Source: an uncultured bacterium (lineage in GTDB: Bacteria; Patescibacteriota; Minisyncoccia; Phycocordibacterales; GWA1-40-21). Taken from it: a stretch of DNA of 64,000 nucleotides. Below are positions 1 to 64,000 of this stretch, piece after piece. The DNA lies in NCBI GenBank assembly GCA_903823865.1, contig CAIJUJ010000027.1, forward strand, positions 12,065-76,064. Reading direction: 5' to 3'. A program made the translations under genes and the position numbers. The notes below the pieces were generated by a model. It worked only from the letters and a program-made list of their open reading frames with translations. It had not been told where the DNA came from and did no database searches. Numbering within the stretch: position 1 is the stretch's first letter; each line of letters begins with the position of its first letter.

Positions 1-1078
1 GATAGATGACCATATAAAGTTGAAAGACCATTATTATGCTCAATAAATACCCATTGTCCAAAAGATGCTCCTGGACAAACAATGTCTGTGTTGCCTGTTC
101 CTTTTATAACTCCACTTAAAGCAGCTTTGACTGGCGTTCCTATAGATGTGCCAAAATCAACCCCATTATGTCCTTGACCACTATAAGCGTTTGTAGTTTT
201 TGAAAAATCTGTAATTCCAAATCTTTGAGTTATCTTAATAAAATCAAGAGGCCAAGACAAAATTCCCTTACCAACAGAAGGAATACTGCTCAAATCCATT
301 GTGAATTTAAGCTGTGACTCAAACATTAACAATTCATTGTCAAAAGCATTTGCGAGAGTTTGTTTGTCTGAGAGTATTTTTTTGTATGCAGTTTCAGAAT
401 TTTTAGTATCAGCGAGCAATTTATTTTTCTCTTTTTTGGTAATAGCAAGAACACTCTTTTTATCGAGTAATGTAGTCTTCAATTTCAATAAATCCGCCTT
501 TTTCTTTTCAGCAAGTTTTTTATTACTTTCTAAAATAGTTTTTGTATCTTTTGTCTCATTTATTTTTTCCCTAATCTGATTTTGAACAAGATAAATATTT
601 TGTTGTTCATTCCAAAATTCGGAAAGGTTTTTATAAGTTAATAAATTTTCAATAATAGATGAACTATCATAATTGTTAATTTGTTTAACAAGTATCGATA
701 TCGCCTCTGTATCCTTATTGATTAAATCAATATTTTTCCCAATATTTAAAGACAATTCTTCAATTTCAAGAGAGGTGGAATTAATATTGCTTTGAGTAAG
801 TTTTATATCAAGAGCATTTTTATTAATTGTTGCATCAAGCGATTTAATAGTATTTTTTAAGGACACTGCTTGTGCACCAATATCCTTTAACTGTTGCTCA
901 TATTGAGCTATTTCTTGTTCGAGTTGAATTTTATTTGCAGTAACTTGCTGGATTTGTTGTTTTATTTCATCAGCCGTTGCTGAATAAACCACTTTACAAT
1001 TTAGAAGAAAAAAACTAAGAAAAATAATTCCGAAAAATATCTTTATTAATGAATAGTTTGGTTTTTTAAGAAAGTACA
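1..1078 (-). CDS. M23 family metallopeptidase (EnvC/NlpD-like) with signal peptide and long coiled-coil N-terminal region. Partial: the C-terminus runs off the window start.
   Basis: Manual minus-strand translation from ATG at about 1078 gives MYFLKKPNYSLIKIFFGIIFLSFFLL... Q/E/K-rich coiled coil follows, then ...AYSGQGHNGVDFGTSIGTPVKA (the HxxxD part of the M23 active site). No stop before position 1. Absent from the ORF track because it is open-ended. Confidence 0.7.
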
Positions 1079-1090
1079 TTTTGGTAAAAA

Positions 1091-2545
1091 CTATATGGAT
1101 TCAATCGCTTTTTTAATCCTATTTATAGATTCATTTTTACCCAAAACAAACAAAAGTGTAAATGGATCAGGGGATTTTTCCTTACCAGATAAAGCCACCC
1201 TTAAAGGCCAGAGAACATTCCCCTTCCCTTTTTCCTCTGCGAGCTTCATGAGCTCTTGCTTTAATATTTCTAATGTAAAATCTTTATCAGAAATCTTATT
1301 CAAAATATCAGAAACTAAAGACAAATTTTCTTTAGCCTCGACTAAAGTTCCACCCTTTTTCCAAACAATCATTTCTTTTGATATTATTGGTATTTCAAAA
1401 TAATACTGTATATCGCCATCAACAACCATTTTATCTATATCTGAAAAAACATTGATTCTCTCGACTATTAAATCAGAAATCTTATTTATAATTTTTTCAT
1501 CTTGAAACTCTTTTGGAAACCTATTTTTTATTTCTGAAATTATTTTTTCTTTAGGAAGTTTTTTAATATATTCTTTATTAAGCCAAATGAGTTTCTCTTC
1601 ATTAAACTTTCCTCCTGCAGATTGGATTTTTTTAATATCGAAAGCTTCAATAATTTCTTCTATTTTCATAACTTCTCTTTCATCGCCTGGATTCCAGCCA
1701 ATAAATGAAAGAAAATTAATAACTGCTTCTGGTAAAAAACCTTCTTTTTTATAATCTAATATGTCTTTTGCACCGTCTCTTTTCCCAAGTTTTTTCTTGC
1801 CATCTGGCCCAATTATTGGAGGTAATGTTGCAAACTCCGGTCTTTTTATATCCAATGCCTCATACAGTGCTAGAAATTTTGGAGTTGAAGAAATAAATTC
1901 ATCAGCTCTAAAAATATGAGTGACTCCCATATATAAATCATCTATAATATGCGCAAAATTATATGTTGGATAACCATCACTTTTCATTAAAATAAAATCA
2001 TCTAGTGCTTCTGGTCCAGCAGAAAGTTCTCCACGAACTAAATCATTCCAAACATATCTTTTTACATCTTTTATTTTTAATCGAAGGGGTTTTGTTCCAT
2101 CCCATTTTGGTGGTTTGTCTGGTCTATGCTCACGAAACAGAAATGGCTTTTTTTCCTCATCTGCTTTTTTTCTAAATACCTCCAATTCTTCTTCTGTATA
2201 TGGGTCGGCATAAGCTAAATCTTTTTTGTATAATATTTCTGCGTATTTTTTGTATGTATCTAATCTTTGCGATTGTATATATGGGCTATTTGGTCCACCG
2301 ATATCTGGCCCTTCATCCCAATTAATATTTAACCATTTGAGAGATTTAATAATATGTTCTATCGAACCTTCAACCTCTCTTTTTTTGTCAGTATCTTCTA
2401 TTCTTAATATAAAAGTGCCATTATTTTTTTTAGCAAAAAGCCATGCAAATAGTGCAGTCCTAACACTACCTACATGCATAAATCCGGTAGGACTTGGTGC
2501 AAATCTGGTAACTATTTTAGAATTATTTTTCATGTTGTAAACCAA
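1091..2545 (-). CDS. gltX: Glutamyl-tRNA synthetase (class I).
   Basis: RFAPSPTGFMHVGSVRTALFAWLFAKKNNGTFILRIEDTD matches the GluRS HIGH region. 484 aa. Confidence 0.9.
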   Translation of the reverse strand: MVYNMKNNSKIVTRFAPSPTGFMHVGSVRTALFAWLFAKKNNGTFILRIEDTDKKREVEGSIEHIIKSLKWLNINWDEGPDIGGPNSPYIQSQRLDTYKKYAEILYKKDLAYADPYTEEELEVFRKKADEEKKPFLFREHRPDKPPKWDGTKPLRLKIKDVKRYVWNDLVRGELSAGPEALDDFILMKSDGYPTYNFAHIIDDLYMGVTHIFRADEFISSTPKFLALYEALDIKRPEFATLPPIIGPDGKKKLGKRDGAKDILDYKKEGFLPEAVINFLSFIGWNPGDEREVMKIEEIIEAFDIKKIQSAGGKFNEEKLIWLNKEYIKKLPKEKIISEIKNRFPKEFQDEKIINKISDLIVERINVFSDIDKMVVDGDIQYYFEIPIISKEMIVWKKGGTLVEAKENLSLVSDILNKISDKDFTLEILKQELMKLAEEKGKGNVLWPLRVALSGKEKSPDPFTLLFVLGKNESINRIKKAIESI

Positions 2546-3653
2546 TTTTAATTATTTCGTGAGCTATCAAATCAGAGGCGTCTGTTTTTATAAAACTTTT
2601 TGCTCCATCACTCATTTTTTGTGATATTTTTTTATCATCAATTATCCTAAATATTTCAGAAAGTAAAATGTTCGGAGAAAGATTTGACTCTTCAATGACT
2701 ACTGCACCACCTGAACGTGCATAATTATAAGCATTCTGACGTTGATGATTACCATTTGTCTCAGTAATAGGAATAATGATACTAGGAATACCCCACGTTG
2801 CTATTTCAAAAATAGCCGAACCAGCACGAGATATAATAAGATTTGATGCACCAGCAGCCATACCCATATTCAAATTATCTAAATAATCAAAAGCTCTATA
2901 TCTAGTTTTAAATTGGTTACCTGTCAAAATTACATCAGCAGTTGCTGTAACTTCCTGAATGTTATCTTTACCTGTCTGGTGCAATACGTAATATTTTTCT
3001 ACAAGATTATTTAATATACTCAATATCTTTTCATTGATTATTTTTGCGCCAAGAGACCCACCCAAAATAAGTATTACCGGAATATTTTCATCAAGTTTTA
3101 GATATTGTTTTGCACTATCTCTCGGTGGTATCATCTTAACACTTTTTCTAACCGGATTACTTGTAACAGCAACTTTCTTCTCATCAAAAAATTTTGATGC
3201 TTCTGGATAAGAAACCGCGATCCTCTTTGCAAATTTTCCTGCCCAAATGTTTGTTCTTCCAGGAACACTATCTGACTCATGAATAACTACAGGTATTCTC
3301 AATAATTTTGCTGCAACCAAGACAGGAAAGCTCGAGTAAGCTCCTTTACTAAATATCACATCTGGATAAATATTAAAAACTTTAAAAATTGCCCCAATAA
3401 TTCCAAAAAATGTTTTAAATAAATCAAAAAAATTTAATAAAGAAAAATACGTTCTCACTTTACCAGCTGAAATATTTATGTATTCAATATTATTTTCAAG
3501 CAACATATCTGCATCGTGTGGTGAATCAGACATATAATAAAGCTGAACCGGTAGGAGTTTCCCTTCTTTGACTATTTGATTAATTTTTTCTGCAACTGCG
3601 ATAAGTGGGTAAAAATGTCCGCCTGTTCCACCACCAGTTAATAATATTTTCAT
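2523..3653 (-). CDS. murG: MurG, UDP-GlcNAc:lipid I N-acetylglucosaminyltransferase.
   Basis: N-terminal KILLTGGGTGGHFYPLIAVAE glycine-rich MurG signature. Sits inside the mraY-ftsW-murG synteny. Confidence 0.9.
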   Translation of the reverse strand: MKILLTGGGTGGHFYPLIAVAEKINQIVKEGKLLPVQLYYMSDSPHDADMLLENNIEYINISAGKVRTYFSLLNFFDLFKTFFGIIGAIFKVFNIYPDVIFSKGAYSSFPVLVAAKLLRIPVVIHESDSVPGRTNIWAGKFAKRIAVSYPEASKFFDEKKVAVTSNPVRKSVKMIPPRDSAKQYLKLDENIPVILILGGSLGAKIINEKILSILNNLVEKYYVLHQTGKDNIQEVTATADVILTGNQFKTRYRAFDYLDNLNMGMAAGASNLIISRAGSAIFEIATWGIPSIIIPITETNGNHQRQNAYNYARSGGAVVIEESNLSPNILLSEIFRIIDDKKISQKMSDGAKSFIKTDASDLIAHEIIKIGLQHEK

Positions 3654-3661
3654 AATAAATT

Positions 3662-4777
3662 TTATACTTTAAATGCTCTACTAAACTTTGATACGTTCAA
3701 AACAATTCCCATTTCAAGCAAGACCAAAAGCATTGCTGTCCCTCCTTGGCTAAAAAATGCAAGCGGTAAACCTGAAAAGGGTATTATACCAAGAACTGAA
3801 GCCATATTTGTAAACGACTGCAGTACAGTAAGTATAACAATTCCAACTACTAAAAGTCCACCAAAAATATCAGGAGACCTGATTGCGATTCTAAAACCAC
3901 GAAAACAAAAAAATAAGAAAATGACTACAATCGCAACGCAGGCAACAAAACCGCCTTCCTCTGCAAGAACTGCAAAAATTGTATCACTTATGGATTCAGG
4001 CAAGAATTTGTACTTTTGTACACTCTGACCAAGACCTTTCCCGAAAACTTGTCCTGAACCAACAGCGATTAATGATTGTTGAACTTGATAACCAGAAGTC
4101 TGTGAATTGTCTCCTGGGTTTATAAAAGTTTCAATTCTTGACATAACATATGGTCTAGTAAACGCAAGAAATGCAATTATCGCGACCCCAAGTGCACCAA
4201 GAACTAAAACATATCTAAATTTTCCACCAGCTACAAGAAACATTGTGGTGCAAGTAGCAGCAATAATTAGAAATGAGTCAGTGTCTGGTTGGCTTAATAA
4301 AATTAACCCGGAAATCGCAATAAGAATTAAAAGTGGAATAAAACCAAATTTTATTGTAGAAACTTTTTCCTTAACTGAAGACAACCAAGCAGACCAATAT
4401 ATAATAAAACCAATATTTAAAATGGTTACTGGCTGAAAAGAAAAACCAAAAATTGAAATCCATCTTTTTGCAAACGTATTAAGATTTGTTCCTACATGCG
4501 GAACAAAAACTAATAATGTCAAAATAATTGACGCAGCAAAAATTGCTAATGAATATTTTTTGTAAATTTTATAATCAATTTTTGAAAACACAAAACAAGC
4601 CAATAAACCAAAAACTATTCCAAAAAAAAGTTGCTTTAATACGACCGATGTAAATTGGATACTATCTTTTGCCAAAATTCCCATTGACGCCGATATAAAA
4701 ATAATAAAACCAAAAATCAAAAGAGCAATTACAATACCTAGAAAAACTTTATCAATATTTTTTTTAGTTCCTGTCAT
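3662..4777 (-). CDS. ftsW: FtsW/RodA (SEDS family) peptidoglycan glycosyltransferase.
   Basis: Polytopic membrane protein, 371 aa, between mraY and murG as in dcw clusters. Confidence 0.8.
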   Translation of the reverse strand: MTGTKKNIDKVFLGIVIALLIFGFIIFISASMGILAKDSIQFTSVVLKQLFFGIVFGLLACFVFSKIDYKIYKKYSLAIFAASIILTLLVFVPHVGTNLNTFAKRWISIFGFSFQPVTILNIGFIIYWSAWLSSVKEKVSTIKFGFIPLLILIAISGLILLSQPDTDSFLIIAATCTTMFLVAGGKFRYVLVLGALGVAIIAFLAFTRPYVMSRIETFINPGDNSQTSGYQVQQSLIAVGSGQVFGKGLGQSVQKYKFLPESISDTIFAVLAEEGGFVACVAIVVIFLFFCFRGFRIAIRSPDIFGGLLVVGIVILTVLQSFTNMASVLGIIPFSGLPLAFFSQGGTAMLLVLLEMGIVLNVSKFSRAFKV

Positions 4778-5851
4778 CTAAATTTTAATCAAAGCCAAAA
4801 TTACACCAATAATCGCACAAACGATACTGACAACCCAGTATCTCATTGTGACTTTATATGCAGGCCAGCCGATTGCTTCAAAATGATGATGCACAGGTGC
4901 TACAAGAAAAACTTTTTTCCCATGTCTAAATTTCTTTGAAATGACCTGAACAATTACGGATAATGAAGTAATAACCAAAGGTAGAGCAATCACTGGTAAG
5001 ACTGCAATTCCCCTTCCTTCACCCATTGAATCAGTCATAAAGGCAACAATAGCAAGTGTTATTGCAAGTGCCATACTTCCAGTTTCGGACATATAAAATC
5101 TAGCCGGAGAAATATTAAACCACAAAAATGCAAGTATTGAACCAACAACGACTGCACAAAATGCCGCAAGATTAATTTGATTTTGAAAAAAAGCAATACC
5201 AGCATATGCAGAGAAAATCGCCGCAAAAACTCCTCCCGCAAGCCCATCTATCCCATCAATAACTCCTCCAGAATAAATAAATAAAGTTAATAAAACAAAA
5301 ATTGGAATAAATAGTATACCAAAATTAATTCCGCCCAAAAATGGAACACTGATCGTATTTACATCCAATTTAAAGTAAAACCAAAGTGCAATTAAAAAAG
5401 AAATTATACTCACAAAAAATAGTCTTTTTTTAAGTGAAAGCCCACCAGCATAATTTCCCCCAGTTCCTTTTATTTCTAAAATATCATCTACCAAGCCGAC
5501 TAAGGCACCTAAAATAAGTACGCAAAGTGGAATCCAGGTTTGGTCTCTACTTAAAAAATCTAATTTTGTAAATGTTCCATCAAAGATTTTTGCTAATAAC
5601 CAAAATGCAGCGGTAGTAATAAAAGCAGATGCCCAAATAACGATTCCGCCCATTCTTGGTGCGCTAACTTCCCTATCAGCGTGTAAACTATTAAATATTG
5701 GGGTTCCTCCACCGTCAATCGAGACGGTTTTAACCTTTTTCTTCCACATTTTATATTTGTAAAGATATTTTGTAAGAAGCGGAGTACCAAGCATTCCAAT
5801 AATGAAGGCTATAACTGAGGGCAAAATCACTTTGATAAGATTTATTGTCAT
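4778..5851 (-). CDS. mraY: Phospho-N-acetylmuramoyl-pentapeptide transferase.
   Basis: VAPVHHHFEAIGW motif and polytopic topology typical of MraY. Confidence 0.9.
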   Translation of the reverse strand: MTINLIKVILPSVIAFIIGMLGTPLLTKYLYKYKMWKKKVKTVSIDGGGTPIFNSLHADREVSAPRMGGIVIWASAFITTAAFWLLAKIFDGTFTKLDFLSRDQTWIPLCVLILGALVGLVDDILEIKGTGGNYAGGLSLKKRLFFVSIISFLIALWFYFKLDVNTISVPFLGGINFGILFIPIFVLLTLFIYSGGVIDGIDGLAGGVFAAIFSAYAGIAFFQNQINLAAFCAVVVGSILAFLWFNISPARFYMSETGSMALAITLAIVAFMTDSMGEGRGIAVLPVIALPLVITSLSVIVQVISKKFRHGKKVFLVAPVHHHFEAIGWPAYKVTMRYWVVSIVCAIIGVILALIKI

Positions 5852-5917
5852 CTTGATAATTGTTTGATTATTATACCTATTCTAACATTTTTTAAAATAA
5901 TTCGTAGTTGTTAATAA

Positions 5918-6850
5918 TTATTGTTCAGAAAACCTTTGTAGTGTTATCTGTTCCAATTTTATTACATCACTAAATCTACCATCAGTAGTTGAACCCAAAA
6001 CTACAACAATAACTGGGTGCATAAAACCAGCATCAAAAATCACAGCGAGATTGCCACCAGCAAGATTTGTAAAACCAGTTTTTGAAGCAATGAGACCAGA
6101 AATTTGGTTCATCGCTTCATTGGTATTTACAGCACTATGTATAATATTACTTTCTGAAATAAATTCCTCTTCTTTTTTGTTTGTGTCGGAAATTAATGTT
6201 GGATCCTTTTTAAGAATAGACTGGAAAAGCAAAGATATATCGAACGCCGAACTATAAGCACCACTCATATTTGTATCAATATCAAGACCAGTTTCATTTA
6301 TAAAAAACGTATCATTCATTTTTAAATTTGCTGCTTTTTCATTCATTATTTTTACAGTATCTTTATTATTTACTGCTTCATAATAATTTAGAGCTGAAGC
6401 TATAGCGTGCATTCCATCATTTGATGAAGTAATTAATGAAAAATCCAACAAATCTTTTAATTTCCATTTTTCTCCAACGATAAGCCCGGTATCACCTTCC
6501 ATTGCAACATCATTTTTAGTAATTGTAATAATTGTGGTCTCGGGCATAATATCAAAAACAACAAGCCCAGACATAAGTTTTGTGATTGAAGCCAATGGTA
6601 ATTTTTCGTGTTCATCCTTAGCAAAAATTGGTTTTTGGTCAATTACATCATAAACATAATATGATTTTGCTTTGATACTATTTAATACGGCATCGTAGTC
6701 AAACTTTTTTTGTTCAATAGTTTGACCTGAAATCATTTTGATATTTTCACTTTCTTTTTTCGAATAGAAAGTGAAACACAAAACAATCACAGCCACTATT
6801 GCTGAAATTATCAGTAATTTATTTTCTTTTATAAAATTTTTGAAATACAT
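5918..6850 (-). CDS. Serine-type D-Ala-D-Ala carboxypeptidase (S11 / PBP5-like), membrane anchored.
   Basis: SxxK (ASITKLMS), SxN (SSND) and KTG (SKTGFT) motifs in the right order. Confidence 0.75.
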   Translation of the reverse strand: MYFKNFIKENKLLIISAIVAVIVLCFTFYSKKESENIKMISGQTIEQKKFDYDAVLNSIKAKSYYVYDVIDQKPIFAKDEHEKLPLASITKLMSGLVVFDIMPETTIITITKNDVAMEGDTGLIVGEKWKLKDLLDFSLITSSNDGMHAIASALNYYEAVNNKDTVKIMNEKAANLKMNDTFFINETGLDIDTNMSGAYSSAFDISLLFQSILKKDPTLISDTNKKEEEFISESNIIHSAVNTNEAMNQISGLIASKTGFTNLAGGNLAVIFDAGFMHPVIVVVLGSTTDGRFSDVIKLEQITLQRFSEQ

Positions 6851-7473
6851 TATTCTTTTATGGTATCAGCTGGGGTTTCCATCTGGCTTTCTAAATCTGC
6901 GTTTGCTTCATCTTGACTTTCTTTTTGTTCTTCGGCTTGTTGTGAATTTTTATAACTTTCAATTTCATTTCTTGCGTCAGTATAATTTGGCATATCTTCC
7001 ATTTTTGTGATTCCCATGAAACTTAGCATTTCAAAAGTTGGTTTATACAAGAATACTCTTTGATCTTTTGGATTTGGAACTTTTTCAATCAAACCACGAA
7101 TCATCAAATTTCTAATAATAAAACTTGATTGAACTCCTCTTATATAATCTATTTCCGAACGTGATATTGGCCCTTGATAAATAATAATTGAAAGTGTTTC
7201 AAGCCCAGCTCTACCCAAATCTCGAACAAGTTCCTCCTTTGTGAGTTTTTCAATAAGTTCTGAAGTGTCTTTTGATGTTCCAAGTGTGACTTCGTCATCT
7301 TTGAATATCAATACGATTCCTCTATTCGTGAGATTCGTTTCAAGATTTTTTAATGAAGCTAAAATTTCTTCTTCGGTCTTTTCAAAAATTTGTCCGAGTT
7401 TTTTTATAGAAACCGGCTCACCTTTCCAGAAAAGTACGGACTCTATTTGTTTTTCTAAGTTATTTTCTTGCAT
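6850..7473 (-). CDS. scpB: Segregation and condensation protein B.
   Basis: Winged-helix ScpB pattern (ETLSIIIYQGPISRSEIDYIRGV) and acidic C-terminal tail. Confidence 0.8.
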   Translation of the reverse strand: MQENNLEKQIESVLFWKGEPVSIKKLGQIFEKTEEEILASLKNLETNLTNRGIVLIFKDDEVTLGTSKDTSELIEKLTKEELVRDLGRAGLETLSIIIYQGPISRSEIDYIRGVQSSFIIRNLMIRGLIEKVPNPKDQRVFLYKPTFEMLSFMGITKMEDMPNYTDARNEIESYKNSQQAEEQKESQDEANADLESQMETPADTIKE

Positions 7474-7485
7474 GATAGTTTTTTA

Positions 7486-7968
7486 TTATAATATATTTCT
7501 TTCCATCTTTTTACTTACTTCCTTAAAACCCATACTTGTCCAAACAGCCACTCCTAATTTATTTTTAGTATTTACCGAAAGTTCAATTTTTTTAATTTTC
7601 TTTTTCTTAAGAATACCGGCCATGTAATTAAAAATCATTTTGCCTAATCCCAACCCTCTATATTTCTTTTGAATATACATTGTCTCTAAATAAGCAATTT
7701 TATCTAAAATAAATATTGGTGTTAATTTGCGAATATTAAAAGAAAAATAACCAATTGGTTTTTCATTTTTCTCAACAATGTAATAATATGTATTTGGTTT
7801 TTTTATATCCCTAGATATAAACTTTTTATATATTAATTCAACTGTAACACCTTTTTTATATCTATTATCAAAATTACGATGATAATCTAAAATTTCTTGA
7901 TCACTTTTAACAAGAAAAGGAATATCTTTTTTTGTCGCTCTATAAATATTTATTTTATCTTTTAACAT
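7486..7968 (-). CDS. GNAT family N-acetyltransferase.
   Basis: Motif A-like QKKYRGLGLGKMIF. Confidence 0.6.
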   Translation of the reverse strand: MLKDKINIYRATKKDIPFLVKSDQEILDYHRNFDNRYKKGVTVELIYKKFISRDIKKPNTYYYIVEKNEKPIGYFSFNIRKLTPIFILDKIAYLETMYIQKKYRGLGLGKMIFNYMAGILKKKKIKKIELSVNTKNKLGVAVWTSMGFKEVSKKMERNIL

Positions 7969-7979
7969 TTTTTTGATAA

Positions 7980-8708
7980 TTAATATGAAGGCACACCTAA
8001 ATGCTTCGTTTCCATGTGTATATCTTCAAATTTATCTTTTTGATTGACCTCTATTATACCTTGTTTTACAAGCTCAAGCATGGCTAAAAAGCTAACAATT
8101 ACATTAATTTTCTCTGATTTTCCCATACCTGAAAAATCTTTAAAACTCATTTTGAGGGATGATTTTACTCTTTCAGTAAGGCTGGTTATCATTTCCTCGA
8201 GACTTACAACTTTTGTTACTTTTACTTTTGGTTTTACTTCAAATTTTGGTAGATTTTTAATAACATCAAAAATAGCCTTCGAAATATTTTCTTTACTCAT
8301 TTTAGTGTCTGGAGAAAAAACTGGTTCCATTTTTCTTGCATTTGGGAAGAATATAATTTGTTTACCAAAATTCTTTTTCACAAAAACGCTGAGTTCTTTA
8401 ATTTTTTTGTAAATTTTTAACTTCAACTCCAAATCTCGCATATCTGTCTGCTCTTCTTCTGAAAGATTGAGTGAAGGAATCAATGATCTTGATTTAATAA
8501 GCAAAAGTGTGGAAGCTACAACTAAAAATTCAGAAGTATCTTTTATTGAATACACTTCCCTATTTTGTAAATGAGCAATAAAGTCGTCTGTAACTTTAGC
8601 CAAAGAAACATCATTTATTAAAAGTTTTCTTTTTTCTATAAGGGAAAGTAGCAAGTCTAGTGGACCTTCAAAAATTTCAGTTTTGATTTTGAATAAATTA
8701 TTTTCCAT
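7980..8708 (-). CDS. scpA: Segregation and condensation protein A.
   Basis: N-terminal FEGPLDLLLSLIEKRKLLINDVSLAKVTDDF is the ScpA signature. Confidence 0.8.
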   Translation of the reverse strand: MENNLFKIKTEIFEGPLDLLLSLIEKRKLLINDVSLAKVTDDFIAHLQNREVYSIKDTSEFLVVASTLLLIKSRSLIPSLNLSEEEQTDMRDLELKLKIYKKIKELSVFVKKNFGKQIIFFPNARKMEPVFSPDTKMSKENISKAIFDVIKNLPKFEVKPKVKVTKVVSLEEMITSLTERVKSSLKMSFKDFSGMGKSEKINVIVSFLAMLELVKQGIIEVNQKDKFEDIHMETKHLGVPSY

Positions 8709-9237
8709 CGCTTAATTTTGCAAAATGATAATCATCTATAATTTTTCCATCTTTTAAGTATGCTTTTCTAGAGATTCCCTCAAGTTTAAAGCTATTTTTT
8801 AGTAAAACTTTTTGAGAACCCTTGTTCCAAGGAAAAGTTTTTGCTTCAACTCTTTTTATTTCCTTAAAATTTTTAAAAATATATTTTATATAAATTTTGG
8901 TTGCCTCTGACATAATTCCTTTTCCCCAATATTTTTCTCCAAGCCAATATCCAAAACCCATTATAAATGTTTGTTTTTTAATATCACCACCAATAGCTCC
9001 AGCAACATCTCCATCTATATCAATAACAAAATTAATAATTGGACTAATTTTGTACTTTTTTAAAGAATGTTTTACCCATTTTTTTGCTTCATCAAGTGTA
9101 TATGGGTATGGGAAACCTTCAAACATATTTCTAGCTATTTTTTTGTTATTTGCATTTTTAGCCAAAGAAAACTCGTCTCCTTTTTTCCAAGTTCTTATAA
9201 TAAATCCTTTTCCTTTTAAAATTATTTGTTTATTCAT
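8698..9237 (-). CDS. GNAT acetyltransferase, RimJ/RimL-like.
   Basis: GFGYWLGEKYWGKGIMSEA region typical of RimJ-like GNATs. Confidence 0.65.
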   Translation of the reverse strand: MNKQIILKGKGFIIRTWKKGDEFSLAKNANNKKIARNMFEGFPYPYTLDEAKKWVKHSLKKYKISPIINFVIDIDGDVAGAIGGDIKKQTFIMGFGYWLGEKYWGKGIMSEATKIYIKYIFKNFKEIKRVEAKTFPWNKGSQKVLLKNSFKLEGISRKAYLKDGKIIDDYHFAKLSDGK

Positions 9238-9626
9238 TAATTACTCAAAATTATATTAGCAACTTTTTTTAAGTCTTCAATTTTTGGATGAGTTGCTCTT
9301 TCTGGATTTAGTTCACCTCCATTATTGATTGGAACTAAATGTAAATGCACATGTGGTACACCAAATCCTTCTACAGCTAAACCAACTCTTTTAGGTTTTA
9401 ATTTTGATTTTAATATTTTTGCAATTTCTTTTCCTTTTAACATCAACTCACTATATTTATTATCTTCAAGATCAAAAAGATAATCATTATGTTCTTTAGG
9501 AATTAATAAGGTATGACCTGGATTTATCTGCCCTTGATCAAGAAAAGCAAAATAATTTTCATCTTCCCATATTTTAAGACAGGGTATTTCTCCTTTTATT
9601 ATTTTACAAAATATACAATCCTCCAT
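9237..9626 (-). CDS. HIT family (histidine triad) hydrolase.
   Basis: HVHLHLVP histidine triad. Confidence 0.8.
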   Translation of the reverse strand: MEDCIFCKIIKGEIPCLKIWEDENYFAFLDQGQINPGHTLLIPKEHNDYLFDLEDNKYSELMLKGKEIAKILKSKLKPKRVGLAVEGFGVPHVHLHLVPINNGGELNPERATHPKIEDLKKVANIILSN

Positions 9627-9627
9627 A

Positions 9628-11025
9628 TTATTTTTTCTTTTTTATCTCAATTCCCAAATCTCTTAATTGTTCGTTTGGAATTTCAGAAGGAGAACCCATC
9701 ATTAAATCTTTTCCTTCTCCTGTTTTAGCAAACGCAATAACTTCACGAATATTTGGCTCGTTGTTTAATATCATCACGATTCTATCTATACCAGGAGCAA
9801 ATCCTGCATGTGGTGGAGTACCATATTTGAATGCTTCAAGCATATGTCCGAATCTTTTTTGCTGATCATCATCACTAATTCCAAGATGCTCAAATACTTT
9901 CTTTTGTACATCTGATTTATGAATTCTTACACTTCCTGAACTCAATTCAAGTTGATTTAAGACAAGGTCATAAGCTTTTGCTTTTATAGATAACAAATCT
10001 TTACCCGCCATAAAATTTTCTAAATCTTCATCTTTTACTGCACAGAATGGATGATGTGTTGCAGACAATTTACCATCCTCGCCTTTTTCAAACATAGGAA
10101 AATCTACAACCCAAACAAATGAGAGTTCGTTTTTATCTTCTTTATTTTTTCTCATATCTGGCTTATCTGAACCAAATTTTTCCATAGAATCTTTGTAAGT
10201 GATTCTAGGAAAAGGTACCTGTGTAATATGTTTTTCTGGATACAATTTTGTAACCAACTCAATAAACATCTTTTCAGTTAACTTAAGAACATCTTCTTGA
10301 TCAACAAATGACATTTCATAATCAAACTGTGTAAATTCTGGTTGTCTATCACCTCTTGTATCTTCATCTCTGAAACATCTCGCTATCTGAAAATATTTTT
10401 CAAAACCAGCAACCATACACAATTGTTTAAATTGTTGTGGTGATTGTGGCAATACATAAAATTTTCCATTCTCAAGTCTTGATGGAACAACATATTCACG
10501 AGAACCCTCAGGTGTACCTTTCATTAAAATTGGAGTTTCAATTTCAACAAAATTTTCTTTGTGCATATAATCTCTGAAAAAAGAAATAATTTTATCTCTG
10601 TCACGAATATTTTTTTGCATTCTTGGTCTTCGCAAATCCAAATATCTATATTTCAAACGAGCATCTTCACCAATTTCAATTCCATCTCCCCTGACATCAA
10701 TAGCTGGAGTAAGTGCTTCATTTAAAACATTAATAGATAAAACTTCTATTTCAACGCTACCATTTACTTCATCTTTGTTTACCATTCTTTCTGGACGAGC
10801 ATTTACTTTTCCAGAAACTTCAAGAACCCATTCAGAACGAACAGTGTTTGCCAAAGTATGTGCTTCTTTATGATTTGGAAGTGCAACCATCTGAACTTTT
10901 CCAGACATATCGCGAAGGTCAATAAAAATAAGTTTGCCGTGATCTCGTCTAACATCCACCCAGCCACAGATTTTTACTTCCTCTCCAACTTTTTTATTTA
11001 ATTCTCCAATGTATGTACGTTGCAT
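9628..11025 (-). CDS. aspS: Aspartyl-tRNA synthetase, short form without GAD insertion (465 aa).
   Basis: Class II motifs FQIARCFRDEDTRGDRQPEFTQFDYEMSF, HHPF and GFAPGIDRIVM. Confidence 0.85.
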   Translation of the reverse strand: MQRTYIGELNKKVGEEVKICGWVDVRRDHGKLIFIDLRDMSGKVQMVALPNHKEAHTLANTVRSEWVLEVSGKVNARPERMVNKDEVNGSVEIEVLSINVLNEALTPAIDVRGDGIEIGEDARLKYRYLDLRRPRMQKNIRDRDKIISFFRDYMHKENFVEIETPILMKGTPEGSREYVVPSRLENGKFYVLPQSPQQFKQLCMVAGFEKYFQIARCFRDEDTRGDRQPEFTQFDYEMSFVDQEDVLKLTEKMFIELVTKLYPEKHITQVPFPRITYKDSMEKFGSDKPDMRKNKEDKNELSFVWVVDFPMFEKGEDGKLSATHHPFCAVKDEDLENFMAGKDLLSIKAKAYDLVLNQLELSSGSVRIHKSDVQKKVFEHLGISDDDQQKRFGHMLEAFKYGTPPHAGFAPGIDRIVMILNNEPNIREVIAFAKTGEGKDLMMGSPSEIPNEQLRDLGIEIKKKK

Positions 11026-11215
11026 AAAATTATTATTAATCTATTAAAAACAAAACGCCCTCGCAAGAACCGAAAAATATTTTCGATTATTGCGAGGGCG
11101 AACGAGTCGCGGTGCCACCTCACTTGCTTCTCATTTATAGGGTTCTACTCACCAAAGGTTTTCTTCCCCAAACTCCACCGTGTTTTCGGCTTCAACGTTA
11201 AAGATATTATATAAT
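11026..11215 (-). promoter_or_regulatory. Candidate T-box riboswitch leader of aspS, compact glyQS-like.
   Basis: The minus-strand leader contains GAGGUGGCACCGCG (plus-strand 11106-11122), a near match to the T-box consensus AGGGUGGNACCGCG. The UGGC bulge predicts pairing to a G73 discriminator, which fits tRNA-Asp or tRNA-Asn. It is followed by an 11-bp terminator hairpin cgccctcgcaa/ttgcgagggcg (11056-11100) plus a U-run directly before the aspS ATG. This is one of the few GC-rich patches in the neighbourhood. Confidence 0.55.
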
Positions 11216-11300
11216 TTAATTGCAAAAAATACACGTTGACATACCAAAAAAGATAATATACAGTTTGAGCAGAAGCAAAATTGACAATACGGAGGCTAAA

Positions 11301-11849
11301 ATGAATAAAATTGATATTTTGGATGGTTTTTTGAAAAAAAATACAATTATTATAGACGGTGATATAAATAAAGAAATTAAGGATTATGTCCGAAGGTCTT
11401 TAGCACAGCTTTACTTAAACAAATCAACAACTATCAATTTGCTAATAACAAGCAACGGTGGAAGTTTAATTCACGGTCTGGAAATCTTTGATAATTTAAA
11501 TCTTTTTCCGGGCTTAATAAGGGGTGTTGTAATAGGACACGCACGTTCAATGGCGGCTGTAATATTACAATCATGTGATTACAGGACAGCAACACCTAAT
11601 GCAAAATTACTGTTCCATAATCATTTGAGCAATGTAAGTTATGACGAGATGTTTAATAAAACATCAAGAATAAAATTTTTTAAAGAAATGAAAAGGGACA
11701 ATGAAAAGATGGAAGACATTATCATAAAAAGATCGGGGTTAAGTTTGCACTCAGTCAGAGAATTGTTTAAAAAAGACGCCGACCTAAATGTTGATGAGGC
11801 TATAGAATTGGGTCTCCTCGATCATATAGAGAATGAGCATCTGTTTTGA
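11301..11849 (+). CDS. ClpP-like serine protease (S14 family), orphan.
   Basis: ITSNGGSLIHGLEIFDNL...GHARSMAAVIL...FHNH...LGLLD aligns with the ClpP Ser/His/Asp regions. The ORF track extends to 11220, but GGAGG at 11291-11295 supports the ATG at 11301. TTGACA at 11236. Confidence 0.6.
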   Translation: MNKIDILDGFLKKNTIIIDGDINKEIKDYVRRSLAQLYLNKSTTINLLITSNGGSLIHGLEIFDNLNLFPGLIRGVVIGHARSMAAVILQSCDYRTATPNAKLLFHNHLSNVSYDEMFNKTSRIKFFKEMKRDNEKMEDIIIKRSGLSLHSVRELFKKDADLNVDEAIELGLLDHIENEHLF

Positions 11850-11863
11850 AAGAATAAAATATT

Positions 11864-11896
11864 AAACCGCCGGATTTATCTCGGCGGTTTTATTTT
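11864..11896. terminator. Bidirectional rho-independent terminator between clpP-like (+) and trpS (-).
   Basis: aaccgccg-N9-cggcggtt hairpin flanked by A/T runs. Confidence 0.6.
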
Positions 11897-12873
11897 TAAT
11901 ATATTTCCACCCCCACTTTCTCTCTCACAACCTTCATTTTTTTATCTGCATTCATAGAGGCCTTTTTAGCACCATCTTTTAAAATTTCAAAAACAGCATC
12001 CAAATCTTTGGCTAATTTTTCTCTCTTTTCTCTCATTGGTTTTATAAAGGCAGACAAATCTTTTATAAGTAATTCTTTTGCTTCCTTGTAACCCATTCCC
12101 CCTTTTTGATATTTTTCTCTCAAATTTTTTAACTTTTCCGTATCAATAAATAATTTATGAATTGCAAAAATAGCAGATTCATCTGGATTTTTTGGTTCAG
12201 CAACTCCTTTTGAATCTGTGGGAATTTTCATAACGGCCTTTTTAATTTCCTCATCAGTAGCAAAAAGTGGAATGACATTGCCATAGCTTTTACTCATTTT
12301 TCGCCCATCTATTCCGGGTACTGTGTCAACATGGGAAAGAATTAGTGGCTCTGGTAATCTGAAAGTCTCCCCAAAAATTCTGTTGAACTTTTGAGCGGTG
12401 TCTCGAGCATATTCTACATGCTGTTTTTGATCTTGCCCCACCGGAACAATATCTGCATCTTGTATCAAAATGTCCGAGGCCATGAGCATTGGATAATCAA
12501 AAACCCCAACGTTGATTTCTTTATTTTTTGCTTCAGCGTCTTTGAAAGCATGGGCACGCATCATATATGGCATTGTTGTAATACAATTAAAAATCCAAGC
12601 AAGCTCTGTTACTTGTGGAATATCTGATTGTTTAAAAAGAGTTATTTTTTGTGGGTCAAGACCAATAGCGAGATAATCAAGTGCAACATTAATAATTCTT
12701 TGTTTAAGATCGGCTTTGTTTTGAACTGTTGTCATGGCATGATAATCAGCAATAAAAATATAGCTTTCATATTTATCTTGAAGATCTACCATTTGCTTCA
12801 TAGCACCAAAATAATTACCGATATGCACTGTACCGGTGGGTTTGACTCCTGAAAGTAATATTTTTTTATTCAT
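11896..12873 (-). CDS. trpS: Tryptophanyl-tRNA synthetase.
   Basis: HIGH-type motif (KPTGTVHIGNYFGA) and KMSKS. 325 aa. Confidence 0.9.
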   Translation of the reverse strand: MNKKILLSGVKPTGTVHIGNYFGAMKQMVDLQDKYESYIFIADYHAMTTVQNKADLKQRIINVALDYLAIGLDPQKITLFKQSDIPQVTELAWIFNCITTMPYMMRAHAFKDAEAKNKEINVGVFDYPMLMASDILIQDADIVPVGQDQKQHVEYARDTAQKFNRIFGETFRLPEPLILSHVDTVPGIDGRKMSKSYGNVIPLFATDEEIKKAVMKIPTDSKGVAEPKNPDESAIFAIHKLFIDTEKLKNLREKYQKGGMGYKEAKELLIKDLSAFIKPMREKREKLAKDLDAVFEILKDGAKKASMNADKKMKVVREKVGVEIY

Positions 12874-12902
12874 ATGATTATAATAACAAACTAATTAATT
12901 TT

Positions 12903-12946
12903 TTGAAAGACAAAAGGCGGGTTCGCTTCACGAACCCGCCTTTTGT
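12903..12946 (-). terminator. Terminator downstream of dnaJ.
   Basis: aaaggcgggttcg...cgaacccgccttt hairpin with flanking T/A runs. Confidence 0.6.
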
Positions 12947-12953
12947 ATTTATT

Positions 12954-14033
12954 TTACAGTCCTTCCCCCCTCAATTCCTCGAAATCTTTCTTCGCCTGCT
13001 TTGAAAGTCGGCTAGGTATTTTGATGTTTAATTTGACTAGTAAATCCCCTCGTCTATCGCCACTTATAGGGATTCCTTTGCCTCTAATACGCAATATTTG
13101 GCCAAATTCAGCCCCTGCAGGAACCGACAGCTCTATATCACCATCCAGAGTTTTAAGGCTATATTTAGCCCCTAAAACAGCATCTGTCAATTTTATATTT
13201 AATTCTGTTATAAGATTTTTTCCTTCTTTTTTAAACAAATGGTCTTTTCTTACACGAATTTTAATATACAAATCTCCAGAGCTTCCACCTTTCACAGATT
13301 CACCCGCACCAGTTAGTCTCACTGTTTCTCCGTCGTTTATATCAGCAGGAATACTTACAGAAAATGATTCTTCTTTTTTTGATATACCAAGACCTGAACA
13401 ACTAGAACATTTATGTTTTGGAATTTGTCCCAAACCTTCACAGACTTCGCAAATTTTTTCTGTAACTATCGGACCAAAAAATGATCTTTTTGTTTCTCGG
13501 ATTTTTCCTTGGCCTCCACAAGAATTACATGTTTGCATAGATGAACTTCCTTCAGCACCTGTTCCATTACAAACTTTACATTTTGAATTTTTTGTAAGTC
13601 TGATAGTTTTTTCAGCTCCAAAAACAGATTCTGAAAAATTGAGTTCTAAATCCACAGAAATATCTCTTCCCCTTTTTTGTTTTTTTCTAGAAGTTCTTCC
13701 GCCACCAAAAAAATCTCCAAATATATCTCCCAAGTCAAAATCAACATTTTGTCCACCAGAAAATCCTGAAAAATCAAATCCTTCAAAACCACCTTGACCT
13801 TGGTATTGTCCGCCACCAAAACCTGCGGGTCCTGCTGAACCGTAAGTGTCGTATTGGGATCTTTTTGAATCATCGGAAAGTACCGAGTAAGCTTCACTTA
13901 CTTCTTTAAATTTTTCAGCGTTTCCGCCTTTATCTGGGTGATGTTCGTGCGCAAGTTTTCTGAAGGCTTTTTTAATATCTTCTTTGCTAGCGCCCTTGTC
14001 CACCCCTAAGGTTTTATAGTAATCTTTACTCAT
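12954..14033 (-). CDS. dnaJ: Chaperone DnaJ.
   Basis: J domain with HPD (YYKTLGV...HHPDK), G/F-rich region and four CxxCxGxG zinc-finger repeats. Confidence 0.9.
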
Positions 14034-14048
14034 ATATTTGTTTTGCTT

Positions 14049-14093
14049 GTCCCGTAGCTAACTTTTTCCTGCAAAAAAGTTACGGTACTGGGA
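14049..14093 (+). repeat. 45-nt hairpin repeat, copy 1. Copy 2 is at 53485-53529 in inverted orientation.
   Basis: gtcccgtagctaactttttcctgcaaaaaagttacggtactggga matches the element at the uvrB stop codon at 41 of 45 positions. One stem pair co-varies between copies (g-c versus t-a). Confidence 0.6.
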
Positions 14094-14132
14094 TAATAAT
14101 CTTTGGACATTTATTTTTGGAGTTGGCTCCTC

Positions 14133-14169
14133 AAGGTCGAACCTTTTTAAATTCTCAAGGTTCGACCTT
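14133..14169. promoter_or_regulatory. 13-bp inverted repeat aaggtcgaacctt-N11-aaggttcgacctt upstream of dnaJ. Candidate operator or RNA hairpin.
   Basis: Seen directly. Matches neither CIRCE nor HAIR consensus. Confidence 0.3.
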
Positions 14170-14202
14170 TTCCCGCCAACGAATTTACTTTTTATCTCCT
14201 GT

Positions 14203-14297
14203 CTCCTTATACTCCGCGTCTTTTTCACCCTGTTAAATTTGAATTCTATTTAACAGGGTAAATTGTCATCTTACTTTTTCTCTTTATACTCCGCGTC
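14203..14297. repeat. 18-nt direct repeat (ctccttatactccgcgtc / ctctttatactccgcgtc) flanking a perfect 12-bp-arm palindrome (14226-14260) at the dnaK 3' end. It duplicates the last dnaK codons.
   Basis: The copy inside dnaK encodes DAEYKEKK-stop. The displaced copy would encode DAEYKETGDKK-stop. The palindrome is accctgttaaat...atttaacagggt. Confidence 0.6.
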
Positions 14298-16169
14298 CTT
14301 AATATTATCGCCCTCTCCCTTTTTATCACTGCCTTCAGCACCTGCAGTTTGTCCAGGAGCTTCTTTTTGTGTTTTTTGCATAGCTTCACCGATTTTTTGC
14401 ATTTCAGTTGAAAGTGCATCTGTCTTTGTTTTTATTAATGCTGAATCTGTACCTGAAGTTGCTGTTTTTAAATCAGCAATTTTATCTTCAACACCTTTTA
14501 TTATATCTGCTGGTATTTTATCTTTATTATCTTTTATTGCTTGTTCTGCAGTGTAGATTATTTGTTCGGCAATATTTTTTGCTTCAACACTTTCTTTTTT
14601 CTTTTTGTCTTCTTCTGCATTAAGCTCAGCTTCTTTTTTCATTCTTTCAATATCTTCTTTTTTCAAACCAGAAGAAGCTTCAATTCTGATTGATTGTTCT
14701 TTATTTGTTGTTTTATCTTTTGCTTTTACATTCAATATTCCGTTTGCATCAATATCAAATGTGACTTCAACTTGTGGCATTCCTCTTCTTGCTGGTGGTA
14801 TTCCATCCAATATAAATTTACCCAAACTCTTGTTATCGCTTGCCATTGGTCTTTCTCCCTGAACGATGTGAATTTCTACAGAAGTTTGATTGTCTGCTGC
14901 GGTAGAAAATACCTGACTTCTTGATGTAGGAATTGTTGTATTTTTTTCTACAAGATGTGTTGCTACTCCTCCCATAGTTTCAATTCCAAGTGCTAGTGGA
15001 ATAACATCGAGCAAAAGAACATCTTTGACATCTCCACGCAAAATTCCTCCTTGAACTGCAGCACCTAGTGCAACAACTTCATCTGGGTTGACTGAAAGAT
15101 TTGGTTCTTTTCCGAACAAAGCTTTTACAGCGGCAACTATTGCAGGCATTCTTGTTTGTCCTCCAACCATAATAACTTCATTAAGATCACCTATTTTAAA
15201 TGGTGAAGCTTCTATCGCTCTCTTCGAAATCATTATTGATCTATCAATAAATTCTTTTGTAAGATTTTCAAGATTTGCTCTTGTGAATTTAATAAGCAGG
15301 TGTTTTGGTCCGGAAGCATCTGAAGTAACGAAAGGAATATTTATTTCTGTTTCAAGTGCAGTTGAAAGCTCAATCTTTGCTTTTTCTGCTGCTTCATCAA
15401 GTCTTTGAAGTGATAGTGAATCTTTTCTCAAATCAATTCCGTTTTCTTTCATGAATTGATCTGCCATAAAATCCACAATCTTTTTATCAATATCGCGTCC
15501 ACCAAGATGTGAGTCTCCATCGGTTGAGCGAACTTCTACGACAGAATCACCAATCTCAAGAATTGAAATATCAAATGTTCCTCCACCAAAGTCGTACACT
15601 GCGATTTTTTCATTTTTGTTTTTGTTGAGACCGTATGCAAGTGCTGCTGCTGTTGGCTCATTTATAATTCTCAAAACATTTAATCCGGCAATTTGCCCGG
15701 CATCTTTTGTTGCCTGTCTTTGTGAATCGTTGAAATATGCTGGTACTGTAATAACTGCGTCAGTAATTTTTTCACCGAGTCTTGCTTCAGCATCATTTTT
15801 CATTTTTTGAAGAATCATTGCTGATACTTCTTCTGGACGATAATTCTTTCCGCCCATTGCTATTTCAACTCCATTATTTGTAGATTTTGAAATATCAAAC
15901 GAGACAGAAGCTTTATCTTTCTGTACTCCGGCATCATCATATTGATGACCCATAAATCTTTTTACTTGAAAAACTGTATTCTTTGGGTTTGTAACAGCCT
16001 GTCTTCTTGCCAATAAACCAACAAGCTTTTCACCTGTTTTTGTCATGGCAACAATAGATGGGGTTGTTCTTGCACCTTCAGCGTTTTCTATGATTTTGGG
16101 AGCATTTCCCTCCATCACAGCCATCGCTGAGAATGTTGTTCCTAAGTCTATTCCTAATATTTTACTCAT
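14271..16169 (-). CDS. dnaK: Chaperone DnaK (Hsp70).
   Basis: [26 protein letters not shown] and the rest of the Hsp70 signatures. 632 aa. Confidence 0.95.
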
Positions 16170-16249
16170 AGTTTTGGTTCGCCGAACATTTTTAATAAAA
16201 TGTTTTAGGCTAAATTGTTAATTTATAACTTATAAAAGTATATACAACC

Positions 16250-16319
16250 TGTCATTCCCGCGAAGGCGGGAATCTAGATTTCATTCTAATACTGGATTCC
16301 CGCCTTCGCTGGAATGACA
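16250..16319. repeat. 70-nt palindromic hairpin element, copy 1 (24-25-bp arms).
   Basis: tgtcattcccgcgaaggcgggaatc ...loop... gattcccgccttcgctggaatgaca. Confidence 0.7.
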
Positions 16320-16335
16320 ATACAAGAATTAAATA

Positions 16336-16635
16336 TTAAAAGTTAGGAGCGCGAGGTGGTTGACTAATAACAAAAGATAAATCTTTTATTAATTCTTGAA
16401 TATCTGCAAAAAATGGACTTGTAATAGGAAGAAAGTTTTGTTTTTCAAAATAAACTGGAAGTGCAAGAATTTCTTCCTGTGAAATAATATTCTCTTCAAT
16501 GATTTTTCCACAGACAGCTTTTGCAACAATTTTTCCATTTACTTCAAGCAATTCAAAAACGACAAGTGCCCATGAACCATTTGGCAATTGTATTGTTTTC
16601 TTTATGAATTTTTGCTGTTTTTGTAAACTTAACAT
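16336..16635 (-). CDS. Hypothetical 99-aa protein between grpE and dnaK, bracketed by the palindromic hairpin elements.
   Basis: ORF only. No recognisable motif, weak RBS. Confidence 0.35.
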   Translation of the reverse strand: MLSLQKQQKFIKKTIQLPNGSWALVVFELLEVNGKIVAKAVCGKIIEENIISQEEILALPVYFEKQNFLPITSPFFADIQELIKDLSFVISQPPRAPNF

Positions 16636-16667
16636 ATATTTTAATTATATCATTTTTGTCTCCGTAT

Positions 16668-16741
16668 TGTCATTCCCGCGCAGGCGGGAATCTAGTGTTG
16701 AATTGAATTAATACTGAATTCCCGCCTGCGCGGGAATGACA
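16668..16741. repeat. 74-nt palindromic hairpin element, copy 2 (perfect 25-bp arms).
   Basis: tgtcattcccgcgcaggcgggaatc ...loop... gaattcccgcctgcgcgggaatgaca. Same family as 16250-16319, with related loops (tag...atactg). Confidence 0.7.
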
Positions 16742-16747
16742 CACAAC

Positions 16748-17350
16748 TTACTTTTTGAACTCAGCAACCACAACTTGTGCTGGCTTCATAACTCTTCCAT
16801 TTAAAATATAACCTTTCTTCTTAACTTCTGTAATCATCCCGTCTTTTTTTTCATCATCAGTCACAACATGCTCTACCGCAATGTGAAATTTAGGGTCAAA
16901 TTTTTCATTAAGCGGGCTCATTGTTTTAAAATCATTCTCATCAAGGATTTTTAAAAGCTGTGTATGAATATATTCAACACCAACTCTCCAATTTTTATCA
17001 ACTTTCTCCCAAGCTTCTTTATTTGAAAATGCCATTTCAAAACTATCTAGCACCTGTGTGATTTCTTCAAGCAAATTTTCGTTTGCATATTTTACAATTT
17101 CGACTTTTTCATTTTCAACTCTTTTTTTGTAGTTTATAAGGTCAGCTCTTTCTCTCTGCCAGCCATTCATATACTCTTGTTTTTCTTTTTCAAGAGTTTT
17201 GATTTTTTCTTTGAGTTTTTTGACCAAATTTTCAGGAGCTTCAACTTCTTCATCAACTATTACATCATCAGCCATCTTTTTTGATGTTTTTTTTGACTCT
17301 TCTTCGTATACCAAATCATCATTGTTGTTGTTTGTTGTATTTTTGTTCAT
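16748..17350 (-). CDS. grpE: Nucleotide exchange factor GrpE.
   Basis: Coiled-coil N-terminus and GrpE core (MNGWQRERADLINYKKRVENEK...). Confidence 0.85.
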   Translation of the reverse strand: MNKNTTNNNNDDLVYEEESKKTSKKMADDVIVDEEVEAPENLVKKLKEKIKTLEKEKQEYMNGWQRERADLINYKKRVENEKVEIVKYANENLLEEITQVLDSFEMAFSNKEAWEKVDKNWRVGVEYIHTQLLKILDENDFKTMSPLNEKFDPKFHIAVEHVVTDDEKKDGMITEVKKKGYILNGRVMKPAQVVVAEFKK

Positions 17351-17480
17351 TTTTTTTATTTTGGCTTATTCTGGGCTTTAAATTCGATATTAGCCTTATT
17401 TATAGCTATTTTATCATAATTTCAATAAAAATCAAATTTTATGCTTGACAAGTATATAGATAATATGCTAAGATATAAGA

Positions 17481-17610
17481 AGTTAGCAGTGGAAAACACG
17501 GGTGCGCGGGGTAGGACGTCCAAATGTCCCCCATTCACGTTCTATCTCCCACCCGGGTTTCCACTGTTGTCTGCCGTCTTTATAACTTTATTAAGTAAGA
17601 CGGCTTTTTT
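17481..17610 (+). ncRNA. Candidate structured small RNA 1, unknown family.
   Basis: Promoter TTGACA (17445-17450), 18-nt spacer, TAAGAT (17469-17474). A GC-rich body with a long-range stem (cagtggaaaacacgggtg ... cacccgggtttccactg). Intrinsic terminator gccgtctt-N16-aagacggc plus TTTTTT (17573-17610). No ORF. Confidence 0.35.
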
Positions 17611-17661
17611 GTGCCTTTTTTCAATTTGACAACTAATTTTTTATTATTGTATAATTTACTT

Positions 17662-17815
17662 GAGTGCTCCTGCCACCGCACAATGGGGTGACGCCTCCTG
17701 GATGCCGTGAATCGTGGAATGTATTTTTGGAGGCGCTCTCCCAAAATATATTGCCCACCGACATCCCGTCATCATAATATGCCGCCTGAGAATACAGGCG
17801 GCATATACTATTTAT
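17662..17815 (+). ncRNA. Candidate structured small RNA 2, unknown family.
   Basis: Near-consensus promoter TTGACA (17626-17631), 18 nt, extended -10 TGTATAAT (17648-17655). The GC-rich body ends in hairpin atgccgcctg-agaata-caggcggcat (17779-17804). The overlapping ORF (17714-18049) is low complexity and probably spurious. Confidence 0.3.
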
Positions 17816-17842
17816 TATCTACAAATATATAAAATAATTATT

Positions 17843-17868
17843 AAAAAACCGTCTTTCGACGGTTTTTT
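17843..17868. terminator. Bidirectional terminator after rpsI.
   Basis: aaaaaaccgtc-tttcg-acggtttttt. Confidence 0.65.
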
Positions 17869-17877
17869 AAATTATTT

Positions 17878-18327
17878 TTATCTTTTTGACCACTGTGGAG
17901 CTTTTCTAGCCTTTTTAAGACCAAATTTTCTTCTTTCTTTTGCTCTTGGGTCTCTCTTCAAATATCCAACTTTTTTCAAATCTTTTCTTAGCTCAGGATC
18001 CATTAAAATAAGTATTCTAGCGATTCCATGTCTTACAGCTTCTGCTTGAGAATTGATTCCCCCACCTGTAACTTTTACTGTGATCGCCAAATGACCTGGT
18101 AATTTTGCAACATTCAAAGCTTGAGAAACGATAATTCTTTGTGCTTCATTTTTAAAATAATCATCAATAGTTTTTTCGTCATTAATTACAAAAGAATTTT
18201 TTGCAGCAATAGTGGCTCTTACTCTTGCAACAGATGTTTTTCTTCTTCCAACAGCTTCTATGTATTTGTGTTCCCCGACAGAAATTTTACTAACTGTATT
18301 TTTTTCTTTTTTTATTATTGGTTCCAT
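17878..18327 (-). CDS. rpsI: Ribosomal protein S9.
   Basis: C-terminal ...RKFGLKKARKAPQWSKR. Confidence 0.9.
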   Translation of the reverse strand: MEPIIKKEKNTVSKISVGEHKYIEAVGRRKTSVARVRATIAAKNSFVINDEKTIDDYFKNEAQRIIVSQALNVAKLPGHLAITVKVTGGGINSQAEAVRHGIARILILMDPELRKDLKKVGYLKRDPRAKERRKFGLKKARKAPQWSKR

Positions 18328-18388
18328 TTTTTTATATATAATTTATTTACTTTACCCACTGAATTTCTAACGGGGTAAATTGTTTCTT

Positions 18389-18739
18389 TTATTCTTTAAT
18401 AATCAAGTTCTTTATAATTCTTGATTTTAGTTTATTTCTTGGAATCATTCCGGAAATTGCGATTTTCAAAAGACCGCTTTTACCTTTGCTATCAATCAAT
18501 TGCTCCATGCTCTTTGCATAAAGACCGCCTGGGTAGCCAGAATATCTTTTGTAAACTGTTTTTAATTTACCTTCAAATATATCAATTTTGCCGGCATTTT
18601 CAATTATTACTTGAACATTAAAAACAACATTCTTGGCGTAATCAACACGATTTTTACCTATTAGTAAAGCTGTCGCTTTTGTGGCGATTCTTCCTAATTT
18701 CTGCCCTGTTGCATCTATTGTGTAAATTTTCTTTTCCAT
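18389..18739 (-). CDS. rplM: Ribosomal protein L13 (short form).
   Basis: YTIDATGQKLGRIATKATALLIGK. Confidence 0.85.
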   Translation of the reverse strand: MEKKIYTIDATGQKLGRIATKATALLIGKNRVDYAKNVVFNVQVIIENAGKIDIFEGKLKTVYKRYSGYPGGLYAKSMEQLIDSKGKSGLLKIAISGMIPRNKLKSRIIKNLIIKE

Positions 18740-18743
18740 GTTT

Positions 18744-19091
18744 TTATATAAATTCTATCTGAGAAATACTTGTTCCGTCAGATAATCTAGTCTTAATTTT
18801 GATAACTCTTGTATATCCACCATTTCTATCTTTATATTTTGGTGAAAGTACTTTTATTATTTTACTTGCTGAAGTTGCTCCTATTCTTGAAGCAATTAAT
18901 TTTTGAGCTGCTAAATTTGCTTCTTTTCCTTTTGTAATCAATTTTTCAACAAATGGTTTTAATACTTTTGCTTTTGTTTCTGTTGTTTGAATTTTTTCGT
19001 ATTTAATTAAAGATACGGCAAGAGTCTTAATCAGAGCATTTCTTTGATTTTTATTTCTACTTAATTGTTTTTTCTTATTACCGTGTAACAT
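18744..19091 (-). CDS. rplQ: Ribosomal protein L17.
   Basis: MLHGNKKKQLSRNKNQRNALIKTL... Confidence 0.9.
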   Translation of the reverse strand: MLHGNKKKQLSRNKNQRNALIKTLAVSLIKYEKIQTTETKAKVLKPFVEKLITKGKEANLAAQKLIASRIGATSASKIIKVLSPKYKDRNGGYTRVIKIKTRLSDGTSISQIEFI

Positions 19092-19145
19092 GTTTTTATT
19101 TTGAAATTTTTAATCTGGTTTGCTTCGCTTTCGCTCGCAATGACA

Positions 19146-20105
19146 TTATTTAAGAATTATTCCGAAATTTGATAGGGCTTTCTTTATTTCTTGAATTCCC
19201 TTTGAACCCAAACCTTCAATGCCATCAAGATCGTCGGCTTTCTTTTTTGCAAGACCGCCAACTGTTCTTATGTTTGCTTTTGAAAGTGCGTTGACTGTTC
19301 TTACCGAAAGATCCAGACCTTCTATTCTTGTTTTTAGGAATTCTGGGTCTGCTTCAACATCTTTGCTTTCGCCTTTTTCTGATTTCTTTGCAACTTTCTC
19401 TTCTATTGGTTCTTCAAAACCGACAACCGCCTTTAATTGTTCTAGCATAATGTAGATTGATTTTTCAAGAGCTTCAGCTGGTGTAAGTGAGCCGTCTGTT
19501 TCAATTGAGAAAGTGAGCTTGTTGAAATCTGTTCTATCCCCAACTCTCATGTTTTCTACTTCATAATTTACTCTTTTTATAGGAGTAAAGATAGCATCCA
19601 TTGCGATTGTTCCTATTTCAACTTTATCTTTTTGAATTTCTTCTTTTGGAATAAAACCCAAACCTTTTTTGATTTTGATTTCAATTGAAAGTTCTGAACC
19701 TTTTTCAGTCAAAGATGCAATGTGTTGTTTTGGATTTAGAACTTCAACTTGTCCAGGGACAGTTATGTCTCCTGCTGTAACATCTTTTATTCCTTTTACT
19801 TTTAGATGAACTGTCTGTTCTTCATCATTTACAACTTTAAATCTGACATTTTTCAAATTTAAAATTATATTTATTACGTCTTCTTTAATACCTTTTATTG
19901 TAGAAAATTCATGATCAACTCCATCAACTTTAATTGTAATGATAGAAACACCAGGAATAGAAGAAAGGATGATTCTTCTTAAAGAATTACCTAGTGTGTG
20001 TCCGTATCCTGGATACAAACCGTCTATTTCATAAACGCCAAAAAATCCCTCTTCTGAGACTTTCTTTGGTTTTGATGGTAATAAAATTTTGTATTGATCA
20101 GACAT
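19146..20105 (-). CDS. rpoA: DNA-directed RNA polymerase alpha subunit.
   Basis: NTD (GYGHTLGNSLRRILLSS) and CTD helix-hairpin-helix. Conserved alpha-operon order. Confidence 0.95.
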   Translation of the reverse strand: MSDQYKILLPSKPKKVSEEGFFGVYEIDGLYPGYGHTLGNSLRRIILSSIPGVSIITIKVDGVDHEFSTIKGIKEDVINIILNLKNVRFKVVNDEEQTVHLKVKGIKDVTAGDITVPGQVEVLNPKQHIASLTEKGSELSIEIKIKKGLGFIPKEEIQKDKVEIGTIAMDAIFTPIKRVNYEVENMRVGDRTDFNKLTFSIETDGSLTPAEALEKSIYIMLEQLKAVVGFEEPIEEKVAKKSEKGESKDVEADPEFLKTRIEGLDLSVRTVNALSKANIRTVGGLAKKKADDLDGIEGLGSKGIQEIKKALSNFGIILK

Positions 20106-20181
20106 ATTTTTTTTGCCTTCCTTGATTTTTCGTCTTGGTAGGCTGATTAAAATTAATAAATTTTAATAATATTTTAATTGA

Positions 20182-20787
20182 CTATCTGCTGTAATATTGG
20201 AATATTTGGGAAACATCAAATGATATTTCGTTCGCTGGTATTTTTGGCAATCCTTGAACTTTTGCTTCTTTCTTCTCTGTATTATATGCAAGCCATGAAG
20301 GTACTCTTAATTCTTTTTGTTTTGCTTCTAAATCTTTAAAGAGTCCTTTTTTCTTGCTATTTTCTCTAATTGTTATGATATCTCCGATTGATACATGGAA
20401 TGATGGGATTGTGTTTCTCTTGCCGTTTACATCTATATGACCGTGATTTACCATTTGTCTTGCGGCTTGTCTTGTAGAGGCAAATCCTAATCTGTAAATC
20501 GTATTGTCCAATCTTGTTTCAAGTGCTTGTACTAGAGCTTCATTTATATCAGTACCTTTTTTTGATTGAACCTTTTCAACTAGGTTTTTAAATTGTGTTT
20601 CTCCAAGACCGTAGGTCAATCTTGCTCTCTGTTTTTCAATAAGCTGCATTCCAAAATCTGACCCTGCTCTTTTCATTTTCTTTGGGTCTCTTGCGCTTGT
20701 TCTCATTGCAAATTTTTGGGTTTGTGTCTTATCAAATACACTTGGTCCCAATCTTCTTGCTATTTTATATTTTGGTCCTGTTATCAT
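20182..20787 (-). CDS. rpsD: Ribosomal protein S4.
   Basis: Sequence similarity and synteny. Confidence 0.9.
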   Translation of the reverse strand: MITGPKYKIARRLGPSVFDKTQTQKFAMRTSARDPKKMKRAGSDFGMQLIEKQRARLTYGLGETQFKNLVEKVQSKKGTDINEALVQALETRLDNTIYRLGFASTRQAARQMVNHGHIDVNGKRNTIPSFHVSIGDIITIRENSKKKGLFKDLEAKQKELRVPSWLAYNTEKKEAKVQGLPKIPANEISFDVSQIFQYYSR

Positions 20788-20799
20788 ATTTATTAAAAA

Positions 20800-21234
20800 T
20801 TATACTCTTCGTGGTTTTTTAGGTTTTGGTCCATTGTGTGGAACTGGGGTGACATCTTTTATATTTGTAATATTGAAACCTTTAGAAATAAAACCTCTGA
20901 TTGCTGACTCTCTTCCTGAACCAACTCCCTTTACAATTACGTCTATTTCTTTAAGCCCAATGTTCATTGCTTTTTCTCCAAGTGCTTCGCCAACTTTTGC
21001 AGCTGCAAACGGTGTTCCTTTCTTTGCACCTTTAAAACCTAGTGCTCCAGCTGAAGATTGCATGATTGCATTGCCTTTTTTGTCGGTAAGAAGAACGATT
21101 GTATTGTTATATGTTGATTGAACATGCAAAACACCAGACTCAACTCTCTTTTTTGAGCTGGCTTTAACTTGTGCTGCTACATCTTTTGTAACAGCTTTTT
21201 GTTCTGTTTTTGTTTCTGCTTGTTTCTTACCCAT
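20800..21234 (-). CDS. rpsK: Ribosomal protein S11.
   Basis: [24 protein letters not shown]... Confidence 0.9.
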
Positions 21235-21259
21235 TGTTCGTTATGTATATTATATTAAA

Positions 21260-21640
21260 TTATTTTTTATCAGCTGCTTTTCTACCAGTTCCCATTGTCT
21301 TTCTGACATTTCCCCTTAAGGTTCTTGAATTTGTTTTTGTTCTTTGACCTCTCGATGGAAGTTTTCTTGCGTGTCGTGACCCTCTGTAGCTTTTAATATC
21401 TTTCAATCTTTTTATATTTGCGCCAACTTCTCTTTTTAAATCTCCTTCAATTTTTTTAGCTTCGATGATTTGTCTGATTTTTGCTTCTTGTTCTGGTGTA
21501 ATTTCGGTTGGTTTTTTGTTTTCATCAACTTTTGCTTCAATTAAAATCTGGCGTGCTAAAGGGCGTCCAATACCATAAAGTACTGTCAAACCAATTTTTA
21601 ATCTTTTGTTGTCTGGAATTGTTATACCTACTATACGCAT
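21260..21640 (-). CDS. rpsM: Ribosomal protein S13.
   Basis: MRIVGITIPDNKRLKIGLTVLYGIG. Confidence 0.9.
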   Translation of the reverse strand: MRIVGITIPDNKRLKIGLTVLYGIGRPLARQILIEAKVDENKKPTEITPEQEAKIRQIIEAKKIEGDLKREVGANIKRLKDIKSYRGSRHARKLPSRGQRTKTNSRTLRGNVRKTMGTGRKAADKK

Positions 21641-21698
21641 AAATATATTATAAGAAATACCACAATAGCATTTCTATCATTTAAAATCAACCCTTATT

Positions 21699-21815
21699 TT
21701 AGCCCTGTCTCTGTTTGTGTCTAAGGTTTGATGTACATGTAACATACACTCTCCCCTTTCTTCTAACAGTTTTACATTTGGCACATATTTTTTTGACTGA
21801 AGCTTTTACTTTCAT
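21699..21815 (-). CDS. rpmJ: Ribosomal protein L36 (38 aa).
   Basis: Manual translation: [38 protein letters not shown]-stop. Too short for the ORF track. Sits in the expected slot between infA and rpsM. Confidence 0.85.
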
Positions 21816-21819
21816 ATTA

Positions 21820-22041
21820 TTATATTCTTCTCACTATTCTACCTTTTCCACCATACTCATCTAAGACAACTTCTACTCTATCTCCAATTAAAATTTTTAT
21901 TCTGTGCAATCTCATCTTTCCGGCGAGATAACATAGTAATTCTCCACTATCACTGTCCATTTTTACCTTGAACAATGCATTTGGAAAAGCTTCTAATACG
22001 ATTCCGGTAGCAGTTTTCTTTATTTTTTGTGGTGTTTGCAT
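21820..22041 (-). CDS. infA: Translation initiation factor IF-1.
   Basis: S1-like fold, [33 protein letters not shown]. Confidence 0.9.
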
Positions 22042-22122
22042 CTTTAATTTACAACGCTCTACATGATAACAAAAAAACCAAAATAGTCAAGCCATCTATG
22101 GGTCATATTTGGTATTTTTATT

Positions 22123-23502
22123 TTATTTGTTCAAACTATCTCTAACAGAATCTACAACTTTTATTTTATTACTGTTTGTTGGAAAAGTATTTTTCCACAT
22201 TGGCCGAATAGTAGCCTCAATTTCGGTCACTGAAGTTTTATTATTTTGTATAACAGAACTTATAATTGATTTATTTTGGCCAACAATTTCACTCAATATT
22301 TCATTCGTATCAAATGACCAAACAACTTTTGCAGGACCAGTAAATTTAGCTTTTAATGTTATTTCGTTCCATGGCTTTAAACTAGTTCCAAACAGTGAGA
22401 CAGTATCGTTGTCGTTCCAAAGAATATCTACTTTTGAATTATCAAATGATTTTATTCTGTTTGTAGCAATAAATGAAGCGAGGTCGCTCTTATTAAATAT
22501 GATTGCATTTATCGTACAATCTTCAGAAATGTTATAAACGCTTGTTGCAGAATCATCTGGTAAATCTGTACATTGGATGTAATAATTATCTTTAAATAAG
22601 ATATTATCTGTTGGAGTTTTTGAGTAAGCATCTTTAATAAGATTTGCTGTTAAATTATTTTTTAAATCTGTTCTTCCCGCTGTAAGTTTGTCATCTGAAA
22701 CTTTTTTTACATTACCTGTAAATCCGCCAGAGACGTCTGCGCTAAGTCTTGCATAGAAAGTCGTATATTTTATTGTGCCTTTAAAGCCCGGAATCGTAAA
22801 ATCACCTTTCAAATCTGAAAGCTTCATATTGTATTTGTCCCCCGGCGTGTCCGCAATGATATCTACTTCGATTGATCCTGGAGTTTTAACACCATCAATA
22901 GTTTTTATTCCTGGGACGTCTACTGAGTCCCGGATTCTGTATATCAAACCATCTTTTGTTTCTAATCTTGTATTAATTGTAAGTCTTTGTTTTTGTGTAC
23001 CGGAATTATTAAATATTACAGCTTTTCCTGTAGCCTTCTTCTCAACATACTCCTCGCCATCAGTTTCTAAAGCCTTAGAGAGTTTTTGTTCAATTGCCAT
23101 CGCTTGGAAATGTAAAGTACTTGTTCCAACGGTTTTGTCTGAAGTTATATTATATGTATCATTTAGAGTTATATCTTGGTTTTTGGGAGTAATTGTAATG
23201 GTCGCGGTCGAAAAAGTAGAAGATAAAATAAATAACAATATTGCAACTGCTGCAATTAAAACAATCCATAAAAAAATTATTGAGTCTTTGGTAACTTTCT
23301 TTCTTTCTTCATAGATAGGAGCGTCATTATCATATAGTTTTTCTTCTTCAACAAATCTATCATTAATTATTTTTTCATCTGTTGTTTTTCGAATTGGAAC
23401 TTTTTTTTCAATGCTAAAAGGGTCTTTTTTTACATCACCCCTCTTGACCATTCTTATGCTTTTTTTTACGACAAATATGTCTTGAATGATTTTTCTTGGC
23501 AT
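22123..23502 (-). CDS. Hypothetical membrane protein: about 85-aa cytoplasmic N-terminus, one TM helix, large extracytoplasmic domain.
   Basis: Hydrophobic segment IIFLWIVLIAAVAILLFILS. No recognisable catalytic motif. Confidence 0.45.
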   Translation of the reverse strand: MPRKIIQDIFVVKKSIRMVKRGDVKKDPFSIEKKVPIRKTTDEKIINDRFVEEEKLYDNDAPIYEERKKVTKDSIIFLWIVLIAAVAILLFILSSTFSTATITITPKNQDITLNDTYNITSDKTVGTSTLHFQAMAIEQKLSKALETDGEEYVEKKATGKAVIFNNSGTQKQRLTINTRLETKDGLIYRIRDSVDVPGIKTIDGVKTPGSIEVDIIADTPGDKYNMKLSDLKGDFTIPGFKGTIKYTTFYARLSADVSGGFTGNVKKVSDDKLTAGRTDLKNNLTANLIKDAYSKTPTDNILFKDNYYIQCTDLPDDSATSVYNISEDCTINAIIFNKSDLASFIATNRIKSFDNSKVDILWNDNDTVSLFGTSLKPWNEITLKAKFTGPAKVVWSFDTNEILSEIVGQNKSIISSVIQNNKTSVTEIEATIRPMWKNTFPTNSNKIKVVDSVRDSLNK

Positions 23503-23509
23503 TTGTAAA

Positions 23510-24700
23510 TTATTTATTTAGAAGTTTATTAACAAATATAGTGTCCATTTTAACATATGGTTCGTTAACAAAAGTCTTACTGTTTTCAATAAAACTGTTG
23601 ATAATATTTTCTGTAATAATAAGTACATCTATTTTAGTACCATGTACTTCTAGCTTGTCATTTTTTGCATCTTCAGAAAGATCTTTAACTAAGACATTTG
23701 CTATTTTGCTATTCGGAATAATAAATATGTTGTTTGGAATATTCATTTCATTACAAATTTTTGACAAAGTCTCTTTAAATTTATTTTTCCAAAAATTTAG
23801 ACCCAGACGTAATGATTCGGAACTATTGTTATCGACTGGCAAATCAAAATTTTTATCTTCAGCTATACTAATATTTGACAAAAAAACGTCTTTGGGAAGT
23901 TTTGTTCTATTTAACGATACTTGCATAATATTTTCTTCACCATATGGAATTGATGCAATCGCGAAAATAATATCATCGCGAACAACATAAATATCGGTTA
24001 TCAATTTGCCAATATCAGCATAAATAAAATCATTCTTGTCTGAATATAAATCTCGCAAATATGAATAGGAAGACAAAATGCATGAGTGGTTTTGTTTTTG
24101 CGCATTCTTACCGATTTTTTCATTAAGATTTAAACAAATTTTGTCTTTTATTTCACTTGGTATAAAAGTAACAAAAAGCTCGACAGCAAGATTTAGTGTC
24201 TTTTTTCTATAAATATCTTCGACTTTATAACCATTAAGCTTTGATTGAATTATTTTTTCTTCCATGATTTTAAGATTTTTCTCAGATGTATTATATTCAA
24301 TATTCTTTTCTATTTCTGACTCTTCACCGACCAGAATTTGGCTTAAAACTTTATTTGTTATTTCAAAAGGCTTATCTTTAATAATCTTTATCGTTTTTGC
24401 TTGAGAAATACTCCAAGGAGAACCGATGAAAAAATAATATTTCTCTATCATTTCTTTACTCCCGATTTTTACTAAAGATTGCCTAACCGAAAGAATTGCC
24501 TGGTCAAGTGTCTTAATCATTAACTCAAGATATTTTTTGTTATCCTTTGAATCAATGCTCTTTAGTGAAAAATTTTGACATAAAACTATTTCTGGTTTTT
24601 TGTCTTTTATAAATCTTACTGCAGCAAGAGAAATAGATGCATCTCTAATATCAAAAATAAATGATAAGGAAGGCTGTTTTTTAAATAAGAAAAAACTCAT
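23510..24700 (-). CDS. Actin-like ATPase fold protein, PilM/FtsA-like (tentative).
   Basis: Two sugar-kinase/actin-like phosphate motifs: FIFDIRDASISLAAV near the N-terminus and FIYADIGKLITDIYVV...ASIPYGEENIM mid-protein. Confidence 0.35.
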   Translation of the reverse strand: MSFFLFKKQPSLSFIFDIRDASISLAAVRFIKDKKPEIVLCQNFSLKSIDSKDNKKYLELMIKTLDQAILSVRQSLVKIGSKEMIEKYYFFIGSPWSISQAKTIKIIKDKPFEITNKVLSQILVGEESEIEKNIEYNTSEKNLKIMEEKIIQSKLNGYKVEDIYRKKTLNLAVELFVTFIPSEIKDKICLNLNEKIGKNAQKQNHSCILSSYSYLRDLYSDKNDFIYADIGKLITDIYVVRDDIIFAIASIPYGEENIMQVSLNRTKLPKDVFLSNISIAEDKNFDLPVDNNSSESLRLGLNFWKNKFKETLSKICNEMNIPNNIFIIPNSKIANVLVKDLSEDAKNDKLEVHGTKIDVLIITENIINSFIENSKTFVNEPYVKMDTIFVNKLLNK

Positions 24701-24744
24701 ATATAGACATATTATAATACGTTATAAACACCAATGCAATGATA

Positions 24745-24786
24745 AAAAGCGGGTTTTCGTAGAACGGAAACCCGCTTTTTATTTTT
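24745..24786 (-). terminator. Terminator after alaS.
   Basis: gcgggttt-N11-aaacccgc flanked by A and T runs. Confidence 0.6.
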
Positions 24787-24796
24787 ACAAACTTTA

Positions 24797-26650
24797 TTAT
24801 TCCAAAACAGCTTTTATTCTCCTGACACCAGCACTTGATGCTTCTTCTTTTACAATTTTAAATTGACCAAGTTCCCCAGTATTTTTGACATGTGGGCCTC
24901 CACAAAATTCTGTACTAAAATCTCCGATTTTATAGACTTTTACCACATCGCCATATTTAGACAAATCAAAAGAAAGTGTTGTAACAAGTTTTTTTGCTTC
25001 TTCTTTTGGAAGTTCTAGCATTTCAACTGGTATTTTTTCAGCAATTTTTTGATTTACTAAGTCTTCAACTTGTTTTAACTTGTCAGCTGAAACTTTTTCT
25101 GGCCAATTAAAATCAAAACGCATTCTTTCGGCTGTAATATTACTTCCCTTTTGAACAATTTCTCCACCAAGTACTTTTCTAAGAGATGCAAGAAGTAAAT
25201 GCGTAGTTGTGTGATATTTTGTTTCCATTTCACCCGTCCCTCCAAGCCCACCTTTAAATTTCTGCTCGGACCCAGAACGAGACAAAGCTTGATGTGCCTC
25301 AAGATCTTTCTTAAATTTATCTTCATCAACAACTTTTCCTTTCTCTTTAGCCAATTCCTTGGTAAGTTCAAAAGGAAAACCATAACTGGTAAATAAAACA
25401 AATGGATCAATCCCTTTTTCAAATTCTTTCATTCCAGCCTGCAAGGTTTTTCTAAATTTTAACTCTTCTTTATAAATTTCTAATCTAATAATTTCTCTTT
25501 TATTATATGTTTCTGGATAAGCTTCCTTATAATATTCTAAAACAGTAGCAGTTAGATCAGCAAAATTACCTTGCTTTATTCCTAAAATATCAGCATATCT
25601 AATGGCTCGACGCAATAAACGACGTACAAAATAGCCCCGGTCAGTATTTGATGGAATAACACCATCACTAATCAAAAATATTGATGCCCTAAGATGATCG
25701 GCAATAACACGGTATGAAGTTGTGTATTTATGGTCAGTATATTTTGTATTAGAAATCTTTTCCAAAGAAGATATAAGATTTGCAAATATATCAATCATAA
25801 ATATATCGTTAGTGTTTTGAACAGCCATTGAAATACGCTCTAAACCGCCTCCAAAATCAATATTCTTTTTAGGTAATGGCTCGAATTTTCTATCGCTAAC
25901 TTTTTTAAATTCCATAAAAACAGAATTTCCAATTTCAATATATCGTCCACAGTCACAATTTGGATGGCAATATTTACCATACTTCGTATCATGCTCAACA
26001 AAATCAAATTCGTAAAACATTTCAGAATCAGCTCCACCAGGTTCACCAATAGGCATAGCTTCTGGCGCCCCACCTCTTGACCACCAATTTTTTTCACTAT
26101 ATGAAAATATTCTACCTCCCTGCATACCCAAATTAGCACCATTTTGTTCAGATTCTAAAATTACATCTTTTGCCTCAATTCCTTCTTTTCTAAAAAGTTC
26201 TTTCCAAATCGTCACTGCTTTAGTATCAGCTAATAGATTATTTTCTTTATTACCTGAAAAAACTGTGACATAAATCTTATTGGGATTAATCTTTAATTCC
26301 TTAGTTAAAAATTCAAAAATCCAAGGTATTTGTTCTTTTTGAAAATAATCACCAAAAGACCAGTTACCGAGCATCTCAAAAAATGTAGTATGGCGATTAT
26401 CACCAACTTCTTCTATATCACTAGTTCGAAATGATTTTTGAGAATCTGCAATCCTCTTGCCAAGAGGATGACTTTCACCTAGTAAATATGGCATCATTGG
26501 TTGCATACCAGAGCCAGTAAAAAGAGTGGTTGGATCATTTTCAGGTACAAGTGAAGCAGAAGGAATTATTTTGTGTCCCCTTTTTTCAAAAAATTTTAGA
26601 TATCGTTCTCGGATTTCTTTTGATTGCATTGTTATTAAAATATAGCACAA
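24797..26650 (-). CDS. alaS: Alanyl-tRNA synthetase, short form lacking the C-Ala domain (617 aa). Start probably at MQSKE (about 26629).
   Basis: N-terminal catalytic core (FTGSGMQPM...FFEMLGNWSFGDYFK) and editing-domain HxxxH (HTTTHLL). Confidence 0.85.
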   Translation of the reverse strand: MCYILITMQSKEIRERYLKFFEKRGHKIIPSASLVPENDPTTLFTGSGMQPMMPYLLGESHPLGKRIADSQKSFRTSDIEEVGDNRHTTFFEMLGNWSFGDYFQKEQIPWIFEFLTKELKINPNKIYVTVFSGNKENNLLADTKAVTIWKELFRKEGIEAKDVILESEQNGANLGMQGGRIFSYSEKNWWSRGGAPEAMPIGEPGGADSEMFYEFDFVEHDTKYGKYCHPNCDCGRYIEIGNSVFMEFKKVSDRKFEPLPKKNIDFGGGLERISMAVQNTNDIFMIDIFANLISSLEKISNTKYTDHKYTTSYRVIADHLRASIFLISDGVIPSNTDRGYFVRRLLRRAIRYADILGIKQGNFADLTATVLEYYKEAYPETYNKREIIRLEIYKEELKFRKTLQAGMKEFEKGIDPFVLFTSYGFPFELTKELAKEKGKVVDEDKFKKDLEAHQALSRSGSEQKFKGGLGGTGEMETKYHTTTHLLLASLRKVLGGEIVQKGSNITAERMRFDFNWPEKVSADKLKQVEDLVNQKIAEKIPVEMLELPKEEAKKLVTTLSFDLSKYGDVVKVYKIGDFSTEFCGGPHVKNTGELGQFKIVKEEASSAGVRRIKAVLE

Positions 26651-26677
26651 AATAAGAATTTGGAAAATCCCACAATT

Positions 26678-27271
26678 TTAGAGATTTTTTAGGATTTCAA
26701 AATCATTTTTTAGTTCATCTTTACGGTTTGGATTATAAACAGCAACACAGGGATGATACAAACAAACTATTTTTATTGGCCCATAAGAAGTTCTCGTATC
26801 AAAAGATTTTCCGTGCATTTTGCTTATTGCTTCAACTTTTGAGCCAAGTCCAAATTTTTGCATTATATAACCCATTGAATACCTGCCGAGCGCACAAATT
26901 ACTTTTGGCTGTAATATTTCAACTTGCCTATCTAAAAATGGTCCGTAAATCTTAATTTCTTCTGGTAGTGGGTCGCGGTTTTGCTGGGGTCTATCTTTTA
27001 CTATATTTGTTATATAAACATCCTCTCTTTTAATTTTTACATGCTCCAAAAGTTCATCTAAAACTTTTCCAGCTGTTCCACAAAAAGGTCTGCCTGTTTT
27101 TGCTTCATTTCTTCCAGGAGCTTCCCCGACAAACATGATTTTAGCATCATGGCTTCCCTCTCCAATCACTGGAAAATATTTATTTTCTGTTCTATAAGAA
27201 TAAAGTGGAGATTCTTTTAAATTGAGAACCTCCTCTTTTATTTTTTTCAGAAGTTCTGTTTTGGTGGGCAT
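26678..27271 (-). CDS. Uracil-DNA glycosylase, family 4.
   Basis: GEAPGRNEAKTGRPFCGTAGKVLDELL signature. Confidence 0.8.
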   Translation of the reverse strand: MPTKTELLKKIKEEVLNLKESPLYSYRTENKYFPVIGEGSHDAKIMFVGEAPGRNEAKTGRPFCGTAGKVLDELLEHVKIKREDVYITNIVKDRPQQNRDPLPEEIKIYGPFLDRQVEILQPKVICALGRYSMGYIMQKFGLGSKVEAISKMHGKSFDTRTSYGPIKIVCLYHPCVAVYNPNRKDELKNDFEILKNL

Positions 27272-27282
27272 AATAAAAATGA

Positions 27283-28152
27283 TTATTTTGTAAAACTTCT
27301 TCTACAGTGTTCACACAAAGCTTCTACTTCGTCTTTTATAGATTTAATTTTTTTATCATCAAACTTCACCTCTTTTAATAAATTATCATCAAGAAGGCTT
27401 TTTGAGAGAATTATGCCCCTTAGAAGAAACAGGCTTTTTTCTGCCATTGATAAAGAGGTAAGTGCAGTTATTGGTATGAGCTCATATTTCTCTATCATGT
27501 TATGTAGATTAAAATTGTATGGATAATTCCAGCCAATAAATTTGAGTAATGGTTGGCACTGACCATATTGAATCGCTGTCGTACTAAATTTTGTATTTGT
27601 AATTATCCAACCTTCGGTTAATTTTCTACTTTCTCCACCAAAAACATAGTCTTTACCAAAAATATCATCATAGCGAGCCTTCACGTAAAGCACGATTTTT
27701 AAATCAGATTTTAAATTAAAATCTGTATGAAATTTTGCCTCTGTCATTATTAAATCTTTGTCTTTCCACGCAACGACATCAATTTCATGTGGTACGCACT
27801 TACCCTGAACAACCTGGTCAGTAATTGTTGAATAACCCATTGCCTTAAATATTTCCGCCACAAATTTTTCAAATGGAAAACCTGTAGGACCAAGCATGGC
27901 TACTGCCTTTTTTAAAGAATATCTGACAGCAATTGACTTGTGTTTTTTTCGTAATATAGAAAAAGCCATTCTGTAAATCTCTTGTGTAGTAATAAGTGAT
28001 CTATTTTTGGCTTCAGCACTGACTTCAGAGACAACTTCTGCAATCAACTCGTCTGATGCATCAATTTTTTTAAGAGAACCTTCCAATTTTTTATAATCAA
28101 AAAGTTCTTTTTCTCCGTTGGCTTTTGTTACGTAGAATTCGTTCATATACAT
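27283..28152 (-). CDS. ATP-cone domain fused to an Mrr-like PD-(D/E)xK restriction-endonuclease domain.
   Basis: N-terminal ATP-cone pattern (VTKANGEKELFDYKKLEGSLKKIDASDELIAEV...). It is followed by FEKFVAEIFKAMGY...HEIDVVAWKD...TEAKFH, an Mrr-type D...EAK motif. Confidence 0.6.
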   Translation of the reverse strand: MYMNEFYVTKANGEKELFDYKKLEGSLKKIDASDELIAEVVSEVSAEAKNRSLITTQEIYRMAFSILRKKHKSIAVRYSLKKAVAMLGPTGFPFEKFVAEIFKAMGYSTITDQVVQGKCVPHEIDVVAWKDKDLIMTEAKFHTDFNLKSDLKIVLYVKARYDDIFGKDYVFGGESRKLTEGWIITNTKFSTTAIQYGQCQPLLKFIGWNYPYNFNLHNMIEKYELIPITALTSLSMAEKSLFLLRGIILSKSLLDDNLLKEVKFDDKKIKSIKDEVEALCEHCRRSFTK

Positions 28153-28183
28153 ATAATATCAGACAGGGTAAAAAGTTGAAAGT

Positions 28184-29317
28184 CTAATTAATTATTCCCC
28201 CGCCAAGGCAAACTTCTTTATCATAAATCACAGCAGACTGGCCAGAAGTTATTGCTTTTTGTGATTTTGTAAAATGAAGCTCAAATTTACCAGCAGATTT
28301 CTCAATAATTTTGCATTCCTCTAGTGGTTGCCTGTACCTTATTCGAGCTGAATATTTCTTTGATAAATCTGGAGCTTGCCCAGAAATCCAGTTAATATTA
28401 TTTAACACAATTATCTTAGAATTATTTTCAATAATTTTCTTAGAATCTTGAGATACCGTAATTGTGTTATTTTTTATATTTTTGTTTATTATGTAATACG
28501 GCAAATCATTTGGAGTTTTTTCAGTAATTTTGAAACCATGTCTTTGCCCGATTGTTAAATAAAAAGCTCCATCATGCTCACCTATCACTTTTTCATTTTC
28601 ATCTAAAACTTTTCCTTTCTTTTCTTTAATATAATTTTTAAGAAAATCTTTGATATCAATTTTTCCGATAAAACAAAGTCCCTGACTATCTTTTTTTACT
28701 GCTGTACTCAAACCAAATTTTTCTGCTAATTTTCGAACTTCTGGTTTTTCAATATCACCTACTGGAAAAAGAGTTTTTGAAAGTTGTTTTTGTGTAAGTG
28801 TCCAAAGAAAATATGACTGATCTTTATTTTTGTCATCACCGGCTAATAATTGATATTTTTTATTTTTTCCGCGTTGGTCTGCGTTAAGTCCGCATTTTTC
28901 TGCGATTCTGGTATAATGTCCTGTCGCAACAAAATCTGCTCCTTGTTTCATCGCCCAATCAAAAAATCCGCCAAATTTTACATATTTATTACACATAACA
29001 TCAGGATTTGGTGTTTTTCCAACTTTATATTCGCGGATCATATAATCCACAACTTCTTTTTTGTATTCTTTTTCAAGATTCAAAGTGAAAAATGGAATAT
29101 CAAGTCTTGCACAAACACGCATCGCATCTAGACGATCCTGTTTCCATGTACACTCAAATGGCCTGCCCTTCGGAGCTTCAGCGGAGTAGGGTTGCCAAAC
29201 TTTTATAAAAACTCCAGTAACATCATATCCTTGATTTTTAAGCAATGCAGTAGAGACAGAAGAATCTACTCCGCCAGACATCCCAACGTATACCTTTTTG
29301 CTATTTAAAGGAGACAC
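28184..29317 (-). CDS. mnmA: tRNA-specific 2-thiouridylase.
   Basis: PP-loop VYVGMSGGVDSSVSTALL and conserved Cys. Confidence 0.9.
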   Translation of the reverse strand: MSPLNSKKVYVGMSGGVDSSVSTALLKNQGYDVTGVFIKVWQPYSAEAPKGRPFECTWKQDRLDAMRVCARLDIPFFTLNLEKEYKKEVVDYMIREYKVGKTPNPDVMCNKYVKFGGFFDWAMKQGADFVATGHYTRIAEKCGLNADQRGKNKKYQLLAGDDKNKDQSYFLWTLTQKQLSKTLFPVGDIEKPEVRKLAEKFGLSTAVKKDSQGLCFIGKIDIKDFLKNYIKEKKGKVLDENEKVIGEHDGAFYLTIGQRHGFKITEKTPNDLPYYIINKNIKNNTITVSQDSKKIIENNSKIIVLNNINWISGQAPDLSKKYSARIRYRQPLEECKIIEKSAGKFELHFTKSQKAITSGQSAVIYDKEVCLGGGIIN

Positions 29318-29885
29318 TTTTTAATATAGTATCAAAAGTTGGCTGTAATTGTGATACAGCAGCCGTTGTTGAGGCATCAAATAAAAAAACATACATACTG
29401 TCATTAGAAATTACAGCATTTATATTTAACGAGTCTTTTCCCCATAACGATGAATAATAGGATACGCTAGGCTTACCAGCAATTTCAGTTTTTAAAAAAG
29501 TATTATTTGTACCAAGAGACTTTTGAAATTCACTAATCAAGAAACTCGATGGATCTATTTTTTCTTCGACTGTCATTGTTAAATGAGAATTTGTGATTAA
29601 TAATAAACCCATTTTATCTGCAGAAAAAGCTTCTACAACATATCCTTTTGAACGTGAACTTTGTTTCCAACCTTTTGGTATTGTAAAAGTTATATTTCCA
29701 TCTGTATATGTATATAGATTTGTTGTAGTAGAAAATACTGATCCTGTTGTATATTGAGTTTTTTTATTATTTATCTGATTTAAACCATAATAAAATAAAC
29801 TTCCAACAATAATAATTGATATAACAACTGTCCAAAGTGTTTTTGATTTTATAAATGATACATTTATTTTATCCATTATATTCAT
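29301..29885 (-). CDS. Hypothetical membrane-anchored protein.
   Basis: N-terminal TM. No motif recognised. Confidence 0.4.
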   Translation of the reverse strand: MNIMDKINVSFIKSKTLWTVVISIIIVGSLFYYGLNQINNKKTQYTTGSVFSTTTNLYTYTDGNITFTIPKGWKQSSRSKGYVVEAFSADKMGLLLITNSHLTMTVEEKIDPSSFLISEFQKSLGTNNTFLKTEIAGKPSVSYYSSLWGKDSLNINAVISNDSMYVFLFDASTTAAVSQLQPTFDTILKSVSFK

Positions 29886-29909
29886 AAATATTATTTAATG
29901 ATTAAATTA

Positions 29910-31007
29910 TTAAATTTTGAATTCAATAACATCTCCGTCTTTTACAATGTATTCTTTTCCTTCTGTGCGAACTAGCCCTTTTTCACGAGCAACTCCATAT
30001 GAACCAGAAACAAGAAGTTTGTCCCATTCTATAACTTCAGCACGAACAAATTTGTCTTTAAAATCACCGTGAATTGCAGTGCCTGCCATTGGAGCATTCC
30101 ATCCTTTCTTAATTGTCCAAGCGCGAGTTTCGTCTTCTCCTGTAGTAAAATAAGTAATAAGTCCAAGCAAATCATATCCAGCTTTTATTAAATCATTTAT
30201 TCCATCATCCTTCACGCCAAGTCCTTCTCTCATTTCTTTTTTGTCTGCACCTTCCAAATCTTTCAGCTCTTGTTCAATTGCAGCATCAACAATTACATAT
30301 TTTGCTTTTACTTCATTAAAAAATTTAATAAGTTTTTGATATCGCTCGTCATTTAATTCATCAAGATTTTTTCCACCGGCTTTTTTATTTAATATATAAA
30401 GTATCGGCTTCATTGTTATAAGACAAAGTTTGCTGACTTCAACAATTTCTTTGTCATCAAAACTAACCGTGCTTGCGAGCTTCCCAGCTTCCATTGCAAT
30501 TTTTAATTTTTCTATTGCACCATTTTCAATTATTGCTGACTTACTTCCTTTTTTTATTTCACTTCCTAAAGCACTTGCTCTTTTTGTGATTGTTTGTAAG
30601 TCCGCTAAAATAAGTTCAAGATTTATTGTTTCAATATCTGAAAGCGGGTCTATTTTATTTGCAACGTGAATAATATTATCATCTTCAAAAATTCGGACAA
30701 CTTCAGCAATGGCATCAGTCTCACGAATGTTTGTTAGAAATTTATTTCCCAATCCTTCTCCAGCAGAAGCACCTTTTACAAGACCTGCAATATCAACAAA
30801 TTCCACCGCCGCTGGCATGGTCTTTATTGACTTAGAAAAGGTTGATAGCTTAGCTATTCTCTCGTCTGGCACAGCTACAACCCCTACAGAAGGGTCTATA
30901 GTGCAAAAGGGATAGTTCTCACAAGCTACAGCTTTGCGAGTTAAGGCGTTAAATAACGTCGATTTACCAACGTTTGGTAGTCCAACGATTCCGATTGATA
31001 GTGACAT
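29910..31007 (-). CDS. ychF: Ribosome-binding ATPase YchF (Obg family).
   Basis: [20 protein letters not shown]1 motif, TGS C-terminal domain, 365 aa. Confidence 0.9.
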
Positions 31008-31052
31008 ATTTCAGTACTTTAACAGATTTTAGGGGAAAGATAAAGGAAAAAT

Positions 31053-31084
31053 AAAAGCTGGGCGGCCGAAGTCCGCCCAGCTTT
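31053..31084 (-). terminator. Terminator after the 1219-aa gene.
   Basis: agctgggcgg-ccgaagt-ccgcccagct. Confidence 0.65.
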
Positions 31085-31090
31085 ACTTAT

Positions 31091-34000
31091 TTATGATATC
31101 TTTTTCTTCAATATTTTTGAAACGTCACCCCTGTATTTCTTTAATCCATTAATTAGATTCTTTGCGTCAATAATTTTTATCTGTCTTGGACCAACAATTT
31201 CATATTTATTTATACCCAACCAGCCAAGAGCACTCTGGAATACTTGTTGGTGCCTATATGATTTATTTGAGGACCTAGAATAAAAATCTAAAACTAATTT
31301 ATCAGCACCGCTTACCCATGTCATAGCTTTTAATGTTCTATTAATTATAATCTCTATATCGGCAACGAGTTTTTTTACTACCTCTGGATCATCATAATCA
31401 ATTTCCTTATTATTTTCTGCAAAATTTGTTGTTCTGAGCTCATCTAAAGGGCCAAATTTATCCCACTGCTCCACTGGTGAAAGAGACCGTTTTATTGCTT
31501 CTTCTGCGCGGCGAGCAGATGTAATTAGCCTAGAAACTACCGCTCCAGCAAAACCAATTGAACGTTTATCTTTAGCACCCCGTCTCGCCGCCTTAATTGC
31601 CCTGCCTAAGTCAACATCTTCGCCCACTCCAATTTTTGAATAGCCATTTAGGGCCGCATAAATACTAGATTGAAAAGCAAAATTTGCACCAGATGACGCA
31701 ATTGTACTTTCGTCCCCACGTCTTAATATAACATCTACATATTGAAAGAATCTGGTACCAATGTGCACTAACGGATTTCTAGCATATGCCTCCAAACCCC
31801 AGTCTAGTTGACCCATATATGCATCAGTGTCAGGATTTTTTTCAAACTTTCTAATAAAATTGTCTATATATTCTGTCGCTATGCCTTCATTGTCAGCATC
31901 ATTACTTACTATTGCAAGTTTTGGAGCATCTTTTCCACGTAAAATATGTCTCTCTAAAACCGCGTCTGTGAGATACTTTCTCATAGTGCCAATTTTAACA
32001 TCTTTAATTGGAAATACTTTGTTCATAACTCTAATGTGTAGTTCTGGATGATCTTTTTTGAACCTTTGAATTTCTTTTGCGGTGTCATCTGGTAATACTT
32101 TTTTGCCGTTATAATCTGTATCCGGTTGGTTTACAAACAAAACGATTTCAAATTCATCTTTCTTAGCGGTCTGATTTAAATAATTTTCAAGAGTCTTATA
32201 TATATTTTTACCCTCCTGGTGGCCGGCAACGGGAACACATACTGAGAGTCTACATTTTGAATCCATTGGACCAGCTTCTTTTGTTAGCTCATCGATTATT
32301 TTTAAATCTTCAGGAGTTTGTCTAGACAAATAATCTTTAATTTCTTCCTTTTCATTAAGTTCGGCGTCTGGATTTTCCTTTAAAGCTTCGGACATGCGAC
32401 CTAAATAATTCTCCCTGTTAGCATCATTAAATCCATGATAGGGATAATCTAATTCCTCATGAGTTATTGGATTTCTCAATTGTTCTAGAGGTCCTCTGCC
32501 AAAGATAGGAATAGACAATGGAAAATCTACAATAGGAGCCACACTTTCTATTGATTGATTACCAAGTTCGGTGGCGATGATATTTACCACACTATTTCCA
32601 TCGGAAGCAGTACCAATATCTTGAGCAACCTCCATAAACTTTCCAGTAAATTGAAGTTGTCCATCTACAACTCTAAAAAGAGTTTTTCCAATAAAACTAT
32701 TTGGGTCAATTAGAACATGTCCATCGGTACCAATTGGTAATTCAGCCACACTATGCTGTGTACCAGCAGAAAGTGAAAAAAGCATTTTGAGATGACCGCC
32801 CACCATTAGGTCTTTTACTTTTGCAATTGCTCCGGCGTGAAATGAACCACTATTTGTCATATGTGATATATCGATATCATAAGAGTGACCGTTATCCATT
32901 AGGCCAGTATTATTAATTCCACCATACTGAATACCAAGTTCGTTAAGGTCGTGGACTTGAGTATTATTGTCATAAAACATTTCTCTGTGAATAGTGTGAA
33001 ATTCTGAAGAATTATTTGGAATTATTTGATGAGCAACTTCTTCAGTATGCTCCCCGATTATTTGTGTTCCAGCTGCAACGTGCTCATGCAAATTATTTGG
33101 ACCAAGATGATTTCCAAACCATTGTCTTATTCCCTCAAGTGCTGTCACGTGGCCTGCCCCCTTATTTATTCCAATAGCATGTTCGATCAAACCCTGTTGG
33201 TTTGCATTAAAGAATGACGATACTTCTTGAAATAAACCACCAATAACAAGTCCTGTCGTTACACCTTTCGTAACCGCACCTGCTATTTTTTTTATTTTTA
33301 ATTTTTTAAATATACGGTCCTTGTCATCTATACCACCGTCCCCGTCATACAAATTTCTATTCTGCAAATTCATTACTGATGCATATAATTCATCAAAAGT
33401 TTGATTGCCCGGTAAAGTCATGACTCCACTCTCAACTATATTCCTTAATTTTACTTTTGCCTCAGCACGAATAACATCAAGGTTAAGGCGTTCTTGTTCA
33501 ACTGATTTATAATCTGAGTATGAAATAAGATCAATTTTTTCTTTGTCTGATAATTGTATTCGTGACTCAGCTTCAGAAAGAGCGTCTACTGCAGCAAAAT
33601 AATCTTCTGGAGACTCTATTTTGCTTGATAATTGTTTAATAGAATCACATAATGATTTTGATGAAACTGTTTTATATATTGCACCTTCTAATTCAACTCG
33701 ACGCTTCATATCTTGTGTCATCTCCTTACCCTTAGCTCTTTCTCTGGCGTGTTGTTTTCTTTCTTCTGTTATTCTCAAACTTTCTTTTGCACCAGCAACA
33801 GCTCCAGTTAATGCAGCTGAACCAAGACCAAATGTAACTGGGGCTAATACTTTATTAGCTCCAAATCTAGAAAGTTTAGCAACAGCTGAATATGCGAGTG
33901 CAACACCGACGGCTACCGTTGTCTCATTTACAAATCTACCGATTCCTGTGGAATGCATTTTATCAATTATCTTATCTACAGTATTCATCTTTGCTTCGGA

Positions 34001-34750
34001 TCTTACACCGGCTTTCGCTTTACCAACAATAATTTCGACTTCTTGATCTATTTCATCAATATCAGCGTGGTGTTCATATGCCAGTTTTGCCTCCTTTGCA
34101 ATCTGAAATAAGTTATCTGTATAACGAACTGTATTTTTTAGTTCTTTTCCGCTTAAACCAAGTGTGATAGAAAGAATTTTATTTCTTTCATCACTAAAAA
34201 TTTTATCATCAATTTTACCTTCAGCATAAGAGCGAATTAGACTACGAACGGAAGAGTTTAATTGTGAGTTCTCTGCTTCGCTTGAATCTAAAATTTCTCT
34301 TTCTTCACCAGCTTCAGTGTGTATAGTTTCGTCGTACTCAGAAATAAACCTGTCTACAATTGCCCCCATCGCTTGATCATGTGCTGTTTTATCTGTGTTA
34401 TTTTCTCCTATATAAATATTTCCTGAATTTTTTATTTCGTCTTTGGCTTTATAGTATTCCTTTTGTCTATACATCTCACGGGCAATATTACCCTTCCAAA
34501 TATTATTTTTGGTATATTCCCATACAGCAGATGCTTTCTCAGACATTTTTAAATGAGAAAAATCTTTAAATTTCTCACTAAGTTTTTTATTCGTTTCTGT
34601 TTTAGATGTTGTTAATCTTTCCTCAGCAATATCACGTGCTTGAGACTCAACAATGTCACCACTGTCAACAATAACAATTTTTCTCTTTTTTGTTTTTTTA
34701 ACTTCCTGTTCCTTTATCGGTCCTGAGTTATTTAATGATTCTGATGTCAT
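31091..34750 (-). CDS. Giant (1219-aa) multidomain protein: charged/coiled N-terminal region, central hydrophobic segments, C-terminal GT-A-fold (family-2-like) glycosyltransferase-like domain.
   Basis: C-terminal LSVCVPVAGHQEG (GT2-like first strand) and LAIVSNDADNEG (DxD). Central Gly/Ala-rich hydrophobic stretch (VAVGVALAYSAVA...VTFGLGSAALTGAVAGA). No other assignable domains. Confidence 0.55.
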   Translation of the reverse strand: MTSESLNNSGPIKEQEVKKTKKRKIVIVDSGDIVESQARDIAEERLTTSKTETNKKLSEKFKDFSHLKMSEKASAVWEYTKNNIWKGNIAREMYRQKEYYKAKDEIKNSGNIYIGENNTDKTAHDQAMGAIVDRFISEYDETIHTEAGEEREILDSSEAENSQLNSSVRSLIRSYAEGKIDDKIFSDERNKILSITLGLSGKELKNTVRYTDNLFQIAKEAKLAYEHHADIDEIDQEVEIIVGKAKAGVRSEAKMNTVDKIIDKMHSTGIGRFVNETTVAVGVALAYSAVAKLSRFGANKVLAPVTFGLGSAALTGAVAGAKESLRITEERKQHARERAKGKEMTQDMKRRVELEGAIYKTVSSKSLCDSIKQLSSKIESPEDYFAAVDALSEAESRIQLSDKEKIDLISYSDYKSVEQERLNLDVIRAEAKVKLRNIVESGVMTLPGNQTFDELYASVMNLQNRNLYDGDGGIDDKDRIFKKLKIKKIAGAVTKGVTTGLVIGGLFQEVSSFFNANQQGLIEHAIGINKGAGHVTALEGIRQWFGNHLGPNNLHEHVAAGTQIIGEHTEEVAHQIIPNNSSEFHTIHREMFYDNNTQVHDLNELGIQYGGINNTGLMDNGHSYDIDISHMTNSGSFHAGAIAKVKDLMVGGHLKMLFSLSAGTQHSVAELPIGTDGHVLIDPNSFIGKTLFRVVDGQLQFTGKFMEVAQDIGTASDGNSVVNIIATELGNQSIESVAPIVDFPLSIPIFGRGPLEQLRNPITHEELDYPYHGFNDANRENYLGRMSEALKENPDAELNEKEEIKDYLSRQTPEDLKIIDELTKEAGPMDSKCRLSVCVPVAGHQEGKNIYKTLENYLNQTAKKDEFEIVLFVNQPDTDYNGKKVLPDDTAKEIQRFKKDHPELHIRVMNKVFPIKDVKIGTMRKYLTDAVLERHILRGKDAPKLAIVSNDADNEGIATEYIDNFIRKFEKNPDTDAYMGQLDWGLEAYARNPLVHIGTRFFQYVDVILRRGDESTIASSGANFAFQSSIYAALNGYSKIGVGEDVDLGRAIKAARRGAKDKRSIGFAGAVVSRLITSARRAEEAIKRSLSPVEQWDKFGPLDELRTTNFAENNKEIDYDDPEVVKKLVADIEIIINRTLKAMTWVSGADKLVLDFYSRSSNKSYRHQQVFQSALGWLGINKYEIVGPRQIKIIDAKNLINGLKKYRGDVSKILKKKIS

Positions 34751-34766
34751 GGTATTTTGGGGATGA

Positions 34767-35072
34767 TTAATTTAACACATTTGCTAAATATATCTCTCGT
34801 AATCTCAATAGAGCACCAGCGACAACTTCATCTAAATTCTTTATATGTTTACTACAAAATTCTTGAATTTCACTATCATTTCCCTTATCGATTTTTTTCT
34901 CGAAATCAGCAAGCTTGTCTTTTGGCATATTGTTTACCATCTCAGCTATAATAATGTTTTCAGCTCTTTCTACAAGATCGTGCCTTAACTGGTCCATTAA
35001 CTCTTTGGACAAACCAGTAATACCTTTGTCTTTTATGAGCTGAGCTGCAAAATCATCGATATTGTATTTCAT
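34767..35072 (-). CDS. Hypothetical 101-aa protein 16 nt upstream of the giant gene, probably co-transcribed.
   Basis: ORF only, helical and charged. Confidence 0.4.
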   Translation of the reverse strand: MKYNIDDFAAQLIKDKGITGLSKELMDQLRHDLVERAENIIIAEMVNNMPKDKLADFEKKIDKGNDSEIQEFCSKHIKNLDEVVAGALLRLREIYLANVLN

Positions 35073-35231
35073 ATAAATATATAATTAATAAATGATAATG
35101 ATTAAATTATATAGTGCTCACCAAATATTGTAAAGTAAAAATATTATTTATACGTGATGAAATATGGCTTAAATTGGGCATAATTATAGAAAAGGGTGGT
35201 TGAAAATTGACTCCTTATATTTGTCATTAGT

Positions 35232-37016
35232 TTAAATAAACCCACTTACCTGTAAATCCCAAAGATTCTTGTACAGGCCACTTTCTTTATTTGCTAATTC
35301 ATCATGTGTTCCATCTTCAACAATCAATCCTTTTTCCATAGAAATTATTCTATCCATTTTTCTTATTGTCGAAAGTCTGTGAGCAATTACAATTGTTGTA
35401 GAATTTTCCATCAAATGTTTCAAGGCATCTTGTATTAGTGATTCAGAATATGAATCTAAACTAGATGTCGCCTCATCAAAAATAAGTATTGGTGCTTTTT
35501 TCAATATTGCTCTTGCGATTGCAACTCTCTGTCTTTCACCACCAGAAAGTTTAATTCCCCTTTCTCCAACATATGTGTCATATTTTAGTGGCAAACTTTC
35601 TATAAACTCATCACAGTGAGCAAGCTTTGCAGCCTTTTTGACTTCTTCATCAGTTGCCTTTCTATTACCATAACGAATATTTTCAAGAAGTGTTCTATGA
35701 AATAGAACTGGGTCTTGTGGAACAAAACTAATATGCTCACGTAGACTATCTTGCGTCACAGCGCTTATATCTTGACCGTCAATACAAATTGAACCCGCTG
35801 TTAAATTATATAGTCTCATTATAAGTCTTACTAAAGTTGTTTTTCCTGCACCAGAGTGTCCAACGATTGCAACTTTCTCTCTTGGTTTTATTACAAGATC
35901 TAAGTTATCAAGGATATTTGTATCTTTGTTAAATTTAAATGTCACACCCCTGAATTCTATTTCACCTTTTTTAATAATAAGCTTTTTTGCATTTGGTATA
36001 TCTTCTATCTCATATCTGGTAAGTAAAATATCTACCATCTCTTTAGAATCTGCGATACTTTGATAGAAATTACGAATAGTTTTATTTAATCCCCAAAGTT
36101 GTTGCGACAAACCAATAATATATGTTTGGCCAAGTACAAATGTACCAATACTTATCAAACCAACTTTCCAATACTTAATAGCAAAATAAAATACCAAAAA
36201 CTCAACTATGGTAATAAGAAAAACCTGCACAACATCAGAAATATTTCCTAACTGCCAAGAAAATAAATATTTTTTTGCCTGATCATTTGAGACATCTTTG
36301 AAGCCTTTTGATTCATAATTATGGCCAGTAAAAAATGTTACGGCATTGTTATTTGTAATAGAATCTGATAAATAACCAGTGGTTAAAGAATCAGCAGCCG
36401 CAACCAACTTATCATATTTAATTTTCCAAGTAGAAAATATTATACTAAATATTACATAGATAATAACCCATATTAATAGAATGATTGCAAATACTGGTGC
36501 AATAAACCAAGTCACGATAATTGAACCAAAAACAGTAACAACAAGAGGCATAAAATTATATACCAAGCCATCACTTATGTTTTCAAAGGCACGGCTAAAG
36601 CGCCCAACTTTTTGAACAAGACTACCAGAAAAATTATTTGTAAAAAATGAGTGTGAATGTTTTATTAAATAATCAAACGAAATTTGCTTTAGACGCGCCA
36701 TGACCTTTGAAACCGTTGGTAGATAGAAGTAATTTGCTACTTGCCAACAAGCTTGGTCAGCAAAATTCAAAATTAAAATTAAAATTATAATATGGATTAA
36801 TTTTGGTGCTGTGATATTTACATCATTAGATTTACCTATAACATCGAAGAAATTCTTGTAAAATAGTGGGACAATAACCATAATTATTCTCGAAACAAAG
36901 AAAAAAAACACACCAGAAAAAAGCGATGGTTTTAAATTTCCTATTCCATACCAAAATTGAACAAGTATTTCTCTAATCGTAGTTTCACTTATTTTTTTGT
37001 TATTATTGTTTGTCAT
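35232..37016 (-). CDS. ABC exporter, fused TMD-NBD (MsbA/ABCB-like).
   Basis: Six-TM N-terminal half. Walker A GHSGAGKTT, signature [14 protein letters not shown], Walker B ILIFDEATSSLD. Confidence 0.85.
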   Translation of the reverse strand: MTNNNNKKISETTIREILVQFWYGIGNLKPSLFSGVFFFFVSRIIMVIVPLFYKNFFDVIGKSNDVNITAPKLIHIIILILILNFADQACWQVANYFYLPTVSKVMARLKQISFDYLIKHSHSFFTNNFSGSLVQKVGRFSRAFENISDGLVYNFMPLVVTVFGSIIVTWFIAPVFAIILLIWVIIYVIFSIIFSTWKIKYDKLVAAADSLTTGYLSDSITNNNAVTFFTGHNYESKGFKDVSNDQAKKYLFSWQLGNISDVVQVFLITIVEFLVFYFAIKYWKVGLISIGTFVLGQTYIIGLSQQLWGLNKTIRNFYQSIADSKEMVDILLTRYEIEDIPNAKKLIIKKGEIEFRGVTFKFNKDTNILDNLDLVIKPREKVAIVGHSGAGKTTLVRLIMRLYNLTAGSICIDGQDISAVTQDSLREHISFVPQDPVLFHRTLLENIRYGNRKATDEEVKKAAKLAHCDEFIESLPLKYDTYVGERGIKLSGGERQRVAIARAILKKAPILIFDEATSSLDSYSESLIQDALKHLMENSTTIVIAHRLSTIRKMDRIISMEKGLIVEDGTHDELANKESGLYKNLWDLQVSGFI

Positions 37017-37086
37017 TTGCCGTAAAATATCAGACGACCATGATTGGCCGTCTAATTTATTAAGAAACTTTTATTATGGTTATGAT

Positions 37087-37314
37087 TTACATCATGAGTT
37101 TTCTTAACTCATCCTGATGTTTTCGCATCACTTCCATCGAGGCTGCGGTCTTGCTTTTTCCTTCTTTTACTTTCTGTTCAATTTCTTTTGCAATATTCTC
37201 AAAAAATTGTGGGTCCTTTTCTATAGCTCCCATCATCATGTCTTGCTGTTCTTTTGGAACACCTTTCATTTGAGATTTTATTGCATGCTTCATTAAAAAT
37301 GTTTTTAGTCCCAT
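37087..37314 (-). CDS. Hypothetical 75-aa helical protein with terminator-like hairpins on both sides.
   Basis: ORF only. Hairpins at about 37030-37060 and 37340-37380. Confidence 0.35.
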   Translation of the reverse strand: MGLKTFLMKHAIKSQMKGVPKEQQDMMMGAIEKDPQFFENIAKEIEQKVKEGKSKTAASMEVMRKHQDELRKLMM

Positions 37315-37427
37315 GTTTATTTTTGATTATTTTATAACTATATATTTATATCATAAATGGTGGATTTTTGCGAAGCAAAAATCCACCATTTATTTTTCTT
37401 TATAACTTTAAATTTTATAGATAAATA

Positions 37428-38660
37428 TCACTCATACCGAAGCGCCTCCATTGGACTCTTTTTTGAAGCTTGATTTGCTGGATAAATACCAAAAACTAAA
37501 CCAACGAGTCCAGCCACCACAACACCGAGAATTGCGGCACTCCATGGAAATACAAAACTCCAATCAAGTTTAATTACTGATGTTAAAATAATAGATATGA
37601 CATACGATAAAGATGCTCCCAAAATAATCCCTATAATGCCACCAGAAGCTGTAAGTATAACCGCTTCGAGTAAAAATTGGGTTAAAATATCTTTACCTGT
37701 TGCACCGATTGCTTTTCTCAAACCAATTTCTCTCGTTCTTTCGGTTACGGAAACCAACATAATATTCATGATTCCAATTCCACCAACGACAAGAGATATG
37801 GCGGCAACTGCCGCTAAAAATGCAGTGAGTGCATCAGTGATTGTGGATAAAGTCGCCGCAACATCAGCTGAGGTTGTGACAGAAAAATCATCTTTTGCTG
37901 GATCAGTAATATTGTGAGAATTTCGCAAAGTTATAGTCACATCTTGAACTGTGGATTTTAGATTTGCTTCAGTATCAGTTTCAACAACAATTCTACTGTA
38001 ATATTTCGTACCAGTAATATACTGTTGTACTGTGGTATATGGCATAAAAACAGAATCATCAAAACTTGAAGAAGAACCCTTTTCAGGTAAAACACCAATA
38101 ACCTTAAATGTATTATTTTTAATTCTAATTTTTTGACCTACAGCATCGTCACCATCAAAAAGGTGTTGTTTAACTTTGTAACCTATAACAACAACTGATG
38201 ACAAACTCTGTACGTCTTGATCTGAGAAAAAAGTTCCTCTATCGGGATTTAAACTAAAAATTTCTGGAACAAGCTCACCAGAACCAAAAACAGATACTTG
38301 GTAAACATTGCTACCATAAACTGCTTTTCCAGCTCCTACCACCATTGGCATGACATATTTTGCATGAGGAACATTTGTTTTATTTTTTATTAAATTTAAA
38401 TCTTTTTCTTTAAGCGAATCATTCATCGTTTGTGAAGCCATTGATGGTCCAAAAGAAATTTTCCCTGGCAAAACAATAACTGTTGTAGCTCCCAAACCTT
38501 TTACTTGTCCTAAAATAAGATTTTGTGCTCCTTGCCCAAGTGACATAACTAAAATAATTGACGTAATACCAATGACAATTCCAACAATAGTCAAAGCTGA
38601 GCGCGATTTGTGCGTTGTAAGTCCTGTCACTGCTGTTTTTATACTGTATCGTAATTTCAT
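37428..38660 (-). CDS. MacB/FtsX-family ABC permease.
   Basis: N-terminal TM, large periplasmic domain, C-terminal FtsX-like three-TM bundle. Confidence 0.8.
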   Translation of the reverse strand: MKLRYSIKTAVTGLTTHKSRSALTIVGIVIGITSIILVMSLGQGAQNLILGQVKGLGATTVIVLPGKISFGPSMASQTMNDSLKEKDLNLIKNKTNVPHAKYVMPMVVGAGKAVYGSNVYQVSVFGSGELVPEIFSLNPDRGTFFSDQDVQSLSSVVVIGYKVKQHLFDGDDAVGQKIRIKNNTFKVIGVLPEKGSSSSFDDSVFMPYTTVQQYITGTKYYSRIVVETDTEANLKSTVQDVTITLRNSHNITDPAKDDFSVTTSADVAATLSTITDALTAFLAAVAAISLVVGGIGIMNIMLVSVTERTREIGLRKAIGATGKDILTQFLLEAVILTASGGIIGIILGASLSYVISIILTSVIKLDWSFVFPWSAAILGVVVAGLVGLVFGIYPANQASKKSPMEALRYE

Positions 38661-38662
38661 TT

Positions 38663-39424
38663 TTATTTTATAAATTTATCTGAAACTGTTTTTCTATTTG
38701 TAACTTGTTCATCACTTGCAATTTGACCATCAAGTAGACGAATAATTCTTTGTGCATATTCCGCTGTGTATGTTTCGTGAGTAATGAGAATAATTGTGTG
38801 GCCTTTTTCAGTATTTAATTTTTGAATAATTTCAATAATAGCTTGACCAGATTTTGAATCAAGATTACCAGTTGGTTCATCGGCAAAAATAACTTCAGGT
38901 GAAGTTACAAGCGCACGAGCAATAGCAACTCTTTGCTTTTCTCCACCAGAAAGCTGAACAGCAAGGTGATGCATACGATGTGCGAGACCAACAGAAATAA
39001 CGGCTTCTTCTGCAAGTTTGTTCCACTCTGATTCTGGTTTGTCAGAATAAATTAAAGGTAATTTAACATTCTGTAAAACCGTTTCGTGTGGCAGAAGATT
39101 GAACGCTTGAAAAACAAATCCCATTTTTGAATTTCTAATTTTTGCAATTTCAATTTGGTCATATTCGCCAAGATTTTTTCCAGAAAAATTATAAGTACCT
39201 TCAGTATGATTATCCAGGAGTCCAAGAATTTGTAGTAGGGTTGATTTACCAGAACCAGAAGGTCCCATAATCGCCACAAACTCCCCTTTTTTTATTTCAA
39301 TAGAAACACCACGAAGAGCTTCCGTTTTTGTGCCCTCGCTATCATAAACTTTCCAAATATTTTTTGTTTCTATTAGAGCCACGGGGTTATAAGTTTGGTG
39401 ATGCCAATATTTTATCACCTTCAT
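38663..39424 (-). CDS. ABC transporter ATP-binding protein (MacB/LolD type).
   Basis: [35 protein letters not shown]. Confidence 0.9.
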
Positions 39425-40985
39425 TTAATCCAGAAATAATTTCTACATAACCATCGACACCTCTCATACCAGTTTCTACTTTTGTTTCTGTAATTGTAGC
39501 TAAATCATCTCCGCTAAGTAATTTTACATATTTTAATACATCAACAGAATAAACTGACCTTGATGGAACAGCCAAAACACCATCTTTTTGGCCGGTTAAA
39601 ATATCCAAATTTGCTGTCATCCCAGATTTAATTCTATCGTCTGAAGAAGATACAAATTTTAATGTGACCTTGTATGTTGGCACATTTTCTATAACAGTTT
39701 CTGCTGGGTCAATTTTAATAACAGAAGTTTCAAAAAATGTACCGGAGCCATACGCATCAAGAGTTGTTGTGGCAACGTCTCCAATTTTTATTTTTGCAAT
39801 ATCTGCCTCTGAAACAAAAGATTCAACTTCATATTGTCCATAAGAAATAACGGATAGCGCTGGCATTCCTGCTTGAATAGTCTCGCCAACTTTTGCAACA
39901 ATATTTGTAATGACTCCATTTATTGGTGAATTGATTATTGATTTGTTCAATCTTGCTTCTGCGACATCAACATTTGCTTGCGCTTGCTCGACTGTGGCCT
40001 CTTGTGCTTTTAATTGATCCGCTGTTGCACCAGTTTTAGTTAAAGTAAGTTGGCTGTTTACTATGTTTAAAGCAGAAATTGCTGATTGATATTGATTATA
40101 GGCAATTGATAAATTATTTATAACTAAAGAAATACTTGATCTAACTGTGGAAACATTTGTTTTCCAAAGTGTAATAGTTGTCTGACTTACAGAAGAATAT
40201 GGGTTTAATTTGTTTACAGCTAACGCAAGATTTTGCAGCAACAGTTGTATAGCAGAAAGATTATTATTTGATGTCACAACCACATCATCGATATTTGAAT
40301 TTGTAGTCAAATCTAATGTTAATGTATTCCATGCATTTAAAATGTTTTCAATACTTGCTCTTCCTGTAACAATATCATTTTGTAATTGAAAATCTGTTTG
40401 AAATTGTAAAGAAGGAATTATACTTCGTGGATTTGTAAACAATAAATCAATATAATTTCTAATTGCATCATCAGATTTATTATATGCGTCTTTTACTGAA
40501 TTTATTAAAGTATTTTTTGCATCGGCTAAATCATTTTTTGCTTTATCAACTTGAGATTGATTGGTAGCTATTTGCTCTGGTGTTGCTCCATTTTGTAGAG
40601 ACGATAAGTTTGCTTCGGCAATTTTTAATCCTGCCTTTGCTTGCTCAACCGCCGCCACTAAATCAGCATTTGAAAGTGAGGCTAAATATTGTCCTTGATA
40701 CACTTTATCGCCAACAGAAACATAAACGTGAGAAACTTGGCCACCAGTTTCAAAAGAAAGATCTAAATCTGAAATTGGTTTTACGTTTCCAGTTGAGCTG
40801 ACGACTTCTACTATATTATGTCTCGCAACGGCGATACTATCAGCCACTGTAGATTTTTTACCACTAAAGATAAGTACACATAAAATCAAAACCACTATTA
40901 CAATTACTGCCGTCCACCATTTATTTTTTTTAATAAAATTTAAAATACCAAAAAATATTTTTTTCATATTTAATAATTCTATCAT
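39387..40985 (-). CDS. HlyD/MacA-like periplasmic adaptor (membrane fusion protein).
   Basis: N-terminal TM, long coiled-coil hairpin region, beta-barrel C-terminus. Overlaps the ATPase gene by 38 nt. Confidence 0.75.
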   Translation of the reverse strand: MIELLNMKKIFFGILNFIKKNKWWTAVIVIVVLILCVLIFSGKKSTVADSIAVARHNIVEVVSSTGNVKPISDLDLSFETGGQVSHVYVSVGDKVYQGQYLASLSNADLVAAVEQAKAGLKIAEANLSSLQNGATPEQIATNQSQVDKAKNDLADAKNTLINSVKDAYNKSDDAIRNYIDLLFTNPRSIIPSLQFQTDFQLQNDIVTGRASIENILNAWNTLTLDLTTNSNIDDVVVTSNNNLSAIQLLLQNLALAVNKLNPYSSVSQTTITLWKTNVSTVRSSISLVINNLSIAYNQYQSAISALNIVNSQLTLTKTGATADQLKAQEATVEQAQANVDVAEARLNKSIINSPINGVITNIVAKVGETIQAGMPALSVISYGQYEVESFVSEADIAKIKIGDVATTTLDAYGSGTFFETSVIKIDPAETVIENVPTYKVTLKFVSSSDDRIKSGMTANLDILTGQKDGVLAVPSRSVYSVDVLKYVKLLSGDDLATITETKVETGMRGVDGYVEIISGLNEGDKILASPNL

Positions 40986-41025
40986 ATTTTTACTGAATTT
41001 GAAATAAAAAATTTTAAAATTTTTG

Positions 41026-41096
41026 TGGACTTAGGCAGAATCGAACTGCCGTCTCGTCAATGCGAATGACTCGTACTACCACTGTACTATAAGCCC
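41026..41096 (-). tRNA. tRNA-Ala (anticodon CGC).
   Basis: Manual fold: acceptor GGGCTTA/TAAGTCC with G3:U70, D-arm GTAC/GTAC, anticodon loop TTCGCAT, T-arm GGCAG-TTCGATT-CTGCC. Confidence 0.75.
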
Positions 41097-41120
41097 AAAA
41101 TTATAAAAATGTTTTGAAAT

Positions 41121-41615
41121 CTATACCTCAGCCTTAAGACCAAGATTGTTCTCTAAATAATTAATCGATATCTTCTTTCCTTTAATATTTTTTTCAAACA
41201 TTTCTTTATTTGTAAAATAAACCTTTACACCATTCTCAACCATTGCCTTTAGTGCAGAATCAAAATGTATTTTATTTAATGGTTTTACTTTTTGTTTTGT
41301 TGCCCACTCTCTACTCCATTGCTCGCGGTCGTTTGTAAAATTAGAATCTGGCAATACATAAACAGTACCGCCTTTGTCGAGCTCTCTAAACTTATCTTTA
41401 TCAGAAATCACAAAATAATATATCCCGTCTTCATAACCCTTGCGTGATTCATTATCAAACATTCTTACCAAAAAAAGAGTTGCTCCAGCAATATCCGGAC
41501 TTGCAAATAATAATTCACCCTCTTCTTTTTTTCTATAACTTTTTTGTTTTGGCTCTAGTTCAATAATGTCCTTATTTGCTGAGCCATGATAAAAATTTTC
41601 TGGTTTTTTTTCCAT
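41121..41615 (-). CDS. Hypothetical protein (164 aa).
   Basis: ORF only. Confidence 0.4.
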   Translation of the reverse strand: MEKKPENFYHGSANKDIIELEPKQKSYRKKEEGELLFASPDIAGATLFLVRMFDNESRKGYEDGIYYFVISDKDKFRELDKGGTVYVLPDSNFTNDREQWSREWATKQKVKPLNKIHFDSALKAMVENGVKVYFTNKEMFEKNIKGKKISINYLENNLGLKAEV

Positions 41616-41684
41616 ATAAAAATTATAACACTATATTAAATAGAGGCCAAATATCATCATAAAACCAGATATTTTTTACGTTTG

Positions 41685-41697
41685 TGGACCGCACCGG
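41685..41697 (-). repeat. Displaced copy of the tRNA-Ala(GGC) 3' end (gtggaccgcaccgg), about 115 nt downstream of the intact tRNA.
   Basis: Exact 13-14-nt GC-rich direct repeat of 41814-41826. The intervening segment carries a hairpin (gacaaaagcaaagca...tgctttttcgtc). Confidence 0.55.
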
Positions 41698-41813
41698 ACA
41701 TCTCCACCTACCGTGGCGGGTATCTTTCCATCTCACTTTGTTCGATACGAAAAGATCTTTCAATCCCGGGACAAAAGCAAAGCAGTTTGCTTTTTCGTCC
41801 CACTACTCCGTAG

Positions 41814-41886
41814 TGGACCGCACCGGGATCGAACCGGTCGCCTCATCCATGCCATGGATGCGCTCTACCAAATGAGCTAGCGGCCC
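41814..41886 (-). tRNA. tRNA-Ala (anticodon GGC).
   Basis: Acceptor GGGCCGC/GCGGTCC with G3:U70, anticodon loop ATGGCAT, T-arm ACCGG-TTCGATC-CCGGT. Confidence 0.85.
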
Positions 41887-41933
41887 TTTAAATTTGACCA
41901 AAAAAGTATATTATAAAAGATGTAAAAAATAAA

Positions 41934-42007
41934 GGACGATTAGCTCAGTTGGTTAGAGCATACGATTCACATTCGTAAGGTCACTGGTTCGAATCCAGTA
42001 TCGTCCA
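41934..42007 (+). tRNA. tRNA-Val (anticodon CAC).
   Basis: Acceptor GGACGAT/ATCGTCC, D-arm GCTC-AGTTGGTTA-GAGC, anticodon loop TTCACAT, T-arm ACTGG-TTCGAAT-CCAGT. Confidence 0.85.
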
Positions 42008-42013
42008 CAAAAG

Positions 42014-42050
42014 CAGAAAATCACGCGCAGGCGTGATATTTCTGTCTTTT
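42014..42050. terminator. Hairpin terminator after tRNA-Val (bidirectional).
   Basis: cagaaaatcacgc-gcag-gcgtgatatttctg plus T-run. Confidence 0.6.
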
Positions 42051-42087
42051 GTGGAAGGCACAGGTATAATTTGTTAACAAACAAATT

Positions 42088-42168
42088 ACCGAGCCGGGGT
42101 CGCGAGTACTTACGTAGAATTCGAGCGCAGTGAAAAAATTATACTTAGTAACTCGTGATACACAATTT
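42088..42168. repeat. tRNA-associated repeat, copy A (conserved ends gagccggggtcgcga ... tcgtgatacacaattt).
   Basis: Shares its 15-nt 5' and 17-nt 3' ends with 44085-44187. On the minus strand the 3' end reads TTGTGT-16 nt-TATAAT, a promoter-like sequence. Confidence 0.5.
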
Positions 42169-42892
42169 AAAACCCTGCGATTCTAGTAACAATAAAAATT
42201 AAAATTATTCCTAAAATAGTTGCAATTGTTGTCCATGCTTTTGGATGGCCATGATGACTCTCTGGCAATAAATCGCTTGCTCCAATATAAATAAAAAATC
42301 CACAAAATACTGAAACAATTATTGGTAAAATATTTATTGGAATAGTAACAAAAATAGAAGCTATTATTCCAACTACTGGAGCAAGTGCATCTATAAAAAG
42401 CCATTTTTTTGCAACTTTATTGTCACCCCCTGCACGGACAATCATATTCACAGTATTTATTCCGTCAGAAAAAGCGTGAATAAATATCGCGATTGCTAAA
42501 GCAATACCAATTGCTGGAGAAACTTGAAAAGAAAGTCCGACAATAATTCCATCAAACAAACTATGAAGCGATATACTCCCCGCTCCCAAACTTCCATTAT
42601 GTTTATGATTTTCGCATTCTTCTTCATGATTTGAATGTGGTATTAAAAATCTATCCAATATAATATAAGCGACAAAACCCAAAACTATCCAAAGTGCAAT
42701 CGTACTTGGTTGATAAAAAATGTTTCCCATTTTATACGCTTCGGGTAATAAATCAAAAAAGGCTACGCCTATGACAGAGCCAGCAGAAAAACCTAAAATT
42801 AGGTGAAGTTTGTCTTTAAACCTCAGAGCAAAAGTTCCGCCAAAAATTACAGAAAGAAAAATGGCTGTGGCTGAGATAATTAAAAAAGTCAT
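42167..42892 (-). CDS. ZIP family metal (zinc) transporter, ZupT-like.
   Basis: Eight TM, histidine-rich loop (HEEECENHKHNG), HAFSDG-type motif. Confidence 0.8.
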   Translation of the reverse strand: MTFLIISATAIFLSVIFGGTFALRFKDKLHLILGFSAGSVIGVAFFDLLPEAYKMGNIFYQPSTIALWIVLGFVAYIILDRFLIPHSNHEEECENHKHNGSLGAGSISLHSLFDGIIVGLSFQVSPAIGIALAIAIFIHAFSDGINTVNMIVRAGGDNKVAKKWLFIDALAPVVGIIASIFVTIPINILPIIVSVFCGFFIYIGASDLLPESHHGHPKAWTTIATILGIILIFIVTRIAGF

Positions 42893-42897
42893 AATAA

Positions 42898-43830
42898 TTA
42901 AAGTATCTGCGTTGATTCAATATCCTTTAAATGTTTTTTTGATTTAAACCAGAAATATGCAACGGAACCGAATGTTATAACTGGAGAAAGCCAGCTTGGG
43001 ATATTAAACCCGAAACTATCCGCAAGCATAATCATACCAAGAAATAATATTGAATACATTGCCCCGTTTTTTAGAAAAATATATTTTTTTATTCTCTCAA
43101 TATTACCGACGGTCAACTGTCTTACAACAAGAGCGCCCAGACCATTTCCTATTAAAATTAATGGAACTGAAAGCGTAAACGCAAATGCTCCAAGTACTCC
43201 GTCTATAGAAAAGGTTGCATCAATAACTTCTAGATATAAAATTTTGCTGATATCTGAAAGACCTTCTTTCATTAATTCTTTTTCTCCCTTTTCTGCATTT
43301 TGTTTAAAACCGTGTGTAATAAAAAATGCTGTTGAACCAATAACGGCACCAAAAGCCATCATTGGATTTATTTTCATTGCAAAATATACTGTGACACACA
43401 AAATAATTGAAACCACAGCATAAAACCAGACGCCTAACTCCATAAAAAATTTTTCGTGCTTCAAACCAAAATTTTTAGCTTCCAAAAATAGCCAATGAAA
43501 AAATAGAAAAATTAAAAACATTCCACCCCCAGCAAGAAGAAGTGGCGCACTTTTTTCAATTGAATCTTTTACGCCTGGATTACTGCTGAACGTCGCTGTG
43601 AGCGAACCAATAAACCCAAGCGATGGATTTGTCACCCAAACAATTATCCAAGGAAGTAATCCTCTAACAACAAATACTGCGAAAAGTAAACCCCAAAATA
43701 AAAACCACCTTCGCCCTTTTGGTTTCATTGTTGAAAGCACCTCTGCATTAATAATAGCGTTATCTATACTTGAAATAACTTCAAATAAACATAAACCACC
43801 AATAGTTATTATTATTGTAAAAATATTCAT
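42898..43830 (-). CDS. TerC/DUF475-family integral membrane protein.
   Basis: Polytopic. EVISSIDNAIINAEVL resembles the TerC-family DN motif. Confidence 0.55.
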   Translation of the reverse strand: MNIFTIIITIGGLCLFEVISSIDNAIINAEVLSTMKPKGRRWFLFWGLLFAVFVVRGLLPWIIVWVTNPSLGFIGSLTATFSSNPGVKDSIEKSAPLLLAGGGMFLIFLFFHWLFLEAKNFGLKHEKFFMELGVWFYAVVSIILCVTVYFAMKINPMMAFGAVIGSTAFFITHGFKQNAEKGEKELMKEGLSDISKILYLEVIDATFSIDGVLGAFAFTLSVPLILIGNGLGALVVRQLTVGNIERIKKYIFLKNGAMYSILFLGMIMLADSFGFNIPSWLSPVITFGSVAYFWFKSKKHLKDIESTQIL

Positions 43831-43921
43831 AACAAAATAATATCATAACTAATAAAAAAATACATTCCCACATGGATAATACTTGGAAAAATATAATTTT
43901 TGTGTTAATCTCTTAGCTACT

Positions 43922-43994
43922 GGGCCTGTAGCTCATCTGGTAGAGCGCCTCATTTGCAATGAGGAGGCAAGCGGTCCGAGTCCGCTCAGGTCCA
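43922..43994 (+). tRNA. tRNA-Ala (anticodon TGC), atypical T-loop.
   Basis: Acceptor GGGCCTG/CAGGTCC with G3:U70, anticodon loop TTTGCAA, T-arm AGCGG-TCCGAGT-CCGCT (C at position 55). Confidence 0.8.
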
Positions 43995-44002
43995 CAGTGA
44001 TT

Positions 44003-44029
44003 AAAAACCGCATCTGCATGCGGTTTTTT
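44003..44029. terminator. Hairpin terminator after tRNA-Ala(TGC).
   Basis: aaaaaccgcatctgcatgcggtttttt. Confidence 0.65.
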
Positions 44030-44084
44030 ATACACTGTGAAAGACGCAGCTATATTTTTGTTTTACGTAGCAAAGGCAAAAATA

Positions 44085-44187
44085 GCGAGTCGGGGTCGCG
44101 AAAAATTTCCGTCAGGAAATTTATTTGTGACCACAATAAATAGAAATTCCTTATTAAAATATTTAGTGATTCGTGATACACAATTTT
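44085..44187. repeat. tRNA-associated repeat, copy B (gcgagtcggggtcgcga ... ttcgtgatacacaatttt).
   Basis: Same conserved ends as copy A. The internal hairpin is aaatttccgtcaggaaattt. Confidence 0.5.
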
Positions 44188-44229
44188 TTGTCTAAAATAG
44201 ATGTCACCATAGGCTGATAGTTCACTTTC

Positions 44230-45234
44230 TCAATCCATATAATCAAAAGAAGTAATTGGTTTCTGCCCCAAAGCTAAAGTAATTACATGATCTAAAAAGT
44301 TTGACAGTGAACATCCAATAGCCTCTAAAGATTTTGGGAGTAAAGACTCTTTTGTTAGACCAGGTAAAGTGTTAACCTCAAGAATATAAACTCCCCTCTT
44401 TAGACTAACAATAAAATCTGACCTTGAATAATGCCTTAAACCTAAAATTTTATGAGCTTTCACGGCCATATCTTGTAGAGATTTTTTTTCTTGCTCTGAA
44501 AAATTTCCTGGACAAGTTTCACTCGCTTTTCCAGAATATTTTGCTTCATATCCAAAAAATTCAAACTCTTTTAGTTTGATAACTTCAATTGGTAAAAGCG
44601 GATAAATTGCTTCATTTCTAAAATTTTCTGCAACTCCACATGTTGCTTCTTTTCCTTGTATAAATTCTTCAACTATAACAACATCAGAAAACTTTAACGC
44701 TTTTTCAATAGCTGGCAAAATGTCTTTTATAACTTTTACGACAGATACACCGATAGATGAACCACTTCCGCCTGGTTTTACTATTGCTGGAATTGGGAAT
44801 GTTTTAAAAATAGTATGATCAATATTTGTTAGATTATCACCTTTTCTTACAACTTTATATATTGGAGTTTTTAAACCATTTTTAGCAAAAATTTCTTTAG
44901 ACAAAACTTTATTCATACCCAAAGCTGAAGCTAGGGCCTGAGAACCTGTATATTTTACTCCAAAATGATTAAAAATTTGCTGAACTTTGCCATCCTCTCC
45001 ATATTCTCCGTGCATCGCATTAAAAACAACATCAACATTTTGAAAGAGTTTTGCAGCAGTAATTTTTACACCATCAAGAAACCAATCTTTATTTTTTGCA
45101 ACAAAAACATCAACAGGAATGTATTTGTCTGAAAGATTATCTATGACATTTTTTCCAGACTTTAGTGAAATCTCATGCTCATCTCCAGGACCACCACGAA
45201 GTACTGCTACTTTTATTCTACTCATATTGGACAA
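44230..45234 (-). CDS. ddl: D-alanine--D-alanine ligase.
   Basis: ATP-grasp fold with N-terminal VAVLRGGPGDEHEISLKSG. 334 aa. Confidence 0.9.
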   Translation of the reverse strand: MSNMSRIKVAVLRGGPGDEHEISLKSGKNVIDNLSDKYIPVDVFVAKNKDWFLDGVKITAAKLFQNVDVVFNAMHGEYGEDGKVQQIFNHFGVKYTGSQALASALGMNKVLSKEIFAKNGLKTPIYKVVRKGDNLTNIDHTIFKTFPIPAIVKPGGSGSSIGVSVVKVIKDILPAIEKALKFSDVVIVEEFIQGKEATCGVAENFRNEAIYPLLPIEVIKLKEFEFFGYEAKYSGKASETCPGNFSEQEKKSLQDMAVKAHKILGLRHYSRSDFIVSLKRGVYILEVNTLPGLTKESLLPKSLEAIGCSLSNFLDHVITLALGQKPITSFDYMD

Positions 45235-45268
45235 TTATAACACCTAGAAACAAATAATAAAAACGTAA

Positions 45269-46111
45269 TTATTTTCTGTTAATTATTTTTTTGTATGATT
45301 CGAAGTCAATTTTAGGTAAATTACTATCAGTTTTACATATATCTTCATATTTCTCGATAATTGTAAAAAAATCAAGATTTGCCAAAGCATTCTTAACAAT
45401 ATCTATATTTTGATGAGAAATAATGGCGTTTATCATTTCATAACCAACAATATAAAAAAAACCCATAGTTTCAAAACCTTCTTTTTTTGCATCTTCTATT
45501 TCTTTTTGATTTGTAAAATTAAGAAATTTATTAAATTTATCAAATGATAGTCTTACACCACGATCTAAGCTTAATGGTTCCCTATACAATTTCTCTAAAC
45601 TTTGATTCGATACTTTTACTGCATAGCCTTCATTTAGTGACTTTAATAAAATATCTGCTTTATTATTATCTATTATATTGTAATTAGCTTTTGATACATC
45701 ACTAATTTTTTGACGATTAAACCAAATATGAAAAACCTCGTGGGTTATACCCTCAATTAAAGTTTCCTCGGGAAATAAATTCCTTAATAGACGGCCCAAA
45801 TCTACTATAATTTCATCATTATTGATGGCCCTAAAATCTGATTTCCTATCTAGAGTAAAAATAACCTTAAACTCTTTAAAATTATAATCTGGTATTAGTG
45901 TAGATAGTCTATTTTGAATTTCTTTTTTAATTCCCTCATAATCCCCAGAAATTTTTTCAATTAGCCCAACAACTTGTTCAGTTTTTAAATTCAAATCTTG
46001 TTTGACTAGTAAATTAGGAATTTCAGTTTCATTAATATATTTAAAAAACATTTTGTCTAAGTTGACTTTTGATTTTTCAAATATTTGTGCTATTTCTCGA
46101 TAATTTTCCAT
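45269..46111 (-). CDS. Hypothetical protein with HExxH motif (putative zinc-dependent peptidase).
   Basis: GITHEVFHIW. Confidence 0.4.
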   Translation of the reverse strand: MENYREIAQIFEKSKVNLDKMFFKYINETEIPNLLVKQDLNLKTEQVVGLIEKISGDYEGIKKEIQNRLSTLIPDYNFKEFKVIFTLDRKSDFRAINNDEIIVDLGRLLRNLFPEETLIEGITHEVFHIWFNRQKISDVSKANYNIIDNNKADILLKSLNEGYAVKVSNQSLEKLYREPLSLDRGVRLSFDKFNKFLNFTNQKEIEDAKKEGFETMGFFYIVGYEMINAIISHQNIDIVKNALANLDFFTIIEKYEDICKTDSNLPKIDFESYKKIINRK

Positions 46112-46130
46112 AACAAAATTATATCACATA

Positions 46131-47396
46131 TTATATTGTAAAATTTCCATCTCTTAATTTTTTATGATATTTAATAGCAAATCTGTGTGCCTCATTATTT
46201 GCAAGCAAAATATCATTTTTGTATTTATCAATTATGTTTCCTATACCTTGAATAATTTTTGGTCTATGTTTTTCATCCTTTGTAACTGCGATGATGGCAA
46301 TTTTTAGACATTTTTCTTTTATTATTTTTTCAGCAATATTTTTCTGCGCAACTGAACCGTCTACAACAATAATCTCTGGGAACTTCCATTCTGCGTGGTT
46401 GAGTCTTCTTGTTAATATCTCTGCAAGTCCTGCAGTATCATTCCGAACGCTATTATTTATTTTAAATTTTCTATATTCGTTTTTATTTGGTATACCATTT
46501 TCAACTACAGTCATCACGCCAACAGTATTTGTTCCATTAATATGTGCTACATCATATGCTTCAATTCTAAAAATATTTGCTAATTGCTGTTCATTTTTTT
46601 CTGATTTTAACAGAGCAATGTCTTGAATGTGATTTAATGCGAAGATTGTATGTTTAATTTGTTCAGCTTTTTCAAATTCTTGCTTTTTTATAACAACCTT
46701 CATTTCTTTCTCTAAACTCTTCAAAATACTGGTCTTTTTACCTTCAAAAAATAGTTTGATATTTCTGATGTTTTTTGCATAATCTTTTTTTGCTTCTATA
46801 CCAGAAATTTCTGGTGCTAAACCAATCTCTTTGTAAAATTTATAGCCAGTATTTTCTCTTGAATATTGGTCAAGAAATGGAAATATTTTGCGAACGATTT
46901 TTAGCGCTTCTTTTAGCTGGCCCCCATTTGTAAACGGTCCATATATATTTGATATTCTCAAATTCTTAAGAATTTGAGAATATGATTCTTTCTGTAAATT
47001 TTTTCCGCGTTCTATCAAAATTCTTGGGAACTCTTCTTTCGTAATAACAACATAATTATAACTTCTATCGTCTTTTTCTTTTGTATTATATTTTGGCTGA
47101 TGTTTTTTTATTAAATTTGATTCAAGTATCAAAGCTTCGAGAACCGAGTCGGTTTTAATAAAATCAATATTATCAGCCTGAAATACCATATCAACAATAA
47201 GCGGGCCACGAGTAGCAATTAAATCATTTGAAAAATAACTTTTTACTCTATCTTTTAATAAAGTTGCTTTTCCTATATACATAATACCCTTACCTTTTTT
47301 AAATAAGTATACTCCAGGTAAATCTGGTAATTTCGTTTTTTTCAGGTATTGACTATCCATATTTATTATGATACCATAAAAATTAGAGAAATCCAA
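46131..47396 (-). CDS. uvrC: Excinuclease ABC subunit C, short form lacking the C-terminal HhH (421 aa).
   Basis: GIY-YIG N-terminus (LPDLPGVYLFKKGKGIMYIGKATLLKDRVKSYF) and endonuclease-domain region (IIVVDGSVAQKNIA). Confidence 0.75.
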   Translation of the reverse strand: MDFSNFYGIIINMDSQYLKKTKLPDLPGVYLFKKGKGIMYIGKATLLKDRVKSYFSNDLIATRGPLIVDMVFQADNIDFIKTDSVLEALILESNLIKKHQPKYNTKEKDDRSYNYVVITKEEFPRILIERGKNLQKESYSQILKNLRISNIYGPFTNGGQLKEALKIVRKIFPFLDQYSRENTGYKFYKEIGLAPEISGIEAKKDYAKNIRNIKLFFEGKKTSILKSLEKEMKVVIKKQEFEKAEQIKHTIFALNHIQDIALLKSEKNEQQLANIFRIEAYDVAHINGTNTVGVMTVVENGIPNKNEYRKFKINNSVRNDTAGLAEILTRRLNHAEWKFPEIIVVDGSVAQKNIAEKIIKEKCLKIAIIAVTKDEKHRPKIIQGIGNIIDKYKNDILLANNEAHRFAIKYHKKLRDGNFTI

Positions 47397-47431
47397 TTAA
47401 TTTTCAAGTATAAAGCACTGGGAGGTGCAAA

Positions 47432-47701
47432 ATGAACTTATTAAAAAAACATGTTTCACCAATCTTCCCTTTTATAAAAGGGGAAGATGATTGTAAGAGT
47501 TTTTTGTGTAATGGGAAACTTTGCGACAAAGAATCCATCAAACTTGACAGGATGACTTCGAAAGGTACGCCTTTGAGTCATATATTTGAAACTCAAATCG
47601 CCATGCCTTGCAACAAATGCGGGAGGTTACACTGGTGGGAGGATGGGGAACAAGCGGTAGACGGGATGAACGGCAAAAAATTGTTTCGCAAAGAGCGGTA
47701 A
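47432..47701 (+). CDS. Small Cys-containing protein (89 aa), possible zinc ribbon.
   Basis: Strong SD (GGAGG-N6-ATG). CxxxxC and CNKC pairs. Followed by terminator cccccccgaacc-aaaag-ttcggggg plus T-run (47725-47762). Confidence 0.45.
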   Translation: MNLLKKHVSPIFPFIKGEDDCKSFLCNGKLCDKESIKLDRMTSKGTPLSHIFETQIAMPCNKCGRLHWWEDGEQAVDGMNGKKLFRKER

Positions 47702-47875
47702 ATTAATATGGAGATAAAATATAACCCCCCCCCGAACCAAAAGTTCGGGGGTAGTTTTTATTTACTCTTCTTTAAAGCTCTTTTTAAATATTTTCCTGTA
47801 TAAGATTTTTCGTTCATGGCTACCCCAGTAGTAGAGCCTCGAACAAGGCTCGGCTCACTACGGGGCGAGAAGTGG

Positions 47876-50575
47876 TTAATCCCTACCTGATTTATTCAAA
47901 GCGCGCTTTAAGTATTTCCCTGTGTATGACTTTTCATTTCTAGATACATCTTCAGGTGTTCCTTTCGCTATGACTTCCCCACCTTTATCTCCTCCTTCTG
48001 GGCCAATGTCTATTACATAATCAGAACTTTTTATTAAATCCATATTATGTTCAATAACAATAACGGTATTTCCAAGACCAACGAGTTTTTGTAAAATTTC
48101 TATTAGTTTTTTTACATCTTCATAGTGAAGTCCGATTGTTGGCTCATCAAGAAAATAAATAGTTTTGTGAAGTCCTGGTCTATAAAGTTCTGAAGCGATT
48201 TTTACTCTTTGTGCTTCTCCACCGGAAAGTGTTGTAGCAGATTGCCCAAGTTTTAAATATGAAAGTCCAACATCATTGAGACATTTTATTCTGTCATAAA
48301 CCGCAGGCAAATCAACAAAGAAATTCATCGCTTCTTCCACCGTCATTTCAAGTATTTGGTGAATATTTTTTCCTTTGTATTTTACTTCCAAAGTTTCCTT
48401 GGTAAATCTTTTTCCATTACAAACATCGCAAGGTACATAAATTGTAGGTAAAAAATGCATTTCAACTTGTATGGTTCCATTTCCTTCGCAGTTTTCGCAT
48501 CTTCCACCTTTTACGTTAAATGAAAATCTATTTGCCGCCCAACCTCTTTCTTTTGCCAAAGTTGTAAGCGCAAACATATCACGAACAAAAGACCACGCAC
48601 CTGTGTAAGTGGCGGGATTTGAACGAGGTGTTCTACCAATTGGAGATTGATCTATCATAATGGTTCTGCCAACATATTCGGAACCAGAAAATGAAGCGCA
48701 ATTGTGCGTTTCGTTTGAGCGAAGTTTTCTTTCAAGACGTGCCTGCAAATTTTTATACAAAATTTCGTAAACAAAAGATGATTTGCCAGAACCAGAAACT
48801 CCAGTGATTGTGACAAGTTTACCAAGTGGAACATCAACACTCATATTTTTTATGTTGAATATTTTTCCGCCTCTAATTTTTAATTTCCCTTTATCTTGAT
48901 CTCGTCTTTTTTTAGGAATATCTACTTTTAAATCTCCACGAAGATAATCAAGTGTGATAGAACCCGACTCATTTTTCTTTGCGGTAAGAAGCTCATCTAA
49001 ATATCCGGAAACTACAACTTCTCCTCCGTGAACCCCAGCTCCCGGTCCAATATCAACAATATAATCTGACGCATACATTGTGTCTTCATCGTGCTCTACC
49101 ACCAAAATAGTATTTCCTAAATCTCTAAGATGTATAAGTGTTTTTATGAGTTTATCATTGTCTCGTGGATGGAGTCCAATTGTTGGTTCATCAAGAACAT
49201 AAAGTGCACCCACAAGACCTGAGCCAAGCTGTGATGCAAGACGAATTCTTTGTGCTTCTCCCCCCGAAAGAGTATTTGCGCGTCTATCAAGTGAAAGATA
49301 TTCAATTCCAACATTGCTCATAAATTGTAGCCGTGAATCAATTTCTTTTATAATTAATTTTGAAATTTCTATTTCGCTTTCGGTAAGTTTTAAGCTTTCA
49401 AGAAATTCTTTTGATTCAGTAATTGTTTTTGCAGTATATTCAACGATATTTATTCCGCCAATAAGCACATGGAGTGCTTCTTCTCTCAATCTTTTTCCAA
49501 GACACACTTCGCATGGTTCATCGGAAAAGAAATCTTTTGTACCAAGACCGTGACATGTTTCGCACGCTCCATAAGGTGAATTAAAAGAAAATAATCTTGG
49601 TTCGATTTCTGGATATGAATATCCATCATAAGGACACATAAATTTTACGGAAATCATTTTTATTTCCACAGGAGTTTCTATTTTCAATAGCCCTTTTGAT
49701 TCTTCAATGGCTTTTTCTACCGCATCAGAAAGTCGCTCCTTTATACCAGATTTTTTCTCCTTAAATTCGCTAATATAAAATTCATCAACAAGCACATCAA
49801 TATCGTGCTTTTTATTTTTTGAAAGTATTATTTGATTTCTCAACTTTTTTAATTCTCCATCTATTTTTACTTGCTCATATCCTTTTTCTAGCAAATCATA
49901 AAGCAACTGATAATATTCTCCTTTTCTGCCTACAACCACAGGAGAGAAAATTTTAATTTTGTCTGAACTAACTTCCACACCTAAAATTTCCTTTGATTTT
50001 TGTGAAGATTTTAAATGAGTGACTGTATGAATAATTGTTTCTAAAATTTCTTCTTTTGAAAGTTTTTTGATTTCTCTTCCACAAGTCAAACAATGTGGTC
50101 GTCCAATTCTCGCATATAAAATTCTAAGATAATCATAAATTTCTGTTATGGTTGCAACAGTTGAACGAGGATTATTTGAACGTGATTTTTGATCAATTGC
50201 AATCGCTGGAGAAAGCCCGCTGATTTCATCAACGTCCGGTTTCTGCATTTGGTGCAAAAATTGTCTTGCATATGAAGAAAGAGATTCAATATATCTTCTT
50301 TGACCTTCAGCAAAAATAGTATCAAATGCAAAAGACGACTTCCCGCTTCCGGAAATTCCTGTAACGGCAATCATTTTATTTCGTGGCATCTCAACATTAA
50401 TATTCTTCAAATTGTGAGTTCTAGCCCCTTTTACAATAATTTTGCCTGCCCCGTTTGAATTTTCACTAAATTTTGTTTGTGTCATAAAATTAATATTTAT
50501 TAAATACTTATTTATTTTAAAATTAAGATTATCCCTGAAAATTCTTTTCGGGGCCTTCCTTATGTGATTCTGCAC
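47876..50575 (-). CDS. uvrA: Excinuclease ABC subunit A. Start is probably the internal Met near 50485.
   Basis: Two ABC modules (GISGSGKSS..., GVSGSGKSS...) and zinc-finger Cys clusters. Confidence 0.95.
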
Positions 50576-50626
50576 TATAATCAGTTTTGGTCATTTTATT
50601 TATTAACCCGAGAAAATTTTGATTGA

Positions 50627-50690
50627 CGCATTAAACTTTTTGTTTAATGCCGTAAAATCTTTGATTTTACATCAATCAAAACTTTTACGG
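50627..50690. promoter_or_regulatory. Two adjacent palindromes upstream of uvrA: gcattaaac-tttttg-gtttaatgc and ccgtaaaatctTTGATTttacatcAATCAAaacttttacgg.
   Basis: Seen directly. Lies 50-115 nt upstream of the uvrA start, in a 380-nt intergenic region. Confidence 0.35.
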
Positions 50691-50956
50691 GTAAACATAA
50701 ATTGCCCCCTGGTTCATCCATAGGGGTATATATAGAGTATATTACTCTTTATGTGTAGCTTTGGCAAACCCAGTAGTGAATTTTGACGTCGTTTTAGAAA
50801 TATTCTAAAACAAGTTCATCAATAATTAATTATACAATAAATTAAAAAATATCATCTTTCTAAATGTCAGGTAAATAAAAAATTTAATGTCAAAATCTAC
50901 TACTGGGCAAATATAAAGCGGGACCCATATGGCCCCGCCCTTTATTTTAATTTTTA

Positions 50957-51340
50957 TTATTTTAAAATCGTATCAATCTCCTCGACAATTTCGTCAGGAG
51001 ATAATAGTGCTTTTACTAAGAATTTTTTTGCGCCAAGGGATACGCCTTTTTCAACATCATTTTCCTGTCCAAGATTAGAAAGTATTATTACAACAGTTTC
51101 TTTTTTCTTTTCATCTGCTCTTATTGTTTTAAGGACCTGAAAACCATCCATTTTAGGCAACATAATATCAAGCAGGACCAAATCAAAGATTTGATTATCT
51201 TTTATCATTTTGACTGCTTCTTCTCCATCTGCTGCATGAAAAATAGTAGCATTATTATCAACAAGCTTTTTAGATAATAATTTACTTAATAAAATATCAT
51301 CTTCTACTAATAAAATTCTTTTCCCAGTAAAATTTGCCAT
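50957..51340 (-). CDS. Single-domain response regulator (CheY-like receiver).
   Basis: RILLVEDD...DLVLLDIMLPKMDG...KALLSP. Phospho-acceptor Asp present. Confidence 0.85.
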   Translation of the reverse strand: MANFTGKRILLVEDDILLSKLLSKKLVDNNATIFHAADGEEAVKMIKDNQIFDLVLLDIMLPKMDGFQVLKTIRADEKKKETVVIILSNLGQENDVEKGVSLGAKKFLVKALLSPDEIVEEIDTILK

Positions 51341-51414
51341 ATTTATATTATATCATAATTCGATTGTTAAATTATACTAAAGTTTAATAATTTGTTTTAT
51401 AATCACTAATATTT

Positions 51415-53373
51415 TTATATTGGTAAAGTAAAATAAAAGCTTGTTCCTACATTTTCTTTAGATTCAAACCATATTTTTCCCCCATGAGCATTAATAATAT
51501 TTTCGGTAAGAAAAAGACCAAGACCTGATCCATTTGGGTCAATTTTTTTTGCATTATCACTTCTAAAAAATTTAGCAAAAATCTTGTTTTGTTGATTTTT
51601 TGGTATGCCTATTCCAGAATCTTGAATTTTAAATACTATATTTTTGTTATCATTTTTTAAAGTTATTACTATTTTTCCACCCTCTGGGGAATATTTTATA
51701 GCATTGTCTATAAGATTTTGTACAGCAAGTTTAATTTTTTTCTCATCAATCTTTGCTTGTGGAAAATTCTTTGGTTCAAAATATTCGATTTTAATTTTTC
51801 TCTTTTTAATTGCATCTTTATAGTTATCTAGTACAGAATCAACAATCTTTTTCATATCTGTCATCGTGGTTTCGTGTAAATATGCTCCCTCTTCAATACG
51901 TGTTGTGTTTAAAAGATCACTGACTAAAACAATTAAACCTTCATTGGTTTTGAATGCACTTTCGACAATTTCTTTTTGTTTTTTATTAAGCTTTCCAAAA
52001 TCACCATTTTTTAGCATACTCATGGACCAATTCATTATTGAAATTGGTGTTCTCAATTGATGTGCAGCCAAAGAAACAAATTCTGTTTTCATTTTTTCAA
52101 CAGTTTTTTCTCTACTTATATCGTGAATAACAATCAAATGACCAATGTCTTTTTCGTTTAAATTCAATGGTATAACTGAAAGTTCTATAGTTAAATCTTT
52201 ATCCAAAATAAGTTCTTTTTTTAATATATTTGTTAATCCTGTTTTTAATGCAGAAACAATAGGTATAGCTTTTGAAAAAACTGATAAAGATTGTATTGGT
52301 TTTTTTATTAATCCATTTATTTTTAATTCAAGAATTTTTTCAGCTTCAGGATTAATTAAAAAAATTTCATCATGTTCGTCAAGAATGATAAGGCCATCAG
52401 AAAAACTTTTTATAATTGTTGCGGTTTTATCCCTTTCTGTTTCTACTTTCATACGATTATTTTCAGATTGTTCTAGCATTTCTGTTAAATTAATTTTTGC
52501 TTTTTCTAAGTCTCTTTTCTCAACAAAAAATAATCTGCCTACAAAAAACAGAGCTATAGATAGCAAAATTGCTACCACACAGATTGGCCATATCATTTCG
52601 TGTGTAAAAAGATAAGAACCAACGGACATGAGCGCTAAAAGCAGGGCAATTAAAATAATAATTACCAGGGCATAAATAAAAGCCTTAAACAACACAGACC
52701 TTATACCCATTAAATGATACTTAACAATGGCATAGCTAGTAAAACCTACGACAAATATTGTAGCTGGGGTGTCAAGATTGCTGAATTGGTTAACTCCCAA
52801 AGATGGGAGAACTATTATCACAAGTACCGCCCAGATACCGAATATTGCTTCTCCTAATAAAAAATATAATATTTGCTTTTTTCTTTCTTCATCAACTTTT
52901 TTTATAAATATAAATGGTACTGAAAGAGTTGTTCCAATAAGAAAAACCATATATGCCGTCCAAATATAAAAGAGTGGTCCAGAAACTGGCGCAATAGCGG
53001 TACTTGTAAAGGAAACGAGATTTTCAAATAATAATGGAGTAAAAATAATTAACACAAAAAATACTGAGCAAACCAAAGATAAAAATATTTGTAACCATTT
53101 ATTTATTTTTGTATTGCACAAGGCAAGAGTAAAATAAAGGCCGGTTAAAGTTACAATCGTTCCTATTGAGTAAGTAACTCTAAACCAAAATATATTCTTC
53201 TCAAATAGCATAATAAAATTAACAAGACACCACAAAAAGATAGCGAGACCGAAATAAAGAAAATTTTTGTTTATATTATCTTTTGAGTTTTTTTTGTAAA
53301 CATAAATAGCCAAAAAAAGATTGGCTAATCCTGAAAAAATTACAACGACTTTAACAATGGTGTCTTGCAACAT
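51415..53373 (-). CDS. Sensor histidine kinase with multi-TM (about 7 helices) N-terminal sensor, PAS-like region, HisKA and HATPase_c.
   Basis: H-box LAAHQLRTPISIM. G1/G2 boxes (QNLIDNAIKYS, GSGLGLFL). Confidence 0.85.
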   Translation of the reverse strand: MLQDTIVKVVVIFSGLANLFLAIYVYKKNSKDNINKNFLYFGLAIFLWCLVNFIMLFEKNIFWFRVTYSIGTIVTLTGLYFTLALCNTKINKWLQIFLSLVCSVFFVLIIFTPLLFENLVSFTSTAIAPVSGPLFYIWTAYMVFLIGTTLSVPFIFIKKVDEERKKQILYFLLGEAIFGIWAVLVIIVLPSLGVNQFSNLDTPATIFVVGFTSYAIVKYHLMGIRSVLFKAFIYALVIIILIALLLALMSVGSYLFTHEMIWPICVVAILLSIALFFVGRLFFVEKRDLEKAKINLTEMLEQSENNRMKVETERDKTATIIKSFSDGLIILDEHDEIFLINPEAEKILELKINGLIKKPIQSLSVFSKAIPIVSALKTGLTNILKKELILDKDLTIELSVIPLNLNEKDIGHLIVIHDISREKTVEKMKTEFVSLAAHQLRTPISIMNWSMSMLKNGDFGKLNKKQKEIVESAFKTNEGLIVLVSDLLNTTRIEEGAYLHETTMTDMKKIVDSVLDNYKDAIKKRKIKIEYFEPKNFPQAKIDEKKIKLAVQNLIDNAIKYSPEGGKIVITLKNDNKNIVFKIQDSGIGIPKNQQNKIFAKFFRSDNAKKIDPNGSGLGLFLTENIINAHGGKIWFESKENVGTSFYFTLPI

Positions 53374-53384
53374 AACTCTCTAAA

Positions 53385-53516
53385 TTATATCATATTTTTC
53401 TTTTTTTCTGCTATCTTTTTGTCTTTAGATTCTATTTTTTCTTTTAAAATTTTAATTTCATCACGAAGTATTGCAGCACTTTCGTCCCAGTACCATAACT
53501 TTGTTTCAGGACAAAG
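53385..53516 (-). pseudogene. In-frame remnant after the uvrB stop, encoding a second copy of the UvrB C-terminal helix.
   Basis: Reading past the uvrB TAA in frame gives ...WYWDESAAILRDEIKILKEKIESKDKKIAEKK-stop. The real uvrB end is ...FESAAILRDEIMILKKRIEDKIKPKETKRSKSRS. There is no start codon. The copies are diverged at DNA level but similar at protein level. Confidence 0.5.
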
Positions 53517-53529
53517 TTAGCTACGGGAC
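53485..53529 (-). repeat. 45-nt hairpin repeat, copy 2. It overlaps and supplies the uvrB stop codon. Copy 1 is at 14049-14093.
   Basis: Minus-strand sequence gtcccgtagctaactttgtcctgaaacaaagttatggtactggga matches copy 1 at 41 of 45 positions. Confidence 0.6.
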
Positions 53530-55586
53530 TTCGAGCGCTTCGTTTCTTTGGGTTTTATTTTGTCTTCTATTCTTTTTTTGAGTATCATTATCTCATCTCG
53601 AAGAATAGCGGCGCTCTCGAAATCCAAAATTTTCACAGCAGCGTTCATCTGAATTTCTTTTTGTTTTATAAGCTTCTTTGGACTTTTTTTCATCATTTCT
53701 TCATCTATCCTAACAAGTTCTTTTACAGCTTTATCATGGTCGCTTCTCATATTTTCAGTGATATCGTGAATTTTTTTAATAATTGTTTTTGGAGTAATTC
53801 CGTGTCTTTTATTATAAGCGATTTGCTTTTCTCTTCTTCTGTTTGTCTCACCAATCGCTCTTTCCATGCTTCCGGTAATGCGGTCAGCATAAAGTACCAC
53901 ACGTCCAAGAACGTTTCGTGCGGCTCGTCCAATGGTTTGAATAAGTGAAGTATCAGAACGCAAAAAACCTTCTTTGTCTGCATCAAGAATTCCGATAAAT
54001 TCTACTTCCGGCAAATCCAAACCTTCTCTAAGTAAGTTGACTCCGACTAGACAATCAAACTTCCCTTTTCTAAAATTTGTAAGAATATCAATTCTGTCAA
54101 TGGTTTTGATTTCACTGTGCAAATATTCCGCTTTCACTCCTTTTTCTTTTAAATATTCACTCAAATCCTCCGCCATCTTTTTTGTGAGAGTTGTTGCAAT
54201 GACACGTCCGCCATTTTTTACAACTTTTTCTGTTTCAGCAATAAAATCATAGACTTGTGAAAGATTTTTTCCTTTGACTTCAGTAATTGGTTTTACTTCT
54301 ACAACAGGATCAACAAGACCTGTCGGTCTTATCACTTGCTCAACAATTTTTTCAGATTTTTCTTTTTCATAATCACCAGGCGTTGCTGTTGTATAAATAA
54401 TTTGTCCAACTCTTTTTTCAAATTCATCAAACTTCAAAGGTCTGTTATCACGAGCAGATGGAAGTCGAAAACCATAGTCAATTAAAGTCTTTTTTCTTGA
54501 AGCATCACCGGCATACATTCCTCTGATTTGAGAAACTGTTACATGCGACTCATCTATGATTGTAAGAAAATCTGCAGTTCCGTCTGCTTTCTTTGGAAAA
54601 TATTCTAAAAGAGAGTCTGGGGCTTCTCCTGGTGCTTTTCCAGAAAAATGTCTTGAATAATTCTCAATTCCATTACAATAACCAACTTCTTTTATAAGTG
54701 ATAAATCATAGACAGTTCTTCTTCGAAGTCTTTCTGCTTCTAAATTTTTTCCTTCCTTTTTTAATTCTTCTAACCTTTGTTCAAGCTCTGCTTTAATACT
54801 TTTAAATGCTCTGTCTTGTTGTTCTTTGTCTGTAATAAAATGTTTAGCTGGGAAAATAAAAGTTGACTGAATATTATCTTGTGTCAAGACTCTTGACACA
54901 GAGTCTATTTTTGAGATTTTTTTAATCGCATCATTTTCAAAATCCAAACGAATTAAAATCTTTTCGTTTACCGGCATTACTTCAATAGAATTTCCGATAG
55001 CACGAAATGTTCCCGGTTTTATATCAGAATTTGTTCTATCAAAATGAACATTTATAAGTTTTATTATTATATCCTGTCGGCTAACTTCTTCTCCTACTTT
55101 AAGTTTCAAATTTACTTTTTCATATTCTTCCGGTGAGCCCAAACCATAAATACAAGAAACTGACGCGACAATAATTACATCTTTTCTCGTAAGAAGCGCC
55201 TGTGTGGAAGCATGGCGAAGTCTATCTATCTCTTCATTTATCATAGCTTCCTTCTCAATATATGTGTCAGTGACAGGCATATAAGCTTCAGGCTGGTAAT
55301 AATCATAATAAGAAACAAAATAATGAACGGCGTTGTTAGGGAAAAATTCTTTGTATTCTTGGGCAAGCTGGGCTGCGAGAGTTTTATTGTGGGCTATGAC
55401 AAGAGTTGGTTTTTGAATTTTTTCAATTACATTTGCAACTGTAAAAGTTTTTCCTGAGCCAGTAACGCCAAAAAGAGTTTGCTTTGACAAACCTTTTTCA
55501 ACACCAGCGACCAACTCTCTAATTGCATTCGGTTGGTCACCGGCTGGCTTATATTCGGCTTTAATTTTAAATAATTGTTTTGACAT
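53517..55586 (-). CDS. uvrB: Excinuclease ABC subunit B.
   Basis: Helicase motifs (GVTGSGKTF...), beta-hairpin region, C-terminal UvrC-interaction helix. Confidence 0.95.
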   Translation of the reverse strand: MSKQLFKIKAEYKPAGDQPNAIRELVAGVEKGLSKQTLFGVTGSGKTFTVANVIEKIQKPTLVIAHNKTLAAQLAQEYKEFFPNNAVHYFVSYYDYYQPEAYMPVTDTYIEKEAMINEEIDRLRHASTQALLTRKDVIIVASVSCIYGLGSPEEYEKVNLKLKVGEEVSRQDIIIKLINVHFDRTNSDIKPGTFRAIGNSIEVMPVNEKILIRLDFENDAIKKISKIDSVSRVLTQDNIQSTFIFPAKHFITDKEQQDRAFKSIKAELEQRLEELKKEGKNLEAERLRRRTVYDLSLIKEVGYCNGIENYSRHFSGKAPGEAPDSLLEYFPKKADGTADFLTIIDESHVTVSQIRGMYAGDASRKKTLIDYGFRLPSARDNRPLKFDEFEKRVGQIIYTTATPGDYEKEKSEKIVEQVIRPTGLVDPVVEVKPITEVKGKNLSQVYDFIAETEKVVKNGGRVIATTLTKKMAEDLSEYLKEKGVKAEYLHSEIKTIDRIDILTNFRKGKFDCLVGVNLLREGLDLPEVEFIGILDADKEGFLRSDTSLIQTIGRAARNVLGRVVLYADRITGSMERAIGETNRRREKQIAYNKRHGITPKTIIKKIHDITENMRSDHDKAVKELVRIDEEMMKKSPKKLIKQKEIQMNAAVKILDFESAAILRDEIMILKKRIEDKIKPKETKRSKSRS

Positions 55587-55649
55587 ACTAAATTAAAATA
55601 ACATAGAAATGATTCTTTGGCACTAAATTTAAACAATGAATAAAAAATA

Positions 55650-56102
55650 CTATCTTGTAGTAAAAGGCCCTTTATGCGTTCCTAAATATTCTGGTAATTC
55701 TAATTCTTGTCTACCATTATAATATTTTTTAATTTGTTTATTCTTTTGAAACAAAAACAGATCTTCGGTCGGAGTTCCGTCTATTTTTTGATATCTTATT
55801 CCTAAAGCTATCGAGTTATTTTTTGATTTTGGTATTGAAAAAGTACATTCAACCAAGAAGCCATCCTTATTTCGTATGTTTATATTATATTTTTTTAGCA
55901 GTTCAATAAATATATAGTAAGGTGGCATTTGCCCATCTGTATAATATTTATCAGTAATTGATTTTAATTCATTGTATGAATTATCCATTAAAAATATTAC
56001 TATACTAAAAATTAATTTTTTAAAAATGTTTGCCATTTTAAAATTCTTGCTAATGATTCGAAACTGCCACTTTCGGACCATGTTGGAATACCGAGATAAC
56101 AA
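55650..56102 (-). CDS. Hypothetical small secreted or membrane protein. Likely start is at MANIFKK, about 56036.
   Basis: Signal-peptide-like IFKKLIFSIVIFL. Confidence 0.4.
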   Translation of the reverse strand: MLSRYSNMVRKWQFRIISKNFKMANIFKKLIFSIVIFLMDNSYNELKSITDKYYTDGQMPPYYIFIELLKKYNINIRNKDGFLVECTFSIPKSKNNSIALGIRYQKIDGTPTEDLFLFQKNKQIKKYYNGRQELELPEYLGTHKGPFTTR

Positions 56103-56941
56103 TCATTTTTTAAATCAATTGCCGCACCTCCAGAATTACCATGATCAACCTTGGCATCGGTTATATAATAGTTACCATCAAATCCAGATATTATACCGTC
56201 CGTCACAGTAACATCTGTCTGAGATCCTATTGTTGGATAACCAATTATTAAAATTTTTGCCCCTAAATCTGGTAATACATCACACATTTTATCTTTATTT
56301 ATTGCTGAATTTTTGACATTCTCATCAGCATCATCAATTTGAATATATGCAACGTCTGGACCAGAATTAAGATAGTAAACGTTATTATTATTAATATATA
56401 CAGAATAAACTTTATCAAAAGGAACTCGAATTTGACATAAAAATGCGAGATTACTATTTTGATCAGTAATAACATGACGATTTGTAGCTAAACTAACTTT
56501 ACCAGCAGTATTTATACCTAGGGTACCAGAACCAGATTGTTGTTGATAAACAGTCCCATTTGGATAAGAAAACTGACAAGATAAATAAACGATGCGGGGA
56601 TGCCATTCTTTAATAATTGTTTGTAAATCATTATTTATTTTTGGTAAAGCATTACTATCTTTATTTATTTGTTGTGTTTGGATATTATTATCTTTAGAAC
56701 TACTAGCTGTAATAGATTTATCATTCGGTGATTTGTGTGAATTAACAGATATCAAAAACAATATGGCAATAATAATTATTATCCAAGTAGCTATTGCCAA
56801 CATTTTCTGACTAGCAACATCATTTGATGAAATTTCAGTCTTTTTTAAATTTATATCTATAAAATTTATTTTGCTGCCACAATTTTTACAAAAATTTGCT
56901 TTATTATTTACTTCTTTTTGTCCACAATTTTTACAATACAT
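56012..56941 (-). CDS. Membrane-anchored trypsin-like (S1) serine protease with N-terminal zinc-ribbon.
   Basis: CKNCGQK...CKNCGSK zinc ribbon, TM helix, then catalytic His (ATNRHV) and Ser (GNSGGAA) motifs. Confidence 0.7.
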   Translation of the reverse strand: MYCKNCGQKEVNNKANFCKNCGSKINFIDINLKKTEISSNDVASQKMLAIATWIIIIIAILFLISVNSHKSPNDKSITASSSKDNNIQTQQINKDSNALPKINNDLQTIIKEWHPRIVYLSCQFSYPNGTVYQQQSGSGTLGINTAGKVSLATNRHVITDQNSNLAFLCQIRVPFDKVYSVYINNNNVYYLNSGPDVAYIQIDDADENVKNSAINKDKMCDVLPDLGAKILIIGYPTIGSQTDVTVTDGIISGFDGNYYITDAKVDHGNSGGAAIDLKNDCYLGIPTWSESGSFESLARILKWQTFLKN

Positions 56942-56967
56942 ATTACGGAATATTATACCACTTTTAA

Positions 56968-58218
56968 TTATTTAACATATTTAGTCAAAAACTCCTTTTT
57001 ATATTCCTCAAAATTATCGTCAAAAATACTTTGTCTAATTTTTTTTACCAAACCAACAATAAAATGGATATTGTGAATTGAAGCAAGTGTTCCACCGAGC
57101 ATTTCTTTTCCATGAAATAAATGTGCTAAATATGCTCGTGAATAATTTTTACAAGTATAACATTCACAGTCTTCTTCAATCGGCTTCAAATCTTCTCTAT
57201 ATGTTGTATTTGTAATATGTATTTTACCGTATTTTGTGTAAATTGTGCCATTTCTTCCAAGTCGTGTAGGCAAAACACAGTCAAAAAGATCAACACCATT
57301 TTCAATTCCCATAAATAAATCTTCTGGCTCACCAATACCCAAAAGATGTCTTGGTTTGTCTTCTGGAAGAATATCATTAACCCATTTTACAGCTGTGGAC
57401 ATATCCTCTTTTGCAAATGAACCACCGATGCCAAAGCCGTCAAATCCAATTTCTTCAGCTTCACCTGCTTCGCCAAGGCTTCGCAGGACGCGAAGTTCAG
57501 ATATGAACTTCGCGGATTTTTTTCTCAATTTCTCTTCCCTACCACCTTGGACAATTCCAAACAATGCAACTTTGTTTTCTGTATTTAATTTGTTGTGTTC
57601 GCGAAGAGAACGCTCTGCCCAATTGTGAGTTCTTTCAAGCGCTTCATTTTGATATTTCAAATCTTCACTTGGTGAAGTGCATTCATCAAAAGCAAAAATC
57701 ATATCAGCACCGAGATTGTGCTGAATCTGAATTGATTTTTCTGGAGTAATATAATGTATTGAGCCATCAAGGTGTGAAGTAAAAGAAACTCCATCTTGCC
57801 CAACTTTTGCAAGCCTTGGTGCATCTGTATCATCAAATCTTTCTGGAATTAAAAGCGATGGATTTGTAATTTGTATAACTTTTGAAATTCCTTTTTTGTA
57901 AGCAACCCCGAGTGAGAATATTTGAAAGCCACCAGAATCTGTCATTGTAGGGCCGTGCCAATTCATCATTTTGTTTAATCCGCCCATTTTTTTGACTGTC
58001 TCATCTCCTGGCTGTAAATATAAATGGTATGTGTTTGCAAGAACAACTTGTGCACCAGCGTCTCTTACCTGTTCTGGATTTACAGACTTTACTGTAGCTT
58101 TCGTGCCAACTACAACAAAAGCTGGGGTTTCTATTTCCCCATGTGGTGTTTTTAAAATTCCAGCTCTTCCAAGCTTTCCTTTTAATTTCTTTTCTATTTT
58201 GAAGGTGATTGAATTCAC
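56968..58218 (-). CDS. tgt: Queuine tRNA-ribosyltransferase (tRNA-guanine transglycosylase).
   Basis: TIM-barrel TGT core. Zinc site CxCxxC...H (EDCECYTCKNYSRAYLAHL). Confidence 0.9.
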   Translation of the reverse strand: MNSITFKIEKKLKGKLGRAGILKTPHGEIETPAFVVVGTKATVKSVNPEQVRDAGAQVVLANTYHLYLQPGDETVKKMGGLNKMMNWHGPTMTDSGGFQIFSLGVAYKKGISKVIQITNPSLLIPERFDDTDAPRLAKVGQDGVSFTSHLDGSIHYITPEKSIQIQHNLGADMIFAFDECTSPSEDLKYQNEALERTHNWAERSLREHNKLNTENKVALFGIVQGGREEKLRKKSAKFISELRVLRSLGEAGEAEEIGFDGFGIGGSFAKEDMSTAVKWVNDILPEDKPRHLLGIGEPEDLFMGIENGVDLFDCVLPTRLGRNGTIYTKYGKIHITNTTYREDLKPIEEDCECYTCKNYSRAYLAHLFHGKEMLGGTLASIHNIHFIVGLVKKIRQSIFDDNFEEYKKEFLTKYVK

Positions 58219-58264
58219 AAAATTGATATTAGCATAAATGACTGATAGATTATAGTTCTGTAAT

Positions 58265-58298
58265 ATTACCCATTTACGCTATAGCGTAAATGGGTAAT
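58265..58298. promoter_or_regulatory. Perfect 34-bp palindrome attacccatttacgc-tata-gcgtaaatgggtaat upstream of tgt. A third half-site-like copy (atagcgtaat) lies at about 58318-58330.
   Basis: Seen directly. 47-80 nt upstream of the tgt ATG. Confidence 0.4.
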
Positions 58299-58330
58299 AT
58301 ATTTTTTTTTAATTATGCCATAGCGTAATT

Positions 58331-58362
58331 AAAAAAATACAAAAGGCAGGGTGTTTACGCCC
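58331..58362 (-). terminator. Terminator after the FKBP gene.
   Basis: aaaaggcaggg-tgtttacg-ccctgcctttt. Confidence 0.65.
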
Positions 58363-58418
58363 TGCCTTTTGTATTTGTATTTTTTTATACTATATTCTGT
58401 ATACTAAATACTATACAC

Positions 58419-58871
58419 TTATTTAACCCCCAATAATTCAATTTCAAAAATCAAAGTAGAATTCCCAGGAATTGGACCATAATCTTTTTCTCCATATGCA
58501 AGTGATGGCGGAATCACTAAAATTCTTTTACCACCAACTTTCATTCCTTCAACTCCAATGTCCCAACCTTTTATCACCATTCCTGCACCTAATTCGAATG
58601 TAAAAGGTACTCCTCTGTCTAGCGAGCTATCAAACTTTTTGCCATCTGCAAAAACTCCAGTATAATTAACCGTGACTTGTTTTCCTGCCACAGCTATATC
58701 TCCTGTTCCAACAGTTATATCTTTTGATTGAATTTGTGCTGCTTGTTGCATAATAGATGTATCTTGTGTTTTGTTTGAACTAGTAAATAAACCTCCGACC
58801 AAACCTCCACCAATCAAGACCCCCACCACAACGACGGCTATTACCACTGCTATTATTGTTTTTTTATTCAT
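58419..58871 (-). CDS. FKBP-type peptidyl-prolyl cis-trans isomerase, membrane anchored.
   Basis: N-terminal TM. FKBP domain (GKKFDSSLDRGVPFTFELGAGMVIKGWDIGVEGMKVGGKRILVIPPSLAYG). Confidence 0.85.
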   Translation of the reverse strand: MNKKTIIAVVIAVVVVGVLIGGGLVGGLFTSSNKTQDTSIMQQAAQIQSKDITVGTGDIAVAGKQVTVNYTGVFADGKKFDSSLDRGVPFTFELGAGMVIKGWDIGVEGMKVGGKRILVIPPSLAYGEKDYGPIPGNSTLIFEIELLGVK

Positions 58872-58980
58872 TGTTTTTATAATAAATTAATACCCTTATA
58901 TTATATCAAGCCAAAAAAATAAATCCACTCTTTTTATAAAGGCTTTTCAGAATTAAATAAATAATGCTATAATCTACGAC

Positions 58981-59709
58981 ATGAATTTAAAAAATATTTT
59001 TTCAAGAAATAGAAATGTGTTGGAAATCATAAATGGTAATCATATTGACGCCGGTCCATTAACACGTAAAAAAATGAGAGAAATTATCAAGAGGAGAGAA
59101 AAAATTACTGGTAAGGAATTTGATAAGGGTTATGAATTAATAGAAAAATATCCAAGGTCTGTTAGCATTTTCGGCTCTGCAAGATTTAAAAATGACAGTA
59201 TCTATTATAAAAAAGCTGAATCATTGGGTGCCAGAATTGTAAAAGAATTAAAATATGCTGTTGTCACTGGCGGTGGCCCTGGGATTATGGAGGCCGCAAG
59301 TAAAGGGGCATACGAAGCTGGCGGAGTGTCATTGGGATTTACAATTAAACTTCCGAGCGAACAAATTATAAACAAGTACTTAACTGATTATGTTGAGTTT
59401 GAGTATTTTTTCAGTAGAAAAACTTTATTGTTTTTTGCTGCCGAAACGTATGTGTATTTCCCTGGAGGTTTTGGAACGTTTGATGAACTTCTAGAAATAA
59501 TGACATTGATTCAAACACACAAAATTAATAGAACGCCTGTAATTTTAGTAGGAAAAGAATTTTGGACACCATTTTTGGATTTATTTAAACAAAAATTAGC
59601 CACAGAAAATAAAACCATAAACATGGAAGATACAGATATTTGCAAAATAGTTGATTTAGAAGATGAAATTATTGAGATAATAAGAAACGCACCGTACAGA
59701 GAGGAATGA
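58981..59709 (+). CDS. LOG family / TIGR00730 Rossmann-fold protein (cytokinin riboside 5'-monophosphate phosphoribohydrolase-like).
   Basis: AVVTGGGPGIMEAASKGA and PGGFGTFDELLE motifs. Confidence 0.85.
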   Translation: MNLKNIFSRNRNVLEIINGNHIDAGPLTRKKMREIIKRREKITGKEFDKGYELIEKYPRSVSIFGSARFKNDSIYYKKAESLGARIVKELKYAVVTGGGPGIMEAASKGAYEAGGVSLGFTIKLPSEQIINKYLTDYVEFEYFFSRKTLLFFAAETYVYFPGGFGTFDELLEIMTLIQTHKINRTPVILVGKEFWTPFLDLFKQKLATENKTINMEDTDICKIVDLEDEIIEIIRNAPYREE

Positions 59710-59720
59710 GAATTAATAGC

Positions 59721-59756
59721 AAAAGAGCGGTGCCCTAGGCACCGCTCTTTTATTTT
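59721..59756. terminator. Bidirectional terminator.
   Basis: aaaagagcggtgcc-ctag-gcaccgctctttt. Confidence 0.7.
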
Positions 59757-59760
59757 CTAT

Positions 59761-60483
59761 TTATTTTAATCCAAACGCAGCCTTCACTGTCACCATAACA
59801 TTTTTATTTATTTTTGAAGTATCATAAGTGCCATAATCAGAAACTTCTAAAGAATTTGCGGGGAGAACCTGAACAACACCACTAGCTGCAGATTTTAAAT
59901 CTCCAACATTTCTTCCTGTTGCTTCTGCAATTTTCTGTGCTCTAGCTTTTGCATCTTTTATTGCATCAGAAAGTAGAGCAACTCTCAAATCAGGTAATTT
60001 TGTATAATAATATTCTACCGCATTAGTGCTAAATATCACGCCTTTATTTATCAAATCTTGGGTTTTTTGAGCTAGGGTAGTAATTTGATTTATGTCGGAA
60101 GAAGAAACTTCAACAGTCTGGCTAATTGTATATTCTTTCTCTGTTTGGGTATTATTGTTATTATAATTATAATTTTCAAACATAGAAACAGTAGAAATTG
60201 TAACGTTCTTATCATCTATTCCCTGGTCTTTCAAAAACTTTTGTACAGCGACTAAATCTTGCGCAATTTGAGCATAACCGGCTTTTAAATTACTAACTTT
60301 TACTATCCTTGAAAAATTTCCAGAAAACTTTGCACTGTCAGAGACTACTTCTTTACTTGCTGAACCAGTGACCGACAAAGAGTTGCTTGAATCTTTATTG
60401 TAATAAGATATCGCCCAGATAGAAGAGCTTATAATTAAACAAACCCCAATTATTATTGATAGTGCAAGATTATTTTGTTTCAT
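59761..60483 (-). CDS. SIMPL-domain (DUF541) secreted protein.
   Basis: Signal peptide and overall SIMPL-like pattern. Moderate certainty. Confidence 0.6.
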   Translation of the reverse strand: MKQNNLALSIIIGVCLIISSSIWAISYYNKDSSNSLSVTGSASKEVVSDSAKFSGNFSRIVKVSNLKAGYAQIAQDLVAVQKFLKDQGIDDKNVTISTVSMFENYNYNNNNTQTEKEYTISQTVEVSSSDINQITTLAQKTQDLINKGVIFSTNAVEYYYTKLPDLRVALLSDAIKDAKARAQKIAEATGRNVGDLKSAASGVVQVLPANSLEVSDYGTYDTSKINKNVMVTVKAAFGLK

Positions 60484-60518
60484 TTTTTAAATATTATTTA
60501 GCTAAATTAATAAGTCAA

Positions 60519-61145
60519 TTATAGCGCACTTTTATTTTTTTGTCGTGCTTCTTTTTTATTAAAGAAAGTATCTATCGCTCTACTAATAAAAATACCAGCA
60601 ACAATTAGTATCACAATAAATAATATGTGTTTAACTTTTCCTATACTTTTTACAATTGGGGCATAGGATTCATTAAAGAAATAACCAACCCAGATTAGAA
60701 AAGGCGCGTAAATAAAAGTAGCTAAGGTATTATACGTCATGAAAGTCTGGTGTTTGACTTTTGTATGCCCAGAAAAAACTGGCCCAACGAATCTTAAAAA
60801 TGGAATAAATCTACAAATAAAAACTGTTGCACCAATATGTTTGGTAATAAAATCTTTTCTTTTTGAAATTATTTTTAAAGATAAAACTTCATGAATTAAT
60901 TTTGAAACATATTTATTATTTTTGAGAGTAAGTGTGTAAACAATATTATCCCCAATTACAAAGGCCATTATAATAAGAAAAACTGCGGGGATGGTGCTGA
61001 TTAAATTTGATTTAATCATGTAACCAGTAATAATGAGGATCATTTCCTCTGGAAAAGGAATCAGAGTACCAGAAAATAGTGCGAAAAAGAAAATCGCCAA
61101 ATAAGAAAAATGCTCAACTGAAACGATAAAAAGTGTATCATGCAT
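60519..61145 (-). CDS. DedA family (VTT domain) membrane protein.
   Basis: Polytopic, LIITGYMIKSNL... pattern. Confidence 0.7.
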   Translation of the reverse strand: MHDTLFIVSVEHFSYLAIFFFALFSGTLIPFPEEMILIITGYMIKSNLISTIPAVFLIIMAFVIGDNIVYTLTLKNNKYVSKLIHEVLSLKIISKRKDFITKHIGATVFICRFIPFLRFVGPVFSGHTKVKHQTFMTYNTLATFIYAPFLIWVGYFFNESYAPIVKSIGKVKHILFIVILIVAGIFISRAIDTFFNKKEARQKNKSAL

Positions 61146-61233
61146 AATAATTTATATTTAAATATATTACCATAAATATAAATAAAATGTAGTACACATT
61201 GTTTTATTTACCAATAACAGTTAATATAAAATT

Positions 61234-61938
61234 ATGTTAGATGAAAACCAAAAAAGCATAAGAATAAATAAGTATTTAGCTATGCGGGGTGTAGCGACAA
61301 GAAGAGATGCTGACAAAATCATTGAAGCAGGGAAAGTTACAATAAATGGTAGGAAAGCAATACTTGGTGACAGAGTCAATGAAGGTGATAAAGTTGAAGT
61401 GTTGAAGAAATTGAAAAACAATTTCGTTTATTTTGCGTACTACAAGCCACGAGGAATAATCACCCACTCTCCGCAAGACGGAGAAACTGATATTATTTCG
61501 TCTATAAAAATTAAAGGTGTATTCCCCATTGGTAGACTTGATAAAGATTCAGAAGGATTAATTTTACTTACAAATGACGGCAGAATTACAGATAGACTTT
61601 TAAATCCGAAGTATGAGCATGACAAAGAATATATGGTAAAAACAAGAGTCCCAATAAAAGAATTCCAACTAAAAGTAATGGAAAAAGGAATGGATCTTGA
61701 AGGAATGATCACTGCTCCGTGTAAAACAAGATTAATTGATGATAAACTTTTTGCTATTACAATTTCAGAAGGCCAAAAACATCAGATAAGAAGAATGTGT
61801 GATGCACTTACACTACCGATCGATTCTTTAAAAAGAGTTAGAGTTATGAATATTAGACTCGGACAACTCAAGTCAAATGAATATAGAAAAATTGATGGTG
61901 AAGAATTAAAAACCTTTCTTTCTTCACTTTCTTTGTAA
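61234..61938 (+). CDS. rRNA pseudouridine synthase, RsuA/RluB family.
   Basis: S4 domain (RINKYLAMRGVATRRDADKIIEAGKVTING) and catalytic GRLDKDSEGLILLTNDG. Confidence 0.85.
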   Translation: MLDENQKSIRINKYLAMRGVATRRDADKIIEAGKVTINGRKAILGDRVNEGDKVEVLKKLKNNFVYFAYYKPRGIITHSPQDGETDIISSIKIKGVFPIGRLDKDSEGLILLTNDGRITDRLLNPKYEHDKEYMVKTRVPIKEFQLKVMEKGMDLEGMITAPCKTRLIDDKLFAITISEGQKHQIRRMCDALTLPIDSLKRVRVMNIRLGQLKSNEYRKIDGEELKTFLSSLSL

Positions 61939-61973
61939 AAAATAAAGGGCCTTCGCTTTCGCAAAAACCCTTT

Positions 61974-62402
61974 TTATTTTTTTATGACTCCTTTTTGTTG
62001 AAATATTTTTCTTTCTTTCTTTGGTATTCTATACCAAAGATTAGAAAAAACCTTTATTCTTTTGTTTTGCTTCCTGAAATTATCTACTACCTCCTTATAT
62101 AAATAAGAAATGAATTTAACAAAAAAATTTTTCTTATTACTTTTTTCGTACTCCTTCCAATGCTTACGCATTGAAAAAAGTCTTTTGATTCTGCCGTTGT
62201 GGTAAACGGAGTAATCGATTATCTCATCCTTAATCTGAGATAATCTTTTGGAATACAGGTTTTTGTTTATTGTATTATTTTCACCCGCTTTCCAGATTCT
62301 ATATTTACAATAAGAAATTGCATTTTCAGCGTTTTTGTCAAAAATATATTTTGATAAAAACAAAATAAATAATAGTGCAAGACAAACAATTATTATTGAC
62401 AT
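61974..62402 (-). CDS. Hypothetical basic protein with N-terminal TM.
   Basis: ORF only. Confidence 0.35.
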   Translation of the reverse strand: MSIIIVCLALLFILFLSKYIFDKNAENAISYCKYRIWKAGENNTINKNLYSKRLSQIKDEIIDYSVYHNGRIKRLFSMRKHWKEYEKSNKKNFFVKFISYLYKEVVDNFRKQNKRIKVFSNLWYRIPKKERKIFQQKGVIKK

Positions 62403-62487
62403 TCAAACCACCCCCTTTTTATATTTTCAACAATTTTACTTCTATTAAAAAGATAACACTCTAATGAACTAAAATCAATTCACTAAT

Positions 62488-62985
62488 TTATTTTTTAATA
62501 ATAAAATATATTACCAAGACAATAATTGAAACAAAGATTTGTATAGAAATACCAAACCAAATATATTTTTTGTTTTCAATATCGCGACCCATCTTATCAT
62601 GAAGTCTTTGAAAAAAAATAAAAGGTTGCTTTTTGAATTTGTAATACAATAATTGGAAAAAATCTGGCAACCATGCGCCAATAATACCTAGAAGGGTTAT
62701 GACAGCACTTTTTTCATCTTTCACAAATATTAAAAAACACAAAATAAGAGCCCCTATCGCTTCAAGTATAATGAACAGTAATTTTATTGCCGCTGCTGAA
62801 CTCTTGAATATAGACACCATCGTGCTTGTTTTCTTATCCATAAAACTATTAATATCGTAATCCTTGTGTGGGATCATATCCAAAACATAATGACTGAAAA
62901 ACGCAAGCGCAAAGCCCAATACTGGTTCATTTGGAACCAAATTAGCTACTGCGGCACCTAGAAGCGCATGGGGAGTTAAAATCAT
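62488..62985 (-). CDS. Membrane protein, possibly DUF457/YdjM-like membrane-bound metal-dependent hydrolase.
   Basis: N-terminal MILTPHALLGAA...HYVLDMIPH His-rich pattern. Weak. Confidence 0.4.
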   Translation of the reverse strand: MILTPHALLGAAVANLVPNEPVLGFALAFFSHYVLDMIPHKDYDINSFMDKKTSTMVSIFKSSAAAIKLLFIILEAIGALILCFLIFVKDEKSAVITLLGIIGAWLPDFFQLLYYKFKKQPFIFFQRLHDKMGRDIENKKYIWFGISIQIFVSIIVLVIYFIIKK

Positions 62986-64000
62986 ATCGTTTTAATACAA
63001 GTATTATATGCTGACACCTCTTTGTTATAGTCAGCGACCCTAGCTTTTATTTCTGATGCTAAATTGTTATAAAGTCCTGCCAAAGTATTTCTTTCTGCGA
63101 CTTTTGAATTATACGTTTGTGTATCAGTAGCACTAATTGTTTTTAATTCTGTATCAATAGTTTTTATGTTATTTAAAATACCATCTGCTGAATATTTATA
63201 TTGGGCAATCTTGTCTTTTAAAACCGTATCGGGAGATGTACACCCCGCCATCGGCTTACCAAAAATTTGCGTAGCAATCCAAACAGTTTGGCCATTATAA
63301 GTTCCCTGCACTGCATAAACTCCAATTTCTGTATAATTTTTATTTAAAATATTTGCTCTGTGCCCCGGGCTGTCCATCCAAGCGTTAACAAGACCTTCTG
63401 ATCCATTAAAATTCCCAAGTGCAATGTTTTCCCCAATGGTAATATATGAATAACCATTTTTTACGGCTTCTTTTGAAGCATTGTCACCTGTCGGAGAATT
63501 GTGTTCAAAATATTGCTGTGCAAACATGTCTTTTACACGCACCTCGGCAATGTTTGATAAAACGCTATTATATTTTAAATCAATTAGACTTGGGTCGTTA
63601 CTTTTTCTTGCGTTATTTGTCAAAGTAATAATTTGGCTAGCATTTAAATCACCACCTCCAACACCGACATTTGTCACGTATATGTCTGGTTCTGGATTAT
63701 TTATAGATGACGTATTTGGTAATTCAGTATTTGAAATGCCACTGTTACCATTTAAATTTTGTAGGGTCGTTTTGTTTATTTTAGCAGTTGTATCTGCTGG
63801 TACCGAATATGAAGTGCAAAATCTTTTTCCAAGGTTTGATCTTAATTCCCCATCTTTCCATTCTCCGGTTGATAGAGACAAAATATAATTTTTACAAAAA
63901 TCATTCTTTACCTGCCCAATTATTTTTGTACTAAAAAAATTTATAATACCTGAAAAAGTATCAGTAAAAGTAGATGCTTTGGCGACATTACAAAACACCA
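62982..64000 (-). CDS. CAP/SCP/PR-1-like (YkwD-type) secreted protein. The N-terminus probably lies beyond the window end.
   Basis: SPGHRANILNKNYTEIGV and GQTVWIATQIFG CAP motifs. The ORF is open to the window edge. Confidence 0.7.
   Translation of the reverse strand, partial: VFCNVAKASTFTDTFSGIINFFSTKIIGQVKNDFCKNYILSLSTGEWKDGELRSNLGKRFCTSYSVPADTTAKINKTTLQNLNGNSGISNTELPNTSSINNPEPDIYVTNVGVGGGDLNASQIITLTNNARKSNDPSLIDLKYNSVLSNIAEVRVKDMFAQQYFEHNSPTGDNASKEAVKNGYSYITIGENIALGNFNGSEGLVNAWMDSPGHRANILNKNYTEIGVYAVQGTYNGQTVWIATQIFGKPMAGCTSPDTVLKDKIAQYKYSADGILNNIKTIDTELKTISATDTQTYNSKVAERNTLAGLYNNLASEIKARVADYNKEVSAYNTCIKTI

Follow-up and report, generated by a model that had tools for sequence, protein, structure and literature searches.

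T-box riboswitches have been reported from Firmicutes, Actinobacteria, Chloroflexi and Deinococcus-Thermus, and from a few Proteobacteria (PMC2494555). According to reviews, T-boxes acting on transcription need a long Stem I platform, whereas a short Stem I is linked to translational control; an ultrashort Stem I is typical of the translational T-boxes of Actinobacteria, in which Stem II and the IIA/B pseudoknot compensate (PMC7583486, PMC11297988). Among open-access papers, we found none that deals with a T-box in Patescibacteria or the candidate phyla radiation (CPR), in keeping with the preliminary description of the locus reported here, which had called such an element notable in a CPR-like genome. 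The open-access literature likewise yielded nothing on AsnRS or GatCAB of the CPR.

In Clostridium acetobutylicum, an Asn-specific T-box is said to precede an AspRS gene and to tie AspRS expression to tRNA-Asn charging, as reportedly described by Saad et al. in 2012 and 2013. This element is reportedly a full-size Firmicute T-box, located in an operon with an extra ND-aspS and gatCAB, and other AspRS copies are said to be present. For the coupling of an Asn T-box with AspRS and tRNA-dependent amidation, this organism offers a precedent (Saad et al. 2012, cited in PMC4206432). In contrast to the C. acetobutylicum system, the only aspS seen here carries the T-box, its operon lacks gatCAB and the RNA is minimal. 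A second point of reference is provided by the actinobacterial ileS T-boxes, where the specifier is found in the terminal loop of Stem I and Stem III is kept.

We analysed a 64-kb stretch of DNA, in the following called the window, in which the aspS gene is preceded by a leader of the T-box type (11199..11046, minus strand, ~155 nt). The leader is part of the intergenic region between aspS, which is encoded on the minus strand, and the divergent clpP gene, which starts near 11301 (Pfam CLP_protease). Its G+C content is ~49%, compared with ~31-36% for the window. The T-box sequence GAGGUGGCACCGCG is found at 11121..11108 (minus strand), and the 12-mer GGTGGNACCGCG has a single occurrence in the 64-kb window, for which ~0.05 chance matches are expected if one mismatch is allowed. 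A candidate -10 hexamer TATAAT was read from the sequence at 11206..11211 (minus strand), and TATAAT-like hexamers occur at the same distance in relatives; a consensus scan of the leader strand for a full sigma-70 site found none. Transcription would, if set by this TATAAT, start near A11199, the first base of the leader.

The T-box that had been suspected upstream of aspS is borne out by motifs, folds, conservation and covariation, and the leader is confirmed as a real but unusually stripped-down T-box riboswitch. Of the general T-box features, the leader has the 14-nt T-box, which supplies the 5' strand of an antiterminator and whose 7-nt bulge follows UGGNACC, and a specifier codon followed by a conserved purine (AAC-A) is present in Stem I. 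The canonical transcriptional T-boxes (RF00230; B. subtilis tyrS type) share with the leader the K-turn at the base of Stem I and the Stem II S-turn, an NNC specifier codon followed by a purine, the synthetase gene downstream, the 14-nt T-box with its UGGN bulge and the competition between antiterminator and intrinsic terminator. In contrast to them, the leader is without the distal portion of Stem I that forms the tRNA-elbow platform, has neither a IIA/B pseudoknot nor a Stem III, carries the specifier in a terminal instead of an internal loop and is confined to ~155 nt. Its host is of the Patescibacteria type and thus outside the T-box phyla listed in PMC2494555.

At the decoding end, an ultrashort Stem I (11171..11199, minus strand) was obtained from the Rfam alignment of the K-turn strands, from the minimum-free-energy fold and de novo from RNAalifold. 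Three basal pairs (A11199-U11171, A11198-U11172 and C11197-G11173) are followed by a K-turn (GA) motif, with GUUGAA opposite GGA, and by a 4-bp helix (11190-11187 with 11180-11177) that is closed by the 6-nt terminal loop AAAACA (11186..11181). The evidence for the K-turn is at the sequence level: UGA opposite GA at the base of Stem I aligns to the Rfam K-turn positions. In nearly all of 42 homologous leaders (see below) the GA is kept on both strands, and the flanking pairs covary. The distal Stem I platform (AG bulge and distal loop) is absent, the stem being reduced to 3 + 4 bp and a 6-nt loop. Compensatory changes across the 42 leaders were found in 6/6 Stem I pairs. Whether a Stem I with a specifier loop can be folded upstream of the T-box had been posed as a check in the preliminary description, and the ultrashort Stem I with its AAAACA loop does fold. 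AACA, proposed there as the specifier candidate, is situated inside this 6-nt loop, at the column where relatives have GAC-A, and the A that follows the triplet is invariant. Based on conservation in the 42 leaders, we assign the specifier AAC (Asn codon) to 11184..11182 and the conserved 3' purine to A11181 (together 11181..11184, minus strand).

Adjacent to Stem I, a Stem II (11138..11170, minus strand) is predicted by the single-sequence fold and the consensus fold and is supported by covariation. It consists of a lower helix (11170-11166 with 11142-11138), an internal loop in which AAGAAA opposite GAGUAGAA makes up the AGUA/GAA S-turn motif, and a 3-bp upper helix (11159-11157 with 11153-11151) with the loop UUU. 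All 7/7 modelled Stem II pairs covary, and the loop motifs are conserved among relatives. Stem II is followed by a single-stranded, purine-rich linker of 14 nt (UAAAUGAGAAGCAA; 11124..11137, minus strand), which is unpaired in the single-sequence as well as in the consensus fold; neither of the two folds predicts a IIA/B pseudoknot or a Stem III in the linker. A hidden IIA/B-like pairing was also considered and rejected: none is predicted in the linker and none covaries in six minimal leaders. When the nascent leader was folded with RNAfold without constraints, Stem I, Stem II and the antiterminator were all recovered.

The antiterminator (11092..11123, minus strand), derived from the minimum-free-energy fold and the Rfam alignment with -11.5 kcal/mol, has a lower helix of 6 bp and an upper helix of 4 bp, between which the 7-nt bulge UGGCACC is situated; the upper helix is closed by the loop CUCGU. 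Among eight antiterminator pairs compared in the 42 leaders, three covary, four are invariant and one varies on one side only; that half of the pairs are invariant is expected for the T-box core. Within the bulge, UGGC (11117..11114) is complementary to 3'-ACCG-5', i.e. to the NCCA end of a tRNA with G73. The intrinsic terminator (11046..11100, minus strand; RNAfold) comprises the hairpin CGCCCUCGCAA...UUGCGAGGGCG at 11100..11056 with -29.2 kcal/mol and the U-run UUUUGUUUUU at 11055..11046, 20 nt beyond which the aspS ATG is reached at 11025. A strong terminator with U-run before the start codon, as claimed earlier, was thus recovered. A consensus terminator scanner misses this terminator, whose stem contains two mismatches, while RNAfold detects it. 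The 5' arm of the terminator takes up the 3' strand of the antiterminator (shared 11100..11092), so that the two folds are mutually exclusive. In 39/42 leaders, the antiterminator likewise overlaps with a terminator, downstream of which a U-run is present. Judged by the predicted folding energies, a weak antiterminator faces a strong terminator, which corresponds to the default-off logic that is classic for T-boxes.

Given these two ends, we weighed whether the leader belongs to a described short type, either to the glyQS-type T-boxes (long Stem I, no Stem II) or to a translational variant like actinobacterial ileS; this we regard as highly improbable. It is true that the leader is short and that its Stem I resembles the ultrashort class of the translational ileS T-boxes (PMC7583486). 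With the glyQS type it shares the short leader and the transcriptional mode, but that type keeps a long Stem I with platform as well as Stem III and is devoid of Stem II and IIA/B, which makes the leader of the window nearly its opposite. The leader does have a Stem II, with AAGAAA opposite GAGUAGAA and with covarying pairs, whereas Stem I is confined to 3 + 4 bp, 72 of its model positions being deleted in the Rfam alignment. A Stem-II-less, glyQS-type architecture had been suggested in the preliminary description; this part did not hold, as Stem II with its S-turn is there and the distal Stem I, IIA/B and Stem III are the missing parts.

The Stem I of the leader is of the ultrashort kind known so far from the translational ileS T-boxes of Actinobacteria (Sherwood, Grundy and Henkin 2015, cited in PMC7583486). 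These share with the leader a truncated Stem I without the elbow-binding platform (PMC7583486) and an adjacent Stem II, which would contribute to holding the anticodon; of the features of the ultrashort-Stem-I class (TBDB class II), the truncated Stem I, the terminal-loop specifier and the Stem II S-turn are found in the window leader. However, the ileS T-boxes control translation through a ribosome-binding-site sequestrator, whereas the window leader has a terminator and a U-run, and the IIA/B pseudoknot that is kept in the M. tuberculosis ileS type (PMC11297988) is absent. Gene, codon and phylum are all different as well. No Shine-Dalgarno sequence or ribosome-binding site was found in the switching helix of the window leader; the helix is followed by the U-run, with the ATG 20 nt past it, which argues against a translational variant.

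Standard annotation does not reveal this element. At Rfam gathering thresholds, four tRNAs were the only matches in the whole window, and no T-box was reported. In E-value mode, RF00230 (T-box) is the top local Rfam match, with 28.1 bits against a gathering score of 93 and with E = 1.6e-4 on 401 nt or 0.025 on the whole window. The alignment to RF00230 is good over the K-turn strands, the specifier region and the antiterminator and poor over the region of Stem II, IIA/B and Stem III, and 72 Stem I positions of the model are replaced by 2 nt. Since the score falls below the threshold because of deleted modules, we did not count it as a refutation. The preliminary description had proposed to abandon the T-box if cmsearch gave no significant hit, which turned out to be misleading: the Rfam scores are far below gathering for the window and for related leaders, none of which (0/18 tested) reaches the gathering score.

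For a comparison within relatives, a protein-guided scan with one genome per species yielded 80 aspS loci, almost all of which carry Patescibacteria labels (Taylorbacteria, Nomurabacteria, Azambacteria, Vogelbacteria, Paceibacterota, Uhrbacteria etc.); all but three of the aspS locus records have Patescibacteria-type or unclassified labels. The pattern GGTGG[CT]ACC[GA]CG is present in 15/80 of these loci, mostly ~85-105 nt upstream of aspS. From a six-leader seed, in which each of 21 pairs was verified, we built the covariance model R1. The small, pair-checked seed was chosen because MAFFT seeds with L014, L011, L004 or L043 misaligned Stem I. R1 has exactly one match in the window (11088..11202, 118.5 bits) and 17 further matches with E <= 1e-4 among the 80 aspS loci, in addition to a weak one in L001 (E = 0.12); three of the matched leaders sit upstream of a small ORF that precedes aspS. 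In metagenomes, which were scanned with a pattern that places the S-turn strand 18-48 nt before the T-box, contigs gave 26 strong R1 matches, 24 of them distinct. Nearly all metagenome matches with enough flank have an AspRS gene downstream, mostly of the GAD-less bacterial type. Six metagenome leaders precede an archaeal-type AspRS with the NCBIfam name aspartate--tRNA(Asn) ligase, five after strong R1 matches and one (L113) after a weak match. Conserved counterparts of the leader precede aspS in 18 further species genomes and on at least 24 contigs from metagenomes, and in total 42 distinct homologous aspS leaders from Paceibacteria-type genomes and metagenomes were available. These aspS leaders are a conserved group in Patescibacteria that is missed by the standard Rfam model.

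In the R1 alignment of the 42 leaders, 98.8% of 825 pair cells are standard pairs, and compensatory double changes occur in 16/21 pairs. None of 500 shuffles matched the observed pairing values (0/500), and as a control, pairing drops to 39-49% if the 3' partners are slid by 1-3 columns. These counts are from an alignment fitted to R1. RNAalifold, applied independently of R1 to a MAFFT alignment of six minimal leaders, yields Stem I, Stem II and the antiterminator only, with 12/25 pairs compensated.

The extent of reduction differs within the group. The stretch between Stem II and the antiterminator is devoid of both IIA/B and a Stem III hairpin in the leader of the window and in at least seven more (L014, L116, L134, L159, L092, L094 and L011). 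IIA/B is kept in L008, L009 and L010, a Stem III hairpin in L022 and L023, and a short distal Stem I hairpin in L004, L043, L047 and L038. The leader clade thus shows stepwise reduction. A rival reading takes the leader of the window for a decayed T-box relic, its terminator being a constitutive or otherwise regulated attenuator that senses no tRNA. Such decay would go along with the loss of three modules held to be important (Stem I platform, IIA/B and Stem III), with the very low Rfam score and with the reductive nature of CPR genomes. Against it, the minimal layout is shared by at least eight distinct leaders, in which both Stem I and Stem II show compensatory changes, and UGGNACC, the S-turn motifs and the specifier with the A behind it vary hardly or not at all. 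Furthermore, an unconditional terminator of -29 kcal/mol before an essential synthetase gene would be harmful. We consider a relic improbable.

The loop of Stem I reads N-N-[A/G]-A-C-A in every one of the 42 leaders. The two leading bases vary freely, AC and the A behind it show no or almost no variation, and the triplet is AAC in 19/42 and GAC in 23/42 leaders, with no other triplet and never a U or C as first base. In some hairpins this one base is the sole difference, e.g. between CCAG-CUAACA-CUGG in L130 and CCAG-CUGACA-CUGG in L137. From the conservation pattern, the register NAC + purine follows, i.e. Asn (AAC) in the window and Asp (GAC) in many relatives. The alternative registers AAA (Lys) and ACA (Thr) were discarded, since only NAC places the conserved purine after the codon and explains the restriction to A or G. 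tRNA-Thr and tRNA-Lys have A73, which does not fit UGGC. The last base of UGGN is C in 34/42 and U in 8/42 leaders, and never A or G, in agreement with the earlier proposal that the bulge is made for a G discriminator. On sequence grounds, C and U would both be compatible with G73, by Watson-Crick or wobble pairing; a U for G73 wobble has also been described for Trp T-boxes by TBDB (PMC7778990). The 64-kb window contains neither a tRNA-Asn nor a tRNA-Asp gene. The sole tRNA-Asn gene among the examined loci, in a relative without T-box (L069), has the anticodon GUU, G73 and U1-A72.

Another reading accepts a working T-box but has tRNA-Asp (GUC) as its ligand, with AAC either tolerating a first-position A-C mismatch or belonging to a leader that accepts both tRNAs. 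The gene is aspS, after all, the Asp codon GAC stands at the same place in 23/42 relatives, and the anticodon-binding domains of the AspRSs show no systematic difference between AAC and GAC leaders. G73 is also found in the tRNA-Asp of E. coli and other well-studied bacteria. T-boxes, however, strongly prefer Watson-Crick pairing between specifier and anticodon (PMC7778990), and the restriction of the first base to A or G corresponds to the two codons of the tRNAs that are charged by a non-discriminating AspRS. In addition, AAC is kept across a whole clade: in a crude neighbour-joining tree of AspRS, the window is placed beside a coherent AAC clade (L014, L019, L022, L023, L034, L038, L043 and L047). 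In the same crude tree, L011, likewise with AAC, stands apart among GAC leaders, from which it follows that the specifier switch occurred more than once. That AAC has been maintained throughout a clade and has arisen on at least two occasions speaks for selection acting on AAC itself. We hold tRNA-Asp as the ligand to be unlikely, though less so than a relic.

Our preferred reading, to which we assign a probability of roughly 0.78, is that the leader is a transcription-attenuating T-box of strongly reduced architecture, most likely switched on by uncharged tRNA-Asn. According to this proposal, transcription would begin near 11199 and the nascent RNA would fold the ultrashort Stem I, with K-turn and 4-bp helix, whose terminal loop would present the Asn codon AAC and the conserved A. 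The adjacent Stem II could buttress the codon-anticodon duplex via its AGUA/GAA S-turn. If the tRNA-Asn (anticodon GUU, G73) is uncharged, its free GCCA end would pair with UGGC in the 7-nt bulge and stabilise the antiterminator (-11.5 kcal/mol), such that RNA polymerase would read into aspS and probably into the genes behind. With an aminoacylated tRNA, the terminator (-29.2 kcal/mol plus U-run) would form and transcription would stop 20 nt before the start codon. As Asp-tRNA-Asn and Asn-tRNA-Asn are both acylated, the leader would report only whether AspRS keeps tRNA-Asn charged. Sensing of tRNA-Asn is predicted here for an RNA without Stem I platform, IIA/B and Stem III, and function in this form is not guaranteed: according to reviews, transcriptional T-boxes, the docking of the tRNA or the sensing of aminoacylation require the tRNA-elbow platform, IIA/B and Stem III (PMC7583486, PMC11297988, PMC7778990).

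An AAC specifier matches aspS only if the encoded enzyme charges tRNA-Asn, and a tRNA-Asn sensor before an AspRS gene would be sensible as feedback if the enzyme is non-discriminating and tRNA-Asn is among its substrates. We infer that the AspRS of the window is such an enzyme, an idea that the preliminary description had raised together with the formation of Asn-tRNA by transamidation. Among the 21 ORFs of the window that were scanned and in 8 kb beyond one window end, neither gatCAB nor asnS was found, and no GatA-like ORF is located beside aspS in the related loci.

What is new here is a minimal, terminator-coupled T-box with an Asn specifier that is conserved in Patescibacteria and stays below the Rfam threshold. 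T-box regulation is thereby extended to the candidate phyla radiation, where threshold-based Rfam annotation overlooks a whole conserved clade of aspS leaders. That these aspS leaders join an intrinsic terminator to an ultrashort Stem I puts current T-box models to the test, and the leader of the window, in which IIA/B and Stem III are missing as well, represents a natural minimal construct for the requirements of tRNA decoding and charge sensing. The alternation of AAC and GAC on orthologous aspS genes amounts to a natural specifier-swap experiment and to a cheap genomic marker, since for those reduced genomes whose leader carries AAC, an AspRS of the non-discriminating kind and a tRNA-dependent formation of asparagine are predicted. 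The small size of the leader is also attractive for the engineering of tRNA-responsive switches. A wider proposal, for which we see about even chances, is that of a naturally minimised transcriptional T-box of ~155 nt, built from K-turn hairpin, Stem II S-turn, linker and antiterminator, that would work in the absence of the modules to which current models ascribe fast co-transcriptional capture of the tRNA and the sensing of aminoacylation. It would be a member of a Patescibacteria-wide clade of aspS leaders in which a single base decides between tRNA-Asp and tRNA-Asn, and it would travel from lineage to lineage along with the ~130 initial codons of aspS.

The regulated gene, aspS (9628..11025, minus strand), was identified by NCBIfam aspS_bact with 590 bits, matched in two stretches, and encodes a bacterial-type AspRS of 465 aa that lacks the GAD insertion. 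Downstream, with no gaps in between, are HIT, GNAT, scpA, GNAT, scpB, dac (a D-Ala-D-Ala carboxypeptidase), mraY, ftsW, murG and gltX. No convincing terminator was found between aspS and the following genes, and the T-box switch may gate the long operon behind aspS.

The aspS gene of the window is a mosaic. No residues of the AspRS anticodon-binding domain segregate with AAC versus GAC, so that the idea of a "specificity cassette" is not supported. Residues 1-50 of the AspRS are 96-100% identical to the enzymes of the AAC-leader clade, and residues 106-400 are closer to Taylorbacteria-type enzymes, the leaders of which have GAC or no T-box. On the DNA level, the segment between about -170 and +400 (counted from the ATG) is 87-98% identical to L014 and L159, compared with 58-83% beyond it. 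In L134, the same leader and N-terminal domain are fused to an archaeal-type catalytic core.

On sequence comparison with five related aspS loci from species genomes or metagenome contigs (L014, L159, L001, L004 and L134), the aspS gene of the window together with its leader (9628-11199, minus strand) is a recombinant. The leader and the first ~130 codons share 87-98% DNA identity with the clade of AspRS genes that carry leaders with an AAC (Asn) specifier, and the remainder of the gene is nearer to the Taylorbacteria-type aspS. In L134, an archaeal-type (ND-type) catalytic core is joined to the same leader and N-terminal domain as in the window. The encoded AspRS (9628-11025, minus strand) is bacterial-type and has only 465 aa. 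NCBIfam aspS models match it in two stretches, the first of which stops near residue 294-296 in protein and profile alike, and this break suggests that the GAD insertion domain is missing.

Among the related leaders, those of L019 (2519-2546), L022 (455-485), L023 (2862-2892), L092 and L159 (the last two on the minus strand), and only these, carry a ~30-nt A/U-rich hairpin (CCGUYAAAAUYU...UUUYUUYGG), which is located either at the position of Stem III or within the apical loop of the antiterminator. This hairpin is absent from the window.

Behind aspS follow ten genes (1091-9626, minus strand) in the order HIT, GNAT, scpA, GNAT, scpB, dac, mraY, ftsW, murG and gltX, with overlaps or tiny gaps throughout the run from aspS to gltX, and no convincing terminator was found among these ten. 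The T-box may thus control an operon of ~10 kb, whose last gene, gltX, encodes a second synthetase. Searches with R1 (our custom covariance model built from six verified leaders) and with the Rfam T-box model gave no match at gltX, at alaS (24797-26650, minus strand; encoding a short AlaRS of 617 aa) or at the class-I synthetase gene at 11896-12873. Further genes in the window include a UvrC homolog (46131-47396, minus strand; 421 aa versus a profile of 574 aa) and a tRNA cluster (41025-43995) comprising three tRNA-Ala genes (CGC, GGC and UGC) and tRNA-Val(CAC); genes for tRNA-Asp and tRNA-Asn were not found within the 64 kb. The window also encodes the tRNA-guanine transglycosylase Tgt (56968-58218, minus strand), whose substrates are tRNAs with GUN anticodons, including tRNA-Asn and tRNA-Asp, in which queuosine is then possible at position 34. 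Such a queuosine would face the C of the NAC specifier in these leaders. The model of the L20 ribosomal protein leader matches weakly at two places (12847-12953, plus strand, and 50904-51018, minus strand), in both below threshold (~30 bits versus a gathering score of 58.7) and probably by chance.

A different reduced T-box was seen on three near-identical metagenome contigs (L136, 1769-1900; L143, 8259-8390; L148, 1977-2108). It appears to present GAC in a short terminal loop and to lack Stem II, includes an apparent IIA/B-like hairpin and precedes a longer aspS (579 aa in L136). Terminator-type T-boxes with a short Stem I may therefore occur outside the Patescibacteria as well. Separately, a weak R1 match with an apparent AAU-A in the loop lies before an archaeal-type aspartate--tRNA(Asn) ligase gene (L113, 1338-1468, minus strand), and in another locus a T-box-like leader precedes a true asnS (L110, 5607-5729, minus strand).

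Follow-up and report, generated by a model that had tools for sequence, protein, structure and literature searches.

Five gene ends in the 64-kb stretch of DNA analysed here (the window), which comes from a small-genome bacterium of the Patescibacteria, have been overwritten by short pieces of incoming DNA: the 3' ends of dnaK, uvrB, uvrA and probably tRNA-Ala, and the 5' end of dnaJ. Each incoming piece is 77-138 nt long (roughly 80-140) and non-coding, with no open reading frame of its own; it pairs a hairpin with a foreign, working version of the gene end that preserves the protein sequence while its DNA has diverged. After integration the order is gene body, incoming terminus, hairpin, junction and displaced native terminus, the last being a dead stub beside the hairpin. 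The target gene remains intact because the cassette brings a new stop codon or, at a gene start, a new spacer and start codon. Counting the window and other lineages, the genes affected are dnaK, dnaJ, uvrA, uvrB, typA and one tRNA, all of them highly conserved. Our leading explanation, held tentatively, is that these are non-autonomous cassettes which replace gene termini, with homology as their anchor towards the gene and a precise joint at the foot of the hairpin, probably made by a putative enzyme acting in trans.

A preliminary description of this DNA had reported a gene end, a palindromic insert and a displaced gene end at three loci (dnaK, uvrB and tRNA-Ala). Its sequence statements held up and the architecture is real, but the count is five, as the uvrA 3' end and the dnaJ 5' junction were missed. 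The targeting had also been thought to be limited to gene 3' ends, while the 5' starts of dnaJ, uvrB and typA prove to be occupied as well. At least 30 independent contigs carry these same DnaJ, UvrB and UvrA sequences, which makes assembly chimeras an unlikely source of the structures.

Architecture of the overwritten gene ends

At the dnaK-dnaJ locus the working, incoming end of dnaK (14271-14297, minus strand, DAEYKEKK-stop; assigned from the sequence and by comparison with the relative L162) is followed by the short-flanked H1 palindrome (ACCCTGTTAAAT..ATTTAACAGGGT, 14221-14270, minus strand), which belongs to the incoming dnaK unit, and then by the displaced native dnaK end (14185-14220, minus strand), which still codes, as had been claimed, and reads DAEYKETGDKK-stop. 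The same native tail, with the same H2 hairpin downstream of it, is found in L162 and L163, and H1 is absent from both. H2 itself (AAGGTCGAACCTT..AAGGTTCGACCTT, 14112-14184, minus strand; fold z = -6.7) is native to the dnaK-dnaJ intergenic region: L162, L163 and L004 have it too, and it lies outside the insertions. The direct repeat reported for dnaK (14203-14220 and 14280-14297) is identical at 17 of 18 positions, and the perfect palindrome with 12-bp arms between its copies was recovered and folds as a 15-bp stem (z = -5.9). The foreign dnaK tract may reach up to about 14350.

The 45-nt element at 14049-14093 (forward orientation; 53.8 bits with the covariance model R1 described below) is itself a junction, with the displaced dnaJ start on one side and the working start on the other. 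The displaced start (ATG TCC AAA GAT TAT TAT, encoding MSKDYY; 14093-14110, minus strand) was read from the sequence and adjoins the 3' foot of the hairpin; it occupies the native place just after H2, as in L162, and forms a short upstream open reading frame that ends inside the hairpin. The working start (ATG AGT AAA GAT TAC TAT, 14016-14033, minus strand) matches that empty-site relative at 17 of 18 positions. The cassette spacer AAGCAAAACAAATAT (14034-14048, minus strand) separates the working ATG from the hairpin; it is absent from L162, is not copied from the local upstream sequence, and has homologous counterparts after the hairpin in L015 and L033. We had considered TATTACGAA, which follows the hairpin in those two loci, as old dnaJ codons 5-7, but comparison with the region upstream of dnaJ in L163 makes cassette spacer the more likely identity. 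L162, about 92% identical to the window at the DNA level, has neither H1 nor the dnaJ hairpin. It has a different codon where the displaced dnaJ copy reads TCC, which marks some junctions as chimeric.

At uvrB the incoming working end (ESAAILRDEIMILKKRIEDKIKPKETKRSKSRS-stop, 53517-53619, minus strand) runs into the second copy of the 45-nt element (53485-53529, minus strand; 51.2 bits), beyond which lies the displaced native end (ESAAILRDEIKILKEKIESKDKKIAEKKKNMI-stop, 53385-53484, minus strand). The hairpin was said to hold the functional stop codon and a second UvrB C-terminus to follow in frame, and this is what the reading frames give (..KSRS* and DESAAILRDEIKILKEKIESKDKKIAEKKKNMI*, respectively). 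The displaced end matches L082 at 45 of 54 nt versus 33 of 54 for the working copy, and the uvrB gene body is about 80-84% identical to L082 right up to the junction. Strain L172 has the same hairpin and junction. The incoming tail with half of the hairpin is identical to L178 at 56 of 58 positions despite a gene body that is only about 82% identical to that of the window, which establishes that cassette modules are shared horizontally. A search for a donor with the 42-residue UvrB tail returned nothing useful.

The same arrangement of working end, hairpin and displaced end occupies 47758-47944 at uvrA. It comprises the incoming working end (47876-47944, minus strand; a 22-residue tail and stop, assigned by sequence comparison including L177), a hairpin of the same family with a conserved 5' extension (CCCCGTAGTGAGCC..CTCTACTACTGGGG with CCACTTCTCG, 47824-47875, minus strand; 54.3 bits), and the displaced native end (47758-47823, minus strand; a 21-residue tail and stop), which is identical at 63 of 66 nt to the uvrA end of the empty site in L177 and has the same protein tail as P0141. 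Comparison with the distant L082 had suggested chimeric uvrA copies with a crossover inside the repeat, but the closer empty site in L177 shows the displaced copy to be fully native. The extension CCACTTCTCG also flanks the hairpin of L178, and is thus common to a 3'-end cassette (uvrA in the window) and a 5'-end cassette (uvrB in L178); judging from these two contexts it appears to be a flank intrinsic to the element.

The tRNA-Ala(GGC) gene (annotated, 41813-41886, minus strand) is separated by a hairpin-containing insert (41698-41812, minus strand) from a displaced copy of its last 14 nt (41684-41697, minus strand). The recurrence had been noticed before and stands as an exact repeat of 41813-41826, with 114 nt between the copies, although the coordinates first given for it were one base off; its chance expectation is about 1e-6. 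In the fetched loci the insert matches only the same-strain contig L173, the contigs retrieved for this locus being either of the same strain or without the tRNA.

Native and incoming copies

Orthologous loci in relatives provide empty sites for the dnaK, dnaJ, uvrB and uvrA units, in L162 for the dnaK-dnaJ locus and in L082, L171 and L177, which lack the uvrB and/or uvrA units. These sites establish the insertion polymorphism. They also establish which copy is which: since the displaced copy matches the relatives' native end, it is the native one, and the working copy with its hairpin is what came in. The proposal that the insertions bring a replacement gene end is thereby borne out. The flanking repeats are of variable length (14 to about 100 nt), with 61-70% identity at uvrB and uvrA. 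Their copies differ at 46 codons in all, 36 synonymously and 10 non-synonymously, where random change would make 18% synonymous (p = 6e-19); the differences include switches such as Ser AGT/TCC, Ser TCA/AGT and Arg CGC/AGA. Copies that differ almost only at synonymous sites are not the product of a target-site duplication, and the flanking repeats are diverged orthologous sequence.

One can also ask whether the units are MITE or REP insertions of the ordinary type, which duplicate their target site, or else a regulatory or terminator structure that is conserved and has been duplicated locally in tandem. They are indeed small palindromes between direct repeats, and the hairpins lie in transcribed spacers, where the old dnaJ start forms an upstream reading frame ending in the hairpin. 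Yet repeats of such variable length and low identity, nearly all of whose differences are synonymous and one copy of which is the relatives' native sequence, do not fit, nor does a dnaJ spacer that has no local upstream source. The units are absent from close relatives; in particular, the preliminary description had asked whether relatives keep the sequence as a conserved UTR structure, and the hairpins are missing at the orthologous positions in L162, L082, L171 and L177. No U-tract follows the stem as in an intrinsic terminator, and no Rfam family came near its gathering score for the hairpins. We therefore consider these origins very improbable, and the empty sites and the codon test contradict them. 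The label MITE-like fits in that the units are small, non-coding and palindromic, but fails on their low copy number, their polarity and the lack of a target-site duplication of fixed length.

Among strains, occupancy of the sites varies and the events recur. UvrB proteins that cluster at 90% identity or more show three different configurations and one that is truncated, and uvrB as a whole is a recombination mosaic among strains. In L171 native sequence has been lost beside the uvrB junction, possibly also at dnaK, which indicates replacement with overlap rather than clean insertion. At the uvrB start of L091 the displaced starts lie in stacked layers. This recurrence at the same gene termini is established, and together with polymorphism among near-identical strains it is a poor fit with decayed integrative elements.

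Such elements had been suggested in the form of att-like remnants, that is, attL/attR relics of integrase-mediated elements that carried replacement ends and whose bodies have since been deleted. A replacement gene end is a hallmark of these elements, and the exact 14-nt repeat at the tRNA-Ala 3' end sits at a classical integrase target. What speaks against them is that no integrase is present among the window ORFs scanned, that the hairpin-family junctions have only 3 nt in common instead of a long identical core, and that each of the five events would need to have shrunk to 77-138 nt. Moreover, 5' starts are affected too, the L091 locus has its layers stacked in tandem, and strains at least 90% identical differ in hairpin, junction position and incoming piece at the same gene end. 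We consider this origin improbable.

The hairpin family

The two 45-nt elements of the window (14049-14093, plus strand, and 53485-53529, minus strand) are identical at 41 of 45 positions, as first reported, and no shuffled sequence gave any match; the mismatch pair proposed to be compensatory in the stem, G-C versus T-A, is real. In Paceibacterota the 45-nt element has relatives with which it forms a polar and structured family of hairpins, low-copy in the DNA searched, and every member of the family makes up the constant end of a small cassette without coding content. The family consensus is 5' CYYGY-CCC-GTAG-(variable inner stem-loop)-CTAC-N-GGG-R(T) 3', with a stem of 13 bp and two bulged T positions; 94% of cells are paired and 5 pairs covary, a structure score reached by none of 500 shuffles. 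The outer stem is invariant, with an inner part of anywhere between 3 and 40 nt. Outer stem, bulges and the 10-nt 5' extension are kept across lineages whose DnaJ is only about 50% identical.

We built the covariance model R1 for this family and searched about 1.7 Mb of Paceibacterota DNA, from loci selected around dnaJ and uvrB, so that sightings are biased toward these genes. The search gave 11 strong members, 3 of them in the window. All except one are flanked by a working terminus on one side and a displaced one on the other, namely those at uvrB, uvrA and dnaJ in the window, at dnaJ in L015 and L033, at the uvrB start in L084 and L091, at the typA start in L105 and at the uvrB end in L171 and L172. 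The exception, L170, came from a scan of viral contigs and is a true family member with an uninformative context. The junction falls at the hairpin 3' foot (within 0-1 nt). At uvrB and at uvrA, an identical 3 nt is present at the two junctions of the unit (CGA and GTA, respectively). The hairpin has the same orientation at all of the roughly 10 junctions, which would occur by chance at about 2^-9. Thermodynamic asymmetry can be dismissed as the cause of this polarity, because both DNA strands fold about equally well. Hairpin structure and polarity are thus established.

Not every unit belongs to this family. The hairpins of the dnaK and tRNA units are unrelated to it in sequence, contrary to the idea of a single element family, which holds only for uvrB, dnaJ and uvrA. 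It had been considered that the elements might be unique to their loci; H1 and the tRNA insert are unique in all loci examined, but the family hairpin recurs elsewhere. The same architecture is built from unrelated hairpins in H1, the tRNA unit, L119 and L131, so that a generic, enzyme-independent process may suffice, and the dnaK (H1) and tRNA-Ala units may be generic versions of the same process.

This observation also speaks for a serious rival, which we think unlikely on balance: the units could be passive by-products of natural transformation, with no dedicated element or enzyme. A single strand imported from a diverged relative would pair with a conserved gene, a stable 3' hairpin would block exonuclease, and an illegitimate joint at microhomology would complete the event, in the manner of HFIR or SPDIR at a replication fork. 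The single-stranded patches taken in by SPDIR measure 3 to about 100 bp (bioRxiv 10.1101/2023.11.22.568220), and the restriction to highly conserved genes, the 3-nt repeats at the junctions, the overlap replacement in L171 and perhaps at dnaK, and the recombination mosaic of uvrB would all be expected, as would unrelated hairpins at the joint. It is harder for such a process to produce a strict polarity from strands that fold equally well, to conserve outer stem, bulges and extension across distant lineages with a freely variable inner stem, or to keep the strong members at junctions with L170 as sole exception. SPDIR is extremely rare in the model organism (bioRxiv 10.1101/2023.11.22.568220), against several independent events here within one clade of at least 90% identity. 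Finally, at uvrB and uvrA the foreign tract begins exactly at the start of the displaced copy and not further upstream in the homologous anchor.

Comparison with known systems

Integrative elements such as prophages and genomic islands insert at gene 3' ends, of tRNAs or of proteins, and bring along a substitute for the end they occupy (attP/attB biology). The present units resemble them in that a substitute terminus keeps the gene intact, the native terminus is moved to the far side of the insert, and the targets are conserved. They differ in being 77-138 nt, non-coding and without integrase, in having a single polar hairpin as the constant part, in including 5' starts, and in having only about 3 nt in common at the junctions, tRNA excepted (14 nt). 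One-ended rolling-circle transposition (IS91/ISCR, Helitrons) uses a constant end marked by a hairpin and a variable end that captures host sequence, and the cassettes similarly combine one constant hairpin end with one variable end holding neighbouring host sequence; unlike there, no HUH-Y2 transposase or terminal signatures were seen, and insertion is directed to a homologous gene and not to a short motif. A classical MITE, a non-autonomous DDE transposon, has a fixed-length target-site duplication, identical at insertion, whereas here the repeats are variable, diverged and of native and foreign origin. MITEs also have terminal inverted repeats and many dispersed copies; the element here is palindromic, with 3 copies in 64 kb and 11 strong ones in about 1.7 Mb.

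Related hairpin systems are found in REP/RAYT elements and in the non-autonomous IS200/IS605 derivatives (PATE). The IS200/IS605 single-strand transposons have distinct left and right ends, in which an imperfect hairpin with extrahelical bases is recognised strand-specifically, on one strand, with cleavage at a fixed distance of 10 or 19 nt from the hairpin and a constant target tetranucleotide (PMC3201880). The cassettes are like these systems in their imperfect hairpin with bulged bases, constant polarity and absence of a classical target duplication, and the conserved short sequence 5' of the hairpin foot recalls the guide tetranucleotide of IS608. Unlike IS200/IS605 they have one hairpin, a junction at its foot and no constant tetranucleotide at the variable end; unlike both IS200/IS605 and REP/RAYT, a copied piece of the target gene forms their variable end and the copy number is low. 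No TnpA or RAYT (Y1 HUH transposase) was found among the 30 window ORFs scanned.

In homology-facilitated illegitimate recombination (HFIR) one side is homologous and the other is a microhomology joint. HFIR, and SPDIR as described in bioRxiv 10.1101/2023.11.22.568220, share with the cassettes the use of short foreign DNA, for the cassettes putatively single-stranded, homology on one side with microhomology on the other, and patches of up to about 100 bp. Unlike these rare and sequence-unspecific events, the joints here carry a conserved polar hairpin family and recur at the same gene termini.

Several other candidates were rejected. The 45-nt copies do not bound a 39-kb inverted-repeat element or inversion, as the displaced fragments both lie inside the span and belong to different genes, and under neither model do sensible genes result. 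The reading frames would allow translational bypass or in-frame duplication at uvrB and dnaJ but not at uvrA and dnaK. Template and variable repeats of a DGR are not supported, with substitutions of all types rather than adenine-specific ones and no reverse transcriptase among the scanned ORFs. The RYYYAAC/GTTRRRY ends of an integron attC site are missing, and neither CIRCE nor LexA operators gave a match.

Proposed mechanism and significance

In the mechanism that we favour for the non-autonomous cassettes, a trans-acting protein would recognise the bulged outer stem on one strand and set the 3' foot as a precise DNA end, and the same strand would take along a variable stretch of the adjoining gene terminus. 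After transfer from cell to cell this stretch would pair with the homologous resident gene, a step that would account for only very conserved genes being affected, and the hairpin foot would be joined beside the paired stretch through about 3 nt of microhomology. The cassettes would then spread and reshuffle further through frequent homologous recombination among strains. We infer the single-stranded intermediate, the involvement of an enzyme and the cell-to-cell route; a scan of 30 window ORFs with Pfam gave no candidate enzyme, and all of them look housekeeping.

Intron-less homing by free-standing GIY-YIG or HNH genes likewise involves conserved targets, repair-driven spread and co-conversion of flanks, and a GIY-YIG mini-gene sits in the dnaK-dnaJ spacer of L166 and L167. 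The cassettes could be a new kind of self-propagating element made of a hairpin and a synonymously recoded rescue terminus of an essential gene: a hairpin-specific nuclease encoded elsewhere would cut empty alleles at the conserved terminus, repair would copy the cassette in, and the diverged terminus would give immunity. The nuclease could be a free-standing homing endonuclease or an RNA-guided one with the hairpin and displaced piece as scaffold and guide. The synonymous recoding of the incoming copy would suit this, as would a displaced native piece always directly 3' of the hairpin, the same break position in several uvrB 5' events (after ..GGNGAC, PAGD) and the occupation of the same sites in different lineages. 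But the cassettes have no endonuclease gene and no nuclease linked to them, the hairpin is far smaller than known guide-RNA scaffolds, and foreign origin explains the synonymous divergence equally well; we also know of no hairpin with a duplicated terminus in the known homing-endonuclease insertions. We regard it as a long shot. If it were true, the cassettes would be a natural bacterial analogue of 'cleave-and-rescue' or of a homing gene drive.

Hairpin cassettes that overwrite gene ends seem to be without earlier description, and the suggestion of an undescribed family in this lineage appears to be right. If our leading explanation is true, very small cassettes that move horizontally keep giving new ends to dnaK, dnaJ, uvrA, uvrB and typA, the most conserved housekeeping genes of Patescibacteria. 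Such mobile DNA would be compact and would spare its host by replacing each gene end that it destroys with a copy it carries. This would point to a new hairpin- and strand-specific DNA-processing activity in bacteria for which very few mobile elements have been recognised. The covariance model R1 would become a marker for recombination and strain-level gene flow in uncultivated lineages, and annotators would have to be warned that the C- and N-terminal tails of marker proteins can be mosaic and foreign.

Native and incoming gene termini

The window has a G+C content of about 32%, carries most of its genes on the minus strand and comes from an uncultivated member of the Patescibacteria / Paceibacterota, for which the DnaJ of the best species-representative relative is only 66% identical. 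Identical DnaJ, UvrB and UvrA sequences recur on at least 30 independent contigs from many samples, which makes assembly artefacts unlikely. Closer relatives were obtained through protein look-ups, and the comparison that the preliminary description had proposed, a search among relatives for empty sites, did find such loci: L162 for dnaK and dnaJ, L082 for uvrB and uvrA, and L177 and L171 for uvrA.

At the end of dnaK (14271-16169, minus strand) the direct repeat described earlier is present, with 17 of 18 positions identical on the two sides of the perfect 12-bp-arm palindrome H1 (fold z = -5.9), and the displaced copy reads DAEYKETGDKK-stop. The hairpin at 14049-14093 is itself a junction, which had been missed. 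A displaced dnaJ start, ATG TCC AAA GAT TAT TAT (MSKDYY), lies directly at one foot, and the working start of dnaJ (12954-14033, minus strand), ATG AGT AAA GAT TAC TAT, lies beyond the hairpin and a 15-nt spacer that was not copied from the local upstream sequence. L162, with about 92% DNA identity to the window over grpE (16748-17350, minus strand), dnaK and dnaJ, has neither H1 nor the dnaJ hairpin. Its dnaK ends in the residues of the displaced copy, with the H2 hairpin and then the dnaJ ATG immediately after it. The displaced dnaK copy of the window is therefore the native end, and the working end with H1 the addition.

H2 (14112-14184, AAGGTCGAACCTT..AAGGTTCGACCTT) is a native spacer hairpin outside the family described below and is kept after dnaK in L162, L163 and L004. 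The last of these, a Taylorbacteria locus, holds three copies within 11.5 kb (2609, 5431 and 9491), which makes H2 another repeated hairpin family. In a relative with 83% DnaJ identity (L166/L167, GCA_041643235.1) the counterpart of window 14034-14270 contains an 86-aa GIY-YIG ORF between dnaK and dnaJ (3646-4000) with flanking inverted repeats GTCATTGCGAGGAGCGCAGCGACGAAGCAA / TTGCTTCGTACCTCGCAATGAC. The dnaK-dnaJ spacer acts as a hotspot for small mobile DNA of several kinds. Between grpE and dnaK, GC-rich nested palindromes (TGTCATTCCCGCGAAGGCGGGAATCTAG and its inverted copy; 16250-16319 and 16668-16741) flank a conserved 99-aa ORF, and the second of them is missing from L162. Their core, GTCATTCCCGCG..CGGGAATCC, is found in L002, L024, L042 and the Binatia MAG L072 as well; this is a separate palindromic repeat, widely shared across phyla.

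For uvrB (53517-55586, minus strand) we could confirm that the stop codon lies inside the 45-nt hairpin (53485-53529) and is followed by a second C-terminus in frame. A scan of 45 residues from either end of each window ORF against translated flanking DNA gave uvrA (47876-50575, minus strand), overlooked in the preliminary description, as the top case, with a score of 93 against a control maximum of 47. The order there is working end and stop, the 10-nt extension CCACTTCTCG, the hairpin CCCCGTAGTGAGCC..CTCTACTACTGGGG, and displaced end and stop. The junction repeats at uvrB (CGA) and uvrA (GTA) are about 3 nt. L082, from a relative whose UvrB is 88% identical, has no hairpin at either gene. 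Its uvrB body is about 80-84% identical to that of the window right up to the junction, and the displaced copy matches L082 at 45 of 54 nt, which is the gene-body level, so that this copy is no further diverged than the remainder of the gene. The working copy matches at just 33 of 54 nt and is equally distant from the displaced copy and from L082. For uvrA, the end in L177 (UvrA at least 90% identical) is identical to the displaced copy of the window at 63 of 66 nt, and in L171 uvrC begins 6 nt after the uvrA stop.

Based on these four relatives, in every testable case the displaced piece is the resident terminus, and the working piece with its hairpin the incoming DNA. The units measure 77 nt (dnaK), 78 nt (dnaJ), 124 nt (uvrA), about 138 nt (uvrB) and 128 nt (tRNA). 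Over six loci the two copies differ at 46 codons, and 36 of these differences are synonymous, compared to 18% under random change (p = 6e-19); they include switches such as Ser AGT/TCC, Ser TCA/AGT and Arg CGC/AGA. A target-site duplication was rejected because of this excess of synonymous differences. Together with the distances at uvrB, it shows that the incoming termini are orthologous sequence of other lineages and not local copies.

Two further features lie near these genes. An island of about 360 nt (47397-47757), between the displaced uvrA end and uvrC (46131-47396, minus strand), contains a G/C-rich terminator-like hairpin and, on the opposite strand, a Cys-rich ORF of 89 aa (47432-47701), and is missing in L171. 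The stretch at 55610-55640 (minus strand; TTG TTT AAA TTT AGT GCC AAA GAA), which lies some 45 nt before the uvrB start, resembles uvrB codons 5-12 (TTA TTT AAA ATT AAA GCC GAA TAT) and may be a decayed older displaced start that lacks a hairpin.

A polar hairpin family at the junctions

The similarity reported earlier between the two 45-nt elements holds, with 41 of 45 positions matching, one compensatory pair and no match in any shuffle. The window hairpins at uvrB, dnaJ and uvrA can be aligned with those at equivalent junctions of other Paceibacterota: at the dnaJ start (L015, L033), the uvrB start (L084, L091), the typA/bipA start (L105) and the uvrB end (L171, L172), with one more copy on an IMG/VR contig (L170). 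Their consensus, C-Y-Y-G-Y-CCC-GTAG-(variable)-CTAC-N-GGG-R, folds into a 13-bp stem with two bulged positions and 94% of cells paired. Compensatory change is seen at five pairs, and none of 500 shuffles attains the observed score. The outer stem is invariant and the inner part varies from 3 to about 40 nt. At no locus does any Rfam family approach its gathering score. A search of about 1.7 Mb of loci with R1, the covariance model of the family, returned only these members and a few weak or long-palindrome variants. The family is thus low-copy, and every strong member other than L170 has a working gene terminus on one side and a displaced one on the other. Since the sampling of loci centred on dnaJ and uvrB, the target genes listed here are a biased set.

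All junctions have the same orientation: the CCCGTAG side is turned towards the working piece, be it a gene end or a gene start, and the GGGR foot adjoins the displaced piece, with T as the next base at 9 of 11 junctions. Both strands of the hairpin fold about equally well, so this polarity is not thermodynamic. CCACTTCTCG also precedes the hairpin at the uvrB 5' cassette of L178, and being common to this and the uvrA 3' cassette it belongs to the element, not to the neighbouring gene. Long near-perfect palindromic variants of 72-84 nt (CCCCGTAGTAGATTTT...AAAATTCACTACGGGG) are found upstream of dnaK and uvrC (L015 3752-3830, L095 14292-14375), with flanks GTCAA/TCAAG and no obvious displaced terminus; they could represent the family in a parental or autonomous-end form.

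Exchange among strains

In the UvrB cluster defined by at least 90% identity, the tails are hypervariable. L172 differs from the window in its incoming piece but not in the 45-nt hairpin, the junction or the displaced piece. L171 agrees with the window in the first 47 nt of the incoming uvrB piece and has its own tail thereafter, as well as a different family hairpin whose junction lies 27 nt deeper in the native uvrB end, so native sequence has been lost. Of the hairpin, L178 retains just the 5' half; it also has a separate event at the uvrB start. Its hairpin is broken in the loop and fused to unrelated DNA (2270-2480), a long structured stretch with a terminator-like hairpin at its end, which marks the loop as a rearrangement breakpoint. 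In L091 displaced UvrB N-termini are stacked in three layers, a hairpin with each, and three uvrB 5' events have a common break position, after ..GGNGAC (PAGD). Tail and half-hairpin are identical at 56 of 58 positions between the window and L178, compared to about 82% for the uvrB bodies, and uvrB among strains is a mosaic of identical and diverged segments. This polymorphism, sharing and mosaicism show that the modules are horizontally exchanged in a freely recombining population.

Possible origin of the cassettes

The data show short, polymorphic units that are shared horizontally. They overwrite highly conserved genes at their termini, bring a foreign substitute terminus, and close with a hairpin that is conserved, polar and structured and lies flush against the displaced native sequence. 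Readings as integrase remnants, as a classical MITE insertion, as regulatory structures or as DGRs all failed at least one defining test. Like integrative elements the cassettes restore the target gene in function, but they are about 100 times smaller, have no recombinase and are active at both gene ends. They resemble the transposase-binding hairpins of IS200/IS605 (PMC3201880) in the imperfect stem, the short conserved sequence 5' of the foot and the strand specificity; however, a cassette has one hairpin instead of two ends, its junction is at the foot, and it has no constant target tetranucleotide. No TnpA was found in the 30 window ORFs, nor did a Pfam scan of these find an integrase, transposase, HUH protein or reverse transcriptase. 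A 1219-aa ORF (31091-34750) has no Pfam match, and in a 289-aa protein (27283-28152) an ATP-cone domain is joined to a restriction endonuclease domain of the Mrr type. We found no description of such elements in the literature searched.

The main rival is a passive process, either homology-facilitated illegitimate recombination or SPDIR-like integration of imported single strands. The microhomology at the junctions and the events that replace native sequence instead of inserting cleanly speak for it, as does the same architecture arising with unrelated hairpins. The preliminary description had suggested one family for all hairpins, and this did not hold: H1 and the tRNA-Ala insert have the architecture in common and not the sequence, and match nothing else in the fetched loci except same-strain contigs. 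The last 14 nt of tRNA-Ala(GGC) (41813-41886, minus strand) are repeated exactly, with 114 nt between the copies; going by this repeat alone, the case could be a classical att remnant. A further hairpin type occurs in L119 (1000-1150), where a 37-nt unit (GAGGCTCGCCTAGTAAGGCGGCCCGCTTTGC) stands three times in tandem between the working end of a gene, ..IFKELLKK-stop, and the displaced ..HIFKELLKK-stop.

A putative trans-acting protein is proposed beside this rival because the outer stem, bulges and 5' extension are conserved while the inner stem varies freely, because the polarity is strict without thermodynamic asymmetry, and because the family is confined to junctions. Such a protein would read the bulged outer stem on one strand, and the 3' foot of the hairpin would be a defined DNA end that it makes or uses. 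The gene-terminus copy would serve as a homology arm, which would account for the restriction to very conserved genes and for the exact placement of the insert at the homologous position.

Follow-up and report, generated by a model that had tools for sequence, protein, structure and literature searches.

The DNA analyzed here, hereafter the window, is a 64-kb stretch of approximately 32% G+C in which nearly all genes lie on the minus strand. Read along that strand, one part of it runs in the order rpsI, a 527-bp gap, grpE (16748..17350; PF01025, 1.3e-39), a long hairpin that we call hairpin B, an open reading frame of 99 aa that we call ORF99 (16336..16635), a second long hairpin, hairpin A, then dnaK (14271..16169; PF00012) and dnaJ (12954..14033), with the gene order confirmed as far as dnaJ. 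In the gap between rpsI and grpE, ARAGORN predicted neither a tRNA nor a tmRNA, and a CIRCE search for an HrcA operator gave nothing even with up to three mismatches allowed. Upstream of grpE there is a promoter-like sequence, TTGATT-N-TGATAAAAT (17408..17435, minus strand), whose core positions are invariant across six related loci and which is likely the promoter of this heat-shock operon. Because hairpins A and B both lie downstream of this conserved sequence, both are probably transcribed.

Hairpin A is 70 nt long (16250..16319) and occupies the ORF99-dnaK spacer, beginning 16 nt past the ORF99 stop codon and ending 80 nt ahead of the dnaK ATG. Its two 28-nt arms, at 16250-16277 and 16292-16319, are 93% complementary and separated by 14 nt. 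Hairpin B, of 74 nt (16668..16741), occupies the grpE-ORF99 spacer, 6 nt past the grpE stop codon and 32 nt ahead of the ORF99 ATG. Its arms reach 32 nt, are 91% complementary and leave a gap of 10 nt; taken as units of 28 nt, the length used below, they lie at 16668-16695 and 16714-16741 with an 18-nt spacer. The two hairpins have the same orientation and are linked by two families of direct repeats, D1 (41 nt, 83%) and D2 (33 nt, 91%), that take in part of the loop (TAATACTG).

Every arm also holds a palindrome of its own, ATTCCCGC-N4-GCGGGAAT, which in one arm of hairpin A is altered by a C-to-A change (CCAGCG), with the loss of one pair from the inner stem. This half-site occurs four times in the 64 kb, always in hairpin A or B, against an expectation of 0.07, and none of 100 shuffled sequences reached four. 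Folded as RNA, the hairpins have predicted energies of -46 to -60 kcal/mol (z of -9 to -14 relative to shuffles), and as single-stranded DNA of -30 and -34 kcal/mol. An earlier note, made from the sequence alone, had described two hairpins bracketing a 99-aa ORF between grpE and dnaK, alike in orientation, with related loops and an inner hairpin in each arm, and all of this is borne out here. The arms of 24-25 bp that it reported are also real, although slightly longer than it gave, at 28 nt.

The hairpin arms match the NTS/SRM repeat unit

The Neisseria Transformation Sequence (NTS) is the single-stranded DNA target of the GIY-YIG Ssn nucleases (Chenal et al., Nat Commun 2025, PMC11893778). 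Its consensus, CGTCATTCCCGCGMAVGCGGGAATCYRG, is a longer and oriented version of the dRS3 repeat (PMC11893778). SsnA, a GIY-YIG protein of 94 aa, binds the NTS only as a hairpin in single-stranded DNA, its cut falling a few bases upstream, and the C that follows the palindrome is the base of greatest importance for Ssn binding (PMC11893778). NTS-like sequences, called 'Ssn-related motifs' (SRM), go with ssn genes in many bacteria (PMC11893778).

We compared the four arms with the NTS, for which the published criterion is the 28-nt consensus with one mismatch allowed (PMC11893778), and with the degenerate SRM pattern HGTCWYN(0-2)YYVSBRHN(0-5)WNVSBRGN(0-2)RNCYNB. Arm A1 (TGTCATTCCCGCGAAGGCGGGAATCTAG; 16250..16277) and arm B1 (TGTCATTCCCGCGCAGGCGGGAATCTAG; 16668..16695), both read in the NTS sense on the plus strand, each have one mismatch to the consensus. 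Arm A2 (TGTCATTCCAGCGAAGGCGGGAATCCAG; 16292..16319) and arm B2 (TGTCATTCCCGCGCAGGCGGGAATTCAG; 16714..16741), read on the minus strand, each have two, and the SRM pattern fits three of the four arms (A1, A2 and B1). The shared layout of the unit is 5'-[C/T]GTCAT, an 8-bp stem ATTCCCGC/GCGGGAAT with a G-rich tetraloop, and C[C/T]AG-3'. Its oriented flanks are well kept, with GTC upstream in all four arms and a C directly after the palindrome in three (B2 has T). As single-stranded DNA, three of the four arms are predicted to form a small hairpin with an 8-bp stem and a tetraloop at -8.9 to -9.0 kcal/mol (for A1, a GAAG loop and -8.9 kcal/mol); the hairpin of A2, in which the C>A change breaks one stem pair, is weaker, at -4.8 kcal/mol. 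From these matches we conclude that hairpins A and B are inverted pairs of the NTS/SRM unit, an architecture of the REP doublet (REPIN-like) kind. When the earlier note listed REP/MITE-like repeats among its options, the REP-like part was therefore right, and it can now be made precise as an NTS/SRM doublet whose arms stand one or two mismatches from the NTS.

Two described families come close to the doublets in sequence. The dRS3/neisserial intergenic mosaic elements share the core palindrome ATTCCC-N8-GGGAAT, but dRS3 is defined by its 20-bp core alone and serves as a phage integration target in Neisseria, whereas nothing in the window points to prophage integration. The best Rfam match is to WsnRNA46 of Wolbachia (RF02625), which has the same layout of TGTCAT...GGAATC.AG, a loop, and CTGGATTCC...ATGACA. 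However, the inner stem has a different sequence and the score of the match, 35.8 bits, is well short of the 65.3 bits set for gathering, and we do not count the hairpins as members. No other Rfam family reached its gathering score in the region either, and the matches to microRNA families are those of generic long hairpins. The WsnRNA46 family itself derives from the version of such a doublet that occurs in Wolbachia.

Equivalent doublets occur in genomes of many phyla

Equivalent doublets are present in metagenomic, genomic and viral contigs, more than 150 in total. Viral and metagenome contigs were scanned with a doublet pattern that matches hairpin B (six N in the arm center), and the exact pattern was found in 7 stretches of viral contigs and at least 120 of metagenome contigs. 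Species-representative genomes were scanned with seven N in the arm center, that is, for a doublet variant longer by 1 nt that could not match the window's own elements. This variant was found in 31 stretches, with up to ~10 per genome, in hosts named as Saccharibacteria, WWE3, Magasanikbacteria, Rikenellaceae, Rickettsiales, Elusimicrobia, Verrucomicrobiota and Rhodoferax. The first three of these are MAGs of the Candidate Phyla Radiation (CPR), and multiple copies were present in a Rikenellaceae, a Bacteroidia and a Rickettsiales MAG. We found no literature report of NTS/SRM repeats in CPR.

For the window's own genome, the readable part comes to ~79.5 kb, made up of the window, 8 kb to its right (L167) and 7.5 kb to its left (L172), and it contains only the two doublets described above, or four units. 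A search for further copies, as the earlier note had proposed, thus found them in other contigs and not in the rest of these ~79.5 kb.

The contigs that bear doublets span 35-71% GC. Across them the arms are nearly constant, the spacer between the two units varies from 10 to 38 nt, and the composition of the spacer tracks that of the host. Variation within the arms is also patterned. Among 129 distinct doublets, 55 have arm centers that differ from each other, and the closing pair within the arm is intact in 256 of 258 arms; where the two arms differ at the closing pair itself (n = 16), 14 doublets retain a pair in both. The same compensation is seen at the orthologous site of a related operon, L005. 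Read from GTCAT, the loop is G-rich (GAAG, GAAA or GCAG) in both arms, so that each strand has one 'sense' unit at its 5' side. The inverted repeat stops one base outside GTCAT, and among 127 doublets flanking direct repeats, as a target-site duplication would leave, are no commoner than in a shuffled control. We conclude that the conserved unit is the arm and not the long hairpin, and that the behavior of the doublets fits REP/SRM units that a protein would read on single-stranded DNA, not a long RNA hairpin or a DDE-type MITE.

The partner enzyme is likely a GIY-YIG nuclease

Taken together, we think it likely that each hairpin is a dispersed, non-coding, REP-like NTS/SRM doublet whose arms are kept by an enzyme acting in trans, probably an Ssn-type GIY-YIG nuclease encoded elsewhere. 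Only two GIY-YIG genes occur in the 1.13 Mb of doublet loci; their distances to a doublet are 137 and 450 bp, and the one in L110 has NTS-derived sequence on both sides. Ssn proteins are single-domain GIY-YIG proteins of class cd10448; the GIY-YIG proteins near doublets, assigned by Pfam and by length, have PF01541 as their sole domain and a size that fits, which makes them candidate members. A Paceibacterota contig (L170/L171; 35% G+C) carries a GIY-YIG gene of 95 aa with an intact NTS just downstream and rearranged NTS-like sequence upstream, and two dispersed doublets lie within 10 kb of this gene. The arms of these doublets, one with a GCAG and one with a GAAG loop, are those of the window's hairpins B and A, respectively, except at the degenerate Y (C/T). 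The organism is a distant one, with a ClpB 39% identical to that of the window's host. The GIY-YIG family as a whole has at least 7,900 proteins at E below 1e-10, with members annotated from Paceibacterota, Gracilibacteria and Daviesbacteria. When gene families were sought de novo, none recurred within 2.5 kb of doublets, which is expected for dispersed copies.

Neither a GIY-YIG gene nor a Y1 transposase gene was found in the ~79.5 kb of the window's genome. For GIY-YIG, tblastn and a motif regex both returned nothing in the window; the tblastn query was a consensus sequence, which was validated by matches of 63-69% identity to GIY-YIG ORFs in L097 and L110. Pfam searches of 20 further window ORFs gave no nuclease or transposase candidates. 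Since these ~79.5 kb hold no gene for an Ssn or for a RAYT, the enzyme treated below, we infer the partner enzyme of the window's organism, and the window's copies could be relics.

The strongest alternative is that the doublets are classical REPINs, non-autonomous elements copied by a single-copy RAYT (an IS200/IS605-like Y1 HUH enzyme), with no part played by an Ssn nuclease. They are indeed built like REPINs, with two inverted REP units less than 130 bp apart in a long hairpin and no target-site duplication. In addition, the 21-mer ATTCCCGCGCAGGCGGGAATC, which is the core or master sequence of the Neisseria REPINs, is identical to arm B, and Bertels and Rainey attribute the mobility of these REPINs to a Group 2 RAYT (bioRxiv 10.1101/2021.07.10.451892). 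The same authors, however, apply the term REP to a 21-mer with more than 55 copies per genome (bioRxiv 10.1101/2021.07.10.451892), and the copy number in the window's ~79.5 kb is far below that. No RAYT was found in the sequences searched: PF01797 (Y1 transposase) is absent from the Pfam listings of the scanned window proteins and related loci, and tblastn with an IS200 TnpA, an approximate query and a weak probe for RAYTs, was negative in the 1.13 Mb of doublet loci. The only small nuclease that recurs beside doublets in those loci is a GIY-YIG protein, as is the product of the motif-flanked gene in L170. We therefore regard copying by a RAYT as unlikely and favor an Ssn-type partner.

The hairpins are patchy among related operons

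The ORF99-dnaK site holds an SRM-type element in the window and in the related loci L005, L006 and L169, and lacks one in L168, L004 and L008; it is also empty in L007, where SRM-like hairpins follow dnaK and dnaJ instead. The closest relative, L168 (ORF99 92% and DnaK 91% identical), is without both hairpins, and no NTS element is found in either spacer of L004, L008 or L168 although ORF99 is present in each. The grpE-ORF99 spacer is 7-15 bp long in L004, L006, L008 and L168. All four occupied sites have the same left junction, TTGTAT followed directly by TGTCAT. On a neighbor-joining tree of DnaK the presence of the element is patchy, with the members of the sister pairs window/L168 and L004/L006 differing from each other. 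To produce this pattern, the element must have inserted at a hotspot several times or have been cleanly lost several times, and either way the pattern points to mobile repeats and not to a fixed feature of the operon. The comparison of grpE-dnaK spacers among relatives, which the earlier note had proposed, shows that ORF99 is kept and the hairpins are not (L168, L004, L008).

A second palindromic family (GTCATTGCGAGCG...GCAATCCAG) was also seen at these loci. In L006 and L169 it is nested in the NTS doublet or replaces part of it, and in L169 it is present in the grpE-ORF99 spacer as well.

A further alternative is that the hairpins are RNA elements specific to this operon that set the levels of grpE, ORF99 and dnaK, whether as stabilizers, RNase III sites, attenuators or heat-sensitive structures. 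Both hairpins lie within a probable single transcription unit with a conserved promoter upstream, and their RNA folds are very stable. In four related genomes, all SRM-type elements within +/-10 kb are in spacers of the operon, a clustering biased by the centering of these loci on the operon. REP elements of E. coli can incidentally stabilize upstream mRNA, and REP/BIME sequences resemble the hairpins in being palindromic repeats within polycistronic operons, but they are unrelated in sequence and associated with a different enzyme. Hairpin B might also act through a promoter. Its outer end supplies the -35-like ATGACA of a promoter-like sequence (ATGACA, an 18-nt gap and TG-n-TATAAT; 16644..16673, minus strand) that ends 8 nt before the ORF99 ATG and agrees with the consensus at 11 of 12 positions, as a consensus match only. 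Promoter-like matches are not enriched in the region, with 15 found against 12.4 in shuffles.

Several observations argue against such a role. L168, L004 and L008 have neither hairpin, with grpE-ORF99 spacers as short as those given above, and bacteria of different phyla share the arm sequence although neither their genomes nor the settings of the arms are related. Compensation within the arms keeps the small hairpin of each arm and not the long hairpin of the RNA. A U-run follows neither hairpin; both are missing from the output of the terminator scan, and their transcribed-strand tails (GGUUGUAUAUAC... for A and AUACGGAGAC... for B) are not those of intrinsic terminators. An operon-specific RNA element is thus improbable, and the earlier suggestion that the hairpins are there as structures for mRNA processing or stabilization finds no support. 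For mobile NTS/SRM doublets, a possible effect on mRNA stability or on an ORF99 promoter would be a by-product.

We also considered whether the doublets are MITEs of a DDE-type insertion sequence, mobilized in trans by its transposase. They share with MITEs terminal inverted repeats, a small size and an intergenic location, and hairpin A has TTGTAT at either flank, in a place where the unoccupied site in L168 contains a single, similar TTGTCTAT. But across the 127 doublets the direct repeats at the flanks are at the level of the shuffled control, no transposase gene was seen near any copy, and each half of the inverted repeat is a unit that pairs with itself and has an oriented loop, as REP/SRM elements typically do and transposase-binding ends do not. 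We consider this origin very improbable, and with it the classical MITE half of the earlier REP/MITE-like option falls away.

ORF99 homologs keep their place between grpE and dnaK

ORF99 has 112 homologs of 50-100% identity, and a profile search for the family gave 77 clusters at 50% identity, all of proteins of 84-126 aa. Those with names come from MAGs of 'Candidatus Paceibacterota', which makes it very probable that the window's organism belongs to the CPR. In all eight lineages examined, ORF99 lies between grpE and dnaK. An alignment of 54 sequences has 12 invariant and 25 nearly invariant columns, and a C-terminal SQPxRAP motif is retained even in distant members; by these measures the protein is clearly under selection. 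The earlier note had allowed that the ORF might prove to be without homologs, or that relatives might have the same spacer without the ORF. Neither is the case: its homologs are numerous and syntenic, and what we saw is the reverse, the ORF without the hairpins in L004, L008 and L168.

What kind of protein ORF99 encodes is less readily recognized. Pfam gave no credible match in 81 family members (one match was below threshold), and there was no NCBIfam match and no PDB sequence match. A first AlphaFold model was poor (pLDDT 65.9); a second, built on a deeper alignment, reached a pLDDT of 79 with a pTM of 0.39. The better model predicts a three-strand beta sheet (residues 9-46), an extended C-terminal half and two short helices, and a Foldseek search of it against the PDB returned nothing better than E 0.1 and TM 0.33. 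We conclude that ORF99 is a fixed and old member of a grpE-X-dnaK-dnaJ operon in a Paceibacterota clade and lies outside the repeat. From this fixed place one might speculate that it has a role with the DnaK system.

That the two hairpins delimit ORF99 as a mobile gene cassette, an option in the earlier note that is suggested by two similar inverted-repeat elements in the same orientation around a small gene and by the likeness to NTS-ssnA-NTS, is hardly credible and is refuted by the presence of ORF99 in exactly this position in all eight lineages. In three of them (L004, L008 and L168) both spacers are free of NTS elements and the grpE-ORF99 spacer is only 7-15 bp long. The 50-100% identity among family members is consistent with vertical descent, and ORF99 is not a GIY-YIG protein.

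Discussion

The system that the hairpins most resemble is that of NTS/SRM and Ssn (PMC11893778). They share with it the 28-nt unit, the upstream GTCAT, the C after the palindrome, the small hairpin, the intergenic location and copies that bracket a gene, and in Paceibacterota the NTS unit flanks a 95-aa GIY-YIG gene. There are also differences. The window's host is a Patescibacteria (CPR) organism with a tiny genome of ~32% GC, from a group absent from PMC11893778; its units occur only as tight inverted doublets, with T and not C as the first base; and two copies in ~80 kb, a sequence with no ssn gene, contrast with hundreds per Neisseria genome.

In the explanation that we favor, that of NTS/SRM doublets with an Ssn-type partner, each arm would be read as a small hairpin on single-stranded DNA by an enzyme acting in trans. 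This enzyme would most likely be an Ssn-type GIY-YIG nuclease whose gene lies elsewhere in the genome, and the same system would spread, maintain or remove copies. The arms would be nearly identical in a genome of 32% GC because this enzyme reads each of them. The two neighboring spacers of the operon would be occupied because they tolerate insertions and not for any need of the operon, with ORF99 already in place between them, and both copies would be transcribed from the grpE promoter to give very stable RNA hairpins. When the DNA is entirely single-stranded, folding into the long hairpin (-30 to -34 kcal/mol) is predicted to win over the two small ones (2 x -8.9 kcal/mol), and a doublet folded in this way might hide its NTS units from Ssn.

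A more far-reaching scenario, which we regard as a long shot, is that NTS doublets have been co-opted by the chaperone operon and return to the ORF99-dnaK junction and to other spacers of it. Hairpin B would then provide a -35 box, the NTS-gene-NTS bracket could place ORF99 under Ssn control during recombination of incoming DNA in naturally competent CPR cells, and ORF99 could be a new partner of DnaK and GrpE.

The practical meaning is one of annotation, as hairpins like these in CPR operons are best treated as repeats and not as regulators or cassette ends. NTS hairpins also produce spurious peptides, such as SFPRRRES and WIPAFAGMT. Perhaps the more useful by-product of the analysis is ORF99, which defines an unannotated family of small proteins whose place, in a Paceibacterota clade, is always the one between grpE and dnaK.

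More broadly, these results would extend to the Candidate Phyla Radiation a repeat system, Ssn/NTS (SRM), that has been characterized in Neisseria and Wolbachia. The 28-nt motif is kept almost letter for letter in hosts of 35-71% GC, a striking constraint, and its constancy across phyla argues for recognition by a conserved enzyme. This constancy and the ORF99 family are the parts of the finding that most merit a further look.

The ORF99 family and its operon

ORF99, the 99-aa ORF on the minus strand between grpE and dnaK (window positions 16336-16635), defines a family of proteins of approximately 100 aa that lacks annotation and comprises 77 clusters at 50% identity. Members are predicted to form a beta-meander in their N-terminal half, and a SQPxRAP motif near the C-terminus is invariant in family alignments A1 and A4. 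In all lineages examined, the gene lies between grpE and dnaK.

Upstream of grpE, on the minus strand, there is a promoter-like site, TTGATT...TGATAAAAT (17408-17435), whose core positions are unchanged across six related loci. No CIRCE/HrcA operator was found in the entire window. At a distance of 16-35 nt, the dnaK start is preceded by a perfect palindrome, AACATTTT-TAAT-AAAATGTT (16185-16204), which was not seen in the corresponding spacers of relatives.

The gap between rpsI and grpE (17441-17877) contains a non-coding block of approximately 300 nt that is kept in L168, the closest related locus, and partly in two others, L005 and L008. On the plus strand, this block has a perfect TTGACA-18-TATAAT promoter (17626-17655), which L168 retains as well. 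A terminator-like hairpin comes after it (17777-17806), and a fold of two sequences yielded six compensated pairs. The gap matched no Rfam family at threshold, and a tmRNA search was negative. The block is a candidate for an unannotated small RNA of approximately 150 nt.

Elsewhere in the window, an ATP-cone domain and an Mrr-type restriction endonuclease domain, an unusual pairing, occur together in one minus-strand ORF (27283-28152).

Palindromic repeats in related and distant loci

Some ORF99 homologs (P0420, P0014, P0042, and P0051) have in-frame inserts that resemble translated palindromic repeats. P0420 has SFPRTRES, which is a unit of the Ssn-related motif (the 28-nt NTS or SRM unit) read as peptide, and the other three have PACR...GAGRS-type inserts close to the N-terminus. 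These inserts suggest that the repeats also land within the ORF99 gene itself in some homologs. In L005, grpE and ORF99 are separated by an inserted 611-aa ORF (8012-9978) that matches no Pfam family, with a doublet, or inverted pair of units, of a second palindromic family (GTCATTGCGAGCGAAGCGAAGCAA...) at one flank and TGTCTTTGCTCGCAAAGACAG at the other. This is a real repeat-bounded insertion in the same grpE-ORF99-dnaK operon.

A second palindromic family also occurs in two further related loci, at L006 4200-4304 and at L169 491-553 and 890-1010. It shares a GTCAT...ATCCAG frame with the NTS but differs in its core, and in L006 and L169 it either sits inside NTS arms or takes their place, as if arms were exchangeable modules.

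A distantly related Paceibacterota contig (L170/L171) has an NTS-GIY-YIG-NTS arrangement (9923-10318), in which a 95-aa GIY-YIG ORF is flanked by an intact NTS on one side and a rearranged NTS-like sequence on the other, and two dispersed doublets lie at 14140-14212 and 19942-20014. The presence of dprA 5 kb away hints at competence machinery in this genome.

Mechanically listed ORFs include recurring peptides, SFPRRRES, VIPAKAGI, and WIPAFAGMT, that are the doublet repeat in translation. Spurious ORFs lie over doublets, for example, on the plus strand of the window (16499-16711) and in L042, another doublet-bearing locus (5795-6007). Such doublet-derived peptides could wrongly pass for small hypothetical proteins.

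Follow-up and report, generated by a model that had tools for sequence, protein, structure and literature searches.

The grpE–rpsI intergenic region

Within the window, that is, the whole 64-kb stretch of DNA that was analyzed, the minus-strand genes grpE (16748-17350) and rpsI (17878-18327) are separated by a gap of 527 nt (17351-17877). An earlier note on this DNA had singled out this gap as unusually long, and on a crude ORF map it does rank second-largest in the window, exceeded only by a tRNA cluster; the spacer between rpsI and grpE is usually shorter than 130 nt in a set of 80 Paceibacteria rpsI loci. Among GTDB species genomes, the relatives of RpsI belong without exception to Patescibacteria of the Paceibacterota/Parcubacteria type, and the host genome is that of an AT-rich member of the Patescibacteria. 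A composition scan recovered the two GC-rich islands that the note had placed on the plus strand of the gap (approximately 17460-17580 and 17640-17790), with a GC content of 45-57% against 17-25% in the flanks of both islands and 32% for the window as a whole. A local GC content similar to that of the gap is reached in the 64-kb window only in the tRNA cluster. We refer to the RNAs predicted from the two islands as RNA1 and RNA2.

Each RNA is preceded by a predicted promoter. The promoter scan, which reported 8 promoter-like sites where 2.8 were expected, placed the RNA1 promoter, TTGACA-18-TAAGAT with an extended −10 element (TGcTAAGAT), at 17445-17474 on the plus strand (10/12 consensus positions, predicted start at approximately 17481), back to back with a minus-strand grpE promoter, TTGATT-16-TGnTAAAAT, at 17408-17435. 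The RNA2 promoter (TTGACA-18-TATAAT, 17626-17655, plus strand) matches the consensus at 12/12 positions, with a predicted start at approximately 17662. The near-consensus sigma70 promoters that the earlier note had seen before each RNA are thus confirmed, apart from one detail: its “TG” at the RNA2 promoter was not counted as an extended −10 element by the scan because it abuts TATAAT.

Each RNA also closes with a hairpin, as had been claimed. The canonical intrinsic terminator ascribed to RNA1, GCCGUCUU..AAGACGGC followed by U6 (17573-17612, plus strand), is plain in both the sequence and the fold, although a simple terminator scan missed it because its loop measures 16 nt. For RNA2, the terminator scan returned a 12-bp hairpin (17777-17806, plus strand), whose tail is weak and U/A-rich in the window and reads UUUUCUU in relatives. 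A further, bidirectional terminator (17841-17870), reported by the scan on both strands, ends the rpsI operon on the minus strand and would also halt read-through from RNA2. All of the coordinates given in the earlier note proved correct to within a few bases.

Homologous islands in related genomes

The closest relative by RpsI, L001 (CAIKXY010000004.1; 89% RpsI identity), carries an RNA2 of 82% identity, which adjoins grpE and not rpsI; grpE, whose homologues form a graded series in identity, was therefore taken as the anchor for the relatives’ loci. Searches with both RNAs by blastn and nhmmer against the 80 Paceibacteria rpsI loci returned only L001. Metagenome contigs, scanned for the exact patterns of two RNA2 blocks, yielded six true loci, along with twelve chance matches in GC-rich coding DNA. 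A scan of viral sequences gave chance matches only, and phages and plasmids contained no matches to the island. Altogether, seven distinct islands were obtained (the window, L098, which equals L001, L081, L092, L123, L124, and L132), all from genomes with a GrpE at least 89% identical to that of the window. In 7/7, the order is the same: the grpE promoter on the minus strand, the outward promoter, RNA1, its terminator, a TTGACA..TATAAT promoter, RNA2, and its terminator. On its other side, the island is bordered by either rpsI or an HD/PPDK gene pair; it therefore travels with grpE. The layout TTGACA-N13-TATGCTA of the RNA1 promoter is found in six of the seven islands, with L124 showing TGTGCTA at equal spacing, and the RNA2 promoter is 80-98% identical among all seven. 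Each RNA1 allele carries its own, differing terminator hairpin followed by a U run, and in the terminator stem of RNA2, 8 core pairs form in all seven sequences, 6 of these being invariant.

These comparisons also bear on the strand. Folding energies are mixed in this respect, with RNA1 subfamily A favoring the plus strand and subfamily B and RNA2 being about equal on both, and we did not assign the strand from them. Instead, the plus strand was assigned because promoters conserved in all islands lie 6-8 nt before each structure, because it is on the plus strand alone that the hairpins have U-tracts behind them, and because no minus-strand promoter was found upstream of the island by the promoter scan, where the rpsI terminator precedes the island and the grpE promoter follows it. 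Transcription of the island from the minus strand is possible only by read-through.

Outside of this group, both RNAs are absent from the locus in relatives with a GrpE 78-86% identical to that of the window, and the bidirectional promoter block is kept. The sequence CTATTTTATCATAATTTC..AAAAATCAAATTTTATRCTTGACA around the grpE promoter, the conserved anchor of the island, persists in every relative with a GrpE identity of 78% or more. What stands behind this block differs from relative to relative: nothing in L101, a 77-nt gap in L110, a 60-nt stub in L107, GC-rich RNAs unrelated to RNA1 and RNA2 in L085, L087, and L106, and orphan small proteins, which found no match in Pfam or PADLOC, in L090, L104, L003, and L012. 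RNA1 and RNA2 are accessory and lineage specific, with a narrow and patchy distribution confined to one freshwater clade.

The grpE control region deserves mention in its own right. The block ATTAGCCTTATTTATAGCTATTTTATCATAATTTC..AAAAATCAAATTTTAT (17351-17440 of the window, and the same block in L081-L132, L002, L003, and L012) is conserved far beyond the adjoining RNAs, and immediately behind the grpE −10 element, on its downstream side, where an operator of the CIRCE/HrcA type would sit, it holds an inverted repeat, TAGC..GCTA. The repeat does not fit the CIRCE consensus.

In L098 (2365-2510, minus strand), L123 (1354-1502, plus strand), and L132 (3540-3685, minus strand), RNA2 is followed by a third unit with its own promoter, RNA, and terminator, RNA3. 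The window lacks this unit, as do the three remaining islands, all of which have RNA1. RNA3 forms a hairpin in which GGGGGAGGUG pairs with CACCUCCCCC. The former is a strong Shine-Dalgarno (SD)-like tract that is followed, after a 5-nt spacer, by the AUG of a nonconserved ORF of 6-20 codons (MLFV..), and it is complementary to the loop of RNA1 over GGGGGA.

Further features came to light in the same neighborhoods. A dispersed hairpin family, CCCAGTA-N27-29-TACGGG, has three copies in the window (14051-14092, minus strand; 47824-47864 and 53486-53527, plus strand) against 0.01 expected by chance, and 12 of 138 loci hold one (among the copies are L081 3410-3451 and 6940-6981; L085 3500-3541; L104 2392-2433; L106 2599-2638; L123 2197-2237). 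Its base, GUCCC/GGGAC, and an internal loop, AGUA/CUA, are conserved, while the upper stem covaries; it has no Rfam match, and in the window and in L081, one copy lies between dnaK and dnaJ, 18 nt before the start of dnaJ. The family may consist of REP-like elements or regulatory RNA hairpins. Several relatives also carry a second copy of the last ~12 codons of rpsI (..TRKAPQWSKR*) some 100-130 nt downstream of the complete gene (L081 3350-3500; L085 3432-3600; L104 2323-2480; L123 approximately 2100-2200). The two ends differ mostly at synonymous sites and enclose a terminator hairpin and a CCCAGTA..TACGGG copy, and the downstream copy resembles the native rpsI end of the window, where no duplication is present and the terminator directly follows rpsI. 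The arrangement has the look of an insertion that carried a replacement for the gene end with it. Finally, an intergenic segment of the window (11026-11219; local GC content, 0.55) contains a long hairpin, GCCCTCGCAAGAACCG..GATTATTGCGAGGGC, with another GC-rich segment behind it, and may be another structured-RNA or terminator region.

Structure and conservation of RNA1 and RNA2

The body of RNA1, as obtained from its minimum free energy (MFE) fold and z-scores, is a GC-rich hairpin of 92 nt (17481-17572, plus strand), a rod whose bulges measure only 1-2 nt. Followed by the terminator hairpin, it corresponds to the long-range stem closing a GC-rich core that the earlier note had described. With its terminator (17481-17612), RNA1, which measures ~95 nt plus terminator, folds at −60.8 kcal/mol (z = −8.6; none of 200 shuffles was as good), and in all seven alleles it is a hairpin of 70-95 nt with z-scores from −3.6 to −9.5.

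The only sequence of RNA1 that can be aligned and is conserved is its tip, AAUG[UCCCC]CAUU (17523-17535, plus strand; pentaloop, 17527-17531), which stands out as invariant alignment columns; L124 differs, with a CCCC loop and a changed closing stem. A C-rich apical loop is present in all RNA1 alleles, as UCCCC in five MFE folds, as CCCC in L124, and, in L092, in the centroid fold only. Stable examples of TCCCC in a 5-nt loop at the tip of a long hairpin were found nowhere in 950 kb of scanned sequence except at the RNA1 loci. The ORFs that start at the AUG of the tip run for 9 to 34 codons and have unrelated sequences in the seven islands, and conservation therefore acts at the level of the RNA.

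The arms, in contrast, are 38-77% identical between alleles, which is near random for many pairs, whereas the same comparisons give 88-98% for grpE, 85-93% for the shared promoter region, and 72-98% for RNA2. Since MAFFT misaligns the arms across all alleles, covariation was read from two subfamily alignments of three sequences each. Among the window, L081, and L123, 9 of 35 pairs are changed on both sides and still paired, and the same holds for 6/22 pairs among L098, L092, and L132. Two further loci show mixed combinations, L093 joining the RNA1 of L092 to the RNA2 of L081 and L084 the GrpE of L081 to the RNA1 of L132; RNA1 alleles are thus shuffled between strains by recombination. The divergence of the arms, far beyond that of the flanking DNA, exceeds what a pure scaffold would need and hints at an additional selective force. 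The extreme allelic diversity of the stem behind a conserved promoter is a useful population-genomic marker and may point to selection.

For RNA2, the alignment, RNAalifold, pair counts, and a covariance model (R1) describe a body (17662-17776, plus strand) composed of a 5′ tail, two hairpins, P1 and P2, and a 3′ linker. P1 (17671-17697) exposes the conserved loop GCACAAUGG, a 9-nt element with the consensus GCACAAU(U/G)G, and P2 (17700-17766) is a long interrupted hairpin with the closing stem GGAUGcCG..CGaCAUCC. RNA2, in which several G/C stems had been noted earlier, measures ~125 nt plus terminator; with the terminator (17662-17815), it folds at −57.7 kcal/mol with z = −4.6. The RNAalifold consensus of the seven sequences, which are 72-98% identical, comprises 39 pairs in total, and 97.4% of the cells in it are paired, against 38-46% when the partners are slid by 1-3 columns. 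Three pairs are changed on both sides (e.g., A-U to G-C and U-A to G-C), and several positions alternate between G-U and Watson-Crick pairs. The covariation score was matched by 4/500 shuffles and the count of double-changed pairs by 29/500. Coming from seven close sequences of one narrow clade, this covariation is modest, that is, supportive but short of conclusive. A search with R1 across 756 kb of related neighborhoods retrieved only the seven known copies; one other match, in L052, was rejected as a terminator within a coding region.

The earlier note had suggested looking in relatives for homologous islands and for covariation, and both were found: seven distinct islands with promoter, RNA, and terminator and, in both RNAs, compensatory changes that keep pairing, with double-changed pairs in each and the modest signal just described for RNA2. 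A lack of such conservation, or a protein-coding gene in these segments, would have spoken against the RNAs; no conserved ORF is present in either segment.

We then compared the locus with known RNA families. At gathering score, the 4227 families of Rfam matched only four tRNAs in the whole window and nothing in the loci of 13 relatives. With permissive filters (E up to 10, gap only), sub-threshold matches fell on the terminators and none on the bodies of the RNAs; the best of these, frnS, reached 34.8 bits, where its gathering score is 60, and was rejected, as it extends over nothing but the two terminators. ARAGORN likewise found the four tRNAs in the window and no tmRNA, in agreement with the statement of the earlier note that no motifs of tmRNA, RNase P RNA, small SRP RNA, or 6S RNA were recognized by eye. 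The individual hallmarks of these and other classes point in the same direction. Bacterial SRP RNA is characterized by helix 8 (domain IV) with its GNRA tetraloop and conserved symmetric and asymmetric loops; its models gave no match in the window or, at E<10, in the gap, whose sequence contains no GGAA/AGCA motifs. 6S RNA, a rod of ~180 nt, imitates an open promoter by means of a large bubble at its center; no 6S model matched, the 92-nt rod of RNA1 has no such bubble, and RNA2 does not resemble a rod. The tRNA-like domain and tag ORF of tmRNA, and P4 and the conserved regions CR-I to CR-V of RNase P RNA, were equally missing by ARAGORN and Rfam. Riboswitches and cis-acting leaders lie upstream of, and are cotranscribed with, a gene on the same strand; here, each RNA ends in its own terminator, and the next gene, rpsI, is convergent. 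Type I toxin-antitoxin modules combine a conserved small hydrophobic ORF preceded by an SD with a complementary antitoxin RNA; the ORFs of RNA1 (9-34 codons) and RNA3 (6-20 codons) are unconserved, and complementarity between the RNAs is not cognate specific. RNA1 and RNA2 are thus non-coding RNAs outside any described family.

Of the two alternatives left by the earlier note, lineage-specific small RNAs or divergent housekeeping RNAs, the first is favored by the seven islands, the compensatory changes, and the lack of a conserved ORF. The second finds no Rfam match even at E<10, and close relatives have no island or one with unrelated content. Given the missing match and the absence of both RNAs at 78-86% GrpE identity, housekeeping roles are very unlikely.

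Possible functions and related systems

We infer that both RNAs are transcribed and conclude that RNA1 and RNA2 are probably real, autonomous, lineage-specific structured sRNA genes. As for their function, they would most likely be accessory regulators that act in trans. The exposed C-rich loop of RNA1 would serve as a seed or kissing loop, pair with G-rich SD-like tracts (GGGGG/GGGGGA), and so block the initiation of translation; the long stem would be a stable scaffold only, and its sequence would therefore be free to drift or be swapped while pairing holds. In Staphylococcus, RsaE, RNAIII, and most other Rsa RNAs display in their hairpin loops an unpaired UCCC motif, which binds SD regions and keeps the initiation complex from forming (PMC2790875; see also PMC4132741). 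By analogy, pairing of the RNA1 loop with G-rich leaders is a possible mechanism, which we advance tentatively.

Three observations agree with this model. SD use is rare in the genome of the window, where a GGAG/GGGG-type motif precedes 1-2 of 66 genes, and accessory genes at the grpE locus of L003 and L090, as well as the RNA3 unit, carry G-run SD-like leaders. In the window, the only SD-like leader with five G residues (AAAGGGGGUGGUUUGAAUG) belongs to an unannotated minus-strand gene (61974-62402) for a membrane-anchored protein of 142 amino acids with a hydrophobic N terminus. The tip of RNA1 and this leader form the best predicted duplex (−12.9 kcal/mol, with a G/C core of 5-6 bp), which is one candidate among the 66 genes in 64 kb. 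It is tempting to speculate that, where a genome has largely abandoned SD initiation, an RNA with a C-rich loop could act on the small number of genes in which G-rich SD-like leaders persist.

Longer complementarity was sought as well. Antisense matches of at least 11 nt to RNA1 occur nowhere in the window, and those to RNA2 are scattered AT-rich 11-mers only. The complementarity of RNA1 with RNA2 or RNA3 is not allele specific, being no better in cognate than in non-cognate pairs, and a 7-bp match in the window (AAUGGGG/CCCCAUU) was discarded, not being kept in other islands. An arm of RNA1 is antisense to the RVGDRT codons of rpoA in the distant relatives L019 and L072 (17/17 and 16/17 matches); we treated this as chance because the rpoA of the window differs at more than 3 of the 17 positions and the other alleles have no match.

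The absence of a convincing base-pairing target among the genes of the window and the RNAs of the locus would also fit the main alternative to seed pairing, namely, that these are protein-binding or decoy RNAs whose RNA1 tip and RNA2 loop are recognized by a protein such as a KH-type poly-C binder, a nuclease, or a modification enzyme. Conservation confined to AAUG[UCCCC]CAUU on a stem of free sequence is typical of stem-loops recognized by proteins, but none of the genes beside the island, which vary (grpE, rpsI, PPDK, or HD genes), is a candidate partner, and we regard protein recognition as rather unlikely.

The one surprising feature of the locus is the hypervariable, recombining stem of RNA1 with its constant loop. 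A constant C-rich tip on a strain-specific stem, flanks 85-98% identical, and alleles reshuffled as in L093 and L084 form the pattern expected under diversifying or balancing selection, and RNA1 might for this reason be a population-level specificity RNA, that is, an immunity, compatibility, or guide determinant in which the ~30-bp stem would carry the information and a putative partner protein would be encoded elsewhere. We consider this unlikely; if it were true, RNA1 could mark an unrecognized RNA-based defense or recognition system in episymbiotic Patescibacteria.

That the conservation of the promoter block extends far beyond that of any of its cargo, which may be nothing at all, a stub of 60 nt, unrelated RNAs, or orphan proteins, raises the question of whether the RNAs are functionless by-products. 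The outward promoter would then be kept as part of the bidirectional control of grpE, and its cargo would be decaying or would serve as insulating hairpin-terminators that protect the convergent rpsI operon. Decay, however, would destroy pairing rather than maintain it, whereas compensatory changes keep the long helices of both RNAs; moreover, the 13-nt tip of RNA1 is invariant even though the arms of its alleles cannot be aligned, and RNA2 has a perfect promoter of its own. An origin as by-products is accordingly improbable.

It is highly improbable that the island encodes small-peptide mRNAs or a module resembling type I toxin-antitoxin systems, in which RNA1 would specify a peptide that starts with MSPI (AUG UCC CCC AUU) and RNA3 would express MLFV.. 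from behind a strong SD sequestered in its stem, with RNA1 as the antitoxin. An AUG does lie inside the conserved motif of RNA1, and the SD of RNA3, 5 nt before its AUG, is both paired with the 3′ CACCUCCCCC and complementary to the RNA1 loop, but the frames are unconserved and run into terminators, the RNA1 motif lacks synonymous variation and has its AUG within the helix, and RNA3 is missing from four of the seven islands that bear RNA1. We give next to no credence to a housekeeping identity of the RNAs, as divergent SRP, 6S, RNase P, or tmRNA pieces, or to cis elements on the minus strand (an rpsI 3′ UTR or grpE leader), since, although GC-rich islands of AT-rich genomes are often housekeeping RNAs and the hairpins fold on the minus strand too, the covariance models, ARAGORN, the bubble-free rod of RNA1, the absence of both RNAs from the locus in close relatives, the positions of the grpE promoter (downstream) and rpsI terminator (upstream) on the minus strand, and the plus-strand U-tracts all speak against them.

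Trans-acting regulation by stand-alone sRNAs remains our preferred reading. Patescibacteria, or CPR bacteria, are not growable alone and have minimal regulatory gene sets, and a literature search found no study of regulatory sRNAs in them. The locus offers two concrete sRNA candidates, or three with the relatives, that have clear promoters, terminators, and supported structures. They are new candidate families of a familiar kind and overturn nothing established.

How familiar this kind is becomes apparent from three comparisons. The approach of searching AT-rich genomes for GC-rich islands has yielded many Rfam motifs, and the present locus resembles such candidates in the way it was detected: an intergenic region stood out by its length and by a local excess of GC, and a promoter and terminator accompanied it. 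RNA1 and RNA2 differ from the Rfam motifs obtained in this way, as none of the 4227 families matches and they belong to a single narrow clade instead of being spread phylum-wide.

A second likeness is to the UCCC-motif sRNAs of the Firmicutes (RsaE/RoxS, other Rsa RNAs, the hairpins of RNAIII, and LhrC), whose SD-blocking action is known from Staphylococcus and Listeria. Like these, RNA1 is a stand-alone gene of an AT-rich genome with its own sigma70-type promoter and intrinsic terminator (both predicted), and it presents a conserved unpaired C-rich motif in a hairpin loop on helices of variable sequence; a C-rich loop on a stand-alone sRNA, which defines the class, is thus present. There is, however, no homology in sequence or structure (the RsaE model has no match in the gap even at E<10), and RNA1 has one C-rich loop where RsaE and LhrC have two or more. 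It belongs to a Patescibacteria genome in which SD sequences are hardly used, and its stem is far longer than those of the UCCC-motif sRNAs and hypervariable between near-identical strains.

The third likeness is to plasmid antisense or kissing-loop RNAs of the RNAI and CopA type, with which RNA1 shares stable stem-loops, a short recognition loop, and allelic variants that coexist in populations. RNA1 differs from them in having neither a plasmid or phage context nor a complementary transcript at its locus, and above all in its pattern of variation: the loop is constant and the stem is variable, the opposite of what is seen in systems in which specificity resides in the loop.
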